DNA from: an uncultured Planctomycetia bacterium | Lineage (GTDB): Bacteria; Omnitrophota; Gorgyraeia; 2-02-FULL-51-18 | DNA length: 64,000 bases | Reading direction: 5' to 3' | Assembly (NCBI GenBank): GCA_964402785.1 | Contig: CAYODQ010000003.1 | Location: 9,034 to 73,033 of the forward strand | Shown: positions 1 to 64,000 of the stretch, piece by piece | Position numbering within the stretch: position 1 is the first letter of the stretch | Layout: each line of letters starts with the position of its first letter | The notes under the pieces: model-generated | Told to the model about the DNA's origin: nothing | The model's input: only the letters and a program-made list of their open reading frames with translations | Databases searched by the model: none | Program-made: the position numbers and the translations under genes

Positions 1-1571
1 ATGGCCGTTTCGTCCGCTGTCACTTCGTTGGCCGTGCGGGAGAGGATCCACTGCAGCACTCTTAAATTTTCACCAAACCCCGGCCAGACGAATCGTCCCT
101 GATCGTCCTTGCGGAACCAATTCACTCTAAAAATTTTCGGCGGGTACGCTAATTTTTTCCCGATATCCAGCCAATGCTGAAAATAGTCCGCCATGTGGTA
201 TCCGCAAAACGGCAACATAGCCATGGGATCTCGTCGAACCACACCTACCTTGCCAACGGCCGCGGCTGTGGTCTCAGATGTCATGGTCGCTCCCAGATAA
301 ACACCGTGCTGCCAATCTCTGGACTCCACCACAAGCGGATCCAATCGCGCTCGCCTTCCTCCAAACACAATGGCGCTGATAGGCACGCCATGAGGACTAT
401 CCCATGAAGGTAATAAAGAAGGACATTGGGTCACAGGTGCCGTAAAACGGCTATTGGGATGTGCAGCCAATTGACCTGAGGTCGCTGTCCAAGGCTTTCC
501 GCGCCAATCGATCGCTTCTTTGGGTGGAAGGCCATCCATTCCTTCCCACCAGACGCCGCCTTCTTTGGTTTTGGCGACATTGGTGAATATCGTGTTCTTT
601 TTGATAGCTTGAAGTGCATTTGGATTGGATGTGGAATTGGTTCCGGGCGCTACTCCAAAAAAACCAAATTCAGGGTTGAGTGCCCACAAACGCCCATCCG
701 GCCCGGGCCGCAGCCAGGCAATATCATCACCCACGGTCCAGATTTTATACCCGCGCATCGAGTCCGGCGGGATCAACATGGCGAGATTTGTTTTGCCGCA
801 TTGGCTTGGAAATGCTGCCGCAATAAAATGTGTCTCGCCTTTTGGATTTTCGATCCCCATGATCAACATATGCTCAGCCAACCAGCCTTCTTTGCGGCCC
901 AGCCACGAGCCGATCCGAAGCGCCAAACATTTTTTCCCCATCAAGACGTTGCCACCGTAATTCGTGCCCACACTCCAAATGGTGTTGTCTTCGGGAAAAT
1001 GACAAATGAATCGTTTGGATTCATCGAGATCCGCTTTACTGTGAAGGCAGCGCGTAAAATCCGAAGAATCTTTCAACTCATCCAGCGCGATCTTTCCCAC
1101 ACGCGACATGATCCGCATATTGAGATAAACATACAAACTATCGGTAAGCTCGACACCTATCTTGTTGAATCGTGAGCGCGGCACGCCCATCAAAAACGGA
1201 ACCACGTACATCGTGCGGCCTTTCATCGATCCCTGAAATATCGTCCCAAGTTTTTGGTACGCCTCTTGAGGCGCCATCCAATTGTTCGTAGGGCCGGCTG
1301 TTTCTTTGTCGCGAGTACAAATAAAGGTCAGGTTTTCAACACGCGCTACGTCGTTTTCTTTGCTGCGCGCGTACAAACAGCCGGGATACAACACCGGATC
1401 CAATTCTTCGACTTCACCATTGCGGATCGCCAACGCCGTAAGGCGTTTTTTTTCTTCGTCAGAGCCGTCACACCAGACGATATGATCGGGCTGGCAAAGC
1501 TCAGCCGCCTGGCTCACCCAGGCAAGCAAAGCTTTATTGTGTGTGAATACTGTTTCGGTCATGACGGGCAT
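1..1571 (-). CDS. pckG: Phosphoenolpyruvate carboxykinase (GTP), C-terminus cut off by the window start
   Basis: Manual minus-strand translation from the ATG at 1571 gives MPVMTETVFTHNKALLAWVS... with the PEPCK-GTP hallmarks (AAFPSQCGKTNLAM kinase-1a-like motif, GSWLGRKEGWLAEHMLIMGIENPKGE). It runs without a stop to position 1. It is absent from the ORF track because no stop falls inside the window. Confidence 0.85.
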   Translation of the reverse strand, partial: MPVMTETVFTHNKALLAWVSQAAELCQPDHIVWCDGSDEEKKRLTALAIRNGEVEELDPVLYPGCLYARSKENDVARVENLTFICTRDKETAGPTNNWMAPQEAYQKLGTIFQGSMKGRTMYVVPFLMGVPRSRFNKIGVELTDSLYVYLNMRIMSRVGKIALDELKDSSDFTRCLHSKADLDESKRFICHFPEDNTIWSVGTNYGGNVLMGKKCLALRIGSWLGRKEGWLAEHMLIMGIENPKGETHFIAAAFPSQCGKTNLAMLIPPDSMRGYKIWTVGDDIAWLRPGPDGRLWALNPEFGFFGVAPGTNSTSNPNALQAIKKNTIFTNVAKTKEGGVWWEGMDGLPPKEAIDWRGKPWTATSGQLAAHPNSRFTAPVTQCPSLLPSWDSPHGVPISAIVFGGRRARLDPLVVESRDWQHGVYLGATMTSETTAAAVGKVGVVRRDPMAMLPFCGYHMADYFQHWLDIGKKLAYPPKIFRVNWFRKDDQGRFVWPGFGENLRVLQWILSRTANEVTADETA

Positions 1572-1584
1572 AACTCACCTCTGG

Positions 1585-2058
1585 TCATTCCAATGTGGCG
1601 CGCAGCATCCAGGCCATTTTTTCATGCTTCTCCATAAGCCCAGTTAAAAAATCACTGGTCCCGGCATCTTTGTATTTTTGTCCGGCCGTCTCCAGATCCT
1701 CGCGCAGAAGGTTGATAAGCTCTTCATGATCCTCAAGCAATGCCAAAACCATTTTTTTGGCATCAGGGTAGTCGTTTGAATACTCTTTCAAACGAGCTAT
1801 CTTTAAATACCCCGCCATCGTCCCAAGAGCTTTTCCGCCCAAAGCACGTACGCGTTCCGCGATTTCGTCGATCATTTCGGCGAGCTCGTCATATTGGGCT
1901 TCAAAAAATTTATGATAATCATGAAAATTCGGACCCACGACATTCCAGTGATAATTTCGACTCTTTGTGTACAACACAACTTCATCTGCCAGTAGATTAT
2001 TTAAAATATCTACAGACCCATCCCGATTTTTATCCGCAATACCTATATCGGTGCGCAT
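1585..2058 (-). CDS. dps: Dps (DNA protection during starvation; ferritin-like)
   Basis: 157 aa with a ferritin-like four-helix pattern (HWNVVGPNFHDYHKFFEAQYDELAEMIDEIAERV), typical of Dps. Confidence 0.85.
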   Translation of the reverse strand: MRTDIGIADKNRDGSVDILNNLLADEVVLYTKSRNYHWNVVGPNFHDYHKFFEAQYDELAEMIDEIAERVRALGGKALGTMAGYLKIARLKEYSNDYPDAKKMVLALLEDHEELINLLREDLETAGQKYKDAGTSDFLTGLMEKHEKMAWMLRATLE

Positions 2059-2059
2059 G

Positions 2060-2989
2060 CTAAAACCCTCCTTTTATGATTTCAACTGAGCAGTGAGCTC
2101 TAGCTGCAATGGCGGATGAGACGCTTCCCAAAAAAAGCCTCTCACCCAAACCCAACCCTCTGGAACCCAAAAAGATACAATCCGCTCCCCACTCGGCTGC
2201 CTCGTCGAGAATGACATCCTTTGGGTCTTCCTCCTTAACTAATGTGGTGGCGATAAGCCCGGCGTGTTCGAATCTTTTTTGAAGAGCCTCATGCATCCGG
2301 CACACCCAAGCCAAAGGATCCTGGTCTTTGTCTCTAAACCATTTCTTGATCCCGGCGCTGGGAAATGCGATCGCCGTCACGATCCTGGCATCAACAGCTG
2401 TGATCAAGTGAATAGAAGTGCCTTTAGGCCAACTTCTTTCTAGAATTTTATCGGCCGCCAAAAGTGATGCTTCGGAACCATCAACTGCCAACACAATTCT
2501 CACAGGTTCCACATTTTCGACCGCTCGGCCACGACCGATGCGCACACTGCACCCGACACGATTGAGGATCGACATGGAAGTGCTTCCAAATAAAAGACGC
2601 CCTACCACCGAACGCCCATGGGATCCGATCACCAATAGATCGGGTTTCCATTCCTTGGCGATCTCGACAATACCATGCGACGGTGAGTCCGACACCGCTC
2701 TAGCTTCGACTTTCCAGTCTGGAAACAACTTTCTGGTAATGGCTGCGCCTTCGTGCGCCAAGCCTTCAGCCACACTCAAAGTTTCTTTGCTTTGCTCAAA
2801 TGCATTTTGATAAGCAAACGCATACTCCGGCTGAAGATCAACGCTATCGATCACATGAGGTATCATCACAGGAATATCCGCGACCGAGCAAACAACCGCC
2901 TGTGATATTTTAGGCAATGAAGCGCGACAAAGGTCATAAATAGCCGCCTTGGAACAATCCGAACCGTCATGTGCGATCAGTATTTTCAT
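2060..2989 (-). CDS. Tandem-domain universal stress protein (UspA family)
   Basis: Two Usp modules (MKILIAHDGSDCSKAAI...LLVIGSHGRS; second RIVLAVDGSEAS...IFLGSRGLG). Confidence 0.8.
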   Translation of the reverse strand: MKILIAHDGSDCSKAAIYDLCRASLPKISQAVVCSVADIPVMIPHVIDSVDLQPEYAFAYQNAFEQSKETLSVAEGLAHEGAAITRKLFPDWKVEARAVSDSPSHGIVEIAKEWKPDLLVIGSHGRSVVGRLLFGSTSMSILNRVGCSVRIGRGRAVENVEPVRIVLAVDGSEASLLAADKILERSWPKGTSIHLITAVDARIVTAIAFPSAGIKKWFRDKDQDPLAWVCRMHEALQKRFEHAGLIATTLVKEEDPKDVILDEAAEWGADCIFLGSRGLGLGERLFLGSVSSAIAARAHCSVEIIKGGF

Positions 2990-3003
2990 TGCCCACCTCT
3001 TTT

Positions 3004-3423
3004 CTAGACTTCATCATCCAACGATTTTAAATAAGAAACCACGTCCGACAACTGTTGTACTGTGATCGAGTCGCTAAAATCCCCCATCCGGGACGTTTGA
3101 TCAACTGGGTTTTTACCGCCAAAACCCGGCTGTATGGCATGCGACGGAAATATGATCGAGTCCGCGATAAAACGCTCTTTGTAACGAGACTGCCGTACAC
3201 CGAGGGCGGGTCCTGGTTTCTGTGCCGTCGGCTTGGCCAAACTGATATCACCTTTGATCTCATGGCACGTGTTGCATTTCAAGGCTATGAACGCTTCGCG
3301 GCCTTTTTGCGCATCCCCTTTAGGAAGGCTCAACAACTCCGCCGCCTCCCCTGCCCAACCGGCCGAAGTGTGGATGGACAAGATCCATATCATGGATAAC
3401 AACACCCTGTTCACTCTCATCAC
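3004..3423 (-). CDS. c-type cytochrome (mono-haem), secreted
   Basis: Signal peptide and a single CNTCH haem-binding CxxCH motif. Confidence 0.75.
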   Translation of the reverse strand: MMRVNRVLLSMIWILSIHTSAGWAGEAAELLSLPKGDAQKGREAFIALKCNTCHEIKGDISLAKPTAQKPGPALGVRQSRYKERFIADSIIFPSHAIQPGFGGKNPVDQTSRMGDFSDSITVQQLSDVVSYLKSLDDEV

Positions 3424-3445
3424 TTCCTCCTAGTCCGCTAGATCC

Positions 3446-4009
3446 CTACCTCAAAAGCGCCTCCGCTATGGATTGCGGATACAGATGCGCGGATGCCACC
3501 CGGCCTTTCATGTGCTCATAAAAGCCATCATAGTCATCATCCGTCAACTGCCGATCGATCTTAAAATCGCCGCTCATCAAGGTCTGAACATCCGCTTTGC
3601 CGTCAAAATTCCTATCCAGCTCCCACTTGTAAGCTTTTCCATTTTTGAGATACAGCCAATAGTCCGGCGATCCATCGTGATTCGTGTCTTCCGTGATCTT
3701 CCACGGAACACCGGTAAAATAATAAGCGATCCAGGTATCCACATACCCGTCACCATCAGTGTCTTTTTCGGCGCGCTCACGGTTGCCATTCTTGTAATAA
3801 ACGACCGTGTCCACAACGTGATCGGCATCGGAGTCGACAAATGCCCTCACCCTCTGTTTGTCGTGGTAAACGACATGCCCCTCTTTATAGCCATCCCGAT
3901 TGAAATCTTGAAGCACCGCATCCGCTTGCGCGAAGGGAACGCACACCCAGAAACCAAGCCCTATGAGACGTATCGCAGTTTTGACCATGACAACACCTCC
4001 AGCCACCAC
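3446..4009 (-). CDS. Secreted protein with four tandem DxDxDG (EF-hand/Ca-binding-loop-like) repeats
   Basis: Signal peptide followed by repeats DSDADHVVDTVVYY / DTDGDGYVDTWIAYY / DTNHDGSPDYWLYL / DRNFDGKADVQTLM. The overlapping plus-strand ORF 3473..4045 looks antisense. Confidence 0.6.
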   Translation of the reverse strand: MVAGGVVMVKTAIRLIGLGFWVCVPFAQADAVLQDFNRDGYKEGHVVYHDKQRVRAFVDSDADHVVDTVVYYKNGNRERAEKDTDGDGYVDTWIAYYFTGVPWKITEDTNHDGSPDYWLYLKNGKAYKWELDRNFDGKADVQTLMSGDFKIDRQLTDDDYDGFYEHMKGRVASAHLYPQSIAEALLR

Positions 4010-4095
4010 TCACCCCTACACTTCAAGCTTAGCCCGAAGCCATAAAAATAGATGTGATGGATATCACGCTGGACAGCGAAAAAGGAGCAAAAAAA

Positions 4096-4950
4096 CTAGA
4101 AGGGCGAAGGCGACCTAAAGGTCAATTTTCTCTCGGTAATAGGATGGATCAAAGACAGTTCCGTCGCGTGAAGACCAAGCCGGCCTAGCGGGTCGGTGGA
4201 AGCGCCATATTTATAATCCCCGGCTATGGGAGTACCCAGATCCGCCATATGGACCCGGATCTGGTTTTTGCGGCCTGTCCCCAGAGTCGCCTCGATCCAG
4301 CTATAGCGCCCCTCCTGCTTGATCACACGGTAGTGGGTCACAGACATCTTAGCGTCCCTGTCTTTAGGAGTCGTACTGTAAACACGGCGAAATTTGTCTT
4401 CCGCTAAAGCACTTTTGACCGTGCCTTCTTTTTCTTCGGGGCAACCTTCGACCAGAACCGTGTATTTTTTGACGGCTTCACTCCAGGTGTCTTGAAGCAC
4501 AACTTTGATCTCTTCGTTCCGGGCAAACACCACTAAACCCGAGGCATCTTTATCCAGGCGGTGCACGATAAAAACCCTCGCTCGTGCGCGGCCTTCTTTT
4601 TCCCGGATATATTCGGTAAGCTCATAGTATAGCGTTCTTTCTTTTTCTTGATCCGTGGCCATAGTCAAAAGGCCGGATGGCTTGTCGACGACGATCAAGG
4701 CCTCATCCTCGTGGATCAATTTGAACGACAGCTGATGCTCCATCCTATGGAGAGAAGCTTCTTTGACAGTCAGAAAATCAAGCGTATCGCCGGGCTTAAG
4801 AGGAAAACTGTGAAGTGTTTGCACGATCCCGTTCACGCGGACAGAGCCATATTTCAACATCTGCTTGGTCTTGGTCTTTTTTTGGTCCGCAAATGCTTTG
4901 AATAAAAAGTTTAGAAGCTGGTCGGGCTCGGTGACGCGTAGAGGTTTCAC
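4096..4950 (-). CDS. RluA-family rRNA pseudouridine synthase with S4 domain
   Basis: S4-like N-terminus (VRVNGIVQTLHSFPLKPGDTLDF), a catalytic HRLDKDASGL motif and VVDKPSGLL. Confidence 0.8.
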   Translation of the reverse strand: MKPLRVTEPDQLLNFLFKAFADQKKTKTKQMLKYGSVRVNGIVQTLHSFPLKPGDTLDFLTVKEASLHRMEHQLSFKLIHEDEALIVVDKPSGLLTMATDQEKERTLYYELTEYIREKEGRARARVFIVHRLDKDASGLVVFARNEEIKVVLQDTWSEAVKKYTVLVEGCPEEKEGTVKSALAEDKFRRVYSTTPKDRDAKMSVTHYRVIKQEGRYSWIEATLGTGRKNQIRVHMADLGTPIAGDYKYGASTDPLGRLGLHATELSLIHPITERKLTFRSPSPF

Positions 4951-4953
4951 AGT

Positions 4954-5343
4954 TTATTTTTCCACTTTAAAGATCGTGTAGGCGGGGCGTGTTTTTTGGG
5001 TGCCCGTGCCGCGCAACTGCCAGGCATAGGTTTGTCCGTTTTCGAACAGATCTGCCGGAAGAAGCACTCTATCGTGATTCGCGGGTATCGTTTCGGCCTT
5101 GATGAGGCCGGCTTCTATGGTTTGGGTACCCTTGTACAATTTGAATTGGTATTCAGAGATAGTCGATCGGTCACCTTCGAAACCCCAGCGGAATAACAAC
5201 TCATTTTTGCCGCGCAGATCCGCCAGCTCGCTGGGCTCAAATTGACGGGGTGGTGGAGGCTGCCCTCTCCTGCCGCCGGCATAGGCAGAGGACGCGAAAA
5301 CACACAACATCAAGAGAGTGAATAGGATAAATAACTTTCTCAT
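4954..5343 (-). CDS. Secreted hypothetical protein
   Basis: Signal peptide MRKLFILFTLLMLCVFASSAYA. No recognisable domain. Confidence 0.5.
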   Translation of the reverse strand: MRKLFILFTLLMLCVFASSAYAGGRRGQPPPPRQFEPSELADLRGKNELLFRWGFEGDRSTISEYQFKLYKGTQTIEAGLIKAETIPANHDRVLLPADLFENGQTYAWQLRGTGTQKTRPAYTIFKVEK

Positions 5344-5402
5344 ACCCCTATTAAACCTTTTTTAGCCTCGTACGTCTAATCAATTACACAAGGAGAGTGG
5401 TT

Positions 5403-6008
5403 ATGAACAAATCTACATACTTTAGAAAAATTGCGGCAGGTTTGGTTTTAGGCGCTTTATTGACCGGAAAAGCATTTGCCTCCGAGGAGGATCTTCGTAT
5501 CGTACGAGAAGGTTTGCTGGGAGCCGGTGTGGGAGCCATCTCTTCTTATGCTTCTGGCGGGAGCGGCGGCAAAGGCGCTTTGATCGGAGCCGGCACACAA
5601 GTGATCGGCGGTGCCCTGTTTAATGTTTTGACGCAACCATCTGGACAAAATGGCCGGCAAAACTATGTATCGCAACCGTCTTATTATTCGCAGCCAACGC
5701 CATCCTACAATTACACAGTCACACCGGCGCCACAACCAAAGCCCGTACAAGTGCAAACTCAGACGGTGTATGTATACCGCCAAGAGCCTGTGTACATTCC
5801 ACAACCACAGCCGGTTTACACTCAATACGGCTATGCTCCACAGGAAGATTACAATCGCAGGATCATTAAACAAGGATTGATGGGTGCGGCTGTCGGCGCT
5901 ATTTCTTCGTATGCATCTGGCGGTAAAGGTGGTCGAGGTGCGCTGATCGGAGCAGGTACCAATGTGATCGGCGGATCGCTCTTGGAAATATTACTTGGCG
6001 GTCGCTGA
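5403..6008 (+). CDS. Glycine-zipper (YMGG-like) membrane/secreted protein with duplicated module and P/Q/Y-rich linker
   Basis: RBS aaggagag before the ATG at 5403 and a signal peptide. Two near-identical modules (GLLGAGVGAISSYASGGSGGKGALIGAGTQVIGGALFNVL and GLMGAAVGAISSYASGGKGGRGALIGAGTNVIGGSLLEIL) flank a PQPQPV/Y-rich spacer. Confidence 0.65.
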   Translation: MNKSTYFRKIAAGLVLGALLTGKAFASEEDLRIVREGLLGAGVGAISSYASGGSGGKGALIGAGTQVIGGALFNVLTQPSGQNGRQNYVSQPSYYSQPTPSYNYTVTPAPQPKPVQVQTQTVYVYRQEPVYIPQPQPVYTQYGYAPQEDYNRRIIKQGLMGAAVGAISSYASGGKGGRGALIGAGTNVIGGSLLEILLGGR

Positions 6009-6009
6009 T

Positions 6010-7029
6010 TTAAATAAATGTTCGTGTGTGTTCGACGATGTTTTGCATCACGGACACTGTTTCAACTGGATAGGCACCGATGGCGGTTTCTCCGGAGAGC
6101 ATCACAAAATCGGTGCCGTCCAGCACGGCATTAGCGACATCCGAAGCTTCCGCGCGCGTGGGCCTGGGGTTCTCGGTCATACTCTCCAGCATCTGGGTGG
6201 CGGTGATCACAAATTTGCCGGCGCGATTCGAAGCGTGGATAAGTTTTTTCTGGATCATGGGCACTTCCCATATCGGAAGGCATACACCCATATCGCCCCG
6301 CGCGACCATGATGCCATCGGATACTTTTAAGATCCCTTTGAAATTTTGGATGCCTTCTTGATTTTCAATTTTGGACACGATCTTGACTCGCGGAAGCCGG
6401 CGATGGAGTTTTTCTTTGAGATGAAGCACATCCTCAGCGCTTCGCACAAATGACTGGGCCATCCAATCCACCCGGTGACGAATTCCAAATTCGATATCCG
6501 CTTCATCTTTATCCGTGAGCCCATCAAATATAAGCTTGAGATCCGGGATATGGACGCCTTTGCGCTCTTTGAGGAGCCCCGGCACCACAACTTGGACAAT
6601 GAGCGATCCTCGCTGCGAGGCGGTTACCTTAAAAACAAGATTTCCATCATCAATAAAAACTTGGCTGCCGATCCTGATCTCTTTGAAGCTGCCCTCATAA
6701 TCCAGCGGAATCGCATGAGGATGATTTTTTATTTCTAACTCGTGGCAAAACACCAGTTTTTGCCGCTTATGAAGGTGGATTGGTTTACCTTTTGGTAAGT
6801 GCCCGACACGAATCCGAAACCCTTCCAAATCCTGTAGAATACGGATATCTTTTTTGGTTTCACGGGAAGCTTGCCGAATGCGCTGAATAAGCCTAGAGTG
6901 AAAAGCGTGTGACCCATGCGAAAAATTAAGCCTCGCCACAGTCATGCCCGATCGCATGAGTTTTTTCAGAACCGACACGGAACTCGTGGCCGGACCTATG
7001 GTGCAGATGATACCGACTTGTCGGGACAT
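6010..7029 (-). CDS. pyk: Pyruvate kinase (A+B domains only; no C-terminal regulatory domain)
   Basis: [15 protein letters not shown]...LNFSHGSH...MVARGDMGV...TATQMLESM motifs. Only 339 aa. Confidence 0.8.
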
Positions 7030-7033
7030 TGGT

Positions 7034-8077
7034 TCAGATGGAATATGTATCGATCACAAAGCGGTAACGCACATCGCCCTTCAAGATGCGCTCGTAGGCT
7101 TCGTTCACTTTTTGGACGGGGATGACTTCCACATCGGACGTAATATTTTTACGCGCACAGTAGTTGAGCATCTCTTGTGTCTCACGAATACCGCCGATCA
7201 CAGAGCCGGCTAGCTTTTTTCGCTTGATGATCAGCGAAAAAGGATGAACCGTCGCAGGCTTATCCGGCACACCGACGATGACCATTGTGCCATCACGCTT
7301 AAGAAGCGACAACAGTAGATCCATATCATGCGTCGCTGACACCGTATCCAAAATAAAATCAAATCGTCCCGCCAAGAATTCCATCTCACCTTTATCGGTC
7401 GAAAGCACAAATCCTTTGGCGCCGAATTTGCGCGCATCTTTTTCTTTGGAGCGGTTGGTACTGATCACAGTGACAATGGCACCCATGGAAGCAGCCAACT
7501 TCACCGCCATGTGTCCCAAACCACCCATCCCCACCACCGCGATTTTCATGCCGCGTTTGACACCATAATATTTAAGCGGCGAATACGTCGTGATCCCCGC
7601 GCAAAGAAGTGGGGCTACTTTTTCGAGAGGAAGCTTTTTGGAGATCTTTAGCGCATAACTTTCTTCGACGACAATATGTGTCGAGTACCCGCCAAATGTA
7701 GGAGTGATCTTATCTTGCTCAACGCCGTTGTAAGTCCAAGTGCCCTGGCCTTCACAATAATTTTCCAGGCCTTCTTTGCAGCTGGCGCATTTACGACAAG
7801 AGTCTGTGAAACATCCGACACCAGCGTAGTCGCCGACTTTGAATTTTTTGACCTTAGCACCCACCGACTCGACTGTGCCCACGATCTCGTGTCCAGGCAC
7901 CATCGGATATTTGGAGCCGCCCCATTCGTTGCGAGCCTGATGGATATCCGAGTGACAGATGCCGCAAAAATGGATCTTGATCACGATATCTTTAGGTTTG
8001 GGCGAGCGGCGCTCAAAAGAAAACGGTTTGAGTGTGTCCTTTGCGTGATGAACAGCGTAACCTTTAACTGAGATCAT
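7034..8077 (-). CDS. Zn-dependent NAD(P)-alcohol dehydrogenase (cinnamyl-ADH/YahK-like)
   Basis: GICHSDIH...GHEIVG zinc-ADH signatures and a GXGXXG Rossmann motif ([12 protein letters not shown]). Confidence 0.85.
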
Positions 8078-8098
8078 GAATTCCCCTTGTATCGAAAT

Positions 8099-8716
8099 TT
8101 ATTTCCATTTGATCGAGCAGCCCACCGCCGGCTTTTGCTCGGCTGGCACGGGCTTGCCTTCGATCAAAGCATCCAGCACAGCGCGCACGTCTTTGCCATC
8201 GGCTTCGTTGCCGCTATTGGGACGCGAGTTATCGAATTGTCCGCGATAGACCAGCTTTTGATCTTTATCGAAAATAAAAACATCGGGCGTGGCCTTGGCC
8301 GTATAAGCTTTGGCAACCTCTTGAGACTCATCATATAAGAAAGGAAATACAAATCCCTCTTGCTGCGCCATCTCCTTCAGGCTCTCCGGAGCATCATCCG
8401 GATATTTCTCTGCATCATTGGAGCTGATCGCCACGATGGCAGCGTCTTTGTCTTTATAATCCTGTCCGATTTGTGCCAGTGCTTTCTTAATATGTTGAAC
8501 GTATGGGCAGTGGCGGCAAATAAAAACCACCATCAAAGCTTTTTTACCTTGAAAATTTTCGAGAGATACTTCTGCGTCCGTCGTAACATCCGCAAGTTTA
8601 AACGCCGGAGCCTGTGAACCTTTGGGAAGAAGGCCTTTGGCGCCTTCGGTCGTGGTGGCAGCCCAAACGGAGCTGGTGAAGCAGATCGACAATGCTAAAA
8701 GTGCTAATTTTTTCAT
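8099..8716 (-). CDS. Secreted thioredoxin-fold protein (redoxin/TlpA-like)
   Basis: Signal peptide, a CRHCP CxxC motif and a thioredoxin-like spacing. Confidence 0.7.
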   Translation of the reverse strand: MKKLALLALSICFTSSVWAATTTEGAKGLLPKGSQAPAFKLADVTTDAEVSLENFQGKKALMVVFICRHCPYVQHIKKALAQIGQDYKDKDAAIVAISSNDAEKYPDDAPESLKEMAQQEGFVFPFLYDESQEVAKAYTAKATPDVFIFDKDQKLVYRGQFDNSRPNSGNEADGKDVRAVLDALIEGKPVPAEQKPAVGCSIKWK

Positions 8717-8758
8717 TTTATCCCCCGGGAGATGCTTATCATATCAGCTTCCCGGTCC

Positions 8759-8782
8759 AAATGAAATCGGGATAGAAAATGG
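8759..8782. repeat. 24-bp direct repeat copying the 3' end of tRNA-Glu (aaatggcgaccccagcgggattcg); second copy at 9086..9109
   Basis: Exact match seen in the sequence. The copy at 9086..9109 is the true tRNA 3' end plus 3 nt of flank. Confidence 0.85.
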
Positions 8783-8966
8783 CGACCCCAGCGGGATTCG
8801 GCGCCCTGCGCTGCGCATGTCTTCACTCCCTCCGGTCGTTCAGCATTGCTCGCTCCGGGTCGGCCATTCGCCTCGGCGATGGAATTGTCGAGTGCCTTTG
8901 TGGCACTCGCCCTATATCTCAAGGGCGCCTCGGCTCTCTTCAAATCCCGCAATTGCAAAACATTCA

Positions 8967-9088
8967 TTTTTTCTGATTAGGGACTCAGATACGAGGCGCG
9001 ACGTCGGGAGCGCGGGAGGCACTATGGAATAGTGTTGACCAAGCGGTCGACGGCGCAACGAAGTAGATGAGTCCCTAATCAGAAAAAA
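8967..9088. repeat. MITE-like element: perfect 21-bp inverted arms (ttttttctgattagggactca / tgagtccctaatcagaaaaaa) around an 80-nt core, abutting the tRNA-Glu CCA end
   Basis: Arms at 8967..8987 and 9068..9088 are exact reverse complements. No ORF is supported inside. Confidence 0.7.
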
Positions 9089-9166
9089 TGGCGACCCCAG
9101 CGGGATTCGAACCCGCGTCACCACCGTGAAAGGGTGATGTCCTAGGCCAGGCTAGACGATGGGGTC
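9089..9166 (-). tRNA. tRNA-Glu (anticodon TTC)
   Basis: Minus-strand sequence GACCCCATCGTCTAGCCTGGCCTAGGACATCACCCTTTCACGGTGGTGACGCGGGTTCGAATCCCGCTGGGGTCGCCA folds as a cloverleaf. The anticodon loop CTTTCAC gives UUC. The T-loop is GGTTCGAATCC and the 3' end carries CCA. Confidence 0.85.
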
Positions 9167-9244
9167 AAGGTCGAAAAAGTTGCCTTATTCTAAACCAAAC
9201 CCCTTAATTGTCAACGGATTCCAGGTGGGCTACCACTGAGCTCT

Positions 9245-11899
9245 TTAGTACCTTATCTTAACCATCGCCGTGCCATTGTGGCCGGTGAAGTCTTCTTTGA
9301 CTTCAAAATCGTAGTTGAGATGGACTGAGACATTGCTTTGATTATAGATCTCAAGGCCCACACCAAGGTCAACGCCATGCTGGGATGGCTTAAGACCTTT
9401 GGTATCAAAGCTTGCTCCTCCGCCTTGGAAAGAGGCGGTCGTTTGGGCGCGATCTCCGACAAAGTCATAGAGGTATTTGGCATAAACGACGGGTATCAGT
9501 TTGCCCCAGTCTTGGACAGACGCCCAAGAAAACTTCGCCCCGAGGGCAGATTGCAATAAGTCATAGTTTGCTTTTTTAACGTTTAGGTTAAAAGCGCCCG
9601 CCCCATCTTCTGTATAACCCTCAATACGGGTATGAACATAATGAAGCGAAGCCGTGGGAGTACAGGTGTATCCCTCCCTCTGAGGCATGGGATAGCCAAA
9701 ACCCACAAATCCAGAGTACTGCTGACCGTCATAATCAGCTTCGGCAATGCGGGAGGTGCTTACACCGTCGAATGTGATATGTCTCACGCCTTTATATTCA
9801 TTCCAACCAAAACCAAGGGAAGTATCCATATACCAAGGCTCGGGGTTATATCGGGCATAAAGAGTGCCTTGATAGTTCTGGATGTCGGTTTGATCGTTTG
9901 AGGCGTCTGCATCCACATCAGCCACACCCCATCCTCCGGCTAACCCCATGCGGAGATTCTCTTGAGAGAGCCCATCAAAACCAAGTAGGGTTCCTGCTAC
10001 CTGAGCATCATAACCTTGGACATTTTTTCTTTTGTCTTGTTCTAAGAAACTTCCATAACCTTTGAACCAAACATAGTTTTCCTGAGGCATATCGCCGGAC
10101 GAAACACCCGTTTGGGTTGACAGCTCATCCAGATGACTATTCAAGGCATCCACCTGGCCAAGAACCATGCTTTGACCCGCTGCCACGATGCCTGAGTCGA
10201 CTTGGGGATCGAGTGACTCGACTGCCTTCTCAAGAAGGGCTGGGTTCGTGATGGCTTGTATGTTATTGATCCCAGTGGTGAGGTCTTGATTAGCGGCACC
10301 TGAACTTAAAGCTTGAAGCGCCGCATCATAAGCAGATTGTCCTGGGCCGCTTGAGCCGATTGGCACTGGGGCAATAGCGGTCAAGCGCAGATCACCCGGG
10401 GTCGGTTCGCTGATCGTGAAAGAAACCGTTGAGCTATCGTCCGTGATCGTCGGAAGACCCGTGATATTGTCTACCGTGGAGGTGACGATATCAAAGGTTT
10501 GACCGTTTGAGATAGCCCCACTCACCGTGATATGAAACGTATTGGTGGCATTGATCGTCGCGGTTCCTGTGGCGCCATCCGATAAGACCTTACCAAAAAC
10601 CGAAGCGCTATTGATAGTGAGCCTAAAGTTACCTCCCGAGGCCAAAGTAAAAATGCCTGCATTAGCCCCATTTAAATCAATGGTGTTCGCGCCAATATCG
10701 AGGGTAGATAGATTGTTGTTTTGTATTAATGCATTGGCGAATACATTTCCACCCAATGTAGCTGTTTCTGCGACACCTGAAACGTTATTAATGCCAACAG
10801 ATGTTATGTAATTGGCATTAGTTCCGATCGTGCCATTAACGGTAGATGTTCCTTGGAGATCAACTTGCCCGGCGTTAGCCACGGTAGTCGTAATAGATCC
10901 AAAAAGGGATGCATTGTCCCTTAATCTAAACGCACCATTGGACACATCAACAATTCCCGTGTTAAAAGCGCTGCTTCCAAAATTCCCAGATAAATTCAAA
11001 GTACCACTCCCCGATACTGTGAGCTGATCGGTAAAAACGGCGCCTGTGATTTCAGGACCACCCGCCAATACATTAATAGCTGCCAAGGCAGCCGATGCGC
11101 TGCCGACATTACCCGTAATGGTGGAATTGCCTCCTTCTAAGGTTAACGTGCCCGTGCTGTCGGTGTTGGTGCTGATAGCCGCTGTAATGTTTTCGTTGGC
11201 ATCCAGACTGATGGTACCGTTTCCGGCAAAGATAACGGATGTGCCCGTAATGCTATCTGAATTAATCGTGCCTGTGCCAGTCACCGTTAGTGTGTTGGCA
11301 AATACATCTCCATTAAAAGTCGAGGCCGATCCATTGGCTCCAACATTGATGGCTCCTAACCTGGATCCGGCCGCGGAGGCTCCGACATTACCGGATATCG
11401 TGGAAGATCCTTGAAGAGTCAATGTTCCAGTGTTTGAAACCGAAGTATTCGAGATAGAGGTGGCGGCCGTTGTTGTGATATTAGCGCCTGATTCAAGGAT
11501 TAGGCTTTGATTTGCTGATTTGAATTCAAAGTCTCCATCCAGGAAGGCGTTGGCGCTCAAGGTAAGATCAGTGCCTGAAATCGTAATATCCACATCATTG
11601 ATACTGTCCGCGGCGGCTGTGCCGATGGTACCAGAGATATCGCTATCCACAATGACCAATATTTTTCCAAAGTTATTGGTGCCAGGGTTAAAAGAGACCC
11701 CCGCCGTATTCCCTATAGAGGCGTCATCATCAATAATAAGAGTATTGTTGGTGGTAAAAAGCACACCTTCGGCTACGCAGCTGGCCCCGCAGGCGGCATC
11801 GACACCATTCACGTCCTGAGGAGCGGCCAGTAAAACGGATGATGATAGAAGCTGAAAGGCGAATAAAATCGATAGAGAAAAATAAATTTTTTTGTGCAT
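9245..11899 (-). CDS. Autotransporter (type Va): signal peptide, repetitive beta-helical passenger, C-terminal 12-strand beta-barrel
   Basis: 884 aa. The passenger is rich in T/S/G/N repeats (GTLTLQG, ITGNVG). The C-terminus ...HLNYDFEVKEDFTGHNGTAMVKIRY ends on an aromatic residue, as outer-membrane barrels do. Confidence 0.8.
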   Translation of the reverse strand: MHKKIYFSLSILFAFQLLSSSVLLAAPQDVNGVDAACGASCVAEGVLFTTNNTLIIDDDASIGNTAGVSFNPGTNNFGKILVIVDSDISGTIGTAAADSINDVDITISGTDLTLSANAFLDGDFEFKSANQSLILESGANITTTAATSISNTSVSNTGTLTLQGSSTISGNVGASAAGSRLGAINVGANGSASTFNGDVFANTLTVTGTGTINSDSITGTSVIFAGNGTISLDANENITAAISTNTDSTGTLTLEGGNSTITGNVGSASAALAAINVLAGGPEITGAVFTDQLTVSGSGTLNLSGNFGSSAFNTGIVDVSNGAFRLRDNASLFGSITTTVANAGQVDLQGTSTVNGTIGTNANYITSVGINNVSGVAETATLGGNVFANALIQNNNLSTLDIGANTIDLNGANAGIFTLASGGNFRLTINSASVFGKVLSDGATGTATINATNTFHITVSGAISNGQTFDIVTSTVDNITGLPTITDDSSTVSFTISEPTPGDLRLTAIAPVPIGSSGPGQSAYDAALQALSSGAANQDLTTGINNIQAITNPALLEKAVESLDPQVDSGIVAAGQSMVLGQVDALNSHLDELSTQTGVSSGDMPQENYVWFKGYGSFLEQDKRKNVQGYDAQVAGTLLGFDGLSQENLRMGLAGGWGVADVDADASNDQTDIQNYQGTLYARYNPEPWYMDTSLGFGWNEYKGVRHITFDGVSTSRIAEADYDGQQYSGFVGFGYPMPQREGYTCTPTASLHYVHTRIEGYTEDGAGAFNLNVKKANYDLLQSALGAKFSWASVQDWGKLIPVVYAKYLYDFVGDRAQTTASFQGGGASFDTKGLKPSQHGVDLGVGLEIYNQSNVSVHLNYDFEVKEDFTGHNGTAMVKIRY

Positions 11900-12054
11900 A
11901 GGTTTTTGTCGGCTCCCTTTTTGAGCTTGATTTTAGGGTGCGGCGTGAGGCGATGACTTGGAGGAAAACGCATAAACTTTGCCAAAAACGAACTCAATGG
12001 CTTTTTTTGGCCTATTTGGTTCGCTTTAAATGAGACTCTCATGGATAATGGCAA

Positions 12055-13041
12055 TTGATGGATCTCATTCTCAGCACCGGTCAATACCGGCAAAAGGACC
12101 GCTTTGAAGCATGGCGTGAAGATTTTTGCAAACGCCTGGTAGGTTTGGATATTCGTTGTCCAGACCAAAAATTATTTGAAGCCAAAGTACGCGTGATCCC
12201 CTTAAGCCAAATTTGTCTAACAGTTGGACAAATAAACGAAACCATAAATCTTCTACGCACCAAAAAACTCATGACGGATGGCAACGATCATCTAACCCTT
12301 ATGATTTTAAAACATGGAAAGAACATGATGATTGATCAGGTCGGAAAAACCGGTGTAGCCCAGCGGGGAGGAGCGCTTATTGTTGATAATGGCCGCTCCG
12401 GGTCGCTCACCGTCTCACGCTCGGACCAAAAAAACCTCCCCAATGGAAGTCCAATCCATAATTCCTGCATCTACAGCCTGGCATTCAATAGAAATTTTGC
12501 GAGCCAATTTGCTGATCCTGGCCTGCTTACGGCCCGCGAGTTCCATCAAGACTCCCGAATTTATCCGCTTTTGGTTGGTTATATAGAGAGTTTTCTATCC
12601 TCTTTTTCTCTCAAAGATCCGCAGTCGCTCAAGGTCGTGGAAAATCATCTCGTAGATCTTTTGATGTTGATGTTAAAACCCAACCCCAAAAAATCGGAAC
12701 TAGCCCAATCCCTTGGACTACGCGCGGCCAGAGCCAACGAGATCATGCAAGCGGTCAACCGAGATTATTCGACATCCGACATCAGCGGAAAAAAAATCGC
12801 GGAGCAAATGGGTATCAGCCAGCGTTATTTGCAGATATTGATGGAAGAATCCGGAGAGACCTTTTCCAGGTATTTGCTAAAAATTCGCCTGGAAAAAGTT
12901 AGATCCATGCTGCAAAACCCGGAGCTTGGAAATGCTTCCATCAGCGATATCGCTTTTTTGTGCGGGTTTAACGATCTGTCGGCTTTTAACCGAGCGTTTA
13001 AAAGAAAATACGGACTGACTCCCAGAGACTTGCGGGGTTAA
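12055..13041 (+). CDS. AraC-family transcriptional regulator
   Basis: C-terminal dual HTH (...IAFLCGFNDLSAFNRAFKRKYGLTPRDLR). It sits divergent from the autotransporter gene. Confidence 0.8.
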   Translation: MMDLILSTGQYRQKDRFEAWREDFCKRLVGLDIRCPDQKLFEAKVRVIPLSQICLTVGQINETINLLRTKKLMTDGNDHLTLMILKHGKNMMIDQVGKTGVAQRGGALIVDNGRSGSLTVSRSDQKNLPNGSPIHNSCIYSLAFNRNFASQFADPGLLTAREFHQDSRIYPLLVGYIESFLSSFSLKDPQSLKVVENHLVDLLMLMLKPNPKKSELAQSLGLRAARANEIMQAVNRDYSTSDISGKKIAEQMGISQRYLQILMEESGETFSRYLLKIRLEKVRSMLQNPELGNASISDIAFLCGFNDLSAFNRAFKRKYGLTPRDLRG

Positions 13042-13436
13042 TAAAACCGAACCACATCTGGAGGAGACACGCTGGCTCAGTGAATTCATTATTACTCCAC
13101 CCAGTTTCGGATATATGCGCTATAATACCCACCTTATGCATATCCCAATTGCTTTACTCATAGCGCTTTTAATGTGCGGGTGTTCGACGATGATCGATAA
13201 GGATACGAAGCTGTCGCTCAAAGGGCCCAAGGCAGAGGTTTCTCGAACCTTTTAGCACACCCAAGCTCTGCTCTCGCACTTCCTTCCGTTAACCAATATC
13301 CAAATTCCAGATAATTTTTGAACGAAAACGACCCCCCTCGGTGTCTTGTATAGCAAAAGGGGGTTGTTGCAATGGCAATTCAATTTGAAAATACAGCTTA
13401 TATGCTGTATACTCGATTTAGAGTCGGGGCTCGTCA

Positions 13437-13793
13437 GTGTTTACGCTGATCGCGTACAAGGATCGCGAAGGCCGATCCCCGTTGAGAGAATATACCGAGG
13501 ATCTGCCTCGCAACCAGAAAGCCAAAATATTGGCTTATCTGGCGGTGCTCGAAGAATTTGGTTTCAGCCTTAGAAGACCCATGGCGGATAGCTTGGGAAG
13601 CAAACTTGGGCTATATGAATTAAGGCCAGGTAGGCACAGGATCCTGTATTTCTTTTATGATAGGGATACGATCGTTTTATTGCATGCATTTTTAAAACAA
13701 ACAGATGCCATTCCGCAGAGGGAACTGATTATCGCCTTGAATAGGAAGGCGGATTATTTAAAAAGAAAGGTCTCGCATGAAATCGACTGGTGA
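13437..13793 (+). CDS. Type II toxin, RelE/HigB superfamily (phage Gp49-like/DUF891)
   Basis: 118 aa, FTLIAYKDREGRSPLREYTEDLP...LGSKLGLYELRPGRHRILYFFYDRDTIVLLHAF, followed immediately by an XRE antitoxin. The listed start is a GTG. Confidence 0.7.
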   Translation: MFTLIAYKDREGRSPLREYTEDLPRNQKAKILAYLAVLEEFGFSLRRPMADSLGSKLGLYELRPGRHRILYFFYDRDTIVLLHAFLKQTDAIPQRELIIALNRKADYLKRKVSHEIDW

Positions 13794-14097
13794 AAGCTAC
13801 GAGGAGTTTAGAAAAAAAATAATAGGCGGGGACAAAAAATTGGAGGCTCAGATTCAGCTTGAGACCTCTAAACTTGAACTTTTGATGCATCTCGTCGAGT
13901 ACCGAGAAAAAAAAGGCCTGACTCAGAAGCAGTTGGCGGACAAGCTCGGAGTTAAACAACAGGTCGTCGCCCGGATCGAGAATGGCTCCAACATCACGCT
14001 TGAGACGCTCATCAAATTCCTCGCCGTGCTGGGTATCGTATTTAAAGTCGAAGCTGTCCCCCGTAAGCGCCGCGAGCAAATTTTGCAGTTTGTTTGA
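13777..14097 (+). CDS. XRE-family HTH antitoxin (HigA-like)
   Basis: HTH LTQKQLADKLGVKQQVVARIENG. It overlaps the end of the upstream toxin gene, in hig order. Confidence 0.7.
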   Translation: MKSTGESYEEFRKKIIGGDKKLEAQIQLETSKLELLMHLVEYREKKGLTQKQLADKLGVKQQVVARIENGSNITLETLIKFLAVLGIVFKVEAVPRKRREQILQFV

Positions 14098-14146
14098 TCC
14101 CTCTGCATCTTGAATTATAATGTACATTAATGTACACTTATGTACA
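14094..14146 (+). promoter_or_regulatory. Promoter (-35 ttgatc, 16-bp spacer, -10 tataat) with three TGTACA operator hexamers at 10-bp phasing
   Basis: The tataat lies at 14116..14121. TGTACA lies at 14121, 14131 and 14141, directly upstream of the Phd/YefM-VapC pair. Confidence 0.6.
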
Positions 14147-14158
14147 TAGGAGATATCT

Positions 14159-14389
14159 ATGACCAAGACGACTTTTACGGAACTGAGAAAACACGCGAAG
14201 TCATATTTTGATTCTGTGGAAAATGGCGAGACCATACAAGTCCTCCGGCACGGCAAAGTGATCGCGGAGATCGTGCCTCCCCATGAAAGCCGGGATCTTA
14301 AGCCTTGGAAAAAACCAGGCCTTAAACTGAGGCTTTCGGGGGTCTCGGGCAGTAAAATGATCATCAAAGAACGCGAGGATCGCTTTTGA
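14159..14389 (+). CDS. Phd/YefM-family antitoxin
   Basis: N-terminal ...FTELRKHAKSYFDSVENGETIQVLRHGKVIAEIVP is typical of Phd/YefM. It overlaps the downstream PIN gene by 4 nt. Confidence 0.75.
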   Translation: MTKTTFTELRKHAKSYFDSVENGETIQVLRHGKVIAEIVPPHESRDLKPWKKPGLKLRLSGVSGSKMIIKEREDRF

Positions 14390-14799
14390 AGTTTTATTTC
14401 GATTCATCGGCGCTGTTCAAAAGGTATGTTTTTGAAAAGGGCAGCGATGTTGTAGATAAGCTTTTTTTGGAAGCGGATTCTATCGCGGTGAGCGCCATAG
14501 CTTTACCTGAGATCATATCCACATTGTGTAGACTGCGCAGAGAAAGGAAGCTGAGTTCCGCGCAATACGCTCGGTGCAAGCAAGCGGTCATCGATGATTT
14601 TGCCGGGTTTGATATCTATCCTCTTACTCCCGAGATCATAAGATCTTCTATGGATATTTTGGAGGCTAGCGATCTGCGCTCCGCCGATGCTATCCATGTC
14701 GCCTGCGCCATCGAAGCCAGATCCGCTCGATTCATCTCGAGCGATGCTAGGCAGATCCAAACGGCCAAAGAATTGCATCTAAAAGTAGAGTCCGTATGA
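14386..14799 (+). CDS. vapC: VapC-type PIN-domain toxin
   Basis: PIN signature: D near the N-terminus (FDSSAL), an internal ...DAIHVACAIE... and ISSD. The start overlaps the antitoxin stop. Confidence 0.75.
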   Translation: MKFYFDSSALFKRYVFEKGSDVVDKLFLEADSIAVSAIALPEIISTLCRLRRERKLSSAQYARCKQAVIDDFAGFDIYPLTPEIIRSSMDILEASDLRSADAIHVACAIEARSARFISSDARQIQTAKELHLKVESV

Positions 14800-14827
14800 C
14801 CCTCTGGATAAAAAAGAAAGGCTTATC

Positions 14828-15163
14828 ATGACATTCGTCATCAAGATACTTCTCTCATCCATCATCATTTCTTACACCTCGTGGCTTGCGGGCAAGAAGC
14901 CAATGCTTGCGGGTCTTATCATCGCGCTTCCGCTTACGTCTATGCTGAGTATCTTGTTTTCGTATTCCGAGTTCAAAGATATGAACAAGATCGCGGAGTT
15001 TTCAAAGTCTATTTTTATCCTGGTGCCGCTGTCTCTGGCTTTTTTCGTCCCCTTCGTCTGCCAGCCATGGCTCAAGACAAATTTTGCGGTGACCTATCTT
15101 TTGGGTATCACCCTGCTTGTATTGGCCTATGGGGTATTTCGCCTTCTTGGCGGAGTGATATGA
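14828..15163 (+). CDS. Small 4-TM membrane protein, translationally coupled to the P-type ATPase
   Basis: Hydrophobic 111 aa. Its stop TGA (15161..15163) overlaps the ATPase ATG (15160) as ATGA. Confidence 0.55.
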   Translation: MTFVIKILLSSIIISYTSWLAGKKPMLAGLIIALPLTSMLSILFSYSEFKDMNKIAEFSKSIFILVPLSLAFFVPFVCQPWLKTNFAVTYLLGITLLVLAYGVFRLLGGVI

Positions 15164-17820
15164 GCGATTGGCATCAACAGCAGACCGCAGAAGTTCTGGC
15201 AAAATTAAATAGCAGTCCGGCAGGCATTAGCTCCAATGAAGCTGCCGGACGCCAAGCTTTATATGGACTCAACCAACTCGTCGACCGTGGTTCAAAAAAC
15301 CCCTGGCTTATCGCGTGGGAGCAACTTACCGGAGCCATGATGATCATCTTGATCGCCGCGGCTGTTATCTCGGTGATCTTGGGGGACTTTAAGGACGCGG
15401 TGGTCATCGTCGTCATCGTCGTCCTGAATGCTGCTTTGGGTTTTAGCCAGGAATATCGCGCTGAAAAAGCCATGGCAGCGCTCAAGAAGCTAGCCGTACC
15501 CCGAGTCAAGGTTCGGCGCGATACGCAGATCGCAGAAATTTCCGCTCTAGAGTTGGTGGCGGGAGATATTGTTCTATTGGAAGCGGGCAACATTGTGCCC
15601 GCAGATTGCCGTTTCATCGAGACCATCGATTTAAAGATACAAGAATCAACGCTCACCGGCGAGTCGGACGCGGTCGAAAAAACCACCGGAGCGCTTGCCG
15701 GAGCCGATCTACCTTTGGGAGATCGTAAAAACATGGGCTACATGGGAACTTTGGTCACTTATGGCCGCGGAACGGGGATCGTCGTCGAAACCGGGATGCG
15801 CACCGAGCTTGGCCGTATTGCGGAGATGATCCAAACAGTCCAGACAGAGCTGACGCCGATGCAAAAACGCATGGAGCAATTGGGACGCGGGCTAGCACTA
15901 GCCGCCATCGGCATCGTGGTGGTGATATTTTTTGCGGGACTTCTGCGCGGTGAAAGCCTAAAGCTTATGTTCATGACGGCGATCAGCATGGCCGTTGCCG
16001 TGGTCCCGGAGGGTTTACCGGCCGTCATGACGGTGTCGCTGGCTTTTGGCGCTCAGCGGATGTTTAGGAGACATGCACTCATCCGTAAACTTCCAGCCGT
16101 CGAAACACTTGGCTCCATTACCGTGATCTGCTCAGACAAGACAGGCACACTCACTCAAAACAAGATGACGGTCACGGTGCTGGATGTTGCCGGACATCGG
16201 ATGGATCTGGCACCCACAGGCCAATGGCCTCAACTTCCCGCCGACAAAGCACATGATCTTAATTTGTTATTGGCGGCAAGTGCCTTGTGCAATGACGCGG
16301 ATCCGAACTCAGGCCACGGGGATCCCACTGAAGTGGCGCTGGTATCCGCTGCTGCATTATTGCAATTACAAAAAACAGACCTAGAAAAAATACTTCCCAG
16401 AGTCGGTGAAAAACCGTTCGACTCGAACCGCAAACGGATGACGACCGTCCATCAAATAGTGGCGCCGGCACTTTGGATTCCTGAGCTTGGCTCGGTTTCT
16501 TATCTATCCTTCACAAAAGGTTCGGTTGAAGGTTTATTGGCGAGCTCGACGCAAGTCTGGCATGCTCGAAAAGCATATGCGCTGGATAAAGCTTGGCAGG
16601 ATCGGATCACCAAAGCGCATGATGAGTTGGCTGATCGAGGTATGCGGATCTTGGGTGTGGCCTTCAAGCCATTACGATCTATTCCTGCTAAGGAGAAAAT
16701 GGATCAACTCGAAACGGAGCTTATTTTTCTGGGTATGGTGGGCATCATGGATCCGCCAAGAGTAGAAGTAAAACAAGCCGTGCAAGAATGCAAGTCGGCT
16801 GGCATACGGCCCGTCATGATCACCGGTGATCACCCGCTGACAGCCAAACACATCGCGCGCGAGCTGGGTATCTCGGCTAAAGGCCGCGTCCTCACCGGGC
16901 AAGAGTTGACGAGTCTATCGGTAGCCGAGCTAGAATCCATCTGTGATGAGATCCAGATCTATGCCCGCGTGTCACCCGAACACAAACTAAAGATCATCGA
17001 GGCCCTTCAGCATCGCGGCCACATCGTTGCCATGACAGGCGACGGCGTCAATGATGCTCCGGCCTTACGAAAAGCAAATATTGGAATTGCGATGGGCATC
17101 ACCGGAACGGATGTGTCCAAAGAAGCCTGTGACATGGTGCTCTTGGATGATAATTTTGCGAGTATTGTGGCCGCAGTCAAAGAAGGCCGTGTGATCTATG
17201 ACAATATCCGCAAATTCATCAGGTATCTTCTGACCACCAATAGCGGAGAACTGCTCGTTATGTTTGCGGCACCCATTTTCGGGATGCCTCTGCCCCTCCT
17301 GCCCATCCAAATCTTGTGGGTCAATTTGGTGTCCGATGGCATCCCAGCGCTGGCACTGAGCGTGGAGCCGGCCGAGACCGATGTCATGCGCCGTATGCCG
17401 TTCAAACCGGATGAGAATATATTCGGTCGAGGGCTTGGACGGCACATCGTATGGGTCGGCTTACTCATGGGGACAGTCTGCCTCGGAACAGGTTATGTTT
17501 ATTGGCGAGCCGGAAATCCCGCATGGCAGACGATCATATTTACCATGTTGTGCCTCTCCCAGTTGGGCCATGTCATGGCGATTCGCTCCGAACGAAGATC
17601 ACTTTTTCAAATGGGACTATTCTCGAACAAACCTCTTTTGGTGTCCGTTCTATTCACATTCGCCTTGCAGTTAGCGATCATCTACTCCCCATTTTTCCAA
17701 ACCTTGTTCAAGATCGTTCCTCTATCGTGGAAAGACTTGATGCTCTGCGTAGGTGTAAGTACGATCATTTTTATCGCTGTCGAGATTGAGAAATGGCTAC
17801 TAAGGCGAAAGTTGGTTTAG
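15160..17820 (+). CDS. P-type cation-transporting ATPase (P2-type, Ca2+/Mg2+-like)
   Basis: DKTGTLT phosphorylation motif, [11 protein letters not shown] hinge and TGES. The start was chosen at MSDWHQQQ rather than the N-terminal extension at 14881. Confidence 0.85.
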
Positions 17821-17823
17821 CGC

Positions 17824-18438
17824 TTACCCTTCGATGACGAATTTTTTGCGGTTGTAGTCCATGCGGGTGTTGTATCGCCCCAAAAAGGACATACCGAGAA
17901 GGCCGTCTTTATAGCTCGCTTCGTTGGGCGGGTCTTGCAAAAGGATCAAAGTTTCCACGTCCTTAGCTTCGATATGTTGCAGCTTCAGGCTCTTTAGCTT
18001 CGTATAAAAAGCAGGCACCGAGCTTCCGTCGGCGATCTGGACTTTGGTCTGATAATGAGGATCCGTGGTATCGATCCCGAGTTGATCCCCCATTTTTTTA
18101 GAGAGCATGCAAATGGACGCTCCCGTATCCACCAAAAGCGTAGCGGGAGTCTGTCCGTTTATGACACAGTCCGCCAACATTTGATTGTGGCCATCCACAA
18201 AGTTGATCGGGATCTCTGACGGGTCGGATTTTTTGACACGCAAGACACCGGATTTATCGATCGTCATCGTACCGCCGGTTGGAAAAGCGATCTCTAATTT
18301 GCCATCTTCGTCACTGACGATGCGGCCTTCCATTTTACGGCCATTGCTAAGATAGATCTGATCTGCCGAGGCAAAAGGGGTGATCTCCAGTGAGAGTAGC
18401 ATCATACAAATGAATAGAGAGCTCATATTCTTGAACAT
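17824..18438 (-). CDS. Secreted retropepsin-like (clan AA) aspartic protease
   Basis: Signal peptide and an LLVDTGAS active-site motif. Confidence 0.65.
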   Translation of the reverse strand: MFKNMSSLFICMMLLSLEITPFASADQIYLSNGRKMEGRIVSDEDGKLEIAFPTGGTMTIDKSGVLRVKKSDPSEIPINFVDGHNQMLADCVINGQTPATLLVDTGASICMLSKKMGDQLGIDTTDPHYQTKVQIADGSSVPAFYTKLKSLKLQHIEAKDVETLILLQDPPNEASYKDGLLGMSFLGRYNTRMDYNRKKFVIEG

Positions 18439-18577
18439 ATAAAAAGTATATATTAGTAATTAATAGTTTACAATTATTAGCATTTATTTCATTTAAACAC
18501 CCGATCGCCCTCGTGACCCATATCACATCGCCGTGGGTCATGATTTAGTACCATCAAATCACGGGGGGGTGATCGTA

Positions 18578-18736
18578 ATGCCTTACTTTATCCGCAAATC
18601 AAGAGGCCCCAGACCATATAAGATCTTCAAAACCAGCACAGGTGAGGTTGTGGGCTCGTCAGTGACGTTGAGGAACGCTCAAGCAAGTATACGCGCCCGA
18701 TACTGGGGCGAACACAGGAGGAAAAGCCATGGTTAA
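18578..18736 (+). CDS. Small basic protein (52 aa), translationally coupled to the Cys-rich peptide
   Basis: A G-rich RBS precedes the ATG at 18578 (MPYFIRKSRGPRPYKIF...). Its stop TAA overlaps the next ATG (ATGGTTAA). Its last codons encode the AGGAGG RBS of the next gene. Confidence 0.35.
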   Translation: MPYFIRKSRGPRPYKIFKTSTGEVVGSSVTLRNAQASIRARYWGEHRRKSHG

Positions 18737-18855
18737 AAAAGCGAAGAAAAAAGCGGTAAAAAAATCGCCAGCGAAATGCGGTTGCGGTAAGATATGCAAA
18801 TGCGGCAAGAATTGTAAATGTGGGCCTTCCTGTCCTTGTAAGCGGTGTCGTTGAC
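18729..18855 (+). CDS. 41-aa Lys-rich/Cys-rich peptide (metallothionein-like or RiPP-precursor-like), not in the ORF track
   Basis: Manual translation gives MVKKAKKKAVKKSPAKCGCGKICKCGKNCKCGPSCPCKRCR. An AGGAGG RBS lies 7 nt upstream. There are nine Cys in the last 25 residues. Confidence 0.6.
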
Positions 18856-18919
18856 CACATAGATCGCGACCTCAAAAAAATACTCTCTCATGCTATAATC
18901 GGGCATTCATGGAGGAAGC

Positions 18920-19156
18920 ATGAGCGAAGCATCGGATAAGCACGAGCAATTCCTTAAAAAAGTGAATTTGTGGGTGGCAGTTCTCGCGGGACTGACCACA
19001 CTTATCGTCGGCGCCTACAATGTCAAAAACATCTTCTTCAAAAAAGAGCCCGAGCCTGTAAAAGTCGTCCAAAAAGACTCCTCCAGCGCCATCCGCGAAG
19101 CCGTAGAGGAAGTCGGCGCATCGTGGATCAAGGAACTAGCGGCCAAAAATAAATAA
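18920..19156 (+). CDS. Small single-pass membrane protein
   Basis: Extended -10 (tgctataat) and RBS ggagga upstream. One TM helix (LWVAVLAGLTTLIVGAY). Confidence 0.5.
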   Translation: MSEASDKHEQFLKKVNLWVAVLAGLTTLIVGAYNVKNIFFKKEPEPVKVVQKDSSSAIREAVEEVGASWIKELAAKNK

Positions 19157-19166
19157 AAACCCGGGA

Positions 19167-19913
19167 GTGCATATGCAATTAGGGATGTTTCCTCCCGTGT
19201 ATCATACGATCTTTGAGTCTATCGCTTATTTCATTGGATTCAGATCTTTTTTAATGTTGCGAAAAAAAAGTGATCCGATCGAAGCCTCCCAAAGAAATTG
19301 GGTGACCGCAGGAGGCGTGCTGGGAGCGGCCATCGGCTCCAAACTGATCACCTGGCTCGATGACCCTTCTCTCTTTGTTCAAAATTTGTCTAATATTCAA
19401 ATGTTGCTCGCCGGCAAGGGGATCGTCGGAGCGCTCACCGGCGGCTGGCTGGGTGTGGAGATCACCAAAAAGCTCATCGGTTTGCGCGAAGCCACAGGCG
19501 ATCTTTTTGTGTTTCCGCTCATCATCGGTATTGTGATCGGAAGGATAGGTTGTTTTGTCACCGGATTCTATGATCACACCTACGGCACGCCGACACAGCT
19601 GCCTTGGGGATTTGATTTCGGTGATGGGATACTACGCCATCCGGCTCAACTCTACGAGATCCTATTTCTGGGCGGACTTTTTATTTTCATACGCGCTCGC
19701 ATGCGATCCGCCTACGTCCAAGGAGATATTTTTAGATTCTTCATGATCGGCTATTTGTCTTTTCGGTTCATGGTCGAGTTCATCAAACCTACGCCTCATA
19801 TTTATTGGGGGCTGGATACGGTACAGGTCATCGCACTCGTTTGCTTCTGGGTATGTCGCAGATCATTTCAACCCATGTTCACCTTTACGCCTCAAACCAA
19901 GAGAGCCATATGA
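19167..19913 (+). CDS. Lgt-like prolipoprotein diacylglyceryl transferase homologue (short, divergent)
   Basis: Lgt signature blocks GRIGCFVTG (cf. GRLGNFINGE), HPAQLYE (cf. HPSQLYE) and FRFMVEFIKP (cf. FRIIVEFFRQP). It is 248 aa against ~290 for the canonical enzyme. Confidence 0.7.
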   Translation: MHMQLGMFPPVYHTIFESIAYFIGFRSFLMLRKKSDPIEASQRNWVTAGGVLGAAIGSKLITWLDDPSLFVQNLSNIQMLLAGKGIVGALTGGWLGVEITKKLIGLREATGDLFVFPLIIGIVIGRIGCFVTGFYDHTYGTPTQLPWGFDFGDGILRHPAQLYEILFLGGLFIFIRARMRSAYVQGDIFRFFMIGYLSFRFMVEFIKPTPHIYWGLDTVQVIALVCFWVCRRSFQPMFTFTPQTKRAI

Positions 19914-21301
19914 ACATCGCCGAGAGGCCTTATATTTTTTACGAGCTCACCAACAGCCTCTGCAGCCGCTGCCTCAAAAAAGTCGAGGCTAAGATCATCT
20001 TTGAGAACGAAAACGTCTATCTTCTTAAGAACTGTTTGGAACACAAGATCGAGAAAGTGCTCATCTCGACCGACATTGAATATTACAAGAAATGCCGCGC
20101 GTTCTTGAAGCCCGCCCAGCTGCCCAAGCGCTTCAACACCGCCACTGTGCATGGTTGTCCCTACGATTGTGGGCTGTGCCCCGATCACGAGCAGCATAGC
20201 TGCTTGACACTCATAGAGGTCACGGACCGCTGTAATCTCGAGTGCCCTATTTGCTACGCGGGCTCGTCTCCCTCAAGCGGCCGTCATCGGACACTGGATG
20301 AGATCGAATTCATGATGGATGAGCTTGTGAAAAACGAAGGCGAGCCGGATATTGTTCAGCTGAGCGGCGGTGAGCCGACTATCCATCCTCAATTTTTTGA
20401 GATCATGGATCTTGCAAAGCGAAAGCCCATCCGGCATCTCATGGTCAACTCCAATGGCGTGAAGATCTCCCAAGATCGCGAGTTCTGTAAAAAACTGGCT
20501 GGTTATATGCCGGGATTTGAAGTGTATCTTCAATTCGATAGTTTAGAGAAAAATCCTCTCGAAGAAATACGCGGGCTGGATCTGCGCTCGGTGCGGCTCA
20601 AAGCACTTGAACATCTGAATGAATTCAATATTTCTACCAATTTGGTGGTCACCGTCAAAAAAGGCCTCAATGACAAGGAGATCGGGAAGCTGATCGAGTT
20701 CGCGCTCAAACAGCGCTGTGTGCGCGGCATCACTTTTCAGCCCATACAGGCGGCCGGGCGGCTCGAGCAATTTGACCCGGCCAAAGATCGGCTGACCCTG
20801 GCGGAGGTGCGCCAGCAAATATTAAAACAATCTAAGGTTTTTAAACCCGAAGACATCATCCCCGTCCCCTGTCATCCCGATTGTATCGCCATGGCGTACG
20901 CACTCAAGATGGACGGAAAAGTGATCCCGCTCACGGGACTTATGGATCCGCAGGTTCTGCTCAAAGATTACCGAAATACCATTCTTTACGAACAGCAACC
21001 CAATATCAAATCCAAGGTATTTAGTTTATTTTCTCTGAATCATTCACCCAAGTCGACATCGCATGCGGTGCATGATCTCTTGTGTTGCCTGCCCAAGGTC
21101 AGCACCGACCAGAACCTGTCATATGATAATATTTTTAGGCTGACGATCATGGAATTCCTGGATCCTTATAATTTTGACGTGCGCTCGGTCAAGCGTGCTT
21201 GTGTCCACATCGCGCATCCGGATGGCAGAATAATTCCATTCGACACTTATAATATTTTTTATCGCGACAACAAAATCAACGTGACTTCACTGGCCCAATA
21301 A
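19910..21301 (+). CDS. Radical SAM enzyme with extra N-terminal Cys clusters (Cx2C...CxxH; CPYDCGLC; then CNLECPIC)
   Basis: Canonical CX3CX2C (CNLECPIC) plus GGEP. A second upstream CX3CX2C (CPYDCGLCPDH). A zinc-ribbon-like CSRC...NCLEH. C-terminal Cys (PCHPDC, LLCC). Its start ATG overlaps the Lgt stop (ATGA). Confidence 0.75.
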   Translation: MNIAERPYIFYELTNSLCSRCLKKVEAKIIFENENVYLLKNCLEHKIEKVLISTDIEYYKKCRAFLKPAQLPKRFNTATVHGCPYDCGLCPDHEQHSCLTLIEVTDRCNLECPICYAGSSPSSGRHRTLDEIEFMMDELVKNEGEPDIVQLSGGEPTIHPQFFEIMDLAKRKPIRHLMVNSNGVKISQDREFCKKLAGYMPGFEVYLQFDSLEKNPLEEIRGLDLRSVRLKALEHLNEFNISTNLVVTVKKGLNDKEIGKLIEFALKQRCVRGITFQPIQAAGRLEQFDPAKDRLTLAEVRQQILKQSKVFKPEDIIPVPCHPDCIAMAYALKMDGKVIPLTGLMDPQVLLKDYRNTILYEQQPNIKSKVFSLFSLNHSPKSTSHAVHDLLCCLPKVSTDQNLSYDNIFRLTIMEFLDPYNFDVRSVKRACVHIAHPDGRIIPFDTYNIFYRDNKINVTSLAQ

Positions 21302-21313
21302 AAGCAGAAAAGG

Positions 21314-21727
21314 ATGATTATGGATAGCAGATGGATAAATGACCTGTTTACACGCTCAATATTACTGATCCCTGTTGCTATCGGATTTGGTTATGCATTT
21401 ATCTTGAGCAAGTTACCGGCCAAAAAGGAAGCCGGTGATGGCAAAGAAGTTAAAAGGGGTATCCTTTTGGTGCTCATGGGCCACATCACCGTCTTTGGCT
21501 TTTTTGCCCTCAGCAGCAGAGGCAATGAATTCATCCGCTCCATTACAGAGGCCATCAAAGCCTATTCAGCCTTTATTTTTCTAGCACAGCTGGCATACGT
21601 GATCCCCTTGCTTATCGCAGCCGCAGCCAAAGGCCGAGGCGGCATCATCAAAGGCGCCTTGATAGCCTCCAGCCTGACATTTTTATTATCCGTTGTTTCA
21701 TGTTTCGGACTTGGTGCTCTGAGATAA
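21314..21727 (+). CDS. Small 4-TM membrane protein
   Basis: Hydrophobic 137 aa, directly downstream in the same orientation. Confidence 0.5.
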   Translation: MIMDSRWINDLFTRSILLIPVAIGFGYAFILSKLPAKKEAGDGKEVKRGILLVLMGHITVFGFFALSSRGNEFIRSITEAIKAYSAFIFLAQLAYVIPLLIAAAAKGRGGIIKGALIASSLTFLLSVVSCFGLGALR

Positions 21728-21774
21728 ATCCAAAATGAATGGTATAATCAGCCTCTTCTGGAGGCTCTATCAAA

Positions 21775-22044
21775 GTGCATAAAATATTGCGCATCGTATT
21801 TCTGGTGGTGGCCTTATGCGCTTGTGTCCAGTCCCTGGGCATTGATGAGGCCTTTTGCTGTGATTCTGCCGGCGAAAGCGGCTGCCGAGATTGCGCCGCC
21901 TGTTCTCATCATCCATTGGCAGCATCAGAGATGTCCGGGGTAACACCAGAAGCTATTTCCGGCGATCGTCTTTTTGCGAAGTATTCTTTTCAGTATTCAC
22001 AATTTGTCCCTCTGCAGATCCTCCGCCCTCCGATTCACGCCTAA
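21775..22044 (+). CDS. Small secreted Cys-rich protein (possible metal-binding)
   Basis: GTG start with a GGAGG RBS, a signal-peptide-like N-terminus, and a CCDSAGESGCRDCAACSHH cluster. Sits upstream of the OMP-znuA-znuB genes. Confidence 0.35.
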   Translation: MHKILRIVFLVVALCACVQSLGIDEAFCCDSAGESGCRDCAACSHHPLAASEMSGVTPEAISGDRLFAKYSFQYSQFVPLQILRPPIHA

Positions 22045-22095
22045 AATTTTATTCCGTTTTATTTGATTCGTTATTCTTAATTCAAGGAGTCTCTA

Positions 22096-23273
22096 TGAAA
22101 CTGTTGTTTATTGGGCTGATGCTATTACTTGGGACGTCGTCACCAGCGAAAGCCGAGCCGGATCTGGCATCCCAAGTGGAAGATCTAAAAAAGATCGTCT
22201 CGGAGCTGCAACAAACAGTCGTGCGACAGCAAACCGAGATCGATGCCCTCAAGTCGAAGCAACCTGCCATCGAGCCTGTCGCGGCAACTCCATCAGCCGC
22301 GGTGGGGCCGCCAGGATCCGCCACTCGTGGGCGCTGGAATCCAGACATTGGTGTCATTGCCGACACGGTGCTCAAGTTGGATAGCGCCAAAACCGACACA
22401 GGTGGATCGGATCGTATCAGTGTCCGTGAACTGGAGCTGGTGATGGGCAGCGCTGTGGATCCGTATTCGCGCTTTGATGCGAGTATCGGCTTCACGGATC
22501 TGGAGGAGGTTGAGTTGTCTGAAGCGTATCTTACGCGGTACGGCTTGCCGCTGGGAGCTACGGCGCGTATCGGGCGATTTAATCTTAAGGCCGGAAAATC
22601 ACTGGCTGCACACCGGGATATCATCGAAACTGTGGACTATCCACTCGTGATCCGGCGCTATTTTGGCGAAGATGGTTTGCATAAAACCGGCCTCGATCTG
22701 ACGGCGCCTCTGGATCTGCCTGTAGACTCTGCACACGAGATCGTTGTGGGTGTCACCGAAGGCGGCAGCGGTGAAGGCGGCCTCGCGTTCGGAGATACCC
22801 GCAGACGACCCACGTTTTACAGTCATCTGCGGAATTTCTGGGATGTGAATGATGTGACCACTTTTGAGCTGGGAGCTACCCATATGGCGGGCTCGGAGGA
22901 TGCGGATAGCGCCTTTGAAACCAACATCGGAGGGCTGGACGGGACATTTCTTTATTTGTATGGCCCGGATCAGCGGCTCAAACTTCAAAGCGAGTTGTTT
23001 TATTTGAACAATGACGAAGCGCCCGATGAAACGCTGTGGGGAATGTACACGATAGCCGATGTGCGTTTTCACAAGCAGTGGTCCACTGGTTTTCGGTATG
23101 ACCATGTCGATGACGACAATGGTTACACCGGATACGTGACCTTTCACCAGACGGAATTTGCTCGATGGCGCCTTCAGGCGACCCACACCGATATTGCAGA
23201 CGGAGAAGATGATAACCAGATCATGGTTCAAGGCATCTTCTCCATCGGCGAACACAAACATAAACTAGCATGA
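22096..23273 (+). CDS. Outer-membrane beta-barrel protein with N-terminal coiled coil (porin-like)
   Basis: RBS aaggag. Signal peptide MKLLFIGLMLLLGTSSPAKA, then a coiled-coil segment and alternating beta-strand patterns. The start was chosen at 22096, not the ORF-track extension at 21891. Confidence 0.6.
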
Positions 23274-24256
23274 GGAAAAAAATGAAAAATACGATCCGAT
23301 TATTGCTGATCCTGGGTATCTTGTGCAGCCCCGGCGAAACAGCTTATACACATGAAGGCCATGGACGTGAAGAAGTGCCGGCATACGAGGGACCCGTCCA
23401 AGCCATCAGTGGAAGAAAATTAAAAATCGTCGCCACGACCACGACATTTGCCAGCCTCGTACGAGCTATCGGCGGAGATGCGGTGGAAGTCAAAGCGATT
23501 TCACTTCCGAAATTCAACACGCATTTCTTTCAGCCAAAATTCAGTGATGTGCGGAATGTCCAAAAAGCGGATCTTTTTGTGCAAGCCGGACTGGATCATG
23601 AGCTATGGACAGAAGCCATCCTGGAAGCCGCCGGAAAACCCGATCTTTTCCGCGGAGCCGAGGGCAATATCCCGATGTCGGACGGGATCAAGCTTCTGGA
23701 TGTGCCGACAGGCCCTCTCTCGAGAGCCGAAGGTGATGTGCATATTTTTGGCAATCCACATATTTGGATGAGCCCTGAAAATGCGCGCATTATGGCGCTT
23801 AATTTGCTGGAGCGGCTCAAAAAACACAACCCCGAAAATGCGGCCTTGTATGAAGCCAATGCAAAAGCGTTTCTTGCTGAGCTGGATCAAAAAATTCCCA
23901 TGTGGAAACAAAAGGCAGCTGGCACCAGCGGTAAAGAAGTGGTTTCCTATCACAAAGATATCGCATACTTTGCGGATTTTCTCGGGATCAAGGCGCTGCG
24001 TTTTTATGAGCCCAAGCCCGGGATACCGCCCAGCCCGAAAGAGCTGATCTCGCTGGAAAAATACATCAAAGAAAATAGTATTAAAGCCTTGGTGCAGCCG
24101 GTTTATTACTCGCGCGAAGCCACGGATGCGCTAGCCAAACGGGCGGGCGCCAAAGTGTATATCATCTGTCAAAATGCCGGGGAGATCCCGGGAACGGATG
24201 ACTACATCAGTTTATTCGACTACAACGTAAACACTATCAGCGAGGCCTTGAAATAA
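23270..24256 (+). CDS. znuA: Metal (Zn/Mn) ABC transporter substrate-binding protein, ZnuA/TroA family
   Basis: Cluster-9 SBP features (HIWMSPENA, YHKDIAYFADFLGI) and a signal peptide. Confidence 0.8.
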   Translation: MRKKMKNTIRLLLILGILCSPGETAYTHEGHGREEVPAYEGPVQAISGRKLKIVATTTTFASLVRAIGGDAVEVKAISLPKFNTHFFQPKFSDVRNVQKADLFVQAGLDHELWTEAILEAAGKPDLFRGAEGNIPMSDGIKLLDVPTGPLSRAEGDVHIFGNPHIWMSPENARIMALNLLERLKKHNPENAALYEANAKAFLAELDQKIPMWKQKAAGTSGKEVVSYHKDIAYFADFLGIKALRFYEPKPGIPPSPKELISLEKYIKENSIKALVQPVYYSREATDALAKRAGAKVYIICQNAGEIPGTDDYISLFDYNVNTISEALK

Positions 24257-25072
24257 ATGACCGACTTTATCCAATTTATGATGTATCCGTTTTTGGCTTG
24301 TTTGATCTTGACCGGCATCCACACGTATCTGGGACAGCATGTGATCGAAAGACAGGTTATCTTCGTTGACCTGTCGCTTGCTCAAATCGCAGCCCTCGGG
24401 GCGAGCATTGCGCTGGTTCTGGGGCATGAGCTCAGCAGTCCTTTGTCATACTGGCTTTCTTTGGCCTTTACCATCATCGGTGCGCTGGTTTTCGCCTTTA
24501 GTCGATTCAAGAAACAGCTCATCCCGCAGGAAGCTGTGATCGGTGCGTCTTACGCAGTATCTGCGGCTTTGCTGATCCTGGTCTTAAGCCTTGCAGACGA
24601 GGGTGACGAGCATATTCGTGAAGCGCTGATCGGAAAACTACTGTTGGTCACGGACATGGAAGTATTGAAAATGTTTTTGATCTATGCCGCTATCGGTTTA
24701 TTTCACTATATTTTTCGGAAGAAATTCTTTCTGATATCCAAAGATCATGAAGAAGCCTCCAAGCACCTTAACGTGCGTCTGTGGGATTTTTTGTTCTACG
24801 TTTCCTTTGGCATCGTGGTCACAAGCTCGGTGAAAGTAGCTGGCGTCTTGTTGGTTTTTTCGTTTTTGGTGATCCCGGCATCCTGCTCGCTTATTTTTGC
24901 CCGCACGATCAAATCGCGGCTCATCGTCGGATGGGCGATCGGATTCTTGGCGAGTGCGGCTGGTATGGCGGCTTCGTACGTGTGGGATTTACCAACAGCT
25001 CCCACGGTCATATGTCTTCTGGGAGCGGTATTGTACGGTTCGATCTTTCTTAAACGCGGACATTCTCAATAA
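24257..25072 (+). CDS. znuB: Metal ABC transporter permease, ZnuB family
   Basis: ABC-3 family 8-TM pattern. No ATPase gene follows. Confidence 0.75.
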   Translation: MTDFIQFMMYPFLACLILTGIHTYLGQHVIERQVIFVDLSLAQIAALGASIALVLGHELSSPLSYWLSLAFTIIGALVFAFSRFKKQLIPQEAVIGASYAVSAALLILVLSLADEGDEHIREALIGKLLLVTDMEVLKMFLIYAAIGLFHYIFRKKFFLISKDHEEASKHLNVRLWDFLFYVSFGIVVTSSVKVAGVLLVFSFLVIPASCSLIFARTIKSRLIVGWAIGFLASAAGMAASYVWDLPTAPTVICLLGAVLYGSIFLKRGHSQ

Positions 25073-25102
25073 ACTGAGTCTGCACGGCGGTATGACGAGA
25101 TC

Positions 25103-26176
25103 TCACTTTGCTTTTTTATGGGTAAAAGCCGTCATGCCGCCGTCCAAAACTTGAACCTGTTTAAATCCAGCCTGCAATAAAATCTGCGCGGCTGTGTGAG
25201 CGCGTCCACCGGAGCGGCAAATCGTCACGATGGGCATATTCTTTTTCGCTTCCAAGTCATTCAATCTTTTGGATAATTGCGCCACGGGTATATTCAATAC
25301 CCCTTCGATGGATCCTAGCTCGCCTATCAGTTCGTCCGGGTCACGCACATCCAACAAAAATGGCGTTTTATTTTTGGCGATCTTGTCTTGTAAGTCCGCA
25401 CAGCTTATTTTGGTCACCATGATATCGTTGGCCCCAAGACTCATCGTGCCTTTGACTTCACACGCTGGCACATCCACTGGTATCCATGCCGCTTTGGGGT
25501 CGCGGGCACAGGAATAATTCGCCTTGAGCACATCTTTCATCCAATCCGCAGGCCCTAGCTTTAAATCTTGGATATAACGGATAAATTCTTCTTTGCTGCG
25601 AGCCTTAAGATGCGGGTTGGATACTTTTTGATGTTCGAGGCTGGACGGCACTCGGTGACGGTATTCATGTGCAGGATATACGACCAATGACCCCGGAAGA
25701 GATAAGATCTTTTGCAAACTGTCCCAATGTTCGGCAGGATCGCCGCCCGGCAGGTCATCGCGACCCGCCCCTCCGTCATCGAGAAACAGCGCATCCCCTG
25801 TCAAGATGCGATCCGAAAGCACTAAACTAATGGAATCTTTAGTATGCCCAGGGGTTTCAAGCACTTTCACCGGCACGTCCGCCAAACGTATCTTGTCACC
25901 GTCATGCAGGCGTATCGTGGGACATGCAGCAGCCGCTTTTGCCTGCATCAAATATTCGCAGTGGGTTTTGTCTTTGAGCGCCGCTGATCCCGAAATATGG
26001 TCGGCGTGTGTATGAGTGTCGACGATCTGCTTTAATTTTAAATTTTCCTTTTCGAGCATCTCTGCATAATCCTGCACATGGTCAAGTACAGGGTCTATGA
26101 TGGCGGCTTCGCGGGATCTTTCGTCTGCGATCAAATAAGTCCAGCAAGAATGAGGATTGAGCTGTCGAAATATCAT
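25103..26176 (-). CDS. Persulfide dioxygenase (MBL-fold, ETHE1/Blh-like) fused to a C-terminal rhodanese domain
   Basis: HTHADH metallo-beta-lactamase motif. The C-terminal rhodanese has the active Cys in CRSGGRA. Confidence 0.8.
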   Translation of the reverse strand: MIFRQLNPHSCWTYLIADERSREAAIIDPVLDHVQDYAEMLEKENLKLKQIVDTHTHADHISGSAALKDKTHCEYLMQAKAAAACPTIRLHDGDKIRLADVPVKVLETPGHTKDSISLVLSDRILTGDALFLDDGGAGRDDLPGGDPAEHWDSLQKILSLPGSLVVYPAHEYRHRVPSSLEHQKVSNPHLKARSKEEFIRYIQDLKLGPADWMKDVLKANYSCARDPKAAWIPVDVPACEVKGTMSLGANDIMVTKISCADLQDKIAKNKTPFLLDVRDPDELIGELGSIEGVLNIPVAQLSKRLNDLEAKKNMPIVTICRSGGRAHTAAQILLQAGFKQVQVLDGGMTAFTHKKAK

Positions 26177-26194
26177 GAGTCCCCTCCTAGTTTT

Positions 26195-26941
26195 TTACAT
26201 CCATGTTTGCAACCCTACACACAACCCGGTGACGATGATCAGTAGGGCAAAAAGTTTAGCCAGTCGGGCCGAATCGATCTTATTCGAAAAATAAGATGAG
26301 AGTGCAGTCCCTGTCAGCATCGCCATTGCCATCAGCGCTAGATCAGTCGTCGAGATCGTCATTTGAGTATGATGAAAAAAGAAAGAAACGAGTGAATTGA
26401 TGCTGATGATCGCAAGCGATGTACCGATCGCTGCCTGCATTGAGCATTTGAGCAGAAATGCTAACACCGGTACGATCATAAAACCCCCTCCCACACCCAA
26501 AAAACCGGTCAATGCGCCCACAACAAAACCAGCCAAAAGACTAATATAGATGTTAGGCTTACAAATTCCGGTAACCAAGGTCGAGCAGCGCGAGACATTG
26601 CGTATCATATATACACCGATCAAGATCATGATACCGGCAAACGAACTCATGAGAAATTCATTGGATACTTGGTGTGTCCACTGCGAACCCAACGCTGATC
26701 CAGCAATACCCGATAGTGAAAAAAGCCCCACCAGATATGGCCGCACATCACCTTTTTTCCAATACCGAACACCTGCCCACGCACTGGTCAAAGATACCAA
26801 TAATAAAGAACCTGCAATAGCGTCTTTGGGAACCATGTGCGCTGCATAAACCAAAACCGGCACCGCCAATACCGATCCGCCGCCGCCAATGAGGCCAAGC
26901 GATAGACCCACCATCGCTAATAAAGCGATAGTCAGTACCAT
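26195..26941 (-). CDS. TauE/SafE-family sulfite/anion exporter
   Basis: Polytopic membrane protein with two repeated 4-TM halves, typical of TauE. Confidence 0.7.
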   Translation of the reverse strand: MVLTIALLAMVGLSLGLIGGGGSVLAVPVLVYAAHMVPKDAIAGSLLLVSLTSAWAGVRYWKKGDVRPYLVGLFSLSGIAGSALGSQWTHQVSNEFLMSSFAGIMILIGVYMIRNVSRCSTLVTGICKPNIYISLLAGFVVGALTGFLGVGGGFMIVPVLAFLLKCSMQAAIGTSLAIISINSLVSFFFHHTQMTISTTDLALMAMAMLTGTALSSYFSNKIDSARLAKLFALLIIVTGLCVGLQTWM

Positions 26942-27462
26942 TATTGGTTCCAGGGCATCTTAGCTAGCACCATAGCCATGCCACAAGTGTTTGTGACAGC
27001 TGAGAAAATTAGCCCCGCAGCCACAAAAGCTGACAAGCCAATCCAGTAGGGATGCACGATGTAAGCTAGCACGATCCCCATTCCCACCAGAGTTCCTGCC
27101 GCACAGCGCACTTGGCGCTCCAGCGACCAGACCCGGGTCGAACCCTTGATAACGGGTTTGCCTGCAGACGCCCACGCACCCAAACCGCCCTCGATGACAC
27201 GCACATCCTTAAATCCAAACTTTTCCAATTTATCTGCCGCCTGGCAAGCCCGGTTACCGCTTCGGCACAACATGTACGTCGTCTTGGAGCGATCCAGTGC
27301 CGCAACTGCACTCTCAGTTAAACCGCTCAACGGGTAAAGCGCAAATCCCTCCACTCGCTCCGAGGCATACTCCGGCTTTTCTCGGACATCCAACATCTGT
27401 GCCGGCTTATCTTGGGACGCCTCGATCACAAACTGATCCACGCTGATCTTTTTCATCGTCAT
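26941..27462 (-). CDS. Rhodanese domain + DUF2892 membrane protein (YgaP-like)
   Basis: Rhodanese with the active Cys in LCRSGNRA and a C-terminal 2-TM hydrophobic domain. Confidence 0.7.
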   Translation of the reverse strand: MTMKKISVDQFVIEASQDKPAQMLDVREKPEYASERVEGFALYPLSGLTESAVAALDRSKTTYMLCRSGNRACQAADKLEKFGFKDVRVIEGGLGAWASAGKPVIKGSTRVWSLERQVRCAAGTLVGMGIVLAYIVHPYWIGLSAFVAAGLIFSAVTNTCGMAMVLAKMPWNQ

Positions 27463-27767
27463 TTCCCTCCATGCTGTCTAAGACAATTCAATACATTGAT
27501 CACATTACGGTAAGCGATCGTGTAGTACCGAAAGGTACCATCCCCCTTGCTCCGCACGATATGTTTGGATTTGAGTATGGCAAGATGTTTGGACATCGGT
27601 ACTTGTGCCAGACCCAGCTCCCGCATGAGCTCACTGACAGTCTTGGACTTCTTTTCCAAAGCCTCAACAATTCTCAGGCGATCTTTATGTGAGATCGCTT
27701 TGAGTATGACCGCTGCTTTTTGTATAGTCACCAGATCTATCTTTTTCATCATGTCTTCCTCGATCAA
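27459..27767 (-). CDS. ArsR/SmtB-family regulator (BigR/CstR-like sulfide-responsive repressor candidate)
   Basis: Winged HTH (LRIVEALEKKSKTVSELMRELGLAQVPMSKHLAILK). First gene of the sulfur operon. Confidence 0.75.
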   Translation of the reverse strand: MIEEDMMKKIDLVTIQKAAVILKAISHKDRLRIVEALEKKSKTVSELMRELGLAQVPMSKHLAILKSKHIVRSKGDGTFRYYTIAYRNVINVLNCLRQHGGK

Positions 27768-27770
27768 TAC

Positions 27771-27804
27771 TATATACCATTATATACCATTTTTGGTATA
27801 TATA
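27771..27804. promoter_or_regulatory. Operator candidate: TATATACCA-tttt-TGGTATATA perfect 9-4-9 inverted repeat plus a third direct copy of tatataccat
   Basis: Seen directly, immediately upstream of the ArsR-family gene start. Confidence 0.6.
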
Positions 27805-27823
27805 AATCAAAAAATGGGTGCTG

Positions 27824-28747
27824 TCAAGAGCCCCATCGGCCCAACACTTTTCGAGCCACCTGATATTTGAATTGATCCAGCCACAAGCCCGCTTTTGACG
27901 GCCAACGTCTGGCGAAGAAGTTCAGTCGCTGGTTGATCGTGCTGCCGAAAAACTGCTCGGCATGCCCCTTATGATTAAAATCAAAGCCCCATTTATTCTT
28001 GAGATAATCCAGGTTCGCCATGATCACTTTCATATCCCATTTCCATCGGAATATCTCAATGTCCTCGACGTCGGTCAGGCGCTCAGGATAATACAAATAG
28101 GCCTGCGACTTGGGCTCGAACATGATCTTACAGCCGTATTTGGCCAATGACAGCCCGGAATCGATCTCATTGAACTCCCGGATATTTTCGTCGTAAATAG
28201 GATATTTTCTTGCCGTCTCGGTAACCACTAGCTGACAGTGCACTTCTATATAATCACTTTCTTTGCGCTTAAGCTCGGTACTCTGAGCTACGCGATGATG
28301 CGCAAAGCGTATTTCCATGGTGATATATTTTTCTTTGCCATCGTCTGTATAAAAAAAGTCGCCTCCGGCGGTGTGTACCAGATTTTGTCTATCCAAAACC
28401 AGATTACCCACCATATCAGCGCCTGTTTCGATCTGACACTGCACCAAAGGCTCGTACCAGCCCGGGCGGACGTATACATCCGTATCGAGAAAAATGGTCA
28501 AACGTGTTTGAGACTCTTTGAGAGCCAAATTACGCGCTTGGGCAGTGTTGAGAAAATCAGGCTTTAGAATAAACTTCGCTTTGTGGCCAAACTCTTTCTT
28601 CAACTCCTGCTCCACCTTGGGCGGAACATGCCCCATGACGACCATCAAGTCGTACGGCTCGGGCGTGTGTTTGATCACATTACGCAGACACTTGGCCGCC
28701 GTCGAGAAACGATCGCGGGCGGTCATGACGATAGTTGTTTTTTCCAT
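27824..28747 (-). CDS. Glycosyltransferase (GT-A fold, GT2-like)
   Basis: N-terminal TIVMTARDRF and a DTD (DxD) motif. Confidence 0.55.
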   Translation of the reverse strand: MEKTTIVMTARDRFSTAAKCLRNVIKHTPEPYDLMVVMGHVPPKVEQELKKEFGHKAKFILKPDFLNTAQARNLALKESQTRLTIFLDTDVYVRPGWYEPLVQCQIETGADMVGNLVLDRQNLVHTAGGDFFYTDDGKEKYITMEIRFAHHRVAQSTELKRKESDYIEVHCQLVVTETARKYPIYDENIREFNEIDSGLSLAKYGCKIMFEPKSQAYLYYPERLTDVEDIEIFRWKWDMKVIMANLDYLKNKWGFDFNHKGHAEQFFGSTINQRLNFFARRWPSKAGLWLDQFKYQVARKVLGRWGS

Positions 28748-29229
28748 CAGACTTTAACCCCTTCAATTTCCAGTAATTTAACTTTTGTTTTCAATCCACC
28801 GGCATAGCCGCCGAGCGTACCGTCATGCGCGATCACGCGATGACAAGGCACGATGATAGCATGCGGATTACATCCATTGGCAGTGCCCACAGCACGCATC
28901 GCTTTCGATCTCCGAATACGTCCGGCTATATCTTTGTATGAAGCGGTTTGGCCATAGGGTATGCGCCGAAGCTCGCTCCACACCCTTTTTTGAAAAGCAG
29001 TTCCTTGGGCCTCGAGCGGCACCGTGAATTTTTTTCGCTGACCATCAAAATACTCTTCCAATTCTGAAACTGCTCGCTGCAATATCCTCACATGAGCTTT
29101 TTGTGATCTAAGATCAGACACCATGGGCACGTTTTGTCTTTCCCAAAATATGCCCTCAAGTCCCGTATCCGATGCCACTAGGTACAGCGATCCTATTTTA
29201 GATCTCATCCGCCACTGCGCTTTCGTCAT
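28747..29229 (-). CDS. ogt: Methylated-DNA-protein-cysteine methyltransferase
   Basis: PCHRVI active-site motif. Confidence 0.85.
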   Translation of the reverse strand: MTKAQWRMRSKIGSLYLVASDTGLEGIFWERQNVPMVSDLRSQKAHVRILQRAVSELEEYFDGQRKKFTVPLEAQGTAFQKRVWSELRRIPYGQTASYKDIAGRIRRSKAMRAVGTANGCNPHAIIVPCHRVIAHDGTLGGYAGGLKTKVKLLEIEGVKV

Positions 29230-30107
29230 GGTGTCACCTCTATAAAATACCGTAGTGCTTTTTCGTTGATAGTTTTATCCTGCCTGAATCCCATATGCCC
29301 CAGATCGGCGCGTCGCACCCACTCTAGCACTTGGCCGCCATTTTTTGGAATAAGCTCATTGGCATACTCCATCTGCTCGCTCATGGTGGGCCCCCAACTT
29401 TCGTCTTTATCGCCGCTGTACAGGAAAAACTGTGCGCCCTTGAGAGGCGCTTCGCCCAGCTGGCCCAAAGCCAGCATCTTAAAGAACTCGTCAGGCTCGG
29501 CTCCGGGGCTCTTCGCTTCGATCTTGAAGTTACGCGGGATCCCTCCGGAATGTGAGATAAATATATCGATGATGCGCTCATTTTTTGCATCCAGATAGGC
29601 TACTTCATAGCTCACTGCCGAGCCGCGCGAAAATCCGATATACCCCACACGGCTGAGATCATTTCCCGTCTTTTTCTGAATAAAGCTCAGCGCTTGCAAA
29701 ATATCACCGTATAGCTCTTCCGCCTTGAAAAATCCTGTCTTCGGCTTATACCAATTCATGGCGACCACCATATAGTCATGTGTCCTGGCCATAGGGATCT
29801 CGTCCTTAAGCTCTTCGTAGGGATTGCCACCGGTCCCATGCACCGCGACCATGATACGGCCCGATGCATATCCCGGAGGTATGTAATAAGCGAAAAAATT
29901 ATTCTTTTCGGGCCATATCACGACCTGCGCGCCCTCTTGTTTGACCTTTTCAAAACTGCGCGAGCGCTTCCATATCATGAGTGGATCATGATCGGCCACA
30001 ACAGCCCGACCGACGGGGGCGGCCTCAGAGACTGCTGTGAAGATGAATGACAGCACTATAAAAACCAGTGATTTTTTTATCATATTCCTGAGACTATAAT
30101 ACCTCAA
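29226..30107 (-). CDS. Secreted alpha/beta-hydrolase (esterase-like)
   Basis: Signal peptide and a GFSRGS nucleophile elbow. Confidence 0.65.
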   Translation of the reverse strand: MRYYSLRNMIKKSLVFIVLSFIFTAVSEAAPVGRAVVADHDPLMIWKRSRSFEKVKQEGAQVVIWPEKNNFFAYYIPPGYASGRIMVAVHGTGGNPYEELKDEIPMARTHDYMVVAMNWYKPKTGFFKAEELYGDILQALSFIQKKTGNDLSRVGYIGFSRGSAVSYEVAYLDAKNERIIDIFISHSGGIPRNFKIEAKSPGAEPDEFFKMLALGQLGEAPLKGAQFFLYSGDKDESWGPTMSEQMEYANELIPKNGGQVLEWVRRADLGHMGFRQDKTINEKALRYFIEVTP

Positions 30108-30119
30108 ACCTCAGGTATA

Positions 30120-31280
30120 ATGTCCACCATGCTCTATCTGGCATGGTTTACTTTTCTGTATTGGCTGATCCGAGGGGCGGACCTCATCATAGGCACATTA
30201 TTTTGGGTGCCGCGCCTGCCTTGCGCGACAACGGGCCGGCAAGCCATGCATGGAAGCCCCAAAGTGAGCATCATTCTCGCTGCGCGCAATGAATCCAAAC
30301 ACCTTGGTGATGCTATTCAAAAGCTTCTCAAGCAGGATCATCCCAATTTCGAGATCATCGCCGTCAATGACCGCTCCGATGACGATACGCTATCTGTCCT
30401 GCAGGCGATCCCAGATCCGCGTCTTAAGATCGTCAACATCCAAACCCTGCCAAAAGGCTGGCTTGGCAAAACCCATGCTCTTTACCAAGCTTATCTGGTA
30501 TCGACGGGTGAGTGGCTGCTATTTACGGATGCCGATGTTAAATTTTCACCTGAGACGCTGACAGACTCACTCTATGCCATGTACGATCGCTCTCTGGATC
30601 ATCTGGCCATTTTTCCTAAAGTCGAGCTGTATACCTATCTCGAGACGATCTTCGTCGCCTATTTTTCGCTGACGTTTAACATGCGTTTTCGCACCTGGGC
30701 GGCACAGTTTCGCCGTTCGCGCGCGTACGTGGGTATCGGCGCCTTCAATCTTGTGCGCCGCTCGGCCTACGAAGCGATCGGGACTCACAGAACTATCGCA
30801 CTGGACATCGCCGATGACATGATGCTTGGAAAAAAAATAAAACAAGCTGGCTTCCGCCAAATGGGCATGAACGGTGCCAGCCACATCTCAGTGCGCTGGG
30901 TAGAAGGCGCTCGCGGCGTCATGAATAGCCTGCATAAGAATGGTTTCCGCGGGCTCGATTATAATTTACTGCATCTGATCGTGATCAGCTGCGGGATGCT
31001 TGTGGTCGACACACTTCCATTTGTTGGGCTCTTTTTCACCCAAGGAGATGTGTTTTATCTTTTTGTGGGAACTGTTATCTTCATCGGACTAGTTTACGCG
31101 GCAGGAGCTTTGTATATACCGGCCACCCTCTTGGCATATCCCGCTCACCCATTCGGAAGCCTGCTTTTTATGGCCATCCTTTGGCGCTCAGCGATCTCGG
31201 CTTTGAGCTCAGGCGGTGTTGGTTGGCGCGGAACTCACTACTCTCTCGACGAATTAAAGAAAAACTCTAAGCCGCTTTAA
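30120..31280 (+). CDS. Membrane-bound family-2 glycosyltransferase
   Basis: SIILAARNE...EIIAVNDRSDDDT GT2 N-terminus and C-terminal TM helices. Confidence 0.7.
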   Translation: MSTMLYLAWFTFLYWLIRGADLIIGTLFWVPRLPCATTGRQAMHGSPKVSIILAARNESKHLGDAIQKLLKQDHPNFEIIAVNDRSDDDTLSVLQAIPDPRLKIVNIQTLPKGWLGKTHALYQAYLVSTGEWLLFTDADVKFSPETLTDSLYAMYDRSLDHLAIFPKVELYTYLETIFVAYFSLTFNMRFRTWAAQFRRSRAYVGIGAFNLVRRSAYEAIGTHRTIALDIADDMMLGKKIKQAGFRQMGMNGASHISVRWVEGARGVMNSLHKNGFRGLDYNLLHLIVISCGMLVVDTLPFVGLFFTQGDVFYLFVGTVIFIGLVYAAGALYIPATLLAYPAHPFGSLLFMAILWRSAISALSSGGVGWRGTHYSLDELKKNSKPL

Positions 31281-32100
31281 AAGCGTTTTGTAATTTATGA
31301 TCGGCAAATCCTTGCGGCGCTTTCTGATCGCGCACATATAAAAATAGAGCTGTGCGGTAGATCTCGGTCAATGTTTGGATGACCCCCGCTCCCATGACGA
31401 GGAGAAATGACCCCACTCCTGCGCTGATCATGCGCATCTGATCATCTTGAAAAAAATACACACCGCCCGCGATCACCGCGATACCCGGGATAGAAGCAAT
31501 GAACCTAAACACAAACATACTGATATTGGCGACGATCTGATGCCCCCATGTCTTTCCCAAAAGTGATGATGAGCGCCCCATCGCTCCAAATGGATTGGCA
31601 TTTTCGATCATGATAAGCGGCAGCACAAAAAACGTGAGCACATGAAAGGCGCCCTGCACTGCCCCACCGAACATTTTCTGGATCTTACCTTTGCGCTTGA
31701 ACATACCTGTGATGGTCATGAGGCAGGCATACACCACCACCCATATCATCAGACTGGGCAGGCGCTTCAGCGCATCAAATATCCCGGTGAACACATTGGG
31801 ATTACCGCCCTGAAGCCGGCGTGCCGCTGAACCTACGATAGCTGCGTTGAAGAATTGCCCGATCAAATGATAAGCGAAGATCAACGCTCCGCCCGCAATA
31901 TACAGTTTTTGACGATCCCCCTGAAGATCCTGCCGCACAGACTCAAATCCATCCGGATACAATACGATGAAATTCTTGTACGCAAAATAGATCAGCCCCA
32001 GCTTGCAAGCCATGGCTAGCAAAAAGAAAAGCGTGATCTCCATGTCTTTTTTCAGGACATGCCAGGACGCGCCCAGCATCTCAAACGTATCACCAAACAT
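31267..32100 (-). CDS. Polytopic membrane protein, unknown function
   Basis: Hydrophobicity only. Confidence 0.45.
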   Translation of the reverse strand: MFGDTFEMLGASWHVLKKDMEITLFFLLAMACKLGLIYFAYKNFIVLYPDGFESVRQDLQGDRQKLYIAGGALIFAYHLIGQFFNAAIVGSAARRLQGGNPNVFTGIFDALKRLPSLMIWVVVYACLMTITGMFKRKGKIQKMFGGAVQGAFHVLTFFVLPLIMIENANPFGAMGRSSSLLGKTWGHQIVANISMFVFRFIASIPGIAVIAGGVYFFQDDQMRMISAGVGSFLLVMGAGVIQTLTEIYRTALFLYVRDQKAPQGFADHKLQNAFKAA

Positions 32101-32116
32101 AAAACTAACCTCCGAG

Positions 32117-32611
32117 TTATCGTTGCTCCCTCAAAACAATATCCAATTTATCACTGATCGATGCATTTGCTTCTCTTTTAAACTCTGAAATTTGCGTTTT
32201 ATATTTGTGGCCCGCTGCGATCAAGCACTCCATAGCATAGGTACGCACGATCACATCTGAGTCAGAAAGCATCTTGAGATAGCCGTTCACGTCTTCGGGG
32301 GTAAATCGCCGCCCTCCACGTTGCTCCATGATACGCTGCGCGCTGATGAGAGCCAATGTTTTCAAAACAGGAGACTTGTCCTGCACCAAATACATCTCTA
32401 GTGCTGGGCGCGCAGATGGCCCCAGCGCAGCGATCTGATCCACTATCGCAGACTGATTGGCCATCGAACCATCTTGTTCAAATGCCATAAATATGCGACC
32501 TACTTCTGTGTCTATTTTTTTATCGTCAGGGGGCTTGTTCGCGCAAGAGGTGGCCATCATGCACAAGACGGCCGCATATATTGAAATTTTTAAAGATGAT
32601 TTAATGAACAA
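32117..32611 (-). CDS. Lipoprotein with HEAT-like repeats
   Basis: Lipobox-like ...MATSC and helical repeats. Confidence 0.45.
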   Translation of the reverse strand: MFIKSSLKISIYAAVLCMMATSCANKPPDDKKIDTEVGRIFMAFEQDGSMANQSAIVDQIAALGPSARPALEMYLVQDKSPVLKTLALISAQRIMEQRGGRRFTPEDVNGYLKMLSDSDVIVRTYAMECLIAAGHKYKTQISEFKREANASISDKLDIVLREQR

Positions 32612-32966
32612 CTTGTAAATTAGGATATTGCATTTTTTGGTAGCGACGAAAATTCTCTATAGCTGAAAGGAATTCGCGGCTCTGCAAATTATTCTGAACC
32701 ACACTTTGGTCGGCGCCCTGCCACACGTCCTCGACCCATTTCATCGCTTCCTGATGGGCCTTATCGTCCATCTCCTGATCCCAACTTTTCTTTTTACGGC
32801 TATAGTCTCTTAAAACTTCATTGTAGCGGCGAGTGTACTCGTGCACCATGCATTCCGTGGCTTGATCAGAAAGCGCTGCCTTCTGAAGAGAAGCCAAACC
32901 TTCCAACGCATACGCTGGCGAAACAAACATCGTGGTAAATACTGCAAAAACGATCGCTTTTCTCAT
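32601..32966 (-). CDS. Secreted hypothetical protein
   Basis: Signal peptide MRKAIVFAVFTTMFVSPAYA. The start was placed at the internal Met. Confidence 0.4.
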   Translation of the reverse strand: MRKAIVFAVFTTMFVSPAYALEGLASLQKAALSDQATECMVHEYTRRYNEVLRDYSRKKKSWDQEMDDKAHQEAMKWVEDVWQGADQSVVQNNLQSREFLSAIENFRRYQKMQYPNLQVVH

Positions 32967-32998
32967 GCCGCGATTATACCACGGCAAAAAAAATTCCA

Positions 32999-33847
32999 TC
33001 AGTCGTCTAGCTCAGTGTCCCCCGAGCGTGTGGGCCTAAATGAAGTTACGGCCTCGGTCTCTTGGATGAACCTACATACGCGGTTGCGTCCTGTGCGTTT
33101 AGCCCTAAACAGCGCACGATCCGCGCGATCGATAAACCCCTCTGGTGAAACTTCATATGTTTTATCCAGCTCCCAAAGCCCGATGCTTACTGATAAATGC
33201 ATAGGATTTTTGAGCACCATGAACAGATGCTCCGATATGGCCACCCGCAGCCTCTCAGCCACAGCCTCGGCTCTCTCGGTGGAAGTCGCCGGCAAAATAG
33301 CCAAAAACTCATCCCCGCCGTAACGCCCTAAGATATCGATACGACGCAATTGGTGTTTCATGATCTCGCCGCATTCGCGCAACACCACATCGCCGGCCAG
33401 GTGCCCATGACGCTCATTGATCTCTTTGAAATTATCCACGTCGATCATCAACCCGCACAACGGCTGCCCGTGACGCCTAGCACGCTCGATTTCCAGCGAA
33501 AGCTCGCCAAATAAATGCCGGTGATTGTACAAACCGGTGAGATCATCGTGATTGGCAAGATCGCGCACGGACGTAAGTGTTTTGTTGAGAGCTTGCGCTC
33601 TTTCTGACAGATGATCACAAAGAAGACCCAGAACAAAACCCAATGCGCCAAAAAACAGAGGTGTTAGATAAAGCGTATAAAAATAAAAGAACGAATGCTT
33701 GGCTATCTCCTGCTGCATAGCAGCCTCGGTCCATCCGCCCGTTTGCACCACTCGCAAAACAAAAGCACCTACCGGCGCACCCAATCCAAGCAAAGCGCCA
33801 GCCACCATCCCCCAAAGCCGATACCGAAACTGATGTTTGAGCTGCAT
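32999..33847 (-). CDS. Membrane-anchored diguanylate cyclase (GGDEF)
   Basis: RYGGDEF motif and N-terminal TM helices. Confidence 0.85.
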   Translation of the reverse strand: MQLKHQFRYRLWGMVAGALLGLGAPVGAFVLRVVQTGGWTEAAMQQEIAKHSFFYFYTLYLTPLFFGALGFVLGLLCDHLSERAQALNKTLTSVRDLANHDDLTGLYNHRHLFGELSLEIERARRHGQPLCGLMIDVDNFKEINERHGHLAGDVVLRECGEIMKHQLRRIDILGRYGGDEFLAILPATSTERAEAVAERLRVAISEHLFMVLKNPMHLSVSIGLWELDKTYEVSPEGFIDRADRALFRAKRTGRNRVCRFIQETEAVTSFRPTRSGDTELDD

Positions 33848-33982
33848 GTTAGCGCCCTCACTTGTAACTTACGGTTACAGTTAAAGCGTATCACGGATAA
33901 CTTTTTTAGACTGTGACGCCTGTCACGAATACCAAATACGCTGGATTAAACCGGATGGATGAATTAAGGTGATAGGACTTGA

Positions 33983-34444
33983 TTAAGGTTTGTGAGATTT
34001 TTTGCCGGCTAATGGCCGTACAAGCCTCTCCGTCCAGTCTTCAATGAACTGAAAAAACGACAAAATAATAAGCGTCACCACGGACAATGTGACCGCCATC
34101 ATGTACCTTCCAAATCCAATAGACGCGCCGATAGCTGCCAGGATCCACACCACGGAAGCCGAGGTCATCCCCTGCACCGCCCCCTGGCGCGTCATGATCG
34201 CACCGGCACCTAAGAAACCAATTCCCGTGACCACTTGCCCAAGTACGCGCGTGGCATCCTTTTCGCCGCCCACGACGGTTTCTCCGAGATAAATAAAAGC
34301 CATCGTTCCAAGGCACACCAAAATACTCGTTCGAATATCGATCGGTTTTTTATGCCATTGACGCTCGGCACCAACCAGAAACCCGCATACGATCGAATAA
34401 GCAATTTTGATCAGAAGAATTTTTTCAAACTCACTCACGGACAA
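33983..34444 (-). CDS. MgtC/SapB-family membrane protein
   Basis: Characteristic MgtC N-domain pattern (LGQVVTGIGFLGAGAIM). Confidence 0.75.
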   Translation of the reverse strand: MSVSEFEKILLIKIAYSIVCGFLVGAERQWHKKPIDIRTSILVCLGTMAFIYLGETVVGGEKDATRVLGQVVTGIGFLGAGAIMTRQGAVQGMTSASVVWILAAIGASIGFGRYMMAVTLSVVTLIILSFFQFIEDWTERLVRPLAGKKSHKP

Positions 34445-34456
34445 CCTCCCTTTGTT

Positions 34457-34942
34457 TCAAGATCTTCTAATATTCTGAATCAGCTGATCCAATCCCTGAA
34501 GAAACCGAGAGCGGTCTTCTTTTGAAAACGGCGCCGGTCCACCCAAATTGTCCCCCGAGCCGCGCAGCACATGCAGCAGATCGCGAGTAGCGAGGATACT
34601 GCCAATATTCTGCTCGTCATAAATCTTCCCTTGTGATCCTATCACCTGCGCCCCTGTTTTTAAGCTGCGATGTACCAGCGGTATATCCGCTGTGACCACA
34701 ATATCGCCTTTGGCCAGATGCTCCACGATCCAGTCATCCGCCGCGTCAAAATTCCCCTCCACCACTTCTAATCTTGCACCCCATTCTTCGGGTAGCCGCA
34801 TCCAAGAGTTGGATACAAAGATCACTTCGAGCTTATACCGCTTGGCGACACGGATGACTTCCGGCTTCACCGGACAAGCATCCGCGTCGACGTAGATGAT
34901 CACTATTTTTTCATTAACTTCTGCACGCCTGCAGAAGCCCAA
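34457..34942 (-). CDS. UPF0178/YaiI (DUF188) protein
   Basis: IYVDADACP motif. Confidence 0.7.
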   Translation of the reverse strand: MGFCRRAEVNEKIVIIYVDADACPVKPEVIRVAKRYKLEVIFVSNSWMRLPEEWGARLEVVEGNFDAADDWIVEHLAKGDIVVTADIPLVHRSLKTGAQVIGSQGKIYDEQNIGSILATRDLLHVLRGSGDNLGGPAPFSKEDRSRFLQGLDQLIQNIRRS

Positions 34943-35085
34943 GAAATAGACGTATCAACCGCCGAGCCGACAATTTCCCCCACCGTTTTTGGCTTGGGTG
35001 CTGTGGCACATCCTGTAAGAAAACTCGTTAGCAAAATGATCGTCATTAATTTACTCATGGCGGGTATTATAACAGGTGGCACCTT

Positions 35086-35571
35086 TCATCGGTTGAGCCA
35101 CCACAAGGCTGCGTTCAGATACGACGCGAAGCTGACCCATAGAAGATAAGGCACCAGCAGGCATCCCGCTATTTTGTCGGTGCGTAAGGTCTTTGTTGTC
35201 AGCAGTACCAAGCACACCCAAAGAAGCACTATATCAACGAGACCCGCCAATGGCTGACGCATCCCAAAGAATAAAAATGACCATATTCCGTTCAGAAAAA
35301 GTTGCGCCACATACAACATTTTAAGCCGTCGTGTGTCCGAGCTCGCCGCACCCCAAATACGCCACCCCGCAACCGCTATAAAAATATAAAGCGTCGTCCA
35401 CACGGGCCCAAACACCCAGCTGGGCGGATTAAGCGGAGGCTTTTGAAGTCCCACATACCAGTCCTTGAGCGATGAGGCCGTGGACAGCCCTCCGGCAGCG
35501 CCTATCAATAAACACAGAAGCACAAAAATGAACAGGCTCACGAAGCGTCGAGTGGCCGGGGTTGTCATCAA
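35086..35571 (-). CDS. tspO: TspO/MBR tryptophan-rich sensory protein
   Basis: WYxxLxKPxxxPPxWVFGPVWTxLY signature. Confidence 0.85.
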   Translation of the reverse strand: MMTTPATRRFVSLFIFVLLCLLIGAAGGLSTASSLKDWYVGLQKPPLNPPSWVFGPVWTTLYIFIAVAGWRIWGAASSDTRRLKMLYVAQLFLNGIWSFLFFGMRQPLAGLVDIVLLWVCLVLLTTKTLRTDKIAGCLLVPYLLWVSFASYLNAALWWLNR

Positions 35572-35783
35572 TGCTTACGAAAAAATTTCAATATAAGAGT
35601 AAGAAGGACGCTGACAACGATGCAAGTCGTGATGGGGAAATAAAACGAGAAATTCTCGCGCTTGATGGCGATGTCCCCCGGCAGCCGGCCCAGCCAGGGC
35701 AGCAAATTGAAAGACACCACAACACCGACGGTAAAAACGACGAAACCCAAAGCCATTAGAAGTTTGCCGAATGAAGGGTCCAT
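35568..35783 (-). CDS. DUF2905-like small membrane protein
   Basis: MDPSFGKLLMALGFVVF...LPGDIAIKRENFSFYFPI. The longer ORF-track version overlaps the Old Yellow Enzyme gene. Confidence 0.55.
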   Translation of the reverse strand: MDPSFGKLLMALGFVVFTVGVVVSFNLLPWLGRLPGDIAIKRENFSFYFPITTCIVVSVLLTLILKFFRKH

Positions 35784-35790
35784 GGGGTGA

Positions 35791-36885
35791 TTACAGGCGG
35801 TATGCGTCCTCTGCTGCGAACGCATAGTCTGTGTACCCTTTATCGGTTCCGCCGTAAAATGTGCTTTCATCCCATGCATTGAGCGGCAAACCTGCCTCAA
35901 AGCGCTTGGGCAGATCCGGATTAGCCAGGAACAATTTGCCAAACACGATGAGATCCGCGCTGTTCTTTGCAAGTGCCGCCTCGGCTGTATCGCGTGTGTA
36001 GCCGCCACATGTCAGAAAGGCTCCCTTGAAACATTTACGAAGCTCGGCGGTATCGACCACCTTGGCGCCATGCCGGATATCTGACTCATCCGGTTCGACG
36101 ACATGAAGATAGCTTAGCCCCAGCTCGGATATCTTTTGCGTAAAATAATTAAAATGCGCCTGCGGATCGGAGTCGCTCATAGAATTGAATGTACCGCTGG
36201 GCGAAAAACGCAGCCCCACACGATCCTTCCCCATCACATCTGAAACCGCTTTGGCCACTTCCAATAGAAGCCGTGCGCGGTTTTCAACCGAACCGCCGTA
36301 CATATCCGTGCGCTGATTGACCCCATCCCTCAAAAATTGATCGATGAGATAGCCATTGGCTCCGTGTATCTCGACGCCGTCAAATCCCGCAGCCTTGGCT
36401 CGCCTTGTACCCTCAGCAAAAAGAGCCGGGATAGCCTGCGTCTCCTCGGTCGTGAGTGCTCGCGGTGTCTCGTAGGCTTGCATGCCCGTAGGCGTGTACA
36501 GCTGCCCCGGTATCGCCACTGCCGATGCAGAGACGGGAAGCTCTCCGCCAAGATACGATGAATGTGACACGCGTCCGCAATGCCAAAGCTGCAAATAAAT
36601 CAGCCCGCCGGAGGCGTGCACGACGTCGGTTATCTTGCGCCAGGCCGCCACCTGCGCGTCATTGTATATACCCGGAGTTGCCGGATACCCCACACCCTTG
36701 GCCGTGACGACCGTAGCCTCCGTGATGATAAGCCCCGCCCCCGCCCTTTGTTTGTAGTAGGTGGTCATCATCGGTGTCGGCACACGCGTAGCCATATCCG
36801 CCCGACAACGCGTCAAAGGCGCCATCACAAGACGATTTTTGAGAGTATGTGGCCCTAATCGAAAAGAACTTAAAAGTAATGACAT
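35791..36885 (-). CDS. Old Yellow Enzyme-family NADH:flavin oxidoreductase (alkene reductase)
   Basis: OYE TIM-barrel motifs (HGANGYL, LNxRTDxYGGS). Confidence 0.85.
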   Translation of the reverse strand: MSLLLSSFRLGPHTLKNRLVMAPLTRCRADMATRVPTPMMTTYYKQRAGAGLIITEATVVTAKGVGYPATPGIYNDAQVAAWRKITDVVHASGGLIYLQLWHCGRVSHSSYLGGELPVSASAVAIPGQLYTPTGMQAYETPRALTTEETQAIPALFAEGTRRAKAAGFDGVEIHGANGYLIDQFLRDGVNQRTDMYGGSVENRARLLLEVAKAVSDVMGKDRVGLRFSPSGTFNSMSDSDPQAHFNYFTQKISELGLSYLHVVEPDESDIRHGAKVVDTAELRKCFKGAFLTCGGYTRDTAEAALAKNSADLIVFGKLFLANPDLPKRFEAGLPLNAWDESTFYGGTDKGYTDYAFAAEDAYRL

Positions 36886-37176
36886 GGCAGCTCCTGGTTG
36901 AGGGGGTTATTGTAACATGTCAGCTATAACCCAAGAAGCCGGGCGGCGGGTCCTGTAATCGTGCTGAGTTCGGGGTCCTGCCGCTGCGCCAGCTCGTCCG
37001 CCTATGCGGCGGCCAAGCGCTCTGGCTCCGCGTCACCCCTCACCTCGTCCAAATCCTCGCACAACATGGTCCGGTGCCACCTGCTGCTTGGGTTAAATCT
37101 GAAAAAAATCGCTAACGTGTCCCTTTGGGACGGGGTACGGTATTCGACGGACTGCGTCCGGTATGCGGTATGATAG

Positions 37177-38004
37177 CTAATTCGAAACACCATTCTCAAT
37201 ATATATTTGAAAGTTCGTCACCAATAACTCTAAAAAACTCTCTCTTCTTGCTGGATCTGCAGCAATCCCACTAAACCTCGAGATTTCGTTTTTATAGAAC
37301 TGACCATCATAAAGTTCCTTTATCATAGGATGAGCTGCATTACTTACTATGACGTACGCTCCCCTATTACTCAAGCTGGCGGCATATTTAGATAGTCGTA
37401 ATTCATCGATCTGCGAAAACAGCTTTGAGTTATACTTAATAAACCCATTTTTTAAATGGCTTGTCACATAAGGTGGATCAAAATAGACCAAGTCCTCCTT
37501 CTGTGCATCTTTAACGACATCTTCGAAGTCTGCGCAGACGATTTTTGAATTCTTTAGTAATCGACTTGCTTGTCGTAGATGTTCCTCCTGATATACCAGC
37601 TTATCCTTTGTGAGGTTACCGCTAGGCACATTAAAATTTCCTTTATTATTCACTCTATAGAGGCCATTCCAGCAGGTTTTGTTCAAATATATGAAGTATG
37701 CCGCGCGCTTTATGTAGTCTGCTTTCGAGTAGCTATGATCTCTAATTTTATAATATGTGTCTTTATCAACTTGTAGTCTCTTTAGAATTTTTATAACGGT
37801 GTCACAGTGTCTCTTCACCTGCTTATAACAATTGATGAGATCGGGATTCGTATCAGATAGGACTGATTTGGGGGGTTCTAATGCAAAAAATAGACAGCCA
37901 CTGCCTACAAACGGCTCGTAATAGGTCTTATATTCTGGTAGGCGATCCTTAATTAAAGGTGTTAACCATCTCTTTCCGCCTGCCCACTTAAGAAATGATA
38001 GCAT
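37177..38004 (-). CDS. Dam-family N6-adenine DNA methyltransferase
   Basis: LKWAGGKR...FVGSG (motif I) and DPPY (motif IV). Confidence 0.85.
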   Translation of the reverse strand: MLSFLKWAGGKRWLTPLIKDRLPEYKTYYEPFVGSGCLFFALEPPKSVLSDTNPDLINCYKQVKRHCDTVIKILKRLQVDKDTYYKIRDHSYSKADYIKRAAYFIYLNKTCWNGLYRVNNKGNFNVPSGNLTKDKLVYQEEHLRQASRLLKNSKIVCADFEDVVKDAQKEDLVYFDPPYVTSHLKNGFIKYNSKLFSQIDELRLSKYAASLSNRGAYVIVSNAAHPMIKELYDGQFYKNEISRFSGIAADPARRESFLELLVTNFQIYIENGVSN

Positions 38005-38891
38005 TAGAGCTTAATAACCATTTTCTGCCGCGCCCTATAATCTGTTACTGCATCTTCTGATTTTATAGAAGAAACCATATCCGATATTTGTGCAAAAGCC
38101 TCAGCCGAAACCAATCGTCGTAATCGCGCTCTTTCGCTGTCGCCCTTTTTGTTAATTAATGAATAAAATAAATTGTATAATGTTTTGAATTCCGTGTTTC
38201 CGGATATCGATTCCTCCGGCCCTATAGCTCTGTACAATCTAATATTATCCTTGGTAGTTAAGGCAATGCACATATTTGAAAATGCGGTTAATTCGCGCTC
38301 GTTTATTGATGCGCGGAAAAAGTCACGAGATACAGCATCCGGTTGATTTATCGTTTCGTATAAACTGTTCATAAAAGATCGTATGCATTTAATTATAGAC
38401 CCAAACTCCTTTAGATGCTTTGATTTGTCTAAGGCCTTTCCGAGTCTTCCATGAGAGTGCTTCTGTTTAACATTGTGAATATACTCCCTAAATTTTCTTG
38501 GGGAATCTGTTCTGGCGTGGCCATATATCTGCTCCAAGGCCTCATGTGGCAATTGCTTCCTAACTTTCTGCGCTGGGTCAATGAGGGGAAGTATCTCTGT
38601 TAAATAACTTAGTGATCTAATGCCTCCAACATCACGTAAAATATCATCTCTGGACTTCCAAATTGACCTTATCTTATAGCTTCGAAATATAGTAGGCCTC
38701 TTTATTAAGCCTCTGGTTTCTTCTTGCACTGCCCAACCTAATTGATGTGGCTTTTTTACACCCATTTGGAAAAGCTTGTCACCTATTTGCCACAAAGTTT
38801 CGACCTTAGTCCGCGTCGATGACCGGGGATCTCGATAATAATTATTCAAACTTGCAATCTGCGCTATGACATCTTTGGTATTTTTAGTCAT
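38004..38891 (-). CDS. Hypothetical protein (295 aa), operonic between the GHKL ATPase and the methyltransferase
   Basis: No recognisable motif. Its start/stop abuts or overlaps its neighbours. Confidence 0.5.
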   Translation of the reverse strand: MTKNTKDVIAQIASLNNYYRDPRSSTRTKVETLWQIGDKLFQMGVKKPHQLGWAVQEETRGLIKRPTIFRSYKIRSIWKSRDDILRDVGGIRSLSYLTEILPLIDPAQKVRKQLPHEALEQIYGHARTDSPRKFREYIHNVKQKHSHGRLGKALDKSKHLKEFGSIIKCIRSFMNSLYETINQPDAVSRDFFRASINERELTAFSNMCIALTTKDNIRLYRAIGPEESISGNTEFKTLYNLFYSLINKKGDSERARLRRLVSAEAFAQISDMVSSIKSEDAVTDYRARQKMVIKL

Positions 38892-40568
38892 TTATTCTAA
38901 AGTGTGTTCGATTTCTTCGTTAAGAACCGTTGCCGCAAGTTCTTGCTCCAACCGCAAACCCAGATCTATTACATTTGAACCAACCTCAAGCGGAGTAGGA
39001 ACTTTTCCTCTTCGCTCAAATAATTTATGGACACATTCAGGTGAAATAACCATTGATACATAGTTCAATAGCCTTGTATCTAATTTAATCTTTCCTGACT
39101 TACTAGAATTTCGCTTTATAAAATCAGAGTGCTGTGTGTTTATTACTAAAGAATTACCTAGATTTATAACTCTGTCTGCTCCTGCATGATTTTGAAACTC
39201 AATCCGAGGACCCGTCGCTTGTATGGTCTGATCTTTTGATAGGCCTTCCCCCGATGACTTTGATTTTTGTTTATTTCCGCCGCCTTTTTCGTCATCACCT
39301 AGGCCGTTTTTGCCGCCAACCGCAACTTCACCGCCACTCCCCTGATTATTTGGGCCGGAGCCGCCACCTCCAATTTCATCTCCGCCAAATGGAATACTTC
39401 CAAGATCCTCCATAATTTTCTTTTCATACTCTCCGGGCATCGTTGATGGAGCCATTTGTTCGTATTGTAACTTAAAACCGCGCATTATTCTGGATAGGCA
39501 GTCTGACATTATGCTACTTAGCTTCCGAAATGACTCTTGAGTTTTCGAATCCATTACTTTGTCTATTAGGGTTTCAATATCCTTTTGAACCTCCAAGATA
39601 TTTTCATACAACAGATCACGAGCCGGAGAATCCTTTATATCATCCCTCGTAAGATTAGGTGAGCATATATCGTTAATTTCAATAGCACCAACAACAAACG
39701 GATTTGACCAGACCAATATGTCCCTTCCATACTCTCGAGCGTAATTTTTATAACTCTTAAGATCAGCGATACTTTGAATTCTTCTTTGTTTATTGGTTAG
39801 AACGGGAAGTCTATTCTCCTGCACTTTTTCAAGAACTCTCAAATCTATGTTAATTTTCTTTGTCTCATCAGGTAATGATAATGCTATTTCCTTTTTGTAA
39901 GGAGTCCCAGCATATGCGCCGTGGTTAAAGGCCTGGCACTCATATTTTTTTGGGCTGCCGTCGGAAACAAATATCTTTATGATTCCCGCCCTCAGAACAT
40001 CATCAAAATGACGTTCTATCTCGAATACCAGCGCTTTGAGAAATATAGTTTTTTTAAAAACTTGGGGATCGAACTTTGATATCGTGACTCTGGTTCCTGG
40101 CTTATCAAGCTGTTTTCCGTCTGTAATCTCACAAGGCACTTCCACATTCTCGTCAAATGATCTATCGATACGTATTCTGGCCTCATCTGTTCCCTTTTTC
40201 TTACTTATAAATATAGCTTCTTTGGCGAATGCCCTAAAAGCATGTACACCGAATCCAAACTGCCCATTAGCCCAAGGAACTGTCTTTTTCTTCGAGCGAC
40301 CTACCTCCGAAAGAAGCTCTCCCAACTCAGGAGGCGACATCCCGCCACAATTATCTGTAAATGATACTTTCTTACTGACTAGATCTACTTGGATTTCTAA
40401 AATTGGCTTAATTAATTGGCCTTTTTCCTTCCCAATGGATGCAGCATCTACCGCATTATCGATATATTCCATCGCTGCCCTAAAAAAGTCTTTGTAAGTT
40501 CCTGCAATCTGATTCAAGAGCTCGTGTTGGTCACGGATTTTGAGTTTGGTTTTTAAAGCAATTTTCAT
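38892..40568 (-). CDS. GHKL/Bergerat-fold ATPase, MORC/MutL-like (HATPase_c_3 type)
   Basis: N-box EYIDNAVDA, G1 DNCGGM, G2 GQFGFG. Long C-terminal region with a Gly-rich linker. Confidence 0.7.
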   Translation of the reverse strand: MKIALKTKLKIRDQHELLNQIAGTYKDFFRAAMEYIDNAVDAASIGKEKGQLIKPILEIQVDLVSKKVSFTDNCGGMSPPELGELLSEVGRSKKKTVPWANGQFGFGVHAFRAFAKEAIFISKKKGTDEARIRIDRSFDENVEVPCEITDGKQLDKPGTRVTISKFDPQVFKKTIFLKALVFEIERHFDDVLRAGIIKIFVSDGSPKKYECQAFNHGAYAGTPYKKEIALSLPDETKKINIDLRVLEKVQENRLPVLTNKQRRIQSIADLKSYKNYAREYGRDILVWSNPFVVGAIEINDICSPNLTRDDIKDSPARDLLYENILEVQKDIETLIDKVMDSKTQESFRKLSSIMSDCLSRIMRGFKLQYEQMAPSTMPGEYEKKIMEDLGSIPFGGDEIGGGGSGPNNQGSGGEVAVGGKNGLGDDEKGGGNKQKSKSSGEGLSKDQTIQATGPRIEFQNHAGADRVINLGNSLVINTQHSDFIKRNSSKSGKIKLDTRLLNYVSMVISPECVHKLFERRGKVPTPLEVGSNVIDLGLRLEQELAATVLNEEIEHTLE

Positions 40569-40577
40569 TGGATCCTC

Positions 40578-41909
40578 CTAGTTTCCTGCAAGTCGATATT
40601 TTGTCCCACTACCCTCTCCCACACGAACTATTTCCTTTGTGGAAATTAACATACCTAGCAAGCGATAAGTTTTTGGCGGCTTTATTCCGCATTCATATGA
40701 AATTTCAACCGAACTCAATGAGCCTGCCTTGCAAAGGCATTCTCTAATCTGATCTAGATTCTGCATTCTAACTATAAATGCCAATCGTCTTCTTTTTTCA
40801 AAAGCTAGCCTTGATACCTCTGGTAATTCTCTTTTTGGCCTAACAATATTTAATTCGCTCCTAAACGCATCAATCGAGCCCCATAGGCGGCGTATCCTCA
40901 TAGTAAGATACCGCCATCCACTTTTTCTTTGCATTTCAGTGGTTGATGGCACATGTCCAAGTTCTGCTTCGATATTCCTATGAAGCTCAATACACTCATT
41001 CTTTTGAGCATCCAACCTAATCTTTTCAAGTTCATCGTCGGTAATGCCATATGCAGTAAGCAGTTTCTTTAAATATGCGACTGAGATACGGTTTGATTTA
41101 GCAGCTTTACTCAGGCTCATGCCATCTGAATAGCTTTTTATAATCGCTTCTTTGGAAACAAATGGGTACTCATAGCCCGTGTATTTAAATAACCCAAGAC
41201 GCGTACCTTTGACCAAGATCTGCCTAATTCTCTCGCGCGTTAGATCCATAGTTTTGGCGACACTTTCGAGAGTGCCCTGTTGTTCATACAGGTAGAAACA
41301 TTCCTTGTAGAACTTTATCCGGTCTGCCCCAATAACCTGATTTTGAAGATTCTCAAGCGTTTTTGCTTTTGCCGGATATTTTTCTTTGAACTGACCAATT
41401 AGATCGGTCGGATTATTTGTTGATTGAATATTATTTTCGATTTTTGATATTATTTCATCGCTTAATTTCATTCCCAGCTTTAAATCTAATTGGTTAAGAA
41501 AAAATTGAATATCTCTCGCGCATTTTTTTCCTGCATTTTTTTGATTTAATATTCTTTGCTCAGTAAGGCGCACTAAATCTTTAATCGAAACAACCTTGAG
41601 CTTATCAAGACAGTTTCTGACTCTAACGGAAAATAATACTTGGGATACTGGAATTGATAACACTGTCTTCTGATAATCCAGGCTCTCCAATGCGTCGGAG
41701 GCATTCTTTTTATGTATCAGATCTATCGACTTTTTTGGTTTATACTCTTTACAAAATTGACGAATTTCTAATACTGTTTTTTTACCTAAATTTTTTATTG
41801 AATACAGCTTCCTCTCACTCAGACCAAGGCATTCCTCGACTGTTTTGTACCCCGCCGATCTTAGCGCGTTCATAGCACGAACTGACAGATTTGTGCTTCG
41901 AATATCCAT
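40578..41909 (-). CDS. Multi-HTH DNA-binding protein: two RpoA alpha-CTD-like HhH modules + sigma-70 region-4-like HTH + C-terminal wHTH
   Basis: LSVRAMNALRSAGYKTVEEC and VRVRNCLDKLKVVSIKDL (alpha-CTD-like). VAKTMDLTRERIRQILVKG (sigma region-4-like). Confidence 0.5.
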   Translation of the reverse strand: MDIRSTNLSVRAMNALRSAGYKTVEECLGLSERKLYSIKNLGKKTVLEIRQFCKEYKPKKSIDLIHKKNASDALESLDYQKTVLSIPVSQVLFSVRVRNCLDKLKVVSIKDLVRLTEQRILNQKNAGKKCARDIQFFLNQLDLKLGMKLSDEIISKIENNIQSTNNPTDLIGQFKEKYPAKAKTLENLQNQVIGADRIKFYKECFYLYEQQGTLESVAKTMDLTRERIRQILVKGTRLGLFKYTGYEYPFVSKEAIIKSYSDGMSLSKAAKSNRISVAYLKKLLTAYGITDDELEKIRLDAQKNECIELHRNIEAELGHVPSTTEMQRKSGWRYLTMRIRRLWGSIDAFRSELNIVRPKRELPEVSRLAFEKRRRLAFIVRMQNLDQIRECLCKAGSLSSVEISYECGIKPPKTYRLLGMLISTKEIVRVGEGSGTKYRLAGN

Positions 41910-41919
41910 GAGTGCCTAT

Positions 41920-42132
41920 CTAAAGTTTAAAGTGCTTCCGGATCGAAAAGTGAAATTTGGACTTCGTTTCCCTTAGCATTTTTTCTATAGTGGAAAATAT
42001 TTTGTTTATCTCTTCTTCGGTATATTCGTAGGCACTACGGTTGCTACAGTTACCAAGCACCCTTAATTTGTGCATGACAGCATTGGTTCGCTGCTCCGCC
42101 AAGCGTTTAAATCTCTCTCTCTTTGTATTCAT
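41920..42132 (-). CDS. Small (70-aa) protein, paralogue of 42437..42682
   Basis: RFKRLAEQRTNAVMHKLRVLGNCSNRSAYEYTEEEINKI matches KFKRLVEPRVDSTLKKIKIIGNLSSSGYDYTAEQVDKV in the paralogue. Confidence 0.5.
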   Translation of the reverse strand: MNTKRERFKRLAEQRTNAVMHKLRVLGNCSNRSAYEYTEEEINKIFSTIEKMLRETKSKFHFSIRKHFKL

Positions 42133-42436
42133 CCTTAAATAATCTCCTCTAATGTAATAGGAATAACGTATTATACCAATAATATCTAATTACACAATAT
42201 GAATATTATTTTGTACCTCGAACCCATGGCCGTATTAATATGAAAGGATAATCGCCAATGGAGGCGAATATAGTCCAAGAAATTGAGACATTACAACAGG
42301 CGACATTGAAACGCCGACCGGAGGGCAGCGCCCATACCGCACCTCGTTCAAATGAGCAAAATGGGGCTCTTTAACGCAATAAAAAACCACGTCATTCGGC
42401 GTGATTCCATACCGAACGCCGTCCCACCGGGAAGCA

Positions 42437-42682
42437 TCAGAGGCGAAACTTCCCCTCGTCATTGAAGCCTTTTCGGTTTAGGCCTTTTTGGAATTTCTTC
42501 TCGACCTCGTCCACGGCAGACCTGAGGGAGGTGATAACTTTGTCGACTTGTTCGGCGGTGTAGTCGTAGCCGCTGCTGGAGAGGTTGCCGATGATCTTGA
42601 TCTTTTTGAGGGTGCTATCGACGCGGGGCTCGACGAGGCGTTTGAATTTGTCCGCTTTGGATTCTTGCTGATCATCGCCCAT
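42437..42682 (-). CDS. Small (81-aa) protein, paralogue of 41920..42132
   Basis: See the paralogue entry. Confidence 0.5.
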   Translation of the reverse strand: MGDDQQESKADKFKRLVEPRVDSTLKKIKIIGNLSSSGYDYTAEQVDKVITSLRSAVDEVEKKFQKGLNRKGFNDEGKFRL

Positions 42683-42900
42683 AGGTACCTCCCGGATATT
42701 GGACTCAGTTTACCACTATCGGCGCACAAGGAGAATGGGCATTTCGGAGGGGGTTCTCGCCAGGACTGGCACGTAGATAGTGAATCCGTCGTAGTGCGAA
42801 TAGGCCATTACAGCCTTAGTTAACCGATATGCAAAATACACCTACAAAAGTGAACGAAAATGAGGGGGGTCGGTGTCTTGTATAGCAAGGAGGGCTGTTT

Positions 42901-43434
42901 ATGCCAAAATCTGTTCATGTTTTTGAGAAAATCGAGAGAAGGATCTGCATTGTTAGGGGCAGGAACGTCATGTTAGATAAAGACTTAGCGATTCTGTATG
43001 AGGTGTCGACCAAAGCGCTGAATCAAGCGGTAAGACGAAACTTAGAAAGATTTCCTGAAGACTTTATGTTCCGCCTCACCAATGAGGAGACACAAAATTG
43101 GAGGTCACAATTTGTGACCTCCAATTCGCCAATGCTGATGAGCTTGAGGCGGAACCCCTACGCATTTACTGAGAATGGTGTCGCCATGCTATCCAGTGTG
43201 CTTAAAAGCAAGCGGGCAATACAGGTCAACATTCACATCATGAGAGCCTTTACCCGACTAAGGCAGATCTTAGCGTCTAATGATCTAATACGCCAAAAAA
43301 TCGAAGAACTCGAAAAGAAATACGATAAACATGATGATCAGTTCAAAGTAGTATTTGAAGCTATTCGCAAACTATTAGAAGAGCCCAGAAAAAATCCACC
43401 TAAAAAATCTATTGGGTTTCATGAGAAGTATTAG
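42901..43434 (+). CDS. ORF6N-domain protein (phage-derived DNA-binding)
   Basis: LDKDLAILYEVSTKALNQAVRRNLERFPEDFMFRLT...RSQFVTS...PYAFTENGVAMLSSVL conserved blocks. AGGAGG RBS upstream. Confidence 0.75.
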   Translation: MPKSVHVFEKIERRICIVRGRNVMLDKDLAILYEVSTKALNQAVRRNLERFPEDFMFRLTNEETQNWRSQFVTSNSPMLMSLRRNPYAFTENGVAMLSSVLKSKRAIQVNIHIMRAFTRLRQILASNDLIRQKIEELEKKYDKHDDQFKVVFEAIRKLLEEPRKNPPKKSIGFHEKY

Positions 43435-43644
43435 GACGCACCTTCGTGATATTTGTATCTCATTATAATCACTAAGGTTGCAATCTTGAGGTCACAAATT
43501 GTGACCTCAAACAGGGTTATCTTTTCGCTAGTTTACTTCGTGTCTCGTAGTAAGCATCTGGCGTATTCGAGGAAGTCTTCTCGGAGGGACGCTGGCGACC
43601 CGGAGCGGCCAGAGATGACTTCCTCGAATGCGCCTCGTGCTTAT

Positions 43645-44397
43645 TTATCCGACGATAGCGAAGTCCGCTCGGACGACGGCGTTCACTTTCTTCTCAAGAG
43701 ACGAGGTGTCATTGGTCCCCCAGTCGGAGACATCGTAGGAGTTGACTGGCGTGATCTGGAACACACCCATGCGCGCGGAGCGGATGGCACCTATTTTATT
43801 GCCGCTGGAAGATGCAATTTCTTCAGCGCGTTTTTTGGCGTCTTTGGTGGCTTCTCTTAGCATTTCGATCTTAAGCTCAGCCAGTTTGGTGTAGAAATAC
43901 TGCGGTGCGTCAGATACAAGCTCAATGCCGCGAGTGATAAGCTCCGTCGACTCGCGAGAGACGTCAGTGACTTTGTCCACATCGGCCGATTGCACTTCTA
44001 TGGGCTGGGTGAGGATATAAGCCTCTATCTCGTTGGTGTCGTTGCCTTTTTCATTTTTCTTGTACAGTGTGGTGGTCTGGGTCTGAGCGACGGTGATCTC
44101 GTCTTCCTTCACACCCTTGGAAAGAAGATACTCTTTGACGGCCTTCAAGTCCGCTTGGATCAGGGCAAAAGTTTCCGGCAGAGTCGCTGAGCGCTTGGAG
44201 AAGCTCATGCGCCACACGGTGAAGTCGGAGTTTATTTTCTTCTCAGCAGAACCCGTGACACTCACGACTTCTTTGGAGAATCGCATGGCACCTGTCACGG
44301 CTTTGGACAGGATCACGGTGGACACGATGGTGGCGATGGCGATACACACACCCAACACGACGATCTGTGAATTTCTAAAAAATCCCTGGCCTTCCAT
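43645..44397 (-). CDS. SIMPL/DUF541-domain protein (YggE-like)
   Basis: N-terminal TM helix followed by the SIMPL pattern. Confidence 0.6.
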   Translation of the reverse strand: MEGQGFFRNSQIVVLGVCIAIATIVSTVILSKAVTGAMRFSKEVVSVTGSAEKKINSDFTVWRMSFSKRSATLPETFALIQADLKAVKEYLLSKGVKEDEITVAQTQTTTLYKKNEKGNDTNEIEAYILTQPIEVQSADVDKVTDVSRESTELITRGIELVSDAPQYFYTKLAELKIEMLREATKDAKKRAEEIASSSGNKIGAIRSARMGVFQITPVNSYDVSDWGTNDTSSLEKKVNAVVRADFAIVG

Positions 44398-44407
44398 ACT
44401 TCTCCTC

Positions 44408-45538
44408 CTATCGTTTGAATAGATCCAAATACTCGGTGAATGCGAACATCCTGTTTCGCTTATAACCTGTGACTTCTCTTAAAATTTCATGACGGACGAA
44501 CTCCGCCAAAAGCGTATTCACGGCTGGGTGCGTGAGCCCTATCGCTTTGCACACCTCCTTGGCGTTGACGATCGGATTGGAGAAAAGATGTTTCAAAAGC
44601 TCCTTACCGGATTTGGTGCGCTTACCCAGCGTCATGATGCGGTCTTCGGCGCGATGACGCAAAGCTATGATCTTCTCGAAAGTGGTTTTGCCTTTGAGCG
44701 CTGTCTCGGAGACGCCGTTTAAAAAAAACTTGAGCCAATGATCCATCTCATCGGAGGTTCTCACAACCGTCAGCGCATCGTAATACGCGCCTTTATTCCT
44801 CTCAAAAAAATCTGAGAGATACAAAGTCGGTTTTTTGAGTATCCCCTGCGCCACCAAATACAACGTAATGAGAAGGCGCCCGATGCGGCCGTTGCCGTCC
44901 TGAAACGGATGGATGGTCTCGAATTGATAGTGACTGATCGCTATCCGGATAAGGTGCGGCATATGGATCTGGCGGTTGTGCCAAAATCTTTCCAGATCAC
45001 CCATGAGCTCAGGCACTTCACTTGCATGCGGCGGGATAAAAAATGCGTCACTTGGCCCGGAGCCTCCTATCCAATTTTGTCCGGTGCGGATCTCTCCAGG
45101 GGTTTTGTGCTGGCCGCGGGCATTCGACATAAGTGTTTTGTGAGTTTCTTTTAGCATGCGGCTTGATAACGGCAGGCTCTCGAGCTGACCGATAGCACTG
45201 TTCATCGCGAGCGTATAATTTTGTACTTCTTGCCAATCATCATGCCGCTCGGGATTTACTTCTTCTTTGGGCAAGAGCGCATCATCCATCTCGGTTTTGG
45301 TGCCCTCGATGCGGCTGGATGCTGTGGCTTCTTTAAAAACGTGCATACGGATAAAAAAATCCACGTCGGGGACCAGAGTGGAGTAAGCATTTAATTCGCC
45401 CAGGTTTCTGTTGGCTTCTTCCAAAAGAAGGTCGATCGCTGGGTCCTGCCATTTGTATCCAATATCAATGGGATAGGGCGAGAAGCACTTGTACTGGTAC
45501 TGCTGTTTGAAAACTCCTGCTTTGAATTTCTTTTCCAT
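44408..45538 (-). CDS. Fic-family protein (AMPylator-like) with C-terminal wHTH
   Basis: HPFQDGNGRIGR Fic motif. Confidence 0.85.
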   Translation of the reverse strand: MEKKFKAGVFKQQYQYKCFSPYPIDIGYKWQDPAIDLLLEEANRNLGELNAYSTLVPDVDFFIRMHVFKEATASSRIEGTKTEMDDALLPKEEVNPERHDDWQEVQNYTLAMNSAIGQLESLPLSSRMLKETHKTLMSNARGQHKTPGEIRTGQNWIGGSGPSDAFFIPPHASEVPELMGDLERFWHNRQIHMPHLIRIAISHYQFETIHPFQDGNGRIGRLLITLYLVAQGILKKPTLYLSDFFERNKGAYYDALTVVRTSDEMDHWLKFFLNGVSETALKGKTTFEKIIALRHRAEDRIMTLGKRTKSGKELLKHLFSNPIVNAKEVCKAIGLTHPAVNTLLAEFVRHEILREVTGYKRNRMFAFTEYLDLFKR

Positions 45539-45684
45539 GACCTTACATTTGATTGTGGGTATTTATGTTTAGTGATTCAATCTTACATATAGAATATTAT
45601 ATGTAATATTAAGGCTAATATCAATGATATTTATAAGATTTTATTCGATTAACATAGAGTAAGTAGACTGGGATTCAATATGAA

Positions 45685-46194
45685 TTGCGGTATAATGCAC
45701 GGATGAAACGCTATTTATCTTTTATGGTCATGATCTTCGTTTTATCCGGATGCGGCTCTGGGCTGAGCTCAGACCAGAAGGCTTTGCTTTCGGATATCGC
45801 TCAAGATATAGAAAGTATTCGCTCAGATTTTGCGGAGATCGAGAATTTCCGAGCGGACATGGCGCTGGCGGGTGACCGCAACTTTTTTAGTTATCTGCGC
45901 AAAGAAAACAAAGAGGCGCTGATCATGAATTCAAGCGTGTATTGGTTCAAAGTATCCTTGACCAATAAAGCCGTGGACATGATGGACTCACCTCAACCGG
46001 TGCTCTCGGTCGAATTTCCAGAGACCAAAAAACACCTGCACTTGCGCGTGCGAGGCCGCGATCAAAAGCTGACAACGACTCTCGCCCAGATCGTACTCAG
46101 AAACGGAGAGGCTGCGGGCGGCATCCAACGTCTCTATAAGCCGGAAAATGCTGTGGAGCAGCTTTCCCGCGCCCGCAAAGGCCGTCTCCGATAA
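45685..46194 (+). CDS. Lipoprotein, unknown function
   Basis: Lipobox VLSGC. Confidence 0.5.
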   Translation: MRYNARMKRYLSFMVMIFVLSGCGSGLSSDQKALLSDIAQDIESIRSDFAEIENFRADMALAGDRNFFSYLRKENKEALIMNSSVYWFKVSLTNKAVDMMDSPQPVLSVEFPETKKHLHLRVRGRDQKLTTTLAQIVLRNGEAAGGIQRLYKPENAVEQLSRARKGRLR

Positions 46195-46216
46195 ATTAGA
46201 CCGATTAAACCAAAAT

Positions 46217-47512
46217 TTATTTGAGCTTGGAGTGAGTCCCGTCACAAAAAGGTTTATTGGCGGACTCTTTGCAACCGCACCAGGCCACTTTTTTGTCGGC
46301 GTCGATCTTGGTGCGCATCGGCGTCTTGCCGGTATTGAGCCTGGCATGGGCGCCGTCACAAAATGGCTGCTTGGCGGACTCGCCACATGAGCACCAGGCA
46401 TAGTCCCCGGCTTTCATATCCATCACAAAAGGTTTGTTTTGTTTCGTGCTCATGGTCGTCTCTCCTTGGGTTTTATTACTTTTGACCTGGCCTATCAGCG
46501 GCTTGACCATATCGATACACCGCTCGACCAAACCGTGAACATCATTCTTCAGATCCTCGCTCTCGAGAACCGTTTTAATATTGGTTTCCATATCTTCCGC
46601 AGCCCATCCTCGGCTATACCCCACAAATGAGTGCGACGGAAAAATGAATCCGATCTCCGTAAAGAAAGTCATCATCTGTCCGGCGACAGCTTGAATATTG
46701 TCCTGCCCTCCGGTGATGAGAAAACCCGCGACTTTGTTGTGGATGAGTGTGTTGTTGGCGATCGTCTCCTGATTCTGAATACAATTCATACGCTCGACCA
46801 TCTTGTAATACAGCGAGCTCGCCGCACCCCAGCGTATCGGCGTCGACACCAAGACCACATCCGCCCAGAACACCAGAGCTTCGTACACCCGATCCAATTC
46901 ATCCGTGGCATCCATCTGAGTGATGGTGCAAGGCCATGTGCAAGCCTCGGCACTGCGAGAATAATAGCCTTCACATGCGCGAAACTTAAGATCATTGAGC
47001 TTGATGAGTTTGGTCTCAGCGCCTGACTGTTGCGCTTTTTTGAGTGCTTCTTCCAGGACAGCGTCGGAGGTCGAGATGCGCGGGTTATTTTTATTCATCA
47101 CCGTCGTTGAAATACCCACGACACGCACAGGACCCGGAGCGCGCTCGATCTTACGAGTAAGGGGATGTGCTTTGTGCTCGGCGTGTTTATCCTGGGTCAC
47201 CGGTGCCGGATCGATAAAAAGCTCGCCGTTTTCTTCTTTGAGCGCAAAGCTTGCCACCTGCGCTGGTATGCCGGGGCGCGCCTTGCCGGACTGACAATCA
47301 AACATCCACTGATGCCAGGGACAGACGATGTAACCGTCTTTATCGATCGTACCTTGTCCTAGCGGCCCGCCGATGTGCAGGCATGTGCCGGACACGGCCC
47401 CAAATTTGCCATCGCGATAAGAAAGCGCTATCGTTTTGCCCTGCACGCTGACTTCTTGGAGTTCTTTTTTCTTAAGTTCTGAAACTTTTCCCAACGAGAC
47501 CCAAGCGGACAT
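46217..47512 (-). CDS. Tri-domain redox protein: Rieske [2Fe-2S] + NADPH-dependent FMN reductase/flavodoxin-like + 2x CDGSH iron-sulfur domains
   Basis: Rieske CLH...CPWH. Flavodoxin-like VRVVGISTT...STPIRWG. Two C-terminal CDGSH motifs (CSCGESAKQPFCDGAH; CGCKESANKPFCDGTH). Confidence 0.75.
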   Translation of the reverse strand: MSAWVSLGKVSELKKKELQEVSVQGKTIALSYRDGKFGAVSGTCLHIGGPLGQGTIDKDGYIVCPWHQWMFDCQSGKARPGIPAQVASFALKEENGELFIDPAPVTQDKHAEHKAHPLTRKIERAPGPVRVVGISTTVMNKNNPRISTSDAVLEEALKKAQQSGAETKLIKLNDLKFRACEGYYSRSAEACTWPCTITQMDATDELDRVYEALVFWADVVLVSTPIRWGAASSLYYKMVERMNCIQNQETIANNTLIHNKVAGFLITGGQDNIQAVAGQMMTFFTEIGFIFPSHSFVGYSRGWAAEDMETNIKTVLESEDLKNDVHGLVERCIDMVKPLIGQVKSNKTQGETTMSTKQNKPFVMDMKAGDYAWCSCGESAKQPFCDGAHARLNTGKTPMRTKIDADKKVAWCGCKESANKPFCDGTHSKLK

Positions 47513-47521
47513 AAAACCTCT

Positions 47522-49765
47522 TTATCTTCGAACGGTTTCTTTGAGACGCATCGACAATGATATGCGACGGCGCATTTTGTCGATCTCCAGCACTTTCACT
47601 TTTACGATCTGTCCCGTCTTGACGACAGAACGGGGATCTTGCACGAAGTCATTGGAGATCTGGGAGATGTGCACAAGGCCATCCTGATGCACGCCGATAT
47701 CAACAAAGGCACCAAAGTTAGCAACATTGGTGATGACCCCCTCAAGGATAAGCCCGGGCGTCAGATGCCCCATCTCAGTCACCTTGGCATCGAACACCGC
47801 GGTCTTGAACTCCGGCCTCGGGTCACGGCCAGGTTTGTCGAGCTCATTTAAAATATCACTCACGGTGATCGCGCCGAAGTTTTCATCCGCAACATCTTCG
47901 GGCTTGATCTGCTTTAGAATGTCGCTGTTTCCAAGAAGAGTGGCCAGGTCGATGCCCACTCGATCGAGAATCCTTTGCACCACCGGATATGACTCCGGAT
48001 GTACCGCCGAGCGGTCGAGAGGGTTGTCCCCGTTTTGGATACGCAAGAAGCCCGCCGCCTGCTCAAATGTCTTGGGGCCAAAACCGCTTATCTTTTTAAA
48101 TTCATCGCGCGTTTTGATGGCGCCATTTTTATTGCGATACTCGACGATGCTGTCGGCTGTTTGTTTATTGAGGCCGGCCACATAAGATAAAAGTGCAGGT
48201 GATGCGGTGTTCACCTCTACGCCCACGGCGTTGACGCAATCTTCGACGACGTTCTTCAGCATTTTTTCGAGACGGAATTGATTCACGTCGTGCTGATACT
48301 GCCCCACACCGATGGCCTTGGGCTCTATTTTCACAAGCTCCGCCAGCGGATCCTGCAGACGACGCGCGATGGAGACGGCGCCGCGCAGTGTCACATCCAA
48401 TGTCGGCAATTCTTTAGAAGCAAGCTCGGATGCCGAGTACACGGAGGCACCCGCCTCGGAGACGACGACTTTTTGAGATTTGAGATCCGGGAGAGCTTTG
48501 AGGAGATCCTGCACCATGCTCTCAGTTTCGCGAGAAGCAGTGCCATTGCCGATAGCGATAAACTCGATATTGTGTTTCACGATAAGATTGCGAATAATTT
48601 TCATCGCACCAATGCGGTCTTCTTGCGGCGGATGAGGATAGATGACCGCACATTCAAGAACTTTGCCGGTTTTGTCCACACAAGCTACTTTCACTCCAGT
48701 ACGAAGCCCTGGATCCAGGCCCATCACCGCTTTTCCTCCAGCGGGAGCCGCCAAAAGAATTTCTTTTAAATTCTCGGCAAAAACTTTGATCGCCTCTTCT
48801 TCGGCATTTTTCTTAAGGCGCATCATGACATCGATTTCAAGACTCACCCGAATTTTGTATTTCCAGGCGTATTTGACAGCTTCGAGTATCCATCGGTCCG
48901 CGGCGCGGCCGCCAAAACGGATACTGAATTTTTTAAGGATGGCCTCGAGATATTCGGAGTCCTGATCTTTGTTATCGGTATAACCAACCAGCCCATTGGT
49001 TTCCAGTCGCGTTGTAAGCACATTTTCGGCGCGCCCGCGCATGATCGCCAGAAGACGATGCGAAGGTATTTTGACAAACGCCTCTCGATAATCAAAATAA
49101 TCCCTGAATTTTTGTGAGTCTGGATGAAGTGATTTTTCTTCCGAGGCGGCTTTAGAATACAACCAGCCCTCTTTCCAGAATTTCTCTCTCAAAAATCCTA
49201 TCAACTCCGGCTCTTCTGAAAATTTCTCAGCTAAAATATCGCGAGCACCATTTAAAGCTTGATCAAGAGTCGTGATCCCTTTGAGCTCGGAGATATATTT
49301 CTGCGCTTCGGTCATGGGATCGGTCGCCGGTTCTGAGAGCAGTTTGAGAGCGAGAGGCTCAAGCCCTGCTGCACGCGCGGCCTCACCACGAGAGTTGCGC
49401 TTGGGTTTAAAGGGCAAATACAGATCTTCTAGCTGTGCTTTGGTCTCAGCTTTTTCGATGGCTTCTTTCAAAGCCGGTGTCATCTTGCCCTGTTGCTGAA
49501 TGGAATCAAGGATGGTCTTGCGAGACGCCTCAAGTCCGCGAATATACTCGAGCCTGTCCGCCAAAAGCCTCAGATGAGTATCAGAGAGCCCGCCCGTTTG
49601 CTCTTTGCGATAGCGCGCGATGAATGGAACCGTCGCCCCGCTGTCGAGAAGGCGAATCGCCGCCCATACCTGATGCGGCTTTACCGCTAATTCTTTGGCC
49701 AGCGTCTTCTCTATCGGCAGAGAGCCCGCTTCATTGACAACGTTTTCGCTCGTAAGTATCGTCAT
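47522..49765 (-). CDS. tex: Tex transcription accessory protein
   Basis: 747 aa with HhH, YqgF-like and C-terminal S1 domains. Confidence 0.85.
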   Translation of the reverse strand: MTILTSENVVNEAGSLPIEKTLAKELAVKPHQVWAAIRLLDSGATVPFIARYRKEQTGGLSDTHLRLLADRLEYIRGLEASRKTILDSIQQQGKMTPALKEAIEKAETKAQLEDLYLPFKPKRNSRGEAARAAGLEPLALKLLSEPATDPMTEAQKYISELKGITTLDQALNGARDILAEKFSEEPELIGFLREKFWKEGWLYSKAASEEKSLHPDSQKFRDYFDYREAFVKIPSHRLLAIMRGRAENVLTTRLETNGLVGYTDNKDQDSEYLEAILKKFSIRFGGRAADRWILEAVKYAWKYKIRVSLEIDVMMRLKKNAEEEAIKVFAENLKEILLAAPAGGKAVMGLDPGLRTGVKVACVDKTGKVLECAVIYPHPPQEDRIGAMKIIRNLIVKHNIEFIAIGNGTASRETESMVQDLLKALPDLKSQKVVVSEAGASVYSASELASKELPTLDVTLRGAVSIARRLQDPLAELVKIEPKAIGVGQYQHDVNQFRLEKMLKNVVEDCVNAVGVEVNTASPALLSYVAGLNKQTADSIVEYRNKNGAIKTRDEFKKISGFGPKTFEQAAGFLRIQNGDNPLDRSAVHPESYPVVQRILDRVGIDLATLLGNSDILKQIKPEDVADENFGAITVSDILNELDKPGRDPRPEFKTAVFDAKVTEMGHLTPGLILEGVITNVANFGAFVDIGVHQDGLVHISQISNDFVQDPRSVVKTGQIVKVKVLEIDKMRRRISLSMRLKETVRR

Positions 49766-49856
49766 AGTGTGTGATGTGCATCACATTATAGCAAACGTCT
49801 TTGCGCGATACTGCAAATAGATCTTCTTTGAGCTAAAAATTTGAGGAGGATGTTTT

Positions 49857-52052
49857 ATGAACGGCCAGGAAACCCAAGAACAACAACCTGTCGAAGCCTT
49901 GAAGCGCTACGGACGCGATCTCACGGAGCTAGCGCGCACCGGCAAACTCGATCCTGTCATCGGACGCGACGAAGAGATACGGCGCACGATCCAGGTGCTT
50001 TCACGTCGTACAAAAAATAATCCTGTCCTTATCGGCGAACCCGGTACCGGCAAGACCGCCATCCTCGAGGGTCTGGCCAAACGCATCGTGGACGGCGATG
50101 TGCCCAGCGCTCTCAAAGACAAACGCATCGTGGCCCTCGACCTCGGCGCTCTTGTCGCCGGAGCCAAATACCGCGGTGAGTTCGAGGAGCGCCTCAAAGC
50201 CGTGCTCAAGGAGATCACAGAGAAATCGGGCGAGATCATCCTCTTTATCGACGAGCTGCACACGCTGGTTGGAGCCGGCGCCGCTGAGGGTGCGGTGGGC
50301 GCCGCTGATCTTTTGAAACCCCCTCTAGCTCGCGGTGAGCTCAAGTGCGTGGGAGCCACCACTCTCGATGAATACCGCAAATACATCGAGAAAGACAAAG
50401 CGCTCGAGAGGCGTTTTCAGCAAGTCATGGTCGGAGAGCCAAGTATCCAGGATACAATCGCCATCTTGCGCGGCCTCAAAGAAAAATACGAGATATTCCA
50501 TGGCGTGCGCATCAAGGACAGCGCTCTCATCAGCGCCGCCATCCTGTCCGACCGCTACATCACAGCAAGATTTTTACCCGATAAAGCCATCGATCTTATC
50601 GATGAGGCTACGTCCAAACTCCGCATCGAGATCGACAGTCTCCCCACCGAAATAGATGAGCTCGACCGCAAGATCCTGCAAATGGAGATCGAACGGCAGG
50701 CTCTGGCCAAAGAAAAGGATGAGGCTTCAAGAGAGCGTCTCAAGAAACTGGACGAAGAGCTGAGCTCATCCCGCGAGAAGTCGAAACAAATGAAGGTGCA
50801 CTGGAAAGGAGAAAAAGAGGTCATCGACCGCATCCGCAAGATCAAAGGCGATATCGAGAAGGCCAAGTCGGATGAAGAGCGTTACGAAAAAATGGGCAAG
50901 CTCGAAAAAGTCGCCGAGATCCGCTATGGGGTCATGAAGAATCTCGAGAAGGAGCTCGAGAAAGAGAACAAGAACCTGCAAGAGCTGCAAAAAAAAGGAA
51001 AAATGCTAAAAGAAGAAGTGGATGAGGAAGATATCGCTGAAGTCGTCTCCAAATGGACCGGCATCCCTGTCTCAAAGCTCATGGAGGGTGAAGTCGACAA
51101 GCTGGTCCACATGGAGGAGAAGCTGAAGGAACGTGTTGTGGGTCAGGATGAGGCCGTCTCTCTTATCGCCAACGCTGTACGGCGCTCACGCTCCGGCCTC
51201 TCTGACCCCAACCGCCCCATCGGCTCTTTTATCTTCCTGGGGCCCACGGGCATCGGCAAAACCTATCTCACCAAGACACTCGCTTGGTTCTTATTCGACG
51301 ATGAGTCCACCATGGTGCGCATTGATATGTCGGAGTACATGGAAAAACACTCCGTGGCTCGCCTCATTGGCGCTCCTCCGGGATATGTGGGTTTCGAGGA
51401 AGGCGGACAGCTCACAGAAAAGATCCGTCGGCGTCCCTATGCCGTCATCCTTTTTGATGAGATCGAGAAAGCGCATCCGGATTGCTTCAACATCCTCCTG
51501 CAGATATTGGAAGATGGCCGGCTCACCGACGGTCAGGGGCGCGTAGTCAATTTTAAGAATACACTCGTCATCCTCACTTCGAACATCGGGAGTCATTTGT
51601 TCCAGACCGAGGGCGGGGACTTTTCGAAGATCAAAGCTCAGGTCTTGGACGAGACGAAGAAATATTTCAAGCCGGAGCTTCTCAATCGCGTGGATGAGAT
51701 CATCGTATTCAATAAATTGACCCAAAAAGACATCACGCGCATCGTGGACTTGGGATTGGCTGATCTCAAGAAAAAGCTTCAGGAAAAGAATATCAGCCTC
51801 GAAGTCGACTCTGCCGCTCAAGAGAAATTGGCGCGTGATGGCTACAGTCCCGAATATGGCGCAAGACCTCTGAGGCGGCTACTGCAGAGACAGATACAGG
51901 ATCCGCTGGCGTTGGATCTGCTGAAAGGTGCATACAAAGAGGGCGATCATGTGCGAGTCAGCGTGGACCCAAAGTCCGACGGCTTTATTTTCCGCTCTGA
52001 GCCGCGTGAGAACCCGACACAAAACCGGACGCCCAAGCCCAAGCGAGGTTGA
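49857..52052 (+). CDS. clpB: ClpB-type AAA+ disaggregase lacking the N-terminal domain
   Basis: Begins at the NBD1 region ([13 protein letters not shown]...[10 protein letters not shown]), then a long coiled-coil M-domain and NBD2 (GPTGIGKT). 731 aa against ~860 for full-length ClpB. Confidence 0.8.
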
Positions 52053-53208
52053 ACCCTCCTCGCTTGCCGTCTACATCCAAGATCTCGCCGGCCAAATAAA
52101 GTCCCGGGCATTTTTTGGACTCCAGCGTCTTGTCATCGACTTCTTTTTGACGGATGCCCCCGGCGGTGAACTCCGCATCGCTCCAGCCTTTGGTGGCCGT
52201 GATCCTGAATCGTCTGTTCTTCACATACTCCGCGATCTCGGTGGGATTGCGTGACTTGAGGACATTCTCCAACACAGGAGCGAATTTGGGAGGCAAAAGA
52301 CCGGCCAAGAGCATCTCATTAGGAAAATTGCGTCTCAGCCTCGAAGAGATCTCCTTTTTTAGCTCGTCCTCATGGATGAATGGCAAAAGATCCACGACCA
52401 CGGCTGTGTTCTTTTTGTGCTCGCGGTGGATAGCGATAGCTAGTTCATCACTCGAGTCGAATATCGCAAGTCCCGACAGCCCATAGTCCGTGAATAAAAG
52501 ATCATGCTCGAGCGGCGGGCCCATCTTGCCGTCTATCTCCCATCGCACGGTGGCGACTATCTTCTGCCCGGTCAACTGCTTGCACCAGGGGTCCTCACAC
52601 AAAAGCGGCACGGTACTGGGCACGGGCTCCGTGAGCGTGTGGCCGAACTGTATCGCGAGTTCATAAGCCGTGCCATCCGTGCCGTATATCGGATACGATT
52701 TTCCGCCGGCGGCGAGAATGACTTTTTTGGCTGTGACAGGGGCAAAACCATCGCCCTTGAACTCGATCTCAAAACCTTGCGAGGCTTTTCTGATGGACTT
52801 TACTTCACAGCCGGTACGGATCTCAACGCCCAGTCTGGACAGCTCTAACTCCAAGACATCTATCACGGACGCCGACTGATTGGTGATAGGGAATACTCTG
52901 CCCTCTTTGTCGGAATATAAACGAAGGCCAAGTTCCTTGAAAAATTTAAGGATATCCAGCCGCCCAAATTGCGCGAAAACAGATTCTACGATGGCCTTGG
53001 CGTCTTTATTAAAACAAGTGTGATCGAGCTTATCGTTGGTCAAATTGCAGCGGCCATTGCCAGAAATACGCACTTTTTTGGCGATCTTGGGCATCTTTTC
53101 ACACAAAAGCACGCGCGCCTTCTTGCGTGAAGCGCTGATAGCGGCTGTGATACCCGCACCACCCGCTCCGATCACCACCACATCGTATGTATTTTGACGT
53201 TCTGCCAC
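51985..53208 (-). CDS. HI0933/BaiN-family FAD flavoprotein
   Basis: [15 protein letters not shown] dinucleotide fold. Overlaps the convergent clpB 3' end by ~68 bp. Confidence 0.7.
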
Positions 53209-53304
53209 CTAATTTAGCCCCCAAAACTCTATTTAGCTCATTCTAGCAGGTTAGTGATATAATGCGCGCCTGTTAATTAACGAAACTTGAACCCGGGAGA
53301 CAGC

Positions 53305-53442
53305 ATGAAAGCTCAGACATTTAACCGCGCCGAGCGCAAAACCACCAAGATCGGCAAAGCAGAAAAAGTCCGCAATGCCCTTGTAAAAGATAAAACGCGC
53401 TTGGCCAATAGCCAGAAAAAAGAAAAAGTCGCCACTGCTTAG
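53305..53442 (+). CDS. Small Lys-rich protein (45 aa)
   Basis: RBS gggaga. MKAQTFNRAERKTTKIGKAEKVRNALVKDKTRLANSQKKEKVATA. Followed by a strong terminator. Confidence 0.35.
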   Translation: MKAQTFNRAERKTTKIGKAEKVRNALVKDKTRLANSQKKEKVATA

Positions 53443-53460
53443 TCTTCAAGAAACGCCATA

Positions 53461-53499
53461 AAAAAACCCGGCAGGTTGATCCTGCCGGGTTTTTCTTTT
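53461..53499. terminator. Bidirectional rho-independent terminator (cccggcagg-ttgat-cctgccggg flanked by A- and T-runs)
   Basis: Perfect 9-bp GC-rich stem with poly-T 3' on the plus strand and poly-A 5' (poly-T on the minus strand, after gyrA). Confidence 0.8.
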
Positions 53500-53519
53500 A
53501 ACACTTACTTTTTTATCAG

Positions 53520-56030
53520 TTATTTCTCTTTGGTGGAACTGCTTTCAGGCACTTCCGGCAGATTATCATCATCTTCCGGCTCCACCTTTGCAAGAGCTGT
53601 CACGATGTCATTGGCTTTTTTGAGATTAATAAGCCGTACACCCTGCGCCACACGGCCGGTTTCGCGGATATCTTTGACCGAGGTGCGCACTGACATACCT
53701 TCCTTGGTCATGACCATGAGATCGTCTTTATCGGTGACGCACTTCACGCCCACCACTTCGCCGTTTTTATCGGTGACTTTAATATTGGTGACACCTTTTC
53801 CGCCGCGAGATGTGATGCGATACTCATCTATCTGTGAGCGCTTTCCAAAACCTTTTTCTGTGACGGATAGAAGGGTCGCTTTTTTATCCACGACCTCCAT
53901 ACCCACAACATAATCCTTGGCTTCCAAGTTCACGCCACGAACACCGCCTGCGCTGCGGCCCATGCTCCGCACAAATGATTCGGGGAAGCGGATAGCTTTG
54001 CCTTTGCGGGTCGCGATGAATATTTCAGACTTTCCGTCGGTGAGAGCCGCTTCGATAAGCTCATCTTTCGGATCCAGGCCGATGGCGAGGATGCCGTTAC
54101 GGCGGGTATTCTCAAATGCGGTGAGGTCGCATTTCTTGATCTGACCAAGCTTGGTGGTCATAACCAGGAACTTACCTTCTTCAAACTTGCGCACAGGAAT
54201 ATAAGAAGTGATCTTCTCGCCCTGAGCCAATGACACGAAGTTCGTCACAAATTTACCCTTGGCTTGACGGCTAGCCTGAGGCAAGTCGTACACCTTGATA
54301 CAAAACGCTTTGCCGCGAGAGGTGAACAGCATGAGATTGTCATGTGTGGACGCTACGAAAAGATGCTCCACAAAATCTTCCTCTTGCTGGCCAGATGTTA
54401 CGCCGACACCGCCGCGTTTTTGTTTACGATAAGTAGTCACCGGTAAACGCTTCACATAATTTTGATGACTGATCGTGACGACAACGTCCTCGTCTGCGAT
54501 CAGATCCTCAATATTAAAATCCGTATCCGCATCGCGCGTGATCTCGGTGCGACGAGGATCGCCGTATTTTTCTTTGAGCGCCTTGGTCTCTTCTTTGATG
54601 ATCTCCAATACTTTTTTATCGGATTTGAGGATAGACTCGAGATAGTCGATACGTTTATTGAGCTCTTTATTCTCTTCCTGAAGCTTATGTATTTCCAGAC
54701 CCGTCAGCTTCTGTAGCTGCATTTCCAGGATCGCCTGAGCCTGTTTGTCCGAGAACTCGAACTTCTCGACCAATTGGACTTTGGCTTCTGCTGGATTTTT
54801 GGATGCACGGATCGTCTTGATGATCTTATCGAGAATGTCGACAGCTTTGATCAAACCTTCAACGATATGTTGACGCGCCTTGGCTTTCTCGAGATCGAAT
54901 TTGGTTCTACGAATGATGACTTCTTTGCGGTGCAGGATGTACTGCTCGATGATCTGTTTGAGATTAAGAACCTTGGGACTGCCATCGACCAGCGCCAACA
55001 TGATGATACCGAATGTCGACTGAAGCGCCGTGTGTTTGTACAGTTGATTCAGGATCACCTGCGCATTGGCGTCACGCTTAAGATCGATGACCAAACGCAT
55101 ACCATCTTTATCAGACTCATCCCGAACGTCAGAAATGCCTTCGATCTTTTTATCGTTTACAAGATCCGCGATGTTCTCGATGAGGTTGGACTTATTCACC
55201 TGATAAGGGATCTCGTTGATGACCAGCGCTTGCTTACCGCCCTTGAGCTCTTCGATGTTTATCTTGGCACGTATTTTTACGATCCCGCGACCGGTATTGT
55301 ATGCGGACTTAATGCCCTCGGTGCCGCATATCATGGCGCCCGTCGGAAAATCTGGGCCCTTGACATACTTTAAAAGCTCTTTGATTTCGGTCTCCGGGTT
55401 ATCAATGACCGCCGTGATGGCATCCACCACTTCTCCGAGATTGTGCGGAGGAATATTGGTGGCCATACCAACGGCGATACCGCTCGAACCGTTACAAAGA
55501 AGATTCGGGAGCACGGCCGGTAAAAGTGTCGGCTCCTCGAGAGACTCGTCAAAATTTGGAGCAAAGTTGACCGTGTTTTTGTCAATATCACCCAAGATCT
55601 CGCTGGTGATCGCAGCAAAGCGAGCTTCGGTGTAACGCATGGCGGCTGCATTATCACCGTCCACGGATCCGAAGTTGCCCTGACCGTCGACAAGCGGGTA
55701 TCGAAGAGAAAAATCCTGCACCATACGCACCAGCGTGTCATACACAGCGGTGTCACCATGGGGATGGTATTTACCAAGCACTTCACCGACGATACGAGCA
55801 GATTTTTTGTAGGGACGATTATGCTCCAGACCCAGCTCTTTCATGGCATAAAGGATACGCCGATGCACCGGCTTTAAACCATCACGCACATCGGGCAAAG
55901 CGCGACCGACAATAACACTCATGGCGTAATTTAAATAAGAGTCTTTCATTTCCCTCTCGATCATCACCGGCCTTACTTTTCCGGTGAGAGAAGGATTTGC
56001 TGCTGAAGGTATGGGTTTTTTTTCGGCCAT
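53520..56030 (-). CDS. gyrA: DNA gyrase subunit A
   Basis: N-terminal gyrA motifs (AAMRYTE; active-site Tyr region). Confidence 0.95.
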
Positions 56031-56032
56031 GA

Positions 56033-58863
<2,831 letters not shown>

Positions 58864-58892
58864 TTCATTTGGTGCTTTTTATCTTCACCGCA

Positions 58893-60017
58893 TCAAGTGA
58901 CTTGCATGGGCAATACGATATAAGTGTAATCATCCCCGCTTTTGATAACGGCCGGCTTCTCTGGATCTATAAAACTAAATCGAACATGCTCTTCTTCCAC
59001 ATTTTTGAGCACATCGATCAAGAAGCCGGGATTAAATCCGATCACAAACTCACCACCCTTATAATCTACTTCCATCTCTTCACGAGCTTCACCCAGATCC
59101 GGCGTGCTTTTAGTGATGATCATCCTGTCTTTAATGATATTGATCTTCACGGATTGCGAATCTTGATTCGTTAAGATACTGGCTCTTCGTGTGGCTTGTA
59201 AAAAATCCTGTGTATTTAAACTCAACTCTTCCTTTGTTTTTTTGGGGACAACCTGTTCATAATTCGGGAATTCGCCCTCTATTAAACGCGATGTAATATT
59301 AATGGCACCCAAATTAATAAGAAGTTGATTATCTTTGAAATAAAAATTTACATCCCCTTCTTCTCCTAAGCTACGGTTCAATTCCTGGATCGTTTTCATC
59401 GGCACGATCATATCTTTTTTAAGAGCACCCAATTCCGGGATATCTTTTTGAATGATCGCCAAACGTCTTCCATCCGTCGCCACCATCTTCAAAGCTTTAT
59501 CTTTAAAACTAAATAGAATCCCGTTCAATATATATCTAGTTTCATCATGACTCATTGCAAATGAAGTAAGCTGGATCATACTCTTTAATTTTTTCTGAGG
59601 GATCTTAATACAATCAATTCCTTTGGAATTGTTGGATGAAGGCACTTCCGGTAATTGAGGGAAATCTTCGCGCGGCAACCCATTTAAACGAAAATAGCTT
59701 TTTCCACACTCAATACTGACGGAATTACTTTTTTTAACCGTGATATGGATAGTTGGAGAAGCTTGTAGTTCTTTTACGATCTCACTAAATTTTCTAGCCG
59801 GGACTGTGATCGAACCTTCTTCAATAACTTCCCCTTCGATTTTAACCGAAACACCTATCTCAAGATCTGTCGCTGTTAACCTAATTTCATTCTTTTTTGC
59901 TTCCACCAATATATGGGAAAGAATGGGTAAACTATTTTTAGAGCTAACCGCATTCTGAACCGTTTGAATTCCTTTGAGCAAACTATCTTTATTGGTATTT
60001 ATCTTCATTATCAACAA
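58893..60017 (-). CDS. dnaN: DNA polymerase III beta sliding clamp
   Basis: 374 aa, three-domain clamp pattern. Confidence 0.9.
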   Translation of the reverse strand: MLIMKINTNKDSLLKGIQTVQNAVSSKNSLPILSHILVEAKKNEIRLTATDLEIGVSVKIEGEVIEEGSITVPARKFSEIVKELQASPTIHITVKKSNSVSIECGKSYFRLNGLPREDFPQLPEVPSSNNSKGIDCIKIPQKKLKSMIQLTSFAMSHDETRYILNGILFSFKDKALKMVATDGRRLAIIQKDIPELGALKKDMIVPMKTIQELNRSLGEEGDVNFYFKDNQLLINLGAINITSRLIEGEFPNYEQVVPKKTKEELSLNTQDFLQATRRASILTNQDSQSVKINIIKDRMIITKSTPDLGEAREEMEVDYKGGEFVIGFNPGFLIDVLKNVEEEHVRFSFIDPEKPAVIKSGDDYTYIVLPMQVT

Positions 60018-60082
60018 CCCCTTTTTATCTTTTAAATTAATCTCTCAAGCAAATCAGTTTTAGTCATAGAGCCTGTGTTTAC

Positions 60083-60160
60083 TGTGGATACTTCATAACT
60101 CTTTATTTATCAATACCTTAAAAATCTAATAACCTGTGGATAAGGTTGGGTTTATCCACA
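60083..60160. promoter_or_regulatory. DnaA-box cluster between dnaA and dnaN (oriC part)
   Basis: TGTGGATAc at 60083, TGTGGATAA at 60135 and TTATCCACA at 60152, in an AT-rich stretch. Confidence 0.7.
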
Positions 60161-60177
60161 GATAGCTGACCTTAAAA

Positions 60178-61548
60178 TTATTTCTTAATTTCAAATACCA
60201 ACTTATCCACAAGTGATTTCGTCTTTTGATCTTTACGAACATCCTTCTTAATTTTTTCATAAGCATGCAAAATAGTGGTGTGATCGCGGCCACCAAATTG
60301 ATCCCCTATTTCAGGAAAAGAAAGGGATGTCATTTCACGCGATAAAAACATGGCGATATGGCGCGGATAAGCCACATTTCTAGAGCGCCTCTTAGCCGTC
60401 ATGTCTGAAGGGCGGATTTCAAAATACTCAGCAACCGTTCTCTGAATAAGATCCACCGTGATCTTTCGTTGAGTCTCGACAATCATATCTTTTAGGACAT
60501 CTTGCGCGACAGACACGTCCACATTCTTTCCGACAAGCTTAGAATAGGCCACGACACGGATCAGAGCACCCTCTAACTCACGAATATTGGACTTGATCTT
60601 ATCGGCTATGAAAAATGTAACCTCATCTTGTATGTCTAAATTTTCTCTCTCCGCTTTTTTTCTAAGGATCGCTGTCCTCGTCTCAAAATCCGGCGCTTGG
60701 ATATCCGTGACAAGCCCCCACTCAAAACGGGATATGAGCCTTTCTTCTAAGTTGGAGATCTCTTTGGGCGGTTTATCACTTGAGACGACGATCTGTTTGT
60801 GTGCATCATAAAGAGCATTGAATGTATTAAAAAATTCTTCCATCGTCGCTTCTTTACCGGCGATAAAGTGAATATCATCGATAAGAAGAGCGTCGAGATT
60901 TCTGTATTTTTCGCGAAATTTCATGGTCGTGCCGGTTTTGATGGCATTGATCAGCTGATTGGTGAATCGTTCACTGGTGATGTATAGAATACGAGCCGAA
61001 GGATTTGTCCTAACTATTTCATGTCCAATAGCTTGCATCAAATGCGTTTTTCCCAAACCAACCGGGCCATAAATAAAAAGAGGATTGTAGGATTTGGCCG
61101 GAGACTCGGCTACAGCCAGAGACGCTGCATGAGCGAATCGATTGGAAGGCCCCACCACAAAACTATCAAACGTGTACTTTGAATTCAGAATATTTTCAGG
61201 CTGTATCGAAGGCCCAGCCGAAATGGATGGAGAAATGTGCGGTTGAGCAGGTCTTTCAGGAGCATTTTGAGATGGTACGGGAACGGAAAGGACTTGAAAA
61301 TGAATTTGCGGCTCAGAAGATCCAATGATCTCCGCCAAACAAGCCGACATCATCCCGCCATAATGATCAACGATCCAATTTTTGAAGAAATCGTCGGGAA
61401 CACCCAAAGTCAGCGTGTGCTGGTCAAAATCCACCACACGTATAGGCTGTATCCACCTCTCAAAGGCGTGTTGAGACAGCTCCTTTTGAAGGTTTTCGAG
61501 TATTTTCGACCATATATCGGTGGCTGGCTGTTGCGTAATGTTATCCAC
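60178..61548 (-). CDS. dnaA: Chromosomal replication initiator DnaA
   Basis: AAA+ motifs GPVGLGKTHL, and a domain IV DNA-binding C-terminus. Confidence 0.95.
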   Translation of the reverse strand: MDNITQQPATDIWSKILENLQKELSQHAFERWIQPIRVVDFDQHTLTLGVPDDFFKNWIVDHYGGMMSACLAEIIGSSEPQIHFQVLSVPVPSQNAPERPAQPHISPSISAGPSIQPENILNSKYTFDSFVVGPSNRFAHAASLAVAESPAKSYNPLFIYGPVGLGKTHLMQAIGHEIVRTNPSARILYITSERFTNQLINAIKTGTTMKFREKYRNLDALLIDDIHFIAGKEATMEEFFNTFNALYDAHKQIVVSSDKPPKEISNLEERLISRFEWGLVTDIQAPDFETRTAILRKKAERENLDIQDEVTFFIADKIKSNIRELEGALIRVVAYSKLVGKNVDVSVAQDVLKDMIVETQRKITVDLIQRTVAEYFEIRPSDMTAKRRSRNVAYPRHIAMFLSREMTSLSFPEIGDQFGGRDHTTILHAYEKIKKDVRKDQKTKSLVDKLVFEIKK

Positions 61549-61681
61549 AGAAAAGCTCTTTTATTTTTTGATTATATGAACAAAAATTTTATAACACATT
61601 GAAATATAAAGAGTTATGAACTTTAAATGTTATCAACAGGAAAACATTTAATTATCTGAATATATCCACATGTTATCCACA
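61541..61681. promoter_or_regulatory. DnaA-box cluster + AT-rich unwinding-element-like region upstream of dnaA (oriC part / dnaA autoregulation)
   Basis: TTATCCACA at 61541 and 61673, TTATCaACA at 61629, aTATCCACA at 61661. Extremely AT-rich 61555..61630. Confidence 0.7.
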
Positions 61682-61766
61682 GGTAGACAACATCGTCCGT
61701 GTTGAAGGGATTATAACAAGCACCCCCCTCAATTGCAATAGCTTTTTGAGTTGGCTTGCATTTATC

Positions 61767-61794
61767 TTGACTCGACTGTTGCCTATGTTATAAT
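61767..61794 (+). promoter_or_regulatory. rpmH promoter (-35 TTGACT, 16-bp spacer, -10 TATAAT)
   Basis: Seen directly, 10 nt upstream of the rpmH ATG region. Confidence 0.6.
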
Positions 61795-61803
61795 CCAACC
61801 CCT

Positions 61804-61941
61804 ATGAAAAAAAATCTAACAAGAAAATCAAATAGAAAAAGACTTCGTACTCACGGATTTAGAAAGAAGATGAGAACGAAGGATGGCCGCAACGTTATCA
61901 AGCGTCGCCGCCAAAAAGGACGTAAGAAGCTCACGGTTTAA
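61804..61941 (+). CDS. rpmH: 50S ribosomal protein L34 (not in the ORF track: under 60 aa)
   Basis: [45 protein letters not shown]. Confidence 0.9.
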
Positions 61942-61944
61942 GTT

Positions 61945-62217
61945 TTGCGTTCGATGGATGAGCGCTGGCTTAAGGTAGTGGTCTCAGATATCAAGACCAA
62001 ACCACCCAAGCTGTCCGGTAAGATCCTGATCTCTATTCCCAAAAAGGTCATTGCCAAAGCAGTTTCTAGGAATCGAATCAAGCGGGTGCTTCGCGTGGCG
62101 GTTCTTTCTATGATCAAGCCACAGCCTGGCCAAGCCTATTATTTGAAGGTGGTTCGTGAACCCAAGATAATGAACGTTCACGCGGCAAAACAAGCTTTGG
62201 AGAAGGCTCTCGGATGA
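61945..62217 (+). CDS. rnpA: RNase P protein component
   Basis: Position after rpmH. Basic 90 aa (non-ATG start as listed; the true start is uncertain). Confidence 0.75.
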   Translation: MRSMDERWLKVVVSDIKTKPPKLSGKILISIPKKVIAKAVSRNRIKRVLRVAVLSMIKPQPGQAYYLKVVREPKIMNVHAAKQALEKALG

Positions 62218-62441
62218 AAAAAGTGTATGCATGGTTGATCTACTTTGCCTCCTCTTTTCTTAAGATGGGTCAATATTCCACTTGCCGCTTCCACCCGACC
62301 TGCAGTGCATATGCCGTTGAGGCACTCGAAAAAAGATCATTTATGGATGCGCTGGCGATGATCGCCAAGCGCCTATTTCGTTGTCACCCATGGTCTTCTG
62401 GCGGGTCTGACCCCGTAGAGCCAAAATTTCAGGAGCTGTGA
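62214..62441 (+). CDS. yidD: Membrane protein insertion efficiency factor
   Basis: CRFHPTCSAYAVEA...RCHPW motif. Confidence 0.85.
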   Translation: MKKVYAWLIYFASSFLKMGQYSTCRFHPTCSAYAVEALEKRSFMDALAMIAKRLFRCHPWSSGGSDPVEPKFQEL

Positions 62442-64000
62442 TGGAAAAAAGAACTTTGATCGCCCTAGGATTATCTTTCTTGATCTTGTCTTCATATCCC
62501 ATGTTGATGCGGAAAATGTACCCAGATTATTATAAAAAACTAGACGCGGCGCAGTCGGTTAAAAAATCCGCAGCCAATAGCCCAGAGCCCACGGCGAGCA
62601 AAACACCCGCAGTGGATGGCCCGCGGGTCACGGCGACTCTCAAAGCCGGGAGTCTTTTGCCGGAGGATGATTTTTCATTCAAGAATAGCGGCGTTGATCT
62701 GGTGTTCAATAAAAAAGATGGCGCCATCAGACAGGTTGGTTTTGTGCGGTACCCGGATGCGGAGTCAAAAACACCCACAAAATTATTATCGTTGAGAGAT
62801 TCCGGAGCGACCCTGACATCTCTCGGCATCATTGAAGGCGGAAATTTATCCATGATCTTGGATCATGAAAGCTCGGTTAGCGGAAACGATGTTCGTTTCA
62901 CATCCAAATCTCAGGGGCTCAAAATCCAAAAGTCGTACGCATTCAAAGAGCCCTACGGCGCAGATCTTTCAGTCACATTTGAAAACACATCCGGCGAAAC
63001 ACGTTCCGTGGCTTATGAATTGATCGTGGGCTCGGGTATCCATCCGCGCAATTCCATCGACTCTCAGTACATCGAAGCGAATTTTTTCTCAGAGCTAGGT
63101 GATAAAAAAACGCTGCGTCATATCAAAGAAAACCGTCTTGGCAAACAAGTGCCCAGTCAGGGTTTTGTGAAATGGGTCTCCGTGAAAGACAGGCATTTTT
63201 CGGTTATTGTGATGCCCAAAACAGCGCAGAATTTCACAGGGCTTGTACGTGGCTTGGGCCACAATGATCTATCCGCTAGCCTTATCGCTTCCCCTGTTTC
63301 TATCCCACCGGGAAGCTCTGTTACGCACGATTTTACGCTGTACATAGGCCCCAATGAATTGGAATATTTGATGCCGTTAGGATTAGAAGAGCTTGTGAAC
63401 TTCGGTAAATTCGACGGGATCGCGCGTTTTTTTGTCGGAGCACTCGAGCTCCTCTATAAGATCTTTAAAAATTATGGCATTGGCATTATCGTTCTTACGA
63501 TCCTGATCAACGTTTTCCTTTTCCCCTTCACTCGCGTAAGTTACATGTCGATGAAGCGTATGCAGTTGGTGCAACCCCAGATGAATAAATTGCGCGAGCA
63601 GCATAAAAATAATCCACAGCGCCTCAATAAGGAAACAATGGAGCTGTACAAGAAACACAAAGTAAATCCGTTCGGCGGATGTTTGCCGATGATCATACAA
63701 ATACCGATCTTTGTTGCGCTGTATGTGGCGTTGTCCAAGTTTGTGCCGCTGGTGAATGCAAAGCTGTTGTGGATCAAAGATCTATCGGCTCCTGATCGCG
63801 TTTATTTGCCTTTCACTCTCCCCTTTGTCGGGAATTATTTTCATCTACTTCCCCTGCTGATGTGCGCCGGCATGTTTTTCCAGCAAAAAATGACCGGCAT
63901 GACGCAGTCCAACGATCCGCAAATGGAAGCGCAGCAAAAAATGATGGGCATTATGATGCCGATCGTATTCGGATTTATTTTTTATCAAATGCCTTCAGGC
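62441..64000 (+). CDS. yidC: Membrane protein insertase YidC (3' end beyond the window)
   Basis: Periplasmic domain then conserved TM region (NPFGGCLPMIIQIPIFVALY). ATG overlaps the yidD stop. Confidence 0.9.
   Translation, partial: MEKRTLIALGLSFLILSSYPMLMRKMYPDYYKKLDAAQSVKKSAANSPEPTASKTPAVDGPRVTATLKAGSLLPEDDFSFKNSGVDLVFNKKDGAIRQVGFVRYPDAESKTPTKLLSLRDSGATLTSLGIIEGGNLSMILDHESSVSGNDVRFTSKSQGLKIQKSYAFKEPYGADLSVTFENTSGETRSVAYELIVGSGIHPRNSIDSQYIEANFFSELGDKKTLRHIKENRLGKQVPSQGFVKWVSVKDRHFSVIVMPKTAQNFTGLVRGLGHNDLSASLIASPVSIPPGSSVTHDFTLYIGPNELEYLMPLGLEELVNFGKFDGIARFFVGALELLYKIFKNYGIGIIVLTILINVFLFPFTRVSYMSMKRMQLVQPQMNKLREQHKNNPQRLNKETMELYKKHKVNPFGGCLPMIIQIPIFVALYVALSKFVPLVNAKLLWIKDLSAPDRVYLPFTLPFVGNYFHLLPLLMCAGMFFQQKMTGMTQSNDPQMEAQQKMMGIMMPIVFGFIFYQMPSG

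Follow-up and report, generated by a model that had tools for sequence, protein, structure and literature searches.

Organization of the tRNA-Glu Locus

The window, i.e., the whole 64,000-nucleotide stretch of DNA that was analyzed, carries on its minus strand a tRNA-Glu(UUC) gene with an encoded CCA end (9089–9166), recognized by ARAGORN and scoring 57.6 bits with the Rfam tRNA model. Its neighbors are genes for a redoxin, an ADH, a pyruvate kinase, an autotransporter and an AraC regulator. The tRNA gene is preceded by a promoter-like site on the same strand (9187–9214), in which TTGACA and TAGAAT are separated by 16 nt and 11 of the 12 positions match; a homologous TGACAAT...TAGAAT is present in two relatives, L003 and L004. 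These related loci were located with the redoxin/AhpC-TSA gene (8099–8716, minus strand) as the anchor. In the window, this gene lies outside the element described below, directly downstream of its tail.

The 3' end of the tRNA gene is present twice. An exact direct repeat of 25 nt, composed of the last 21 nt of tRNA-Glu, including the CCA, and a following TTTT, is found on the minus strand at 9085–9109 and again at 8776–8800: the tRNA-proximal copy corresponds to attL and the distal one, CGAATCCCGCTGGGGTCGCCATTTT, to attR. Bases 8791–8800 of the distal copy form the 3' strand of a helix (P1, see below), and the remainder is a mostly unpaired tail. Only these two copies exist in the 64 kb, and none occurs in shuffled sequences. 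Their starts are 309 nt apart, and the 284 bp in between are taken up by a hairpin and a structured unit. The initial annotation described the repeat as 24 bp recurring 304 bp away; the recurrence is real, with the corrected length and spacing given here. Its reading of the two copies as an att-like signature of insertion at a tRNA is supported, and the interval is indeed too short for an integrase.

No conserved ORF was found in the interval 8776–9084. The insert is flanked by direct repeats of the tRNA 3' end, as a remnant of an island or prophage would be, and no remains of an integrase or of island genes were found between them. Neither the interval nor a unit of the short type had any blastn match in the phage and plasmid collections INPHARED and PLSDB. 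An empty tRNA-Glu site was not found among the related loci: the redoxin homologues P0007, P0013, P0014 and P0015 have no tRNA-Glu nearby, the sequence of L003 stops within the hairpin, and more distant relatives have no tRNA at the redoxin locus. For the window locus, the predicted empty-site junction is GGTTCGAATCCCGCTGGGGTCGCCATTTT joined to CTATCCCGATTTC.

On the promoter side of the tRNA, outside the element, lies a D-arm-like string, GGTACTAAAGAGCTCAGTGGTAGCCC (9227–9252, minus strand), with an exact 13-mer, AGCTCAGTGGTAG. It had been taken for a fragment resembling the 5' half of a tRNA. The string is there, but its reading as a tRNA remnant is not supported: no tRNA covariance-model match was obtained at E ≤ 10, neither a D-stem partner nor a T arm follows, and the region does not fold better than its shuffles (z = 0.24).

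The Hairpin in the Spacer

The spacer between tRNA-Glu and the unit is filled by a hairpin of 126 nt (8965–9090), recognized as an inverted repeat and by its fold. The arms (8965–8992 and 9063–9090) agree over 28 nt at 93%, with a perfect stretch of 23 nt, at the base of the hairpin, that includes the CA of the CCA end; the 122-bp element with perfect 21-bp arms reported earlier is therefore confirmed as an inverted repeat, at slightly larger dimensions. The plus strand folds at -72.2 kcal/mol, against -61.0 kcal/mol for the other strand. In L003 and L004, a hairpin occupies the same position: the arms show six differences, all of them compensated, and the interior motifs CTCAGATACGAGGCGCG and GCAACGAAGTAG are kept.

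The long terminal inverted arms (23 perfect bp) and the lack of an ORF recall a MITE, and a MITE insertion had been proposed. However, no second copy was found anywhere searched, no target-site duplication was found (the bordering sequences, ...AACATT and GCGACC..., show no duplication), and the hairpin is orthologous in the two relatives, with compensated arm changes; this identification was rejected. The search for other copies of the arm, suggested in the initial annotation as a check, returned none in the window, in 185,579 species-representative GTDB genomes or in the viral contigs of IMG/VR. The 21-mer of the arm occurs in the window only at its two places, for 0.01 expected. An exact 19-mer of the arm gave one chance match among the GTDB representatives, inside a Pseudoalteromonas hemN gene, while the pattern of the hairpin interior had 0 matches in IMG/VR, and with nhmmer profiles of the hairpin, neither the window nor seven other loci yielded a further copy.

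The Structured Unit

Between the hairpin and the distal tail lies a conserved structured unit of ~163 nt (8790–8952, minus strand), which scores 117.1 bits with our covariance model R1 (E = 1e-28). It consists of a closing helix (P1), a P2 domain, an invariant helix (P3) and a hairpin (P4). The 5' strand of P1, GCGGGATTTG (8941–8950, minus strand), resembles the 5' strand of a T stem and continues into the complement of the T loop. The invariant core, GGCCGACCCGG (8855–8865, minus strand), provides the 5' strand of P3 and pairs with GGGCGCC at 8800–8806. P1 encloses two branches, in which the invariant GGCCGACCC/GGGCGCC helix and variable, covarying hairpins are found.

The same anatomy is found throughout the family. 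On the tRNA strand, an intact tRNA is followed by an A/T-rich spacer, a unit of ~130–165 nt and a copy of the tRNA 3' end; in the window, the spacer is enlarged by the 126-nt hairpin, a piece that the 11–56 nt spacers of other members do without. With the exception of the L004 units, the unit ends in GGGCGCC, followed directly by GAAT and then by the T-stem and acceptor 3' strand of its own tRNA, the tail copy of the resident tRNA beginning at the T-loop CGAAT. The 5' end of the unit is a complementary T-stem-like strand, which gives the closing helix. As the 5' strand of P1 is the complement of the T loop and of the T-stem 3' strand, it differs from one tRNA to another: P1 is GGAATTG/CAATTCC behind tRNA-Val and AGAGGCT/AGCCTCT behind tRNA-Thr.

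The fold is well conserved at the level of base pairing. In the alignment, 91% of the cells are paired and 10 of the 23 pairs show double-sided changes, a level reached by none of 500 shuffles; slid controls gave 34–46%. The short subtype behaves similarly (90% paired, 12 pairs with double changes), and its hairpin P2a is paired at 100%. The core GGCCGACCCGG/GGGCGCC is invariant, although the invariance of P3 is partly owed to the search pattern used. The sense strand folds better than the antisense strand in 15 of 17 members. In the internal helices, G-U pairs outnumber A-C by only 6 to 3, which gives no clear RNA-strand signal, and the tail beyond P1 is mostly unpaired.

The unit is a sequence family absent from Rfam 15: searches of the region, of 20 loci and of one unit alone (gathering threshold and E ≤ 10) returned only tRNA and tmRNA. 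A tmRNA or permuted tmRNA was rejected as the identity of the unit, ARAGORN and Rfam both being negative. A tRNA-like minihelix with a paired acceptor stem was likewise discarded, as most members lack pairing beyond the T stem, and so was a small protein like E. coli Tpr, since neither a frame nor a start codon is conserved among the units. Literature searches yielded no description of such a family beyond mentions of RtT and the concept of the cis-mobilizable element.

Distribution Behind tRNA and tmRNA Genes

Two conserved strings taken from the unit in the window were used to scan metagenomes, and 24 loci were recovered. Full-model R1 matches, of 95.7–135.5 bits, were obtained at 13 of them; the other 11 reached at most 18.4 bits or did not match. 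In independent metagenome contigs, the unit was found behind tRNA-Tyr, tRNA-Thr, tRNA-Arg-CCG, tRNA-Val, tRNA-Gln, tRNA-Pro-GGG, tRNA-Glu and tmRNA. Hosts are verified only within Omnitrophota, others being inferred from GC content alone.

Wherever the contig extends far enough, the unit lies downstream of the tRNA or tmRNA gene and on the same strand. The gap is 11–29 nt and increases to 56 nt in L023, in which a terminator stands between tmRNA and unit. It is 136–138 nt in the window and for the tRNA-proximal unit of L004, where the hairpin intervenes; the second unit of L004 is found 429 nt downstream. In the window and the scan members, the tail copy runs from CGAAT (CAATT for Val) over 18–25 nt to the tRNA end. 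The exception is again L004, both units of which carry the tRNA 3'-end fragment inverted and on the 5' side. Two tRNA types can be served in one contig, tRNA-Thr and tRNA-Tyr in L013 and tRNA-Arg and tRNA-Val in L027. Moreover, the tRNA-Thr and tRNA-Tyr genes of L013 lack an encoded CCA and their tails possess it, while a tRNA-Thr gene without a unit, in L025, encodes its CCA.

Since the unit recurs behind tRNA and tmRNA genes of at least eight kinds, it is not what remains of a larger island. The excision or decay of an island, as initially suggested for this locus, is not supported, the whole interval being made up of the hairpin and this recurring ~163-nt unit. Nor is there support for the autotransporter and the AraC regulator as its surviving cargo: both are located beyond the repeats, at the 5' (promoter) side of the tRNA.

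Presence and Absence at the pyrC-tRNA-Arg Locus

Presence/absence polymorphism at an orthologous site, as expected of a mobile insert, was found for the family at a pyrC-tRNA-Arg locus in Omnitrophota. This site is empty in three cases (L038, L039, L040), holds a single unit in four (L016, L031, L036, L037) and a tandem in L027. L022, a short contig that stops before pyrC, likewise carries two such Arg-type units in tandem. In the empty L039, the tRNA is followed by the flank TTTTAGAAAG..ATG, which in the filled L036 comes after the tail. Instead of being ancestral, these empty sites may have arisen by exact deletion from one direct repeat to the other.

In L031, the tRNA has the 5' strand GCGCCTA opposite the 3' strand CGGGCGC, and the matching TAGGCGC is found in the tail. 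A hybrid tRNA end, with the native end displaced to the tail, fits insertion of a gene-less element by recombination within the T-loop-to-3'-end segment. The hybrid amounts to two adjacent bases and the spacer is of the L016 type; hence, gene conversion is an alternative.

Interpretation

Overall, the interval 8776–9084 is probably one copy of a family of small, gene-less inserts residing at the 3' ends of tRNA and tmRNA genes, a reading that we prefer with some reserve. Entry would proceed by recombination between the insert's own T-loop-to-3'-end copy and the tRNA gene; the tRNA would thereby be rebuilt and its native end displaced. As the insert encodes nothing, the recombinase would be supplied in trans. 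No recombinase gene was seen near any copy examined, nor was an excised or circular form. Because tRNAs share the T loop, the insert could occasionally switch to a new target; the displaced tail would then automatically belong to that tRNA, with the 5' strand of P1 following by compensation. A circle or tandem is predicted to contain the junction GGGCGCCGAATCCCGCTGGGGTCGCCATTTT to TTCTGATTAGGG, diagnostic only in a context without the upstream tRNA body. Like the rtT RNA of E. coli, the unit is probably transcribed as a 3' trailer of the tRNA. The working form of the fold may be either RNA or folded single-stranded DNA at the recombination step.

A less likely explanation is a purely host-encoded, structured trailer RNA, inherited vertically, whose spread and copy number result from ordinary homologous recombination or duplication in tRNA operons, with no dedicated integration. 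Covariation in several helices, the better fold of the tRNA-sense strand and the tRNA promoter upstream are what such an RNA would display; E. coli rtT has the same layout and, by its annotation, is a small RNA that arises through processing of the tyrT transcript, and unequal crossing-over can give tandem arrays. However, tails and P1 match eight tRNA/tmRNA types, so that precise joining at the same T-loop position would have been needed repeatedly. The hybrid tRNA of L031 and the CCA present in tails but not in the tRNA genes resemble exchange with an incoming copy, and L023 has a terminator between its tmRNA and the unit.

We find it improbable that the unit acts essentially as a folded single-strand DNA site, like the attC of integrons or the attP hairpin of the CTX phage, in which P1 would rebuild the T-loop/T-stem segment, a tyrosine recombinase would swap it with the tRNA gene, and the spacers would be tiny "cassettes". 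Several traits suit this: the hairpin structure conserved above sequence, the exact complementarity of P1 to a target segment with which it changes, the mostly unpaired and host-like tail beyond P1, the tandem arrays of 150-nt units, the lack of an ORF and the G-U counts. Against it, no gene for an integron-type or other recombinase was found near any copy, the invariant 11-nt core and tandem G-A motifs are equally typical of RNA, and the E. coli analogue is a stable RNA.

Very improbable, finally, is a larger, integrase-bearing island that decayed or was excised between the tRNA-end copies, followed by a MITE insertion at the CCA end: the direct repeats are a classic att signature, and the hairpin has long perfect inverted arms and is missing from the short spacers of other members, but the hairpin and a unit scoring 117 bits with the family model leave nothing in the interval unexplained, the unit stands directly behind other tRNAs without an island, nothing similar was found among phages or plasmids, the arm did not turn up again in the window, the GTDB representatives or IMG/VR, and the hairpin keeps its spot, with compensated arms, in L003 and L004.

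One may speculate, and here we are doubtful, that the family represents a new class of structure-defined integrating cassettes targeting the T loop of tRNA and tmRNA genes. The three-way-junction core, as folded DNA or RNA, would then be what a trans-acting recombinase recognizes or is guided by. A switch to another tRNA would cost almost nothing, the displaced tRNA end being taken up into the element, and the E. coli tyrT/rtT repeats would be decayed members.

Partial tRNA duplications are routinely read as island scars. Here, the scar is one border of a structured element, compact and conserved, which sits at many tRNA genes and encodes nothing; this calls for caution in island-finding pipelines when tRNA fragments are paired without an integrase. 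If the element is mobile, it would be a minimal system in which structure alone specifies site-specific insertion and target switching. If it is chiefly an RNA, the rtT-type trailer RNA would widen from one enterobacterial operon to a broad uncultured group, and the covariation needed for its study is now supplied. Either reading offers a way into the function of rtT.

Comparison with Known Systems

Islands and prophages integrated at tRNA and tmRNA genes through the att sites of tyrosine integrases share with the window family the direct repeats of the 3' end, starting from the T loop, and the rebuilding of the tRNA with displacement of its native end, as proposed above; one hybrid, attL-like tRNA was found in the family (L031). 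They differ in that the inserts of the family measure 150–310 bp, with no integrase or other gene, and contain a conserved structured unit instead of variable cargo.

CIMEs (cis-mobilizable elements) are att-flanked remnants of an ICE or IME without integration genes (PMC5704250). The window insert is similarly flanked by attL/attR-like repeats and has no recombination genes; therefore, it would have to be moved in trans. However, CIMEs are decay products of particular ICEs, whereas the window family has a conserved, covarying fold at many tRNA targets, and the window insert, devoid of genes, bears no trace of ICE or IME descent.

The attC sites of integrons and the folded attP of CTX are imperfect palindromes with structure conserved above sequence, with arrays of short units and a hairpin that rebuilds the recombination site, all features recalling the present family. 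The family differs in its target, the T arm of tRNAs, and in the three-way junction and invariant core inside the unit.

In layout, the family resembles E. coli RtT (RF00391), the 178-bp repeats of tyrT that include rttR and tpr. These repeats have been on record for 45 years and are unexplained; we know of no function for rtT. Both the E. coli and the window units lie directly 3' of a tRNA gene and on its strand, rttR behind tyrV and the window unit behind tRNA-Glu. RtT units begin with a T-stem-like GGGGAAGGATGAGAAG and end with the 3' part of their own tRNA, from the T loop onward, AATCCTTCCCCCACCACCA, and the Rfam consensus has the same closing helix as the window family. Tandem units of variable copy number are common to both, with 1–10 tyrT repeats per E. 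coli genome, and the tRNA-Tyr-linked members L013 and L025 share GAAGGATGAGAA with E. coli.

The interiors are different: RtT lacks the P2 domain and has 18 extra nt before the tail. The RF00391 model (gathering threshold, 45 bits), which gives 134–137 bits for the E. coli repeats, had no match at E ≤ 10 in the window (7500–10500) or on the L016 unit alone, and none at E ≤ 1 in L016, L019 and L027. Conversely, model R1 with filters off recovered only P1 in the E. coli repeats (7.3 bits, E = 0.05, not significant), and a comparison of the family with these repeats by nhmmer was not significant either (E = 0.12). To our knowledge, RtT occurs only behind tRNA-Tyr in enterobacteria; the window family, by contrast, is found behind at least eight tRNA/tmRNA types.

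Organization of the tRNA-Glu locus

The sole tRNA gene of the window, tRNA-Glu(UUC), is located on the minus strand (9089-9166; Rfam tRNA model, 57.6 bits) behind a near-consensus promoter (TTGACA, 16 nt, TAGAAT). A 25-nt stretch made up of its last 21 nt (CCA included) and TTTT has an exact second copy at 8776-8800. This repeat is present in two copies in 64 kb and in none of the shuffled sequences. The CCA end is abutted by an inverted repeat whose arms (8965-8992 and 9063-9090) match perfectly over 23 nt. The initial annotation had reported both the duplication and the inverted repeat, and both are real; its figures for the former (24 bp, 304 bp away) become 25 nt and a start-to-start spacing of 309.

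The 309-bp insert is composed of the repeat copy, the inverted-repeat element (hereafter the hairpin, 126 nt, 8965-9090), a 12-nt linker and a structured segment of ~163 nt (the unit, 8790-8952, minus strand). The 284 bp between the tRNA-end copies are thus two conserved pieces and not decayed island DNA, and the earlier interpretation as an island scar plus a MITE is largely wrong; the autotransporter and AraC genes, proposed as surviving cargo, both lie outside the repeats, on the 5' side of the tRNA. The best-supported reading is a gene-less, structured and polymorphic insert that copies the tRNA end and has an RtT-like design.

A string at 9227-9252, previously likened to a tRNA 5' half, does contain an exact 13-mer typical of tRNA D arms (AGCTCAGTGGTAG), directly past the autotransporter stop codon and adjoining the point where homology to the related locus L004 starts. 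The region has no match to the tRNA model and no fold above background, and the match is too short for it to be called a tRNA remnant. Elsewhere in the window, a 204-aa ORF (17824-18438, minus strand) matches retropepsin-like aspartyl protease domains (PF13975, PF13650).

The hairpin and its relatives

Relatives of the locus were fetched using the downstream redoxin gene (8099-8716) as an anchor, at 75% protein identity. Both L003 and L004 have a homologous hairpin directly behind tRNA-Glu. It retains the interior strings CTCAGATACGAGGCGCG and GCAACGAAGTAG, and both arms are altered together (TTTTTTCCTATTATCGGCTCA in the relatives vs. TTTTTTCTGATTAGGGACTCA in the window); the interior stems of the window and L004 differ in sequence and have the same shape. 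A MITE inserted beside the CCA end, as suggested initially, is therefore unsupported: no further copy of the arm was found within the window, and alignment to relatives, proposed as a check in the expectation of an empty site, revealed a shared hairpin with jointly changed arms. The hairpin is more stable as the plus strand, antisense to the tRNA (-72.2 vs. -61.0 kcal/mol), and may represent an antisense RNA of its own or a structure at the DNA level.

Past the hairpin, a segment of ~165 nt with homology to window positions 8790-8952 is present twice in L004. Both copies (L004 329-813) have the tRNA-Glu 3'-end fragment inverted and on their 5' side (CGACCCCA plus GCGGG); it is absent from the tail. 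With the redoxin gene as reference, tRNA, hairpin and unit (window 8716-9214) also form a block that faces one way in the window and the opposite way in L003/L004. Its breakpoint is at the tRNA promoter, the junction lying between TGACAAT (the tRNA -35) and ATCCCGATTTC. The inverted fragment on the other side of the L004 units indicates repeated rearrangement of the locus.

A family of units behind tRNA genes

A metagenome collection was scanned with two strings conserved among three unit copies, yielding 24 loci. Of these, 13 contain full-model matches to R1, a covariance model of the family built in this analysis, with scores of 95.7-135.5 bits; GC-rich coding sequence accounts for the remaining 11, which reach no more than 18.4 bits or are not matched at all. 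R1 also recovered copies without the exact search strings, one behind tRNA-Val in L027 and one behind tRNA-Thr in L013/L024. L016 is placed in Omnitrophota by a dihydroorotase 88% identical to proteins of named MAGs, and the window by a GyrB 75-78% identical to proteins of named Omnitrophota MAGs. L010 and L019, with a GC content of 66-69% compared with 42-52% for the other loci, may belong to other hosts. Several close homologues of this GyrB (56033-58564) measure ~1,020-1,290 aa and contain an intein domain (PF14890), which the window protein lacks.

Wherever the contig permits, the unit is downstream of a tRNA or tmRNA on the same strand; seven kinds of tRNA gene (Tyr, Thr, Arg(CCG), Val, Gln, Pro(GGG) and Glu) and one tmRNA gene are represented as neighbours. 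They are separated from the unit by 11-29 nt, except in L023, where a terminator stands behind the tmRNA and the gap measures 56 nt, and in the window and for the tRNA-proximal unit of L004, where the hairpin widens it to 136-138 nt. This hairpin is the sole extra piece of the window insert compared with other members. The second L004 unit is 429 nt downstream of the tRNA. In the window and the metagenome members, the L004 units being the exception, the unit ends with ...AGGGCGCC, then GAAT and the T-stem 3' and acceptor 3' strands of its own tRNA, this tail copying 18-25 nt from the CGAAT of the T loop. No conserved reading frame was found in the unit, no recombinase gene adjoins any copy in loci with gene calls or Pfam scans, and no unit was found in phage, plasmid or viral contigs. 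No Rfam 15 family matches at E<=10, and no description of such a family was found in the literature searched.

One unit whose tail is of the tRNA-Tyr type (L017, 5800-6037) lies just upstream of tRNA-Gly; ARAGORN detects no tRNA-Tyr, and the unit is preceded only by ...GTGCCCA and odd remnants (GGGCGGCGGTTCGAATTGG). It looks like a deletion took out the tRNA body. An N run interrupts the unit of L037 (1540-1560, ENA scaffold), suggesting that these repeats cause assemblers to break or leave gaps; the contigs of L003 and L001, too, stop at the element or close to it.

Conservation of the fold

Every unit starts with a T-stem-like 5' strand and ATTCGAA, pairing with the CGAAT and T-stem of the tail (closing helix P1). 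P1 tracks the tRNA: it is GGAATTG/CAATTCC behind tRNA-Val, whose T loop is TTCAATT, and AGAGGCT/AGCCTCT behind tRNA-Thr. As pairing rarely reaches the acceptor strand, the tail is mostly single-stranded. Two branches lie within P1: the P2 domain, which includes a variable hairpin (window P2, GCCGAGGCG/CGCCGAGGC, with tandem G-A pairs), and helix P3 (GGCcGaCCC/GGGcGCC), enclosing the P4 hairpin. P3 is invariant, partly owing to the search strings, yet this is true also of copies found by R1 alone.

Over 15 sequences, 91% of cells are paired and 10 of 23 pairs show double-sided changes; none of 500 shuffles reaches this pairing, and slid partners pair at 34-46%. For the 11 short-type sequences, 90% pairing is observed over 41 pairs (12 with double changes), and the P2a hairpin is 100% paired. 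The fold, which may act as RNA or as DNA, is conserved by selection. The tRNA-sense strand is likely the working one, although not proven: it folds more stably than its complement in 15 of the 17 members (mean difference 6.7 kcal/mol), but G-U and A-C pairs in internal helices number just 6 vs. 3.

Presence and absence of the unit

Orthologous pyrC-tRNA-Arg loci were fetched for comparison. The unit is absent from L038, L039 and L040, single in L016, L031, L036 and L037, and in tandem in L027. At the empty site of L039, ...TTTTAGAAAGTAGATATG, belonging to the next gene, comes after the tRNA, and in the filled L036 the same flank stands behind the unit tail. L022 has a tandem pair of the Arg type on a 1.9-kb contig that stops short of pyrC and tRNA. 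The arrays of L027 (1939-2015) and L022 (1696-1915) have a period of 150 nt, the second L027 copy being truncated past the P2a 5' strand and running into unrelated A/T-rich DNA.

The tRNA-Arg(CCG) of L031 (243-316) combines a 5' acceptor strand GCGCCTA with a 3' strand CGGGCGC of the L027 type, leaving one wobble and one mismatch, while its unit tail (440-470) carries TAGGCGC, a perfect match to the tRNA 5' strand. This pattern is expected if the incoming copy supplied the new 3' end of the tRNA and displaced the native end; judging from its acceptor strands, this tRNA may be impaired. The tRNA-Thr and tRNA-Tyr genes of L013 are without encoded CCA, which is present in their tails; in L025, tRNA-Thr has no unit behind it and encodes its CCA. 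The insert is probably mobilized in trans. Intrinsic-terminator-like hairpins flank the unit behind the tmRNA of L023, one on each side (3183-3238 and 3400-3450), as expected if an insert brought its own terminator and displaced the native one.

Comparison with known systems

The family resembles in concept CIMEs, att-flanked elements without an integrase (PMC5704250), and folded recombination sites such as the integron attC; the defining enzymes of these systems were not found. Its layout matches the E. coli tyrT repeats, transcribed as rtT/RttR RNA. Homology to RtT is not demonstrated: RF00391 has no match in the family, R1 matches P1 alone in the E. coli repeats, and nhmmer gives E = 0.12 between the two. 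In E. coli, three 178-bp units stand behind tyrV, each starting with GGGGAAGGATGAGAAG and ending with AATCCTTCCCCCACCACCA; the Rfam RtT consensus has a closing helix of the same type, and the tRNA-Tyr-linked L013 and L025 have GAAGGATGAGAA in common with E. coli. Across 4,738 E. coli genomes, the tyrT repeat is present in 1-10 copies.

What the first reader, a model, noticed from the sequence alone, without database searches (positions are those of the whole stretch)
18578..18855. Hidden two-gene micro-operon: a 52-aa basic protein coupled to a 41-aa Lys-rich/Cys-rich peptide
Below the 60-aa ORF cutoff, the ATG at 18729 has a perfect AGGAGG RBS and encodes MVKKAKKKAVKKSPAKCGCGKICKCGKNCKCGPSCPCKRCR, with nine Cys in CxC/CKCG repeats. 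It overlaps (ATGGTTAA) the stop of an upstream small ORF whose last codons form that RBS. The CxC pattern is metallothionein-like. Alternatively, a Lys-rich leader plus Cys-rich core directly upstream of a radical SAM gene is the layout of a RiPP precursor. An inverted repeat TGACCCA-n15-TGGGTCA at 18509..18537 sits in the promoter region.
Basis: seen in the sequence. Interest (0 to 1): 0.65.

Follow-up and report, generated by a model that had tools for sequence, protein, structure and literature searches.

The report
Unannotated phage-type small protein plus Cys-rich peptide
Two overlapping, unannotated mini-genes are really there: the first belongs to a large uncharacterised family of phage small proteins, and the second is an orphan, very basic nine-cysteine peptide that probably binds metal and works with the first, not as a precursor for the nearby radical SAM enzyme.

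Summary
Both ORFs, the AGGAGG site and the ATGGTTAA overlap are exactly as described. An identical 1365-nt metagenome contig (L461) shows the same junction, and its gene caller missed both ORFs.

**p52** is a real gene. It belongs to an unnamed family of at least 246 proteins (~49 aa). On viral contigs it sits next to connector or terminase genes. It folds confidently as three strands plus a helix.

**p41** has no ortholog anywhere searched, but its start is well supported. AGGAGG-N5-9-ATG/GTG occurs 8 times in the window, and the other 7 all head long ORFs. Its core, [CxC]-x3-[CxC]-x3-[CxC]-x3-[CxC]-x2-C, resembles fungal copper-thionein boxes. It matches no curated metallothionein family. 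It is extremely basic (+15, no acidic residue).

Five p52 relatives are natural fusions to a Cys-rich C-terminal module, and ten have basic tails. p41 therefore looks like a detached module of that kind.

The RiPP reading fails:
- A 78-aa gene and an Lgt-like gene lie between p41 and the radical SAM gene.
- The enzyme is Tes/TrsS-type.
- It keeps its Lgt-like partner in 58 of 67 loci, and none of the 74 loci has a p41-like ORF.

Function is inferred, not shown. Interest is moderate.

The parts
18578..18736 (+). p52: a 52-aa basic protein (12 K+R, 2 D+E), member of an unnamed family of ~49-aa proteins found mainly on phage contigs
   Evidence: ORF. Four homologues at 60-80% identity. At least 246 proteins found with the family profile. 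Family HMM hits the window at E 2.2e-24. AlphaFold2 pLDDT 86.4, three strands plus a helix. Best codon-usage score of the six frames.
18563..18573 (+). G-rich Shine-Dalgarno-like stretch (GGGGGGGTGAT) ending 4 nt before the p52 ATG
   Evidence: Read directly from the sequence. Not tested further.
18716..18721 (+). AGGAGG: the Shine-Dalgarno site for p41, made of two consecutive AGG Arg codons of p52
   Evidence: All 7 other AGGAGG-N5-9-ATG/GTG sites in the window head ORFs of 138-731 aa. In-frame AGG-AGG occurs 0 times in 16,833 codons of the long ORFs. The site is unpaired in the predicted mRNA fold.
18722..18725 (+). AAAA run at the frame junction; removing one A would fuse p52 and p41 into a 91-aa protein
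   Evidence: In-silico deletion. The run is identical in contig L461.
18729..18854 (+). p41: a 41-aa peptide with a Lys-rich N-terminal half (residues 1-16) and a 9-Cys CxC core (residues 17-40); 15 K+R, no D/E, no aromatic residue, no His
   Evidence: No ortholog found. Analogous peptides exist in metagenome and viral contigs.
18731..18764 (+). 12-nt periodic segment (2.8 copies, 72% matches) encoding the KKAx-type basic stretch
   Evidence: Tandem Repeats Finder and direct repeat D1.
18777..18851 (+). Cys core built from 18-nt units CGCGKI / CKCGKN / CKCGPS / CPCKRC; pattern [CxC]-x3-[CxC]-x3-[CxC]-x3-[CxC]-x2-C
   Evidence: identity between units is 0.56, 0.47 and 0.31 at codon positions 1, 2 and 3, and Cys and Gly codons vary synonymously. 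TRF reports an 18-nt period, 2.1 copies, 80% matches.
18511..18543 (.). Inverted repeat TCGTGACCCA-N13-TGGGTCATGA in the 139-nt divergent intergenic region; a possible operator
Evidence: arms 10 nt, 90% complementary. Function untested.
18891..18899 (+). TGCTATAAT, an extended -10-like element between p41 and p78; marks the probable 3' boundary of the p52-p41 unit
   Evidence: Read from the sequence. The consensus scan did not report it because no -35 hexamer fits. No terminator-like site and no unusually stable structure lie between p41 and p78.

Best explanation
This is a real, unannotated two-cistron cassette of phage ancestry sitting in a bacterial chromosome.

p52 is a small basic protein with a three-strand-plus-helix fold. 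Its family normally occurs in phage head and packaging gene clusters.

p41 starts at its own strong Shine-Dalgarno site, which is built from p52's last Arg codons, and its start overlaps p52's stop. The two are therefore made from one mRNA in linked amounts.

p41 is a lineage-specific peptide that grew by internal duplication of a 12-nt unit (the Lys-rich half) and an 18-nt unit (the CxCG half). Its nine cysteines most likely form a metal-thiolate cluster. By analogy with 9-Cys and 7-Cys metallothionein units this would hold about 3 Zn(II)/Cd(II) or about 5-6 Cu(I). Its polycationic N-terminal half most likely binds a polyanion such as nucleic acid.

Together the pair reproduces, in split form, the 'core + basic linker + Cys-rich metal module' layout seen fused in some family members. 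p41 therefore most likely acts as a detached accessory module of p52, not as a bulk metal-detoxifying metallothionein and not as a RiPP precursor.

- Shown: the ORFs, the start signal, the overlap, p52 family membership, the fold, and the existence of fusions.
- Inferred: expression, metal binding, polyanion binding, and the p52-p41 partnership.
For: **Sequence facts**
- ORFs, RBS and overlap are as described.
- The same junction occurs in an identical, SPAdes-named contig that is probably short-read.

**p41 start**
- All 7 other AGGAGG-N5-9-ATG/GTG sites in the window head long ORFs.
- The site is unstructured in the predicted mRNA fold.

**p52 family**
- At least 246 members, median length 49 aa among the 120 listed.
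- 17 viral loci.
- In L449 a connector-type gene (phrog_332) lies directly upstream. In L444 the terminase large subunit lies directly downstream. In L005 a terminase lies about 4 kb away.
- Confident fold whose only neighbours are uncharacterised phage proteins.

**Link between the p52 domain and Cys-rich or basic modules**
- 5 of 120 listed members are 92-96 aa fusions to a 6-Cys C-terminal module.
- 10 of 117 have tails of at least 8 aa that are at least 40% K/R.

**p41 as a selected peptide**
- Regular CxC spacing.
- Synonymous variation at Cys and Gly codons between repeat units.

**Analogous short genes elsewhere**
- A 43-aa Lys-rich + CxCG peptide lies beside a DsbD_2-cupredoxin membrane protein, a DUF134 protein and a thioredoxin-like ORF.
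- A 27-30 aa CxCG peptide is conserved in 11 viral contigs, 10 of them with a 4-6 nt SD core.

**Cys pattern**
- Close to the fungal 7-Cys copper-thionein box (PMC4755600).
Against: - No ortholog of p41 exists in any collection searched, so conservation cannot be tested.
- None of the p52 homologue loci examined (L001-L008, L441-L460) has a CxC ORF downstream. No CxCG locus has a p52 homologue. The pairing is therefore unique to this window.
- The fused Cys module in relatives (CECIKCG...CPKCGG) has a different Cys pattern from p41. The parallel is architectural, not homologous.
- p41's codon-usage score only marginally favours its own frame.
- There is no expression or metal-binding data.
- The window's gene neighbourhood is chromosomal, with no other phage genes identified.
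Confidence: 0.45

Rival explanations
1. p41 is a stand-alone bacterial metallothionein that buffers or detoxifies Zn, Cu or Cd. Its linkage to p52 is incidental.
For: - 9 Cys arranged as CxC motifs, no aromatic residue and no His.
- The spacing is close to the fungal copper-thionein box (PMC4755600).
- The only credible hit in 1.84 billion representatives (P0006) carries two copies of CxCx3CxCGx2CKCGPxCxCx2C.
- An analogous 43-aa peptide lies beside a DsbD_2-cupredoxin protein and a thioredoxin-like ORF.
- A ZnuA-type binding protein and permease lie 4.5 kb downstream in the window.
Against: - No curated metallothionein family is matched even at E <= 10.
- No solved structure is matched by sequence.
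- The +15 net charge with no acidic residue is unlike the other CxCG peptides found here.
- No metal sensor or heavy-metal efflux gene is adjacent. The upstream P-type ATPase is Ca-type.
- The gene is translationally tied to a phage-family protein.
Confidence: 0.2
2. p52 and p41 are one gene. Either a +1 ribosomal frameshift at AGG-AGG-AAA-A makes a ~91-aa fusion protein, or an ancestral fusion gene has been broken by a 1-nt insertion and p41 is a decaying remnant.
For: - The p41 frame is open for 19 codons upstream of its ATG, and deleting one A gives a clean 91-aa fusion.
- Natural 92-96 aa fusions of the family exist.
- AGG is the rarest Arg codon, and in-frame AGG-AGG occurs nowhere else in 16,833 codons.
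- From memory, not checked here: tandem AGG codons and an upstream SD-like sequence are known to promote +1 shifts in E. coli.
Against: - p52 ends at the family's usual length: 52 aa against a median of 49.
- p41 has its own ATG at ideal spacing from AGGAGG.
- No stimulatory RNA structure is predicted (z = -0.19).
- The junction is identical in a second contig, so a homopolymer read error is unlikely.
- No sign of frameshift errors was seen elsewhere in the window.
Confidence: 0.12
3. p41 is not a functional gene. It is a chance or very recent ORF created by small tandem duplications downstream of a stray phage gene.
For: - No ortholog exists anywhere.
- The sequence is built from 12-nt and 18-nt periodic DNA.
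- Codon-usage discrimination is weak.
- The gene caller on L461 did not call it.
Against: - The start signal is perfectly predictive in this window.
- The repeat units have diverged (80% and 72% matches) yet keep every Cys and most Gly, through synonymous changes.
- Similar short CxCG ORFs are demonstrably conserved genes in phages.
Confidence: 0.13
4. p41 is a RiPP precursor (Lys-rich leader, Cys-rich core) matured by the downstream radical SAM enzyme.
For: - Same strand as the radical SAM gene and about 1 kb upstream of it.
- No terminator lies in between.
Against: - p78 and an Lgt-like gene intervene.
- A -10-like element precedes p78.
- The enzyme is Tes/TrsS/HMPTM-type, with no SPASM or RRE domain found.
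- It is paired with the Lgt-like gene in 58 of 67 loci across many phyla.
- None of the 74 loci has a p41-like ORF.
- p41 hits no NCBIfam precursor model.
Confidence: 0.02
5. p41 is a regulatory leader ORF. Ribosome stalling at its nine Cys codons would report cysteine supply and control the downstream p78, Lgt-like and radical SAM genes.
For: - Many Cys codons lie upstream of genes for a Cys- and Fe-S-rich enzyme.
- From memory: polycysteine uORFs act this way in mycobacteria. The related small-protein paper PMC4633059 surfaced but was not read here.
Against: - No terminator-like site and no unusually stable RNA structure lie between p41 and p78.
- The Cys codons are spaced, not consecutive.
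- The elaborate Lys-rich half has no role in such a mechanism.
- Related radical SAM loci lack any such leader ORF.
Confidence: 0.03

Closest known systems
Fungal family-8 copper-thioneins (Neurospora crassa / Agaricus bisporus MT, 26 aa, 7 Cys) and the 7-Cys boxes of Cryptococcus and Tremella MTs
   Same: - A short peptide in which nearly all Cys sit in CxC motifs.
- The C-terminal part of p41, [CxC]-x3-[CxC]-x2-C, is identical in spacing to the end of the fungal pattern X2-[CXC]-X5-[CXC]-X3-[CXC]-X2-C-X3.
- Gly, Lys and Pro lie between the cysteines.
- The sequence is built by tandem amplification of a small unit (PMC4755600).
   Different: - p41 has 9 Cys and uniform x3 spacers, not x5.
- It carries a 16-aa polylysine-type N-terminal half and a +15 net charge.
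- It lies on a bacterial chromosome next to a phage-type gene.
- No sequence-level family match was found.
- Metal binding is untested.
Bacterial metallothioneins SmtA/BmtA (Pfam PF02069). MymT is recalled from memory and was not tested.
   Same: Small, Cys-rich, cytoplasmic, presumed metal-thiolate proteins of bacteria.
   Different: - No Pfam or NCBIfam match was found.
- From general knowledge, the SmtA type has a zinc-finger-like fold with His ligands and no CxC periodicity.
Uncharacterised CxCG mini-proteins found here: the 43-aa peptide of L338/L382/L387, and the 27-30 aa MPKCECGPDCNCGDNC.. phage peptide
   Same: - CxCGxxCxCGxxCxC repeats in very short ORFs, most with SD sites.
- The 43-aa peptide also has a Lys-rich N-terminus followed by the Cys core.
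   Different: - These peptides contain many acidic residues and p41 has none.
- Their gene neighbourhoods differ from p41's.
- None is next to a p52 homologue.
- The similarity may be convergent.
p52-family fusion proteins P0077, P0090, P0099, P0101 and P0103 (92-96 aa)
   Same: A p52 core followed by a short linker and a Cys-rich C-terminal module. The length equals that of a hypothetical p52+p41 fusion, 91 aa.
   Different: - Their module has 6 Cys as CxCxxC...C...CxxC, which looks zinc-ribbon-like. It lacks CxC repeats.
- They are single ORFs, whereas the window has two overlapping ORFs in different frames.

Membership tests
Metallothionein (operational definition: small, Cys-rich, metal-thiolate clusters) | Low molecular weight, high Cys content with CxC/CxxC motifs, and few or no aromatic residues or His | tested here: met
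   41 aa; 9 Cys (22% overall, 9 of the 24 core residues 17-40); no F, W, Y or H.
Metallothionein (operational definition: small, Cys-rich, metal-thiolate clusters) | Binds metal ions in thiolate clusters with defined stoichiometry | not testable with these tools
   Needs the recombinant or synthetic peptide plus ESI-MS or UV/CD metal titration.
Curated metallothionein sequence families (Pfam Metallothio*, including PF02069 bacterial SmtA type; NCBIfam) | Significant match to a family profile | tested here: not met
   No Pfam family for p41 even at E <= 10. None at E <= 0.01 in Pfam or NCBIfam. No sequence match to any solved structure at E <= 10.
Fungal family-8 Cu-thionein (N. crassa type) | Cys pattern X2-[CXC]-X5-[CXC]-X3-[CXC]-X2-C-X3 with 7 Cys (PMC4755600) | tested here: not met
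   p41 is [CXC]-X3-[CXC]-X3-[CXC]-X3-[CXC]-X2-C-X with 9 Cys. Only the C-terminal half of the pattern coincides.
RiPP precursor with radical SAM maturase | Precursor gene adjacent to, and co-conserved with, a peptide-modifying radical SAM enzyme (SPASM/twitch and/or RRE domain) | tested here: not met
   Two genes intervene. The enzyme's best matches are TrsS and Tes, with an HMPTM zinc ribbon and no SPASM or RRE domain in Pfam. 74 related loci lack any p41-like ORF. The Lgt-like gene is the constant partner in 58 of 67 loci.
RiPP precursor with radical SAM maturase | Match to a known precursor family (SCIFF and similar models) | tested here: not met
   No NCBIfam hit for p41.
p52 small-protein family (unnamed; defined here by alignments A1 and A2) | Profile match and the conserved residues M1, P2, G10, K15, G26, S28 and S37, with a length of about 45-60 aa | tested here: met
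   The family HMM hits the window ORF at E 2.2e-24. Invariant columns are listed. Length is 52 aa against a median of 49.
p52 small-protein family (unnamed; defined here by alignments A1 and A2) | Location in a phage head/packaging module (next to connector/portal or terminase genes) | tested here: not met
   In the window the neighbours are a clan AA aspartic protease, a Ca-type P-type ATPase and the p78/Lgt-like/radical SAM genes. Another chromosomal-looking stray copy exists in L001.
Translationally coupled gene pair | Downstream start overlaps or abuts the upstream stop, with an SD inside the upstream gene | tested here: met
   ATGGTTAA overlap and AGGAGG 7 nt upstream. Dependence of p41 translation on p52 translation cannot be tested here, and the SD is not sequestered in the predicted fold.
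Programmed +1 ribosomal frameshift | Shift-prone site plus a stimulatory element, and a conserved trans-frame product | tested here: inconclusive
   AGG-AGG-AAA-A with an SD-like sequence is present, and the +1 frame is open. No stimulatory structure is predicted. No relative exists in which a trans-frame product could be checked.
Cys-responsive leader-peptide attenuator | Terminator/antiterminator or RBS-sequestering structure between the leader ORF and the regulated genes | tested here: not met
   No terminator-like site. The spacer fold is no better than shuffled sequence (z = 0.13).

The most novel reading that the evidence does not exclude
p41 and the CxCG mini-ORFs found on viral contigs represent an unrecognised class of phage-borne metal-thiolate mini-proteins. 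In the window, a polycationic version has been joined to a conserved virion-module small protein. The pair would form a metal-cluster-stabilised, nucleic-acid-binding complex, for example for genome condensation or for manipulating host metal or redox state, and it has been retained by a bacterial host.
Probability: 0.15. Interest if true: 0.7.

Novelty: new variant of a known kind. Interest (0 to 1): 0.45.

Why it matters
If p41 is expressed and binds metal, it would be a bacterial or phage-derived peptide with fungal-type CxC thionein chemistry. It falls outside every curated metallothionein family, and it is physically coupled to a member of a large, completely uncharacterised phage small-protein family.

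That would give two things:
- A first functional handle on the p52 family, which has at least 246 members, no name and no solved structure.
- A pointer to conserved CxCG mini-genes in phage genomes that gene callers and databases largely miss.

It also removes a tempting but wrong RiPP annotation from a widespread Lgt-like/Tes-like radical SAM gene pair.

Tried and rejected
**Searches for p41 relatives**
- The word-indexed search of 5.8 billion proteins found no candidates.
- Exhaustive phmmer against 1.84 billion representatives returned one low-complexity artefact (P0005) and one motif-level hit (P0006).
- A pure Cys-spacing DNA pattern on viral contigs returned almost only TGC/TGT microsatellites and was useless.
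- GenBank isolated phages have no p52 or p41 match.

**Synteny**
- The 74 radical SAM loci contain no p41, p52 or p78.
- Synteny with the closest locus, L009, starts only at the Lgt-like gene.
- The window's protease is not on record.
- p78 has no viral relatives.

**Function of p52**
- Pfam, NCBIfam and PHROGs gave nothing significant.
- PDB searches by sequence and by fold gave nothing.

**Other checks**
- I looked for an assembly frameshift in the short pyruvate kinase gene and found none.
- RNA folds of the junction and of the p41-p78 spacer are no better than shuffled sequence.
- Literature searches found no description of phage or bacterial CxCG mini-proteins.

**Readings rejected**
- RiPP precursor.
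- Cys-sensing attenuator.
- Homopolymer sequencing error as the cause of the frame offset.
Full report
**Observation**

The two ORFs are exactly as described.
- p52 runs from ATG 18578 to TAA 18734-18736.
- p41 runs from ATG 18729 to TGA 18852-18854 and encodes MVKKAKKKAVKKSPAKCGCGKICKCGKNCKCGPSCPCKRCR.
- AGGAGG at 18716-18721 is formed by Arg codons 47-48 of p52 and lies 7 nt before the p41 ATG.
- The p41 start overlaps the p52 stop (ATGGTTAA), and p41 is in the +1 frame relative to p52.

Three details of the finding are wrong.
- The inverted repeat is TGACCCA (18514-18520) and TGGGTCA (18534-18540) with 13 nt between, not n15 at 18509..18537.
- p41 is not directly upstream of the radical SAM gene. 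A 78-aa ORF (p78, 18920-19156) and an Lgt-like gene (19167-19913) lie between. Comparison with L009 puts the radical SAM start near 19910.
- The consensus scan found no sigma-70-like promoter on the + strand upstream of p52.

**Is it more than chance?**

AGGAGG followed 5-9 nt later by ATG or GTG occurs only 8 times in the 64-kb window on both strands. The other 7 all head ORFs of 138-731 aa. In this genome the motif is therefore an excellent predictor of real starts, even though only 19 of 47 long ORFs have any SD core of 4 nt or more.

In-frame AGG-AGG occurs nowhere in 16,833 codons of the long ORFs, and AGG is the rarest Arg codon at 10%.

No other stop-free segment in the window approaches 9 Cys in 25 residues.

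The Cys core consists of four 18-nt units: CGCGKI, CKCGKN, CKCGPS and CPCKRC. Identity between units is 0.56, 0.47 and 0.31 at codon positions 1, 2 and 3. Cys is spelled TGC four times and TGT five times, and Gly is spelled GGT, GGT, GGC and GGG. TRF sees only a diverged repeat of 2.1 copies at 80% matches. This fits an old internal duplication kept at the amino-acid level, but the sample is small.

Codon-usage scoring clearly favours the p52 frame and only marginally favours the p41 frame.

An identical 1365-nt contig from another assembly (L461, SPAdes-style name, coverage 2.4) carries the same sequence, including the AAAA run at the junction. The frame offset is therefore unlikely to be a homopolymer artefact. 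I cannot tell whether the window comes from the same sample. On that contig the gene caller called p78 and the Lgt-like gene but neither p52 nor p41, so both are truly unannotated.

**What p52 is**

p52 has four homologues at 60-80% identity. A profile built from them retrieves at least 246 proteins.
- The 120 listed have a median length of 49 aa.
- They have no Pfam domain, and the few sources that name them call them 'hypothetical protein'.

Seventeen IMG/VR loci carry a member. The gene typically follows a large gene of about 560-600 aa.
- In L449 that gene matches phrog_332, annotated as connector/head-tail adaptor, at E 2e-130.
- In L444 the gene directly downstream is the terminase large subunit.
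- In L005 a terminase gene lies about 4 kb away.
- The other flanking genes tested gave no PHROG match.

AlphaFold2 on the family alignment gives a confident model: pLDDT 86.4, strands at residues 3-7, 14-18 and 24-28, and a helix at 31-50.
- Its only structural neighbours are uncharacterised phage proteins. One is a domain inside a 1188-aa phage protein with 40% identity.
- Nothing in the PDB matches by fold or by sequence.
- GenBank isolated phages lack the family.

Stray copies in apparently chromosomal contexts exist. One is L001 in a 157-kb groundwater contig. The window is another: its neighbours are a clan AA aspartic protease, a Ca-type P-type ATPase and toxin-antitoxin-like ORFs.

**What p41 is**

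No ortholog was found:
- not in the indexed 5.8-billion-protein search;
- not among isolated phages;
- not in 74 genomic loci related through the radical SAM gene.

Exhaustive phmmer against 1.84 billion representatives gave one meaningful hit, P0006 (E 9e-4). It is a 356-aa short-chain dehydrogenase with two N-terminal copies of CxCx3CxCGx2CKCGPxCxCx2C.

p41 matches no curated metallothionein family even at E <= 10 and no solved structure by sequence.

Its Cys pattern, [CxC]-x3-[CxC]-x3-[CxC]-x3-[CxC]-x2-C, is close to the fungal copper-thionein box X2-[CXC]-X5-[CXC]-X3-[CXC]-X2-C-X3. Like those proteins, p41 looks built by tandem amplification (PMC4755600).

p41 has 15 Lys+Arg, no Asp or Glu, no aromatic residue and no His.

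**DNA-pattern scans**

Most hits were simple-sequence repeats, but genuine analogues emerged.
- A 43-aa peptide, MADKKVKKEEKKGCDCGKDCKCGKDCKCGEKCDCGKDCKCGCC, occurs in three metagenome contigs. It overlaps the start of a DUF134 gene and lies beside a DsbD_2-cupredoxin membrane protein and a thioredoxin-like ORF.
- A 27-30 aa peptide, MPKCECGPDCNCGDNC[EQ]C.DC[DE]CKKE.., is conserved with variation in 11 viral contigs. Ten of them have a 4-6 nt SD core of the TAGGAGG type. It holds a fixed position two genes upstream of a tail/virion structural protein.
- A 22-aa version follows a phage NrdA-NrdB pair.

Short CxCG-repeat ORFs are therefore a real, apparently undescribed class of phage and bacterial genes. 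None of these loci has a p52 homologue within the fetched flanks.

**The link between the two**

Five of the 120 listed p52 relatives (92-96 aa) are natural fusions. They consist of the p52 core, a linker of about 10 aa, and a 6-Cys module CECIKCG-x10-C-x5-CPKCGG. Ten of 117 have K/R-rich tails.

p41, a basic stretch followed by a Cys cluster, has the layout of these C-terminal extensions. Deleting one A from the AAAA run at 18722-18725 would give a 91-aa fusion of the same size. This is Rosetta-stone-type evidence that a Cys-rich metal module works with the p52 domain. The Cys patterns are not homologous, however, and the adjacency is so far unique to the window.

**How it most likely works**

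- *Shown:* two overlapping ORFs, an unstructured SD and AUG (z = -0.19), p52 family membership and the fold.
- *Inferred:* both products are made from one transcript with linked output. The nine thiolates of p41 hold a small metal cluster. By analogy with 9-Cys and 7-Cys metallothionein units this would be about 3 Zn/Cd or about 5-6 Cu(I). The polycationic half binds a polyanion, and p41 serves as a detached accessory module of p52.

**Rivals**

- Stand-alone metallothionein.
- A single gene read through a +1 frameshift at AGG-AGG-AAA-A, or a broken fusion gene.
- A non-functional recent ORF.
- A Cys-sensing leader peptide.
- A RiPP precursor.

**Why the RiPP reading fails**

- The radical SAM protein's best matches are TrsS (E 1e-95) and tetraether lipid synthase Tes (E 3e-87). 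It has an HMPTM zinc ribbon, and Pfam finds no SPASM or RRE domain.
- It overlaps the stop of the Lgt-like gene.
- That pairing holds in 58 of the 67 related loci with enough flank, across many phyla.
- None of the 74 related loci has a p41-like ORF.
- A TGCTATAAT element at 18891-18899 suggests that p78 and the genes after it have their own promoter. No terminator separates them from p41, though.

**Why the leader-peptide reading fails**

The leader-peptide idea lacks any terminator or stable structure in the spacer.

**Verdict**

The micro-operon and metallothionein-like readings are partly right. The RiPP reading is wrong.

The most informative new facts are the phage ancestry of p52, the fusion relatives of p52, and the existence of conserved CxCG mini-genes in phages.

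Function remains inferred. Interest is moderate (0.45), and I class it as a new variant of a known kind.

Noticed in passing
window 19167-21301; loci L009-L082: An Lgt-like gene (PF01790, far below the equivalog cut-offs) overlaps the start of a Tes/TrsS-like radical SAM gene carrying an HMPTM zinc ribbon. The pair is conserved in 58 of the 67 related loci with enough flank, across Obscuribacterales/Melainabacteria, Planctomycetota, Bacteroidota, Myxococcota, Paenibacillus and some archaea. This suggests a lipid-modifying two-enzyme unit of unknown product.
   Followed up: partly
L203, L206, L208, L210, L218, L223, L230, L266, L276, L296, L310 (viral contigs): A conserved 27-30 aa phage gene, MPKCECGPDCNCGDNC[EQ]C.DC[DE]CKKE.., in a fixed position after a 249-269 aa gene (phrog_12985 in L208) and two genes before a tail/virion structural protein. 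Ten of the 11 contigs have a 4-6 nt SD core of the TAGGAGG type. It appears undescribed.
   Followed up: partly
L237 and L252 (viral contigs): A 22-aa CxCG peptide (MSCGKEDCDCGLACQCGDDCQC) with an AGGAGG RBS directly follows a phage NrdA-NrdB ribonucleotide reductase pair. It may be a metal-handling accessory for a metalloenzyme.
   Followed up: partly
L387 4266-4397 (also L338, L382): A 43-aa Lys-rich + CxCG peptide overlaps the start of a DUF134 gene. It is divergent from a DsbD_2-cupredoxin membrane protein and lies near a thioredoxin-like ORF, on a low-GC (0.40) contig.
   Followed up: partly
window 21775-22044: An 89-aa ORF with a signal-peptide-like N-terminus and a Cys/His-rich stretch (CCDSAGESGCRDCAACSHH). 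It lies just upstream of a 460-aa ORF with no family match and a ZnuA-type binding protein plus permease (23270-25072). It may be part of a metal-uptake cluster.
   Followed up: no
window 13777-14799: Two small-gene pairs that look like toxin-antitoxin modules by eye: a 106-aa ORF, then a 76-aa ORF followed by a 137-aa ORF. They lie upstream of the Ca-type P-type ATPase. No family search was run on them.
   Followed up: no
window 6010-7029 (-): The pyruvate kinase ORF is only 339 aa and matches positions 2-337 of the 476-position model. No C-terminal domain is visible in any frame downstream, so it appears to be a naturally short form and not a frameshift.
   Followed up: partly
window 18884-18927: An 11-nt inverted repeat (91% complementary) spans the -10-like element and the RBS and start of p78. 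The predicted hairpin pairs the p78 start region, but its energy is no better than shuffled sequence.
   Followed up: partly
L385 / protein P0006: A 356-aa short-chain dehydrogenase with two N-terminal metallothionein-like modules (CxCx3CxCGx2CKCGPxCxCx2C), on a 1.3-kb soil metagenome contig. This is an unusual fusion of an enzyme with a metal-thiolate domain.
   Followed up: no

Follow-up and report, generated by a model that had tools for sequence, protein, structure and literature searches.

An Lgt-like gene, a radical SAM gene and a gene for a small Cys-bearing membrane protein lie side by side in the window—the whole 64,000-nucleotide stretch of DNA that we analyzed. This trio is best explained as a self-contained, horizontally spread module, and its product is probably a membrane protein with a novel type of lipid modification. 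Along its entire length, the radical SAM protein is structurally homologous to the archaeal tetraether synthase GDGT-MAS/Tes. The 4-TM ORF that follows it is the third component of the unit rather than a bystander, and is probably the substrate.

The sequence-only reading of this DNA had described Lgt motifs, an ATGA junction, a 463-residue radical SAM protein with several Cys motifs, and a 4-TM ORF, and all of these features are found in the sequence where it had placed them (Table 1). It needs minor correction in two respects: the probable start codon, and the membership of the 4-TM ORF in the unit. The Lgt-like ORF, when read from GTG, spans positions 19167-19913 (248 aa) and contains the RHPAQLYE motif. 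The ATG at 19173, which lies behind GGGAG, is the likelier start and gives a 246-aa product; the database gene call P0121 also has 246 aa and is 100% identical to it. The radical SAM ORF carries its C-terminal cysteines at C321/C325, C392-C393, and C431. Its stop codon is separated by 12 nt from the ORF of the small protein, which would have 135 residues if it starts at the ATG at 21320. In this protein, a basic loop with K106, R108, and K113 leads into the last TM helix, followed by S-V-V-S-C130 (Cys codon at 21701-21703) and a 7-residue tail.

Table 1. Coordinates of the trio and of its sequence features in the window
Feature	Position	Strand	Basis or correspondence
Lgt-like membrane enzyme, a short Lgt paralog without the head domain	probable 19173..19913	+	Pfam LGT, predicted fold
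GRIGCF, variant of the Lgt signature GRLGNF	19539..19556	+	R126 = E. coli R143, C129 = E. coli N146
R200 and E204	19764..19778	+	E. coli Lgt R239, the second arginine that binds phosphatidylglycerol, and its partner E243
ATGA overlap	19910..19913	+	TGA stop of the Lgt-like gene and ATG start of the radical SAM gene, read directly from the sequence
Radical SAM enzyme of GDGT-MAS/Tes architecture, 463 aa	19910..21301	+	Pfam, NCBIfam, phmmer, fold match
Rubredoxin-like metal site C18-x2-C21 ... C42-x2-H45	19961..20044	+	Conservation, GDGT-MAS layout
N-terminal auxiliary [4Fe-4S] motif C83-x3-C87-x2-C90, with H93/H96 and C98	20156..20203	+	Alignment
Radical SAM cluster motif C108-x3-C112-x2-C115 (CNLECPIC)	20231..20254	+	Alignment
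C-terminal domain, presumed second auxiliary cluster site: C321, C392-C393, M414, C431, H433, I434	20870..21211	+	
Small 4-TM membrane protein, 137 aa	21314..21727	+	Proposed substrate, third component
Signal-peptide-like tail of the small protein	21629..21724	+	Cys-anchored alignment

These features are not a matter of chance, as indicated by the Pfam scores and by the recurrence of the gene pair in other genomes. Of the 80 genome loci that were fetched, 75 have the Lgt-like gene next to the radical SAM gene. Contig ends truncate four of the five exceptions, so that the pair is adjacent in 75 of the 76 loci that could be tested. When the look-up was instead begun with the Lgt-like protein, the same layout came back in three of three cases. 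The conservation of the pair among relatives, on which the sequence-only reading had staked its interpretation, is thus borne out. The pair spans at least 14 phyla; overlaps of 4 nt or 1 nt are common among the related loci, and in some lineages the gene order is swapped or divergent with the adjacency still kept. Peregrinibacteria and a Woesearchaeota genome are among the carriers, and a Chondrinema plasmid bears the same layout. The cultured carriers include Crinalium epipsammum PCC 9333, Paenibacillus, Neobacillus muris, Flavobacterium, Maribacter, and Zobellia. No other conserved neighbor was found: no Pfam family is common to more than three of the 109 flanking genes, and these genes include no conserved protease or exporter.

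How closely does the first protein resemble Lgt? It matches Pfam LGT (PF01790) over residues 21-228 with 79.7 bits (cut-off, 24.9), while it reaches only 43.2 bits against TIGR00544 (cut-off, 118.9) and 47.6 bits against NF000778 (cut-off, 334). Every NCBIfam Lgt equivalog cut-off is missed by the window protein, and the Flavobacterium and Paenibacillus members miss them as well. The AlphaFold model has a pLDDT of 89.5, and its sole PDB fold match at E≤0.001 is E. coli Lgt (5AZB; TM 0.61). The window protein has 248 aa, as compared to the 291 aa of E. coli Lgt, and lacks the periplasmic head domain, with about 23 residues (approximately E. coli 166-188) having no counterpart. No second lgt was found inside the 64-kb window.

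To assess residue conservation, 75 family members were aligned to E. coli Lgt, whose numbering is used here. R143 and R239, which have a role in phosphatidylglycerol binding (PMC13251419), are kept in all 75 members, and G142, G145, G154, R195, and P197 are likewise invariant. H196, Y201, E202, Y235, and E243 are also kept, the last as either E or D in 75 of 75 members. Six residues are absolutely required in E. coli Lgt: Y26, H103, R143, N146, G154, and R239 (PMC13251419). R143, G154, and R239 are retained in the family, while the other three are changed, as Y26E (67/75), H103V (56/75), and N146C (75/75). H103 and N146 vary in some functional Lgts, and the Lgt of L. interrogans, which is able to complement E. 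coli in part, has N146C too (PMC13251419).

The radical SAM protein matches Pfam Radical_SAM (81.9 bits) and Zn_ribbon_HMPTM (53.5 bits). The comparison with radical SAM subfamily profiles, which the sequence-only reading had called for, gave TrsS (NF045646; 320.9 bits, cut-off 490) and Tes (NF045702; 293.8 bits, cut-off 450, matching residues 14-320 only), both below their cut-offs. The SPASM/twitch NCBIfam models scored at most 52 bits and covered the core only, and Pfam detected no SPASM domain. The suggestion that the enzyme is of the tetraether-synthase type holds as far as sequence analysis goes: phmmer relates it to GDGT-MAS (7TOL) with an E-value of 2.4e-69, and the predicted fold superposes on 7TOL (about 499 alignment columns; TM 0.77/0.72). 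All other structures reach TM 0.39 at most, and SuiB and SkfB lie at about 0.37-0.39.

The metal ligands are strongly conserved in an alignment of 80 sequences. C18 and C21 occur in each of the 79 sequences with coverage there, and C42 and H45 in all 80; this rubredoxin-like site has the same layout as that of GDGT-MAS, C9X2C12X20C33X2H36 (PMC9433317). C83, C87, C90, H93/H96, and C98 are invariant, and the segment GCPYDCGLCPDH of the radical SAM protein aligns to GCPYDCGLCPNH of GDGT-MAS, where C73, C77, C80, and a His are the ligands of the [Fe4S4]N cluster (PMC9433317). The radical SAM cluster residues C108, C112, and C115 are invariant as well, with CNLECPIC aligned to CNLNCPIC of 7TOL. In the C-terminal domain, all 80 sequences have C321, C392, C393, and C431, while 78 have H433 and 69 have M414, at the position of GDGT-MAS Met439. 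C431 aligns to a GDGT-MAS Cys, while C321, C392, and C393 are without a counterpart; the model has low confidence at residues 359-401. Tyr459 of GDGT-MAS is fully conserved in 1000 archaeal homologs (PMC9433317), and the corresponding residue is Ile434 in the radical SAM protein, with Ile in at least 97% of the 80 members. GDGT-MAS binds and acts on lipids with phosphoglycerol head groups (PMC9433317), and these lipids correspond, in archaea, to the lipid that Lgt uses as donor.

Next, we examined the small membrane protein. At least 62 of 82 loci encode analogous small membrane proteins immediately downstream, in one to four copies per locus, and 22 loci have two to four tandem copies. About eight of the 82 loci have no recognizable small Cys protein. 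An HMM of the tail gave 95 Cys-aligned matches among about 7200 ORFs; one lies elsewhere, and 94 lie on the same strand, within 1.6 kb downstream of the pair, although the HMM was trained on downstream ORFs, which makes 52 of these 94 matches circular and leaves 42 that are not. In the Cys-anchored alignment, the last Lys or Arg precedes the Cys by 16-20 residues, and the intervening segment is hydrophobic and uncharged. The last helix, of about 17 residues, follows a basic loop, and the chain ends 2-14 residues after the Cys. Gly, Ala, or Ser occupies position -1 or -2 from the Cys in 90 of 94 copies. Directly before the Cys, most copies do not have the small residue preferred by signal peptidase II. 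The strict lipobox [LVI][ASTVI][GAS]C is matched by 7 of 94 tails, including the window copy, VVSC. The last helix, with its basic loop, small residue, and conserved Cys, looks like a lipoprotein signal peptide.

The Cys element is C-terminal in most lineages, and is N-terminal only in Sericytochromatia. There it forms an N-terminal signal-peptide-like sequence, encoded upstream of the Lgt-like gene and followed by a Pro- and Cys-rich “mature” part of about 35 residues. In the Woesearchaeota locus, the small Cys protein is also encoded upstream. When 1.84 billion proteins were searched independently with a profile, 35 further relatives were detected, of which 33 keep the Cys and two do not. 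These distant relatives have QLxYxxP ... TFLLNxxC in common, and one of them (P0254) adjoins the radical SAM gene.

How might the three proteins work together? We tentatively propose, at somewhat less than an even chance, that the module acts on a phosphatidylglycerol-type lipid and a dedicated small membrane protein, with the Lgt paralog lipidating the Cys and the radical SAM enzyme remodeling the tails. The small protein would insert with its basic loops in the cytoplasm, placing the conserved Cys, at the end of the last helix, in the outer leaflet, like the lipobox Cys of a lipoprotein precursor. Judging from homology and the retained residues, the Lgt paralog would then move the diacylglyceryl group of phosphatidylglycerol onto this Cys as a thioether. 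The homology to GDGT-MAS suggests that the radical SAM enzyme would functionalize unactivated fatty-acyl carbons via 5′-deoxyadenosyl radicals from the cytoplasmic side, either on phosphatidylglycerol before the transfer or on the anchor after it. The likely chemistry would be C-C bond formation (a macrocycle or a lipid-lipid link) or C-S bond formation, and the end result would be a radical-remodeled lipid anchor on a small membrane protein. The topology counts against this proposal: radical SAM enzymes must be cytoplasmic, while the Lgt site and the Cys face outward; therefore, the same atoms would not be reachable by both enzymes simultaneously. A more specific version, which we consider somewhat unlikely, is a previously unrecognized protein lipidation, in which a dedicated Lgt paralog S-lipidates small membrane proteins with a radical-SAM-cross-linked diacylglycerol, so that the anchor would be macrocyclic or span the membrane, or would join protein to protein through the lipid.

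Several further features count against the proposed lipidation and remodeling. Three of the six residues essential in E. coli Lgt are changed, the strict lipobox is rare (7/94), and the Cys is missing from 2 of 35 distant relatives. The C-terminal Cys pattern is unlike that of GDGT-MAS, whose Tyr459 is replaced by Ile. The conservation of QLxYxxP and TFLLN in a small-protein subfamily would also fit an enzyme subunit. Finally, about 8 of 82 loci have no recognizable small Cys protein.

An alternative that we regard as unlikely is a pathway acting purely on lipids, in which the radical SAM enzyme would couple acyl tails, as with Tes and Mss, to yield macrocyclic or membrane-spanning lipids, the Lgt-like enzyme would shuttle diacylglyceryl or glycerol units among lipids, and the small protein would be no substrate but a scaffold or a membrane anchor for the soluble radical SAM enzyme. 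The full-length homology to GDGT-MAS, the retained phospholipid-binding arginines, and the helix motifs conserved beyond the Cys agree with it, as does the proposal that bacterial Tes homologs make membrane-spanning lipids (PMC8941075; PMC13459092). However, the sole near-universal feature of the small proteins is a Cys positioned as in a lipoprotein signal peptide, the tandem copies and the version with an N-terminal signal-peptide-like sequence are more in keeping with a substrate than with a subunit, and the radical SAM protein stays below the Tes equivalog cut-off. Moreover, membrane-spanning lipids are not known from the carriers Flavobacterium, Paenibacillus, and Nostocales, and the module also occurs in Peregrinibacteria and Woesearchaeota, lineages known for small genomes and a limited capacity to make lipids themselves.

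Other readings start from the peptide or from the gene names. The sequence-only reading had offered a lipid-modifying enzyme or a RiPP maturase; the former has held up in sequence analysis, while a classical RiPP maturase is the weaker option, with no SPASM/twitch family close. A lipopeptide or RiPP-like system is improbable, to a degree similar to the lipid-only pathway: the small proteins would be precursors, modified in the cytoplasm by the radical SAM enzyme, for example by a thioether or cross-link near the Cys, and lipidated by the Lgt-like enzyme, with the release of a short lipidated C- or N-terminal peptide as a signal or toxin. Neither a conserved protease nor an exporter lies nearby, the small residue preferred by signal peptidase II is usually missing directly before the Cys, and the enzyme has no SPASM, twitch, or RiPP recognition element, matching RiPP maturases via the core barrel only (TM about 0.37). 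Moreover, the small proteins are mostly polytopic membrane proteins rather than leader-core peptides, even though their genes are short, fast-evolving, present in tandem copies, and adjacent to the radical SAM gene, their conservation is limited to a short motif, the tails after the Cys are short, and the Sericytochromatia proteins have a Pro- and Cys-rich “mature” part. An ordinary arrangement, in which a housekeeping lgt lies by chance beside an unrelated radical SAM gene, is very improbable and is already contradicted by the co-occurrence data. It would draw on the Pfam LGT domain, the window without a second lgt, and the names in the source databases: “prolipoprotein diacylglyceryl transferase” and, for some members at JGI, “7,8-dihydro-6-hydroxymethylpterin dimethyltransferase”. 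Against these stand the nearly complete adjacency across phyla with a variable gene order, the Lgt scores far under the equivalog cut-offs (43 bits against 118.9 for TIGR00544), the family-specific active-site substitutions, and the lost head domain, so the earlier view that this is no ordinary lgt arrangement is upheld. The pterin-methylase assignment of MJ0619 could not be corroborated by the group that identified this protein as GDGT-MAS (PMC9433317).

The sequence-only reading had also anticipated an undescribed pathway. In agreement with this, no curated family specific for the trio was found in Pfam, NCBIfam, or PADLOC, the RefSeq names are generic, and our full-text literature searches found no paper on the trio. 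Lgt has hitherto been treated as a single housekeeping enzyme and an antibiotic target; if the proposed lipidation is correct, then a widespread Lgt paralog specialized for a substrate of its own would broaden the lipoprotein paradigm. If the cross-linked anchor is also correct, then it would bring archaeal-type C(sp3)-C(sp3) lipid chemistry into bacteria, on a protein-bound lipid. The role of bacterial Tes homologs is relevant to lipid biomarkers such as brGDGTs, and the module provides a concrete, testable context for one large, conserved bacterial Tes-like clade: a predicted phosphatidylglycerol-using transferase and a Cys-bearing acceptor. A Tes-like gene in a bacterial genome should therefore not be taken by itself to indicate tetraether synthesis. 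With only three genes and with cultured carriers, the chemistry should be quickly tractable.

As compared to E. coli Lgt (5AZB; TIGR00544), the Lgt-like protein has the same seven-helix fold and predicted topology, and the family retains R143, R239, G142, G145, G154, Y235, and E243. The putative acceptor, in which a basic stretch is followed by a hydrophobic helix, then by a small residue, and finally by the Cys, also resembles a lipoprotein signal peptide. In contrast, the Lgt-like proteins have only about 245 aa and no periplasmic head domain, and they carry Y26E, H103V, the invariant N146C, and a hydrophobic residue in place of E151. The gene context indicates one dedicated, cis-encoded acceptor rather than a whole lipoproteome, and the proposed acceptor Cys is usually C-terminal in a polytopic protein, with the strict lipobox rarely matched.

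The radical SAM family shares with GDGT-MAS/Tes (M. jannaschii MJ0619; 7TOL/7TOM) the four-domain architecture and the whole-chain fold, at about 31% identity. The N-terminal cluster motif GCPYDCGLCP(D/N)H (CX3CX2C plus His) is nearly identical, the rubredoxin-like CX2C...CX2H and radical SAM CX3CX2C motifs are common to both, and the Met439 position in the C-terminal domain is mostly retained. However, the family is a bacterial clade with 56-87% identity within itself across phyla, its Cys ligands are arranged differently in the C-terminal domain (C321, CC392/393, and C431), and the archaeal invariant Tyr459 is replaced by Ile. Tes is unpaired, while this family is nearly always paired with an Lgt paralog and in most loci with a small Cys protein. 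For Mss, the membrane-spanning lipid synthase of Thermotogales, and the bacterial Tes homologs linked to brGDGTs, a radical SAM enzyme has likewise been proposed to act on fatty-acyl tails; compared by description, the two reports (PMC13459092, PMC8941075) mention neither an Lgt partner nor a Cys protein. TrsS (NF045646) is the best-scoring curated model and matches end to end (model positions 3-435 of 441), but the score lies below the TrsS cut-off, and the family is therefore a sister clade of TrsS. It also lacks selenocysteine. A relative on a Mycolicibacterium plasmid (L083; 37% identity) stands at the same clade level of the radical SAM superfamily, and with 335 bits for TrsS and 324 bits for Tes it likewise misses both cut-offs. 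There, an ArsM-like DVU_1556 methyltransferase and a CcdA/thiol-disulfide oxidoreductase pair take the place of an Lgt paralog as partners, and thus the choice of partner defines the sub-clades.

The Lgt-like gene (Lgt, prolipoprotein diacylglyceryl transferase), the radical SAM gene and the gene for a small Cys-containing membrane protein, hereafter called the "trio", are tightly packed on one strand and are highly likely to constitute one functional unit. Every sequence motif named in the sequence-only reading was found in these ORFs, and the coupling described there is also present: the Lgt-like and radical SAM genes overlap in an ATGA at 19910-19913, and the four-helix ORF comes next, at 21314-21727. 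The genes that surround the trio are functionally unrelated to it; among them are those for a P-type cation ATPase, an aspartyl protease and ZnuA/ABC-3 metal uptake, the last with a porin-like gene, as well as the Phd/PIN pair. A scan of 18.4-22.2 kb for promoters and terminators gave counts not above those of shuffles, and tRNA-Glu was the sole Rfam match in the window.

Coordinates of the trio and of other features in the window
Feature	Position	Strand	Remark
Lgt-family ORF	19167-19913	+	likely start ATG 19173, giving a 246-aa product, as in the database gene call P0121
Radical SAM ORF, 463 aa	19910-21301	+	start inside the ATGA ending the Lgt-like gene
137-aa ORF, four hydrophobic helices	21314-21727	+	12 nt past the radical SAM stop
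78-aa candidate ORF, one hydrophobic helix	18920-19156	+	ends 10 nt before the mechanical Lgt-like ORF start
Stretch with the 89-aa ORF	21775-25072	+	
HTH-like 106-aa ORF	13777-14097		just upstream of the Phd/PIN pair
Type II toxin-antitoxin pair (Phd/PIN)	14159-14799	+	76-aa Phd/YefM antitoxin overlapping 137-aa PIN-domain toxin
AT-rich island	37177-41909	-	GC 0.39-0.40 vs ~0.50 elsewhere
dnaA, dnaN, gyrB, gyrA in a row	53520-61548	-	53.5-61.5 kb of the window

Because dnaA, dnaN, gyrB and gyrA lie in it, the window is chromosomal, beside the replication origin; its GC content goes down to 0.41-0.42 at 58-62 kb. The 78-aa candidate ORF belongs to no family, and no homologue of it was found in the related loci. 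In the 89-aa ORF, the N-terminus is signal-like and CCDSAGESGCRDCAACSHH is a Cys-rich stretch. After it come a porin-like 393-460-aa ORF without family match and the genes of ZnuA/ABC-3 metal uptake, for whose operon it may provide a small peptide that binds metal or is regulatory. The AT-rich island, possibly an acquired restriction or defence island, encodes a Dam-like D12 N6-adenine methyltransferase, a 295-aa ORF without assignment, a GHKL-type ATPase (HATPase_c_3) and a 443-aa protein matching RNA polymerase alpha-CTD and sigma-70 region 4.

How widely is the pair of Lgt-like and radical SAM genes conserved? A survey of one genome per species yielded 80 loci, with mechanically called ORFs, in which the radical SAM protein is 56-87% identical to that of the window; the closest relative (87%) is from Planctomycetota. 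The carriers comprise Planctomycetota, Melainabacteria, Sericytochromatia, Nostocales, Bacillota, Bacteroidota, Chlorobiota, Alpha- and 'Delta'-proteobacteria, Myxococcota, Elusimicrobia, Verrucomicrobia, Acidobacteriota, Peregrinibacteria and one complete Woesearchaeota genome. The Lgt-like gene adjoins the radical SAM gene in 75 of the 80 loci, and four of the five misses end at a contig edge. The fifth, L040 (CAKZSH010000271.1, a Saprospiraceae MAG), is the only locus without an Lgt-like gene within 6 kb despite full flanks; the small Cys protein is also absent within 6 kb, and the locus may represent a split arrangement or a copy in decay. Gene overlaps of 4 nt or 1 nt are frequent among the related loci. 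The gene order is reversed in some Obscuribacterales, and in two Myxococcota loci and one Pseudomonadota locus the two genes are divergent. The adjacency thus survives rearrangement, which argues for functional coupling. Look-ups in the reverse direction, begun with the Lgt-like protein of three cultured strains, found the same layout each time. A plasmid of Chondrinema litorale carries the trio layout under the labels 'prolipoprotein diacylglyceryl transferase family protein', 'radical SAM protein' and 'hypothetical protein' only. When the 109 genes flanking the pair were compared with Pfam, no family was seen more than three times, and the unit therefore includes no protease, exporter, Lsp, Lnt or regulator; relatives of the module were absent from the viral contig collection searched. 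The Woesearchaeota genome (CP060218.1, 1.54 Mb) contains the whole trio (locus L041, 4947-7392), with its 97-aa Cys protein encoded upstream. This looks like a horizontal acquisition, or possibly a mis-assigned genome; according to a 2025 paper, archaea have yielded no identified Lgt homologues (PMC12462473).

The radical SAM protein matches the Pfam Radical_SAM and 'HMPTM' N-terminal zinc ribbon families. Among the NCBIfam models, the best were TrsS (NF045646; 320.9 bits against a cut-off of 490, end to end) and Tes (293.8 bits against 450, residues 14-320 only). Both scores are below the cut-offs, which places the protein in the superfamily and outside both named families. The sole strong sequence match among solved structures is the archaeal tetraether synthase GDGT-MAS (Tes) of M. 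jannaschii (PDB 7TOL; E 2.4e-69), in two stretches that together span residues 13-453. Consistently, the AlphaFold model (pLDDT 77) superposes on 7TOL along the whole chain (TM 0.77), as compared to at most 0.39 for all other radical SAM structures. The protein therefore has the GDGT-MAS architecture, in line with the lipid-modifying type that had been proposed, and its predicted substrate is very probably hydrophobic and lipid-like. The cofactor ligands of GDGT-MAS include a rubredoxin-like CX2C...CX2H, an N-terminal CX3CX2C plus His cluster and the radical SAM CX3CX2C (PMC9433317), and the ligands of these three sites are kept in all of the 80 family members covering them. The C-terminal domain differs: in the alignment with GDGT-MAS, the labile Met439 position is kept in 69 of 80 members and one aligned Cys, C431, is invariant, while the invariant C321 and C392-C393 pair have no GDGT-MAS counterpart and Tyr459, invariant in the archaeal enzymes, is Ile in the window protein. 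These differences would set the protein apart in a clade of its own, in which the second active-site cluster is rewired. A role in a defence system was considered and rejected, as PADLOC shows only generic viperin-core similarity.

The Lgt-like protein scores above the Pfam LGT threshold and far under every NCBIfam Lgt equivalog cut-off, and the only PDB structure matched significantly by its AlphaFold model (pLDDT 89.5) is E. coli Lgt (5AZB, TM 0.61). For residue numbering, E. coli Lgt was placed in an alignment of 75 family members; the E. coli sequence used reproduces the published numbering. R143, R239, G142, G145, G154, R195 and P197 are invariant, R143 and R239 being the two phosphatidylglycerol-binding arginines of Lgt, and H196, Y201, E202, Y235 and E243 are mostly retained. 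In contrast to E. coli Lgt, the family has no periplasmic head domain, and N146 is replaced by Cys (75/75), Y26 by Glu (67/75) and H103 by Val (56/75). A 2026 study found Y26, H103, R143, N146, G154 and R239 absolutely required in E. coli Lgt, and reported that H103 is poorly conserved in general and that N146C occurs in L. interrogans Lgt, with partial complementation, and in a second M. smegmatis homologue (PMC13251419). In this alignment, the basic loops coincide with those that are cytoplasmic in E. coli Lgt, from which we expect a shared topology and an active site that opens to the outer leaflet. By sequence criteria, the protein is not the housekeeping enzyme, and it plausibly transfers diacylglyceryl groups, its acceptor side being altered. 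Long ORFs that resembled natural Lgt fusions were discarded; they carry non-homologous low-complexity N-terminal extensions before the conserved region, which we read as first-start-codon artefacts.

The third component, encoded almost always directly downstream of the pair, is a small membrane protein that has 2-4 helices and a length of 55-250 aa. It belongs to no family and is too divergent for ordinary searches; a word-index search with the window copy returned three close relatives only. What is shared is the tail. A loop rich in K/R leads into an uncharged helix, after which come a small residue (position -2 or -1), the Cys and 2-14 mostly hydrophobic residues up to the C-terminus (window copy: ...KGRGGIIKGALIASSLTFLLSVVSC-FGLGALR). 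A first motif heuristic (52/81 loci) was too strict and was replaced by an HMM and inspection of its misses. This HMM, built from 52 loci and searched against ~7200 ORFs of at least 35 aa from all loci, gave 95 matches with the Cys aligned, 94 of them on the same strand and at most 1.6 kb downstream of the pair, and one elsewhere; the search is partly circular, as 52 matches are the training set and the remaining 42 are new loci or additional tandem copies. At least one copy was found in 62 of the 82 loci, and two to four copies in 22. Among the misses, the same tail is visible below threshold in L008, L009, L037, L035, L080 and L028, and within a longer protein in L005, L006 and L046. In three Sericytochromatia loci (L049, L053, L057), the module lies upstream of the Lgt-like gene as an N-terminal, ordinary-looking signal peptide-like sequence followed by the Cys and a Pro-rich stretch of ~32 residues; it is also upstream in the Woesearchaeota locus. 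After this inspection, the small Cys protein was not recognised in about 8 of 82 loci. Independently of ORF calling, a profile built from the window copy together with its three close homologues retrieved 35 further relatives from 1.84 billion representative proteins, with the Cys retained in 33. The motifs TFLLNxxC and, in the helix before it, QLxYxxP are common to them, and one adjoins the radical SAM gene on an unrelated metagenome contig.

What could this Cys be for? Lgt enzymes act on a Cys at the outer end of a helix preceded by a basic stretch. In the tails, the Cys is predicted from the basic loops to face outward and lies 16-20 residues after the last K/R, which is lipoprotein signal peptide geometry; a strict lipobox is seen in only 7 of 94 tails. 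Because the Cys sits where Lgt enzymes act, the simplest reading is that the small protein would be a dedicated acceptor of the Lgt paralogue, and we consider such lipidation an evenly balanced proposition. Where the enzyme is substituted on its acceptor side, the small protein has correspondingly non-canonical residues ahead of the Cys. A recognition element carried by a substrate would also fit with the tandem copies and with a module that can be C-terminal, internal or N-terminal. GDGT-MAS binds two lipid tails, forms a C-C bond via a cluster-sulfur-carbon intermediate and uses a lipid with a phosphoglycerol head group, the archaeal analogue of phosphatidylglycerol, the Lgt donor (PMC9433317). 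From this resemblance, we propose that the radical SAM enzyme would remodel the acyl tails of phosphatidylglycerol, before or after transfer. The full model, Cys lipidation together with radical remodelling, is tentative, falling somewhat short of an even chance. Topology is where it is weakest: the radical enzyme has to work in the cytoplasm, whereas both the Cys and the Lgt site are turned outward. A radical step on inner-leaflet phosphatidylglycerol, followed by flipping and transfer, would be the more economical order.

The same components can be arranged otherwise. A pure lipid pathway in which the small protein is a scaffold is a reading that we consider rather unlikely; the homology to GDGT-MAS speaks for it, and the signal peptide-like placement of the Cys against it. 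The same low probability is given to a lipopeptide pathway of RiPP type, where the peptide would be the target of the radical enzyme; the tandem small proteins speak for this, and the tetraether-synthase architecture against it. That a housekeeping lgt is adjacent by chance, or that the old annotation as a pterin methylase holds, is very improbable. No second lgt was found in the 64-kb window, and yet the gene departs from an ordinary lgt in its scores, active-site residues and missing head domain, and the pair recurs across relatives. The remaining probability belongs to some explanation other than these and our lipidation-and-remodelling model.

The curated models, RefSeq names and literature searched contained nothing specific describing the trio, in agreement with the earlier suggestion of an undescribed pathway. 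Full-text searches for an association of Lgt with radical SAM enzymes gave nothing relevant, and neither Lgt nor diacylglyceryl transfer is mentioned in a 2026 review on radical SAM enzymes that modify lipids (PMC13459092). The Lgt-like and radical SAM enzymes belong to known superfamilies, and each lacks at least one of the features that define the named family. A more distant radical SAM superfamily member (37% identity), on a Mycolicibacterium vanbaalenii plasmid (L083, NZ_CP126902.1, 2309-6339), is followed not by an Lgt paralogue but by an ArsM-like DVU_1556-family methyltransferase, so partners vary between clades of the superfamily. Upstream of it is a CcdA and thiol-disulfide oxidoreductase pair on the opposite strand, and past this pair comes an Rv1681-family radical SAM gene; this partner set is different from that of the trio and likewise uncharacterised. 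The trio would combine known kinds, Lgt-type lipidation and Tes-type radical chemistry, and there is a real chance that it involves new chemistry.

Follow-up and report, generated by a model that had tools for sequence, protein, structure and literature searches.

A conserved AT-rich gene cassette with a GHKL ATPase and a 70-residue leader protein, a candidate for an uncharacterised defence module

The window, meaning the whole stretch of 64,000 nucleotides that was analysed, contains a cassette of five minus-strand genes, which encode a small leader protein (s70), a putative DNA-binding protein (aCTD443), a GHKL ATPase, a protein of 295 aa (p295) and a Dam/DpnM-type methyltransferase (MTase). 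The gene set is a real co-conserved cassette rather than a case of mere adjacency, and many uncultured bacteria carry it in their defence islands and prophages. As the earlier note on this DNA had supposed, it maps to no named system, with only generic domain matches in PADLOC 2023, NCBIfam 2026 and Pfam 2025. The best explanation, to which about an even chance is given, is that the cassette serves defence or MGE conflict as a module not yet characterised, with a MutL/MORC-like ATP clamp being directed onto DNA.

The six open reading frames described in the earlier note were all recovered on the minus strand, at the same coordinates, in an ORF check of the window. Five of them form an operon within an AT-rich, horizontally acquired island (37177..42250, minus strand, end approximate) delimited by a GC break. 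From s70 through to MTase the five genes have a GC content of 0.383-0.402, and the value falls to 0.28 in the promoter region, compared with 0.551 in the adjoining OYE gene and 0.489 in the remaining window. This AT-rich composition and the sharp borders (0.38-0.40 inside vs ~0.49-0.55 in the flanks) show that the island was acquired recently by horizontal transfer. The tight packing noticed earlier was confirmed by arithmetic from the ORF coordinates and the printed sequences: s70 is followed after 10 nt by aCTD443 and after a further 9 nt by GHKL, which abuts p295 (TAAATG), and p295 overlaps MTase by 1 nt (TAATG). A promoter-like element upstream of s70 (42170..42197, minus strand), read from the sequence, consists of TTGTGT, a 16-nt spacer and TGgTATAAT (extended -10), and is followed by an AGAGGAG ribosome-binding site and ATG; it was missed by a consensus scan because its -35 matches at only 3/6 positions, and it is the predicted promoter of s70. 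The sixth gene, s81 (42437..42682, minus strand), had been counted in the low-GC set, which holds for the other five genes but not for s81, whose GC of 0.524 is host-like. Since it is also parted from s70 by the promoter-like element and by a terminator-like hairpin downstream of s81 (42267-42252), s81 probably lies outside the imported island, and five genes, not six, were imported. The cassette is framed by an imperfect 18-nt inverted repeat with a left arm TGGGACGGGGTACGGTAT (37126..37143, plus strand) and a right arm TGGGACGGCGTTCGGTAT (42409..42426, minus strand) that match at 16/18 positions (E 0.009, for a search space that was small; significance uncertain). Two further CGGTATG copies lie behind the left arm, and an extra GCGGTATGG lies ~70 nt inward of the right arm. 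The right arm is situated in host-GC DNA ~160 nt beyond the GC break and therefore may not mark the island end.

In other genomes, where the earlier note had wanted co-conservation checked, the gene order is kept at no fewer than 12 separate loci, which belong to Omnitrophota, Planctomycetota, Patescibacteria and Nitrospira. The order [s70]-sigma4 protein-GHKL-p295-[Dam], with bracketed members optional, was found in L001-L008, L021/22, L024-L028, L037/38, L040 and L042, and the adjacency of GHKL and p295 survives down to 26-30% identity (L009-12, L016, L020, L030, L049 and L093). The GHKL ATPase itself (558 aa; 38892..40568, minus strand) matches PF13589 (HATPase_c_3) at 1.1e-8, and the Bergerat motifs noticed earlier (EYIDNAVDA, DNCGGM, GQFGFG) are part of a full set of GHKL motifs I-IV (ExxxNxxD, DxGxG, GxxGxG, GT). 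Residues E34/N38/D41, D72/G76, G102-G107 and G158/T159 are invariant among 54 sequences and in the clade at 26-30% identity. The protein being intact and conserved, its interpretation as a histidine kinase or a pseudogene, a doubt raised in the earlier note, was rejected. The explanation that the locus is a chance neighbourhood or has decayed, for example with an orphan Dam gene next to a broken histidine kinase or a MutL pseudogene, draws on nothing except the missing annotation; it is refuted by the co-conserved order and the intact, conserved GHKL, and its probability is negligible.

The Bergerat fold of the GHKL protein (residues 1-200) is followed by a transducer-like domain (200-310) in the place of the second, S5-like or middle, domain, a long helix (315-364), a disordered Gly-rich linker of ~80 aa (371-451) and a conserved C-terminal domain (455-548). 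With its 80-aa disordered linker, this layout is MutL-like. The C-terminal domain has a beta-hairpin followed by xH[PST]DFx[ED]R with an invariant H480, along with R466, R486, R499, Y503 and E541; this His is the only invariant one, and no metal-binding triad is present.

The gene for p295 (38004..38891, minus strand) always lies immediately 3' of the cassette's GHKL family. The protein is all-alpha and basic (pI 9.9), and it is rare, with 107 clusters in 1.84e9 proteins. It had been described as lacking any recognisable motif, and it gave no match in Pfam, NCBIfam, PADLOC or PHROGs; only W34, G37, R65 and P102 are conserved, with no conserved catalytic residues. Domain-library searches likewise bore out that the cassette encodes no recognisable nuclease or helicase; no recognisable effector was found in it either, and its conserved neighbours also include no SFII helicase or nuclease. 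The cassette could still be an ordinary DpnII-like Type II (or MutL-endonuclease-like) restriction-modification (R-M) system with a nuclease too divergent to be recognised, for which p295 and the GHKL C-terminal domain are the candidates. This is unlikely, as p295 has no nuclease fold, neither protein matches a nuclease family or fold (MutL_C, HNH and PD-(D/E)xK included), and the GHKL C-terminal domain has the single invariant His described above. In addition, at 11 or more loci p295 and GHKL have no methylase linked to them, which counts against a restriction endonuclease (REase) because the combination would be lethal with a methylation-sensitive enzyme.

The MTase (275 aa; 37177..38004, minus strand) is a D12-class, Dam-family N6-adenine methyltransferase, as first read, with matches to PF02086 (1.5e-55, 189 bits, cutoff 22) and TIGR00571 (1.6e-73, 247.7 bits, cutoff 114.85). 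Its catalytic DPPY (in VYFDPPYV) and AdoMet-binding FxGxG (in EPFVGSG) align with those of DpnM and E. coli Dam, with which FLKWAGGK, NGLYRVN and FNVP are also shared. DpnM is its best PDB match (1.1e-52; E. coli Dam 1.4e-34), and since both relatives are GATC enzymes, the MTase is probably GATC-specific. It scores better against the PADLOC model MTase_II (5.4e-80) than against oMTase (4e-63), which suggests an R-M-type rather than an orphan enzyme. GATC is depleted in neither the host nor the island, an observation uninformative about restriction either way. The description of the module as methylation-linked stands for one branch only: the MTase accompanies GHKL-p295 in 10/12 close-clade loci (it is absent from L001 and L024) and in none of ~9 distant-clade loci, and the methylase type differs by branch, with Dam here and Dcm in L039 and L044. 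The methylase is outside the deep core of the cassette, and given these absences, methylation is not a general principle of self/non-self distinction.

The two alpha-CTD motifs and the sigma-70 region-4 helix-turn-helix (HTH) proposed earlier for aCTD443 (443 aa, pI 9.7; 40578..41909, minus strand) were recovered by PF03118 (RNA_pol_A_CTD, 2.2e-27, two stretches) and PF04545 (Sigma70_r4, 2e-6), and alpha-CTD structures were matched in the PDB. The alpha-CTD copies occupy residues 2-55 and 80-150 and the sigma-70 region 4 HTH residues ~208-235, followed by a C-terminal winged HTH (wHTH). Among its relatives the C-terminal 240 aa are conserved, and the N-terminus is variable (alpha-CTD, TPR or none; L024, L026). 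In L032 and L116, GHKL, Sigma70_r4 and Bac_DnaA_C are fused in a single protein, which connects the ATPase with DNA binding of the sigma4 type.

The small genes had been treated as peripheral, a view that was overturned: no other part of the cassette is as conserved or as widespread as s70 (41920..42132, minus strand), through which the cassette is connected with a far larger group of GHKL-type operons. The protein is helical and basic (70 aa, pI 10.2) and has no match in Pfam, NCBIfam or PADLOC. It has at least 968 clusters of homologues, and its identity is 56-59% even at loci where that of GHKL is only ~28%. At least 540 metagenomic loci carry a confirmed s70 homologue, nearly always directly 5' of a GHKL-type protein. 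In 42 of the 52 s70-led metagenomic loci with sufficient downstream DNA, a GHKL domain was detected by HMM within 1.5 kb, and 8 further loci encode a protein of 600-680 aa with GHKL-like motifs (truncated to 199 aa in L073). On this basis a class of s70-led GHKL operons was defined in this analysis, in which the gene for a GHKL-type protein directly follows s70 on the same strand, an arrangement that the window cassette shares. It is a new finding that the s70 family almost always heads divergent GHKL-type proteins, including those of the PADLOC candidate PDC-M33 (1e-209) and a 621-aa type beside Gabija, where the s70-led operon is directly 5' of that system. The paralogy claimed for s70 and s81 was upheld; with 33% identity and a shared family HMM (2e-40 and 7e-25, respectively), sequence comparison marks them as true paralogues. 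Here s81 is an orphan without its own GHKL, as the window holds a single GHKL, p295, sigma4 and MTase gene. Many s70-GHKL pairs come from CPR bacteria with small genomes, and there they could conceivably do housekeeping work.

The conserved-order loci adjoin integrases, CBASS, GmrSD and type I R-M genes. In the window the cassette neighbours SoFic (1.7e-117) and PDC-S05 (PADLOC); elsewhere it is flanked by a prophage recombinase and CBASS (L027), lies near GmrSD and HsdR (L024), GmrSD (L016) or DndB (L020), or has a tyrosine integrase abutting s70 (L021), and neighbouring genes also matched Dnd, Ssp, HEC-06 and type IV REase. The cassette family is nearly missing from IMG/VR (two distant matches only) and was not found in 72,556 plasmids or 50,697 phage records, so the evidence tying it to MGEs comes from just a few loci. 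An MGE-encoded epigenetic or transcription-control module, serving lysogeny, element maintenance or superinfection control and not strict immunity, is a rather improbable reading of these data. In it the alpha-CTD/sigma4 protein would act at promoters by competing with or mimicking RNA polymerase modules, the GHKL clamp together with p295 would silence or organise element or host DNA, and Dam would be an orphan epigenetic regulator. Against this stand the R-M-like scores of the MTase, the occurrence of the cassette away from recognisable MGE genes (the window itself being an example), its repeated proximity to bona fide defence genes, and N-terminal alpha-CTDs that are dispensable or swapped for TPR. 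A role in housekeeping-like DNA transactions, with s70 as a small nucleoid-associated protein and GHKL as a MutL/MORC paralogue for chromosome organisation or methyl-directed repair, spread by horizontal transfer, seems very unlikely. It would suit the tiny, basic and extremely conserved s70, found across phyla, the s70-GHKL pairs among housekeeping genes in streamlined CPR genomes, and the echo of methyl-directed mismatch repair in a Dam and MutL-like ATPase pair; it fits poorly with the patchy, rare spread of p295, the recently acquired island, the varying accessory genes, the adjoining integrases and defence systems, and the fact that neither a MutS- or MutH-like partner nor a MutL_C domain was found.

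In the preferred defence or MGE-conflict module, a single promoter 5' of s70 would drive five translationally coupled genes, whose products would probably assemble into a complex in fixed ratios. The MTase would methylate GATC in resident DNA as a self mark. The two minor-groove alpha-CTD modules (helix-hairpin-helix), sigma-4 HTH and wHTH of aCTD443 would bind DNA, p295 may be a second, basic helical DNA-binding adaptor, and both would direct GHKL onto unmarked DNA as it enters. ATP-driven N-terminal dimerisation of GHKL, whose C-terminal domain possibly dimerises as in the MutL layout, would close a clamp on the DNA and block replication or transcription, and the cassette may stop foreign DNA without cutting. 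As no nuclease is recognisable, the block could be non-degradative (BREX- or MORC-like), or could rely on a host nuclease or on a cryptic active site within the C-terminal domain of GHKL. The s70 protein would be a conserved leader subunit or regulator common to many GHKL-type operons. Counting against the module are the loci lacking the methylase, ~10 GHKL-p295 loci lacking s70, and the missing effector. A bolder and rather improbable extension is that the cassette is an elaborated branch of a large, unrecognised, nuclease-free immune class of ~70-aa leader plus GHKL clamp ATPase, in which free-standing copies of the RNA polymerase alpha-CTD and sigma region 4 would detect foreign DNA or an attack by phage on RNA polymerase, and ATP-driven DNA entrapment would then silence the invader. 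If true, this class would be a bacterial counterpart, and possibly an ancestor-like relative, of eukaryotic MORC/SMCHD1 silencing.

Among known systems, Mza (mzaABCDE), reportedly described by Gao et al. in 2020, is likewise a multi-gene defence-island operon with a sigma-70-family HTH protein (MzaA) and a MutL-like GHKL ATPase (MzaB), but the cassette proteins do not match the MzaA-E models. The Mza nuclease is MzaD (bioRxiv 10.1101/2022.06.16.496414). Prokaryotic MORC/paraMORC proteins combine GHKL and transducer domains in mobile, sporadic R-M-like operons with DNA methylases, and are predicted to manipulate DNA by ATP in restriction (Iyer, Abhiman & Aravind 2008, PMC2292703). The cassette is similarly mobile and patchy and encodes GHKL and transducer domains with a methylase, but it lacks the SFII helicase and/or nuclease partner of MORC operons in the sense of those authors. 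BREX, especially type 2 / Pgl, has a methylation-marked, apparently non-nucleolytic exclusion logic like that proposed for the cassette, and PglW contains an alpha-CTD/sigma4-like segment (residues ~790-945) to which aCTD443 is similar (PADLOC 9e-10, NF033442 1e-8), although with 33.4 bits against a cutoff of 990. No PglW kinase, PglX, PglZ, BrxC/PglY or other BREX model was matched by the cassette proteins, and the methylase is of the small Dam type, not PglX. Methyl-directed mismatch repair is the Dam-MutS-MutL-MutH pathway. It shares with the cassette Dam methylation (at GATC, as predicted for the MTase), a MutL-architecture GHKL (head, flexible linker, C-terminal domain) and DNA-binding partners, whereas the cassette has no MutS or MutH homologue, is mobile and AT-rich in a defence-island context, and its GHKL has no DNA_mis_repair (PF01119), MutL_C (PF08676) or endonuclease motif DQHA(X)2E(X)4E. 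DpnII-type Type II R-M has the MTase most similar to that of the cassette and a presumed common GATC specificity, but the cassette has no DpnII/MboI-family or other recognisable REase and has 3-4 extra conserved genes. PDC-M33 (A/B/C, with C = DUF6339), an uncharacterised PADLOC candidate, is led by an s70 homologue in Priestia, Deinococcus and a C. innocuum temperate phage, and its first large protein has Bergerat-like motifs by eye (hhalign P 0.007). It differs in its downstream partners, its PADLOC definition leaves out the s70 gene, and its A/B/C models match no window protein. Eukaryotic MORC and SMCHD1 are work-alikes only; the cassette has no CW, coiled-coil or SMC-hinge domain and is instead a bacterial operon with its own predicted DNA-targeting subunits.

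All six minus-strand ORFs described in the earlier note are present. In reading order they encode s81, an 81-aa protein (42437-42682), the 70-aa leader protein s70 (41920-42132), the 443-aa protein aCTD443 (40578-41909), a 558-aa Bergerat-fold GHKL ATPase (38892-40568), the 295-aa helical protein p295 (38004-38891) and an N6-adenine methylase, MTase (37177-38004). By coordinate arithmetic, the five genes from s70 to the methylase are closely packed: the first two junctions are gaps of 10 nt and 9 nt, the third pair abuts and the fourth overlaps by 1 nt. Their GC contents are 0.383-0.402 and that of the 118 bp 5' of s70 is 0.28, compared with 0.551 for the adjoining OYE reductase gene and 0.489 for the remaining window. 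The s81 and s70 proteins are 33% identical and are both matched by the family HMM, so their description as paralogues was correct, but s81 has a host-like GC of 0.524 and lies outside the AT-rich island, which therefore holds five of the six genes first assigned to it. A terminator-like hairpin (42267-42252) and a promoter-like element lie between s81 and s70 and, together with the GC of s81, delimit an imported island of five genes at approximately 37177-42250. A promoter was predicted by eye 5' of s70 (TTGTGT, 16 nt, TGgTATAAT, then the RBS AGAGGAG); a sigma-70 promoter scan gave a result no better than chance, and an Rfam search gave no match. The search for repeats at the island borders found nothing beyond an imperfect 18-nt inverted repeat, TGGGACGG[G/C]GT[A/T]CGGTAT, at 37126-37175 (plus strand) and 42330-42432 (minus strand), with extra CGGTATG copies nearby on both sides of the island. 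Within the window this repeat is confined to the island flanks, and it may represent recombination-site remnants or chance (E 0.009 in a small search space).

The methylase is a D12/Dam family protein (PF02086 1.5e-55, TIGR00571 1.6e-73) with the expected DPPY motif. Among solved structures it is closest to DpnM (1.1e-52), then to E. coli Dam (1.4e-34), and keeps FLKWAGGK, NGLYRVN and FNVP, so that its target is likely GATC. The window contains 585 GATC sites against 248 expected from base composition (Markov estimate 494), indicating that the host does not avoid the probable methylase target. The GHKL protein has HATPase_c_3 (1.1e-8) as its sole Pfam match, and its profile gave only weak Hsp90/TopoVIB matches among PDB sequences. 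Its homologues form about 146 clusters, nearly all of 553-562 aa and nearly all metagenomic, and motifs I-IV are invariant, also in a distant clade at only 26-30% identity. In the AF2 model (pLDDT 74.7) the Bergerat domain leads into a second alpha/beta domain and a helix of 50 residues, beyond which lie a disordered Gly-rich linker of about 80 residues and a C-terminal domain made of three strands and helices. The cassette is a mobile, translationally coupled operon with an intact GHKL ATPase of MutL-like layout.

As the earlier note had claimed, aCTD443 carries two RNA polymerase alpha-CTD domains (PF03118 2.2e-27; PDB matches) and a sigma-70 region 4 HTH (2e-6), followed by a C-terminal wHTH. 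The alpha-CTDs keep, by eye, the R265/N268/G296/K298-type DNA-contact residues. Conservation is concentrated in the C-terminal 240 or so residues; in one related locus (L024) TPR takes the place of the N-terminus, and in another (L026) the N-terminus is missing. The s70 protein (pI 10.2) could not be assigned to a family: it has a single weak Pfam match to HEPN/DUF4145 (E 0.0069), with RxxxxY where RxxxxH is expected, and haemagglutinin matches of its profile among PDB sequences were judged spurious. A HEPN relationship and an RHH-like nature are both speculative possibilities for s70. The p295 profile had no credible match among PDB sequences, and its comparison with the helical proteins of about 210 aa found 3' of other s70-linked GHKLs gave hhalign P 0.024, which makes them candidate homologues at most. 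Two conserved proteins of the cassette can be placed in no family or fold, and its DNA binder is assembled from modules by which RNA polymerase recognises promoters. With such a binder and a methylase, control of transcription or epigenetic state in a mobile genetic element comes to mind, and next to the defence genes found around related loci it is an unlikely explanation. Scans of all cassette proteins against PADLOC, NCBIfam, Pfam and PHROGs returned generic domain matches only. Three basic DNA-binder-like proteins are combined with a Dam/DpnM-like methylase, and no recognisable nuclease or helicase is present. A conventional restriction-modification system, in which this methylase would be paired with a cryptic nuclease, most plausibly sited in the GHKL C-terminal domain, is rated as quite improbable.

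Related loci, given L numbers here, include 20 found when GTDB species genomes were scanned with the GHKL alignment; more came from exact-protein look-ups and a metagenome scan. The order [s70]-sigma4 protein-GHKL-p295-[Dam], in which the sigma4 protein is the homologue of aCTD443, recurs at no fewer than 12 distinct loci of the close clade, which belong to Planctomycetota, Omnitrophota, Patescibacteria, Nitrospira and unclassified MAGs. In all close-clade loci with this order p295 lies directly 3' of GHKL, and the same pair occurs in the distant clade (L009-12, L016, L020, L030, L049, L093); the sigma4 protein is present in every close-clade locus except L008. Chance adjacency or a decayed locus is refuted, and mere adjacency, the possibility that the earlier note had held against its own proposal, is ruled out for GHKL-p295-sigma4. 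The expected co-conservation extends only in part to the methylase, which 10 of the 12 close-clade loci have (missing in L001 and L024/25, upstream in L008) and no distant-clade locus has. Since most relatives lack it, methylation is an add-on of the window's branch and not a general discriminator. Two loci, L032 and L116, encode GHKL fused to Sigma70_r4 (2.7e-13) and Bac_DnaA_C (1e-22), which by Rosetta-stone reasoning ties the ATPase to DNA binding of the sigma4 type. These fusions, in which the GHKL head is followed by Sigma70_r4 and a DnaA C-terminal (DnaA-box-binding) HTH, are of 931-947 aa (L032/L033 6885-9680; L116); s70 and a protein of about 210 aa precede them, and a PIF1-like helicase follows in L116. 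Three distant-clade loci are a two-GHKL variant of the system, in which a second, different GHKL (HATPase_c_3 5.8e-25, about 505-530 aa) lies directly 3' of the p295 homologue (L012 12571-14085; L016 9749-11335; L020 12476-14011).

The s70 leader exceeds the other cassette parts by far in conservation and spread, with at least 968 clusters of homologues and at least 540 relatives confirmed in the metagenome scan, and it is almost always directly 5' of a divergent GHKL-type protein. Among 52 loci having at least 1.5 kb downstream, a same-strand GHKL was detected by HMM within 1.5 kb in 42 (39 at E < 1e-20). A further eight encode a 600-680-aa protein in the GHKL position (199 aa, truncated, in L073) with ExxxNxxD, DxGxxG and GxxGxG-like motifs, on which Pfam is silent (hhalign P 0.006 for one type); of the last two, one has a broken ORF and the other an IS insertion. 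Because about 10 GHKL-p295 loci are without s70, s70 implies a GHKL-type partner and the reverse is untrue. Partners in s70 operons include a two-gene type of about 790 aa (at least 12 loci), a type with an interposed protein of about 210 aa (12 loci), Dcm methylases (L039, L044), a PIF1 helicase (L116) and DUF6339 (L100). A GHKL search of 72,556 plasmids and 50,697 phage records found no match, whereas s70 does match in these records. It heads PADLOC candidate PDC-M33A/B/C (1e-209, 1e-81, 2e-94) on Priestia megaterium and Deinococcus plasmids, and a 621-aa GHKL-like protein (Pfam 0.003; hhalign P 1.4e-4) on A. tumefaciens pAtK224b and D. shibae pDSHI06, the latter type lying directly upstream of Gabija (GajA 8e-221, GajB 3e-178). 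In a temperate C. innocuum phage s70 lies near the integrase, with an M33A-like protein next. Synechococcus phages carry a lone s70-like gene (S-CRES3, L121 5001-5252, and 11 other cyanophage records); in these lytic phages it is 36-38% identical, lies among small early-type genes without a GHKL partner, and may represent a decoy, an anti-defence gene copy or the same fold put to an unrelated use. The s81 gene is likewise an orphan without its own GHKL, in host-GC DNA just beyond the island, and L005 has a second s70-like copy (2453-2674) followed by a serine recombinase and, 5.7 kb later, by the cassette; cassettes may insert or be exchanged at sites marked by genes of the s70 family. No mention of PDC-M33 or DUF6339 was found in the literature searched.

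Adjoining the island, at window positions 42901-45538, are ORF6N (PADLOC candidate PDC-S05, 1.3e-59), SIMPL/DUF541 and Fic (SoFic model, 1.7e-117) proteins, which make up a small defence island of their own. Elsewhere the cassette lies between a serine recombinase with DUF2924 and CBASS (SAVED, SMODS), ParB-MTase and terminase genes (L027/28), s70 is abutted by a tyrosine integrase (L021/22), or HsdR and GmrSD lie upstream (L024/25); GmrSD also occurs at L016, DndB at L020 and Fic at L012. PADLOC matched Dnd, Ssp, HEC-06, type IV REase and mad3 among 137 neighbour proteins, a tally of matches and not a measure of enrichment. With these neighbours on one side and a Dam-like methylase and MutL-like ATPase on the other, a housekeeping-like DNA transaction system is considered very unlikely. 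In the closest relative (L021 13380-16912; GHKL 86% identical) two genes come after the methylase, one for a 233-aa protein that weakly matches a pPIWI-associated nuclease (2.5e-5, below cutoff) and one for a 944-aa protein without family; they may form an additional effector module or belong to a different system.

There is about an even chance that the cassette is a defence or MGE-conflict module, of the GHKL-ATPase, methylase-linked kind seen in defence islands. Under this defence reading, Dam would mark resident GATC sites, aCTD443 and p295 would bring the ATPase to unmarked DNA, and dimerisation driven by ATP would form a clamp that blocks use of that DNA, with s70 as a putative shared leader subunit or regulator. 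Its core includes two family-less proteins, and a previously unrecognised leader ties the cassette to a much larger uncharacterised set. If the cassette defends, it would offer a tractable bacterial model of DNA silencing by MORC/SMCHD1-type ATPases and a second non-degradative, methylation-marked exclusion mechanism besides BREX. With at least 540 metagenomic loci, the leader offers an easy sequence marker by which a whole group of related operons can be found. Many of these are in CPR bacteria, about whose defence repertoire little is known, and experiments are made feasible by relatives on plasmids of cultivable Priestia, Agrobacterium and Dinoroseobacter.

To our knowledge, the only GHKL systems that have been tested contain nucleases (Mza, GHKL-Shedu). 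Among the closest by theme is Mza, which reportedly pairs a sigma-like protein with a MutL-like GHKL. Its nuclease is MzaD (bioRxiv 10.1101/2022.06.16.496414), whereas the cassette has no recognisable one, and the cassette proteins gave no match to Mza models. GHKL ATPases were predicted in 2008 to act in restriction-like systems (PMC2292703), and the MORC/paraMORC restriction-modification operons described by Iyer et al. 2008 (PMC2292703) have as their defining feature helicase and nuclease partners, which are missing here. GHKL-Shedu/paraMORC3 (PMC12137116) was rejected because the cassette lacks the DUF4263 nuclease. CapK/CapS, an anti-sigma-kinase-like GHKL kinase with a STAS repressor (PMC13373217), was also rejected, as the GHKL here belongs to the Hsp90/MutL class and p295 is wholly alpha-helical. 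BREX type 2 has in common with the cassette only a PglW-like alpha-CTD/sigma4 segment, DpnII restriction-modification only the methylase, and PDC-M33, an uncharacterised PADLOC candidate, only the s70 leader. Membership in Mza, BREX type 2 and PDC-M33 fails, as does that in the MORC/paraMORC operons with regard to partner genes; for a DpnII-like system, no cognate endonuclease was recognised beside the methylase. The earlier view that no named system fits still stands. The proposed logic would be similar to that of Dam-MutL-MutH and, like that of BREX and MORC, non-degradative.
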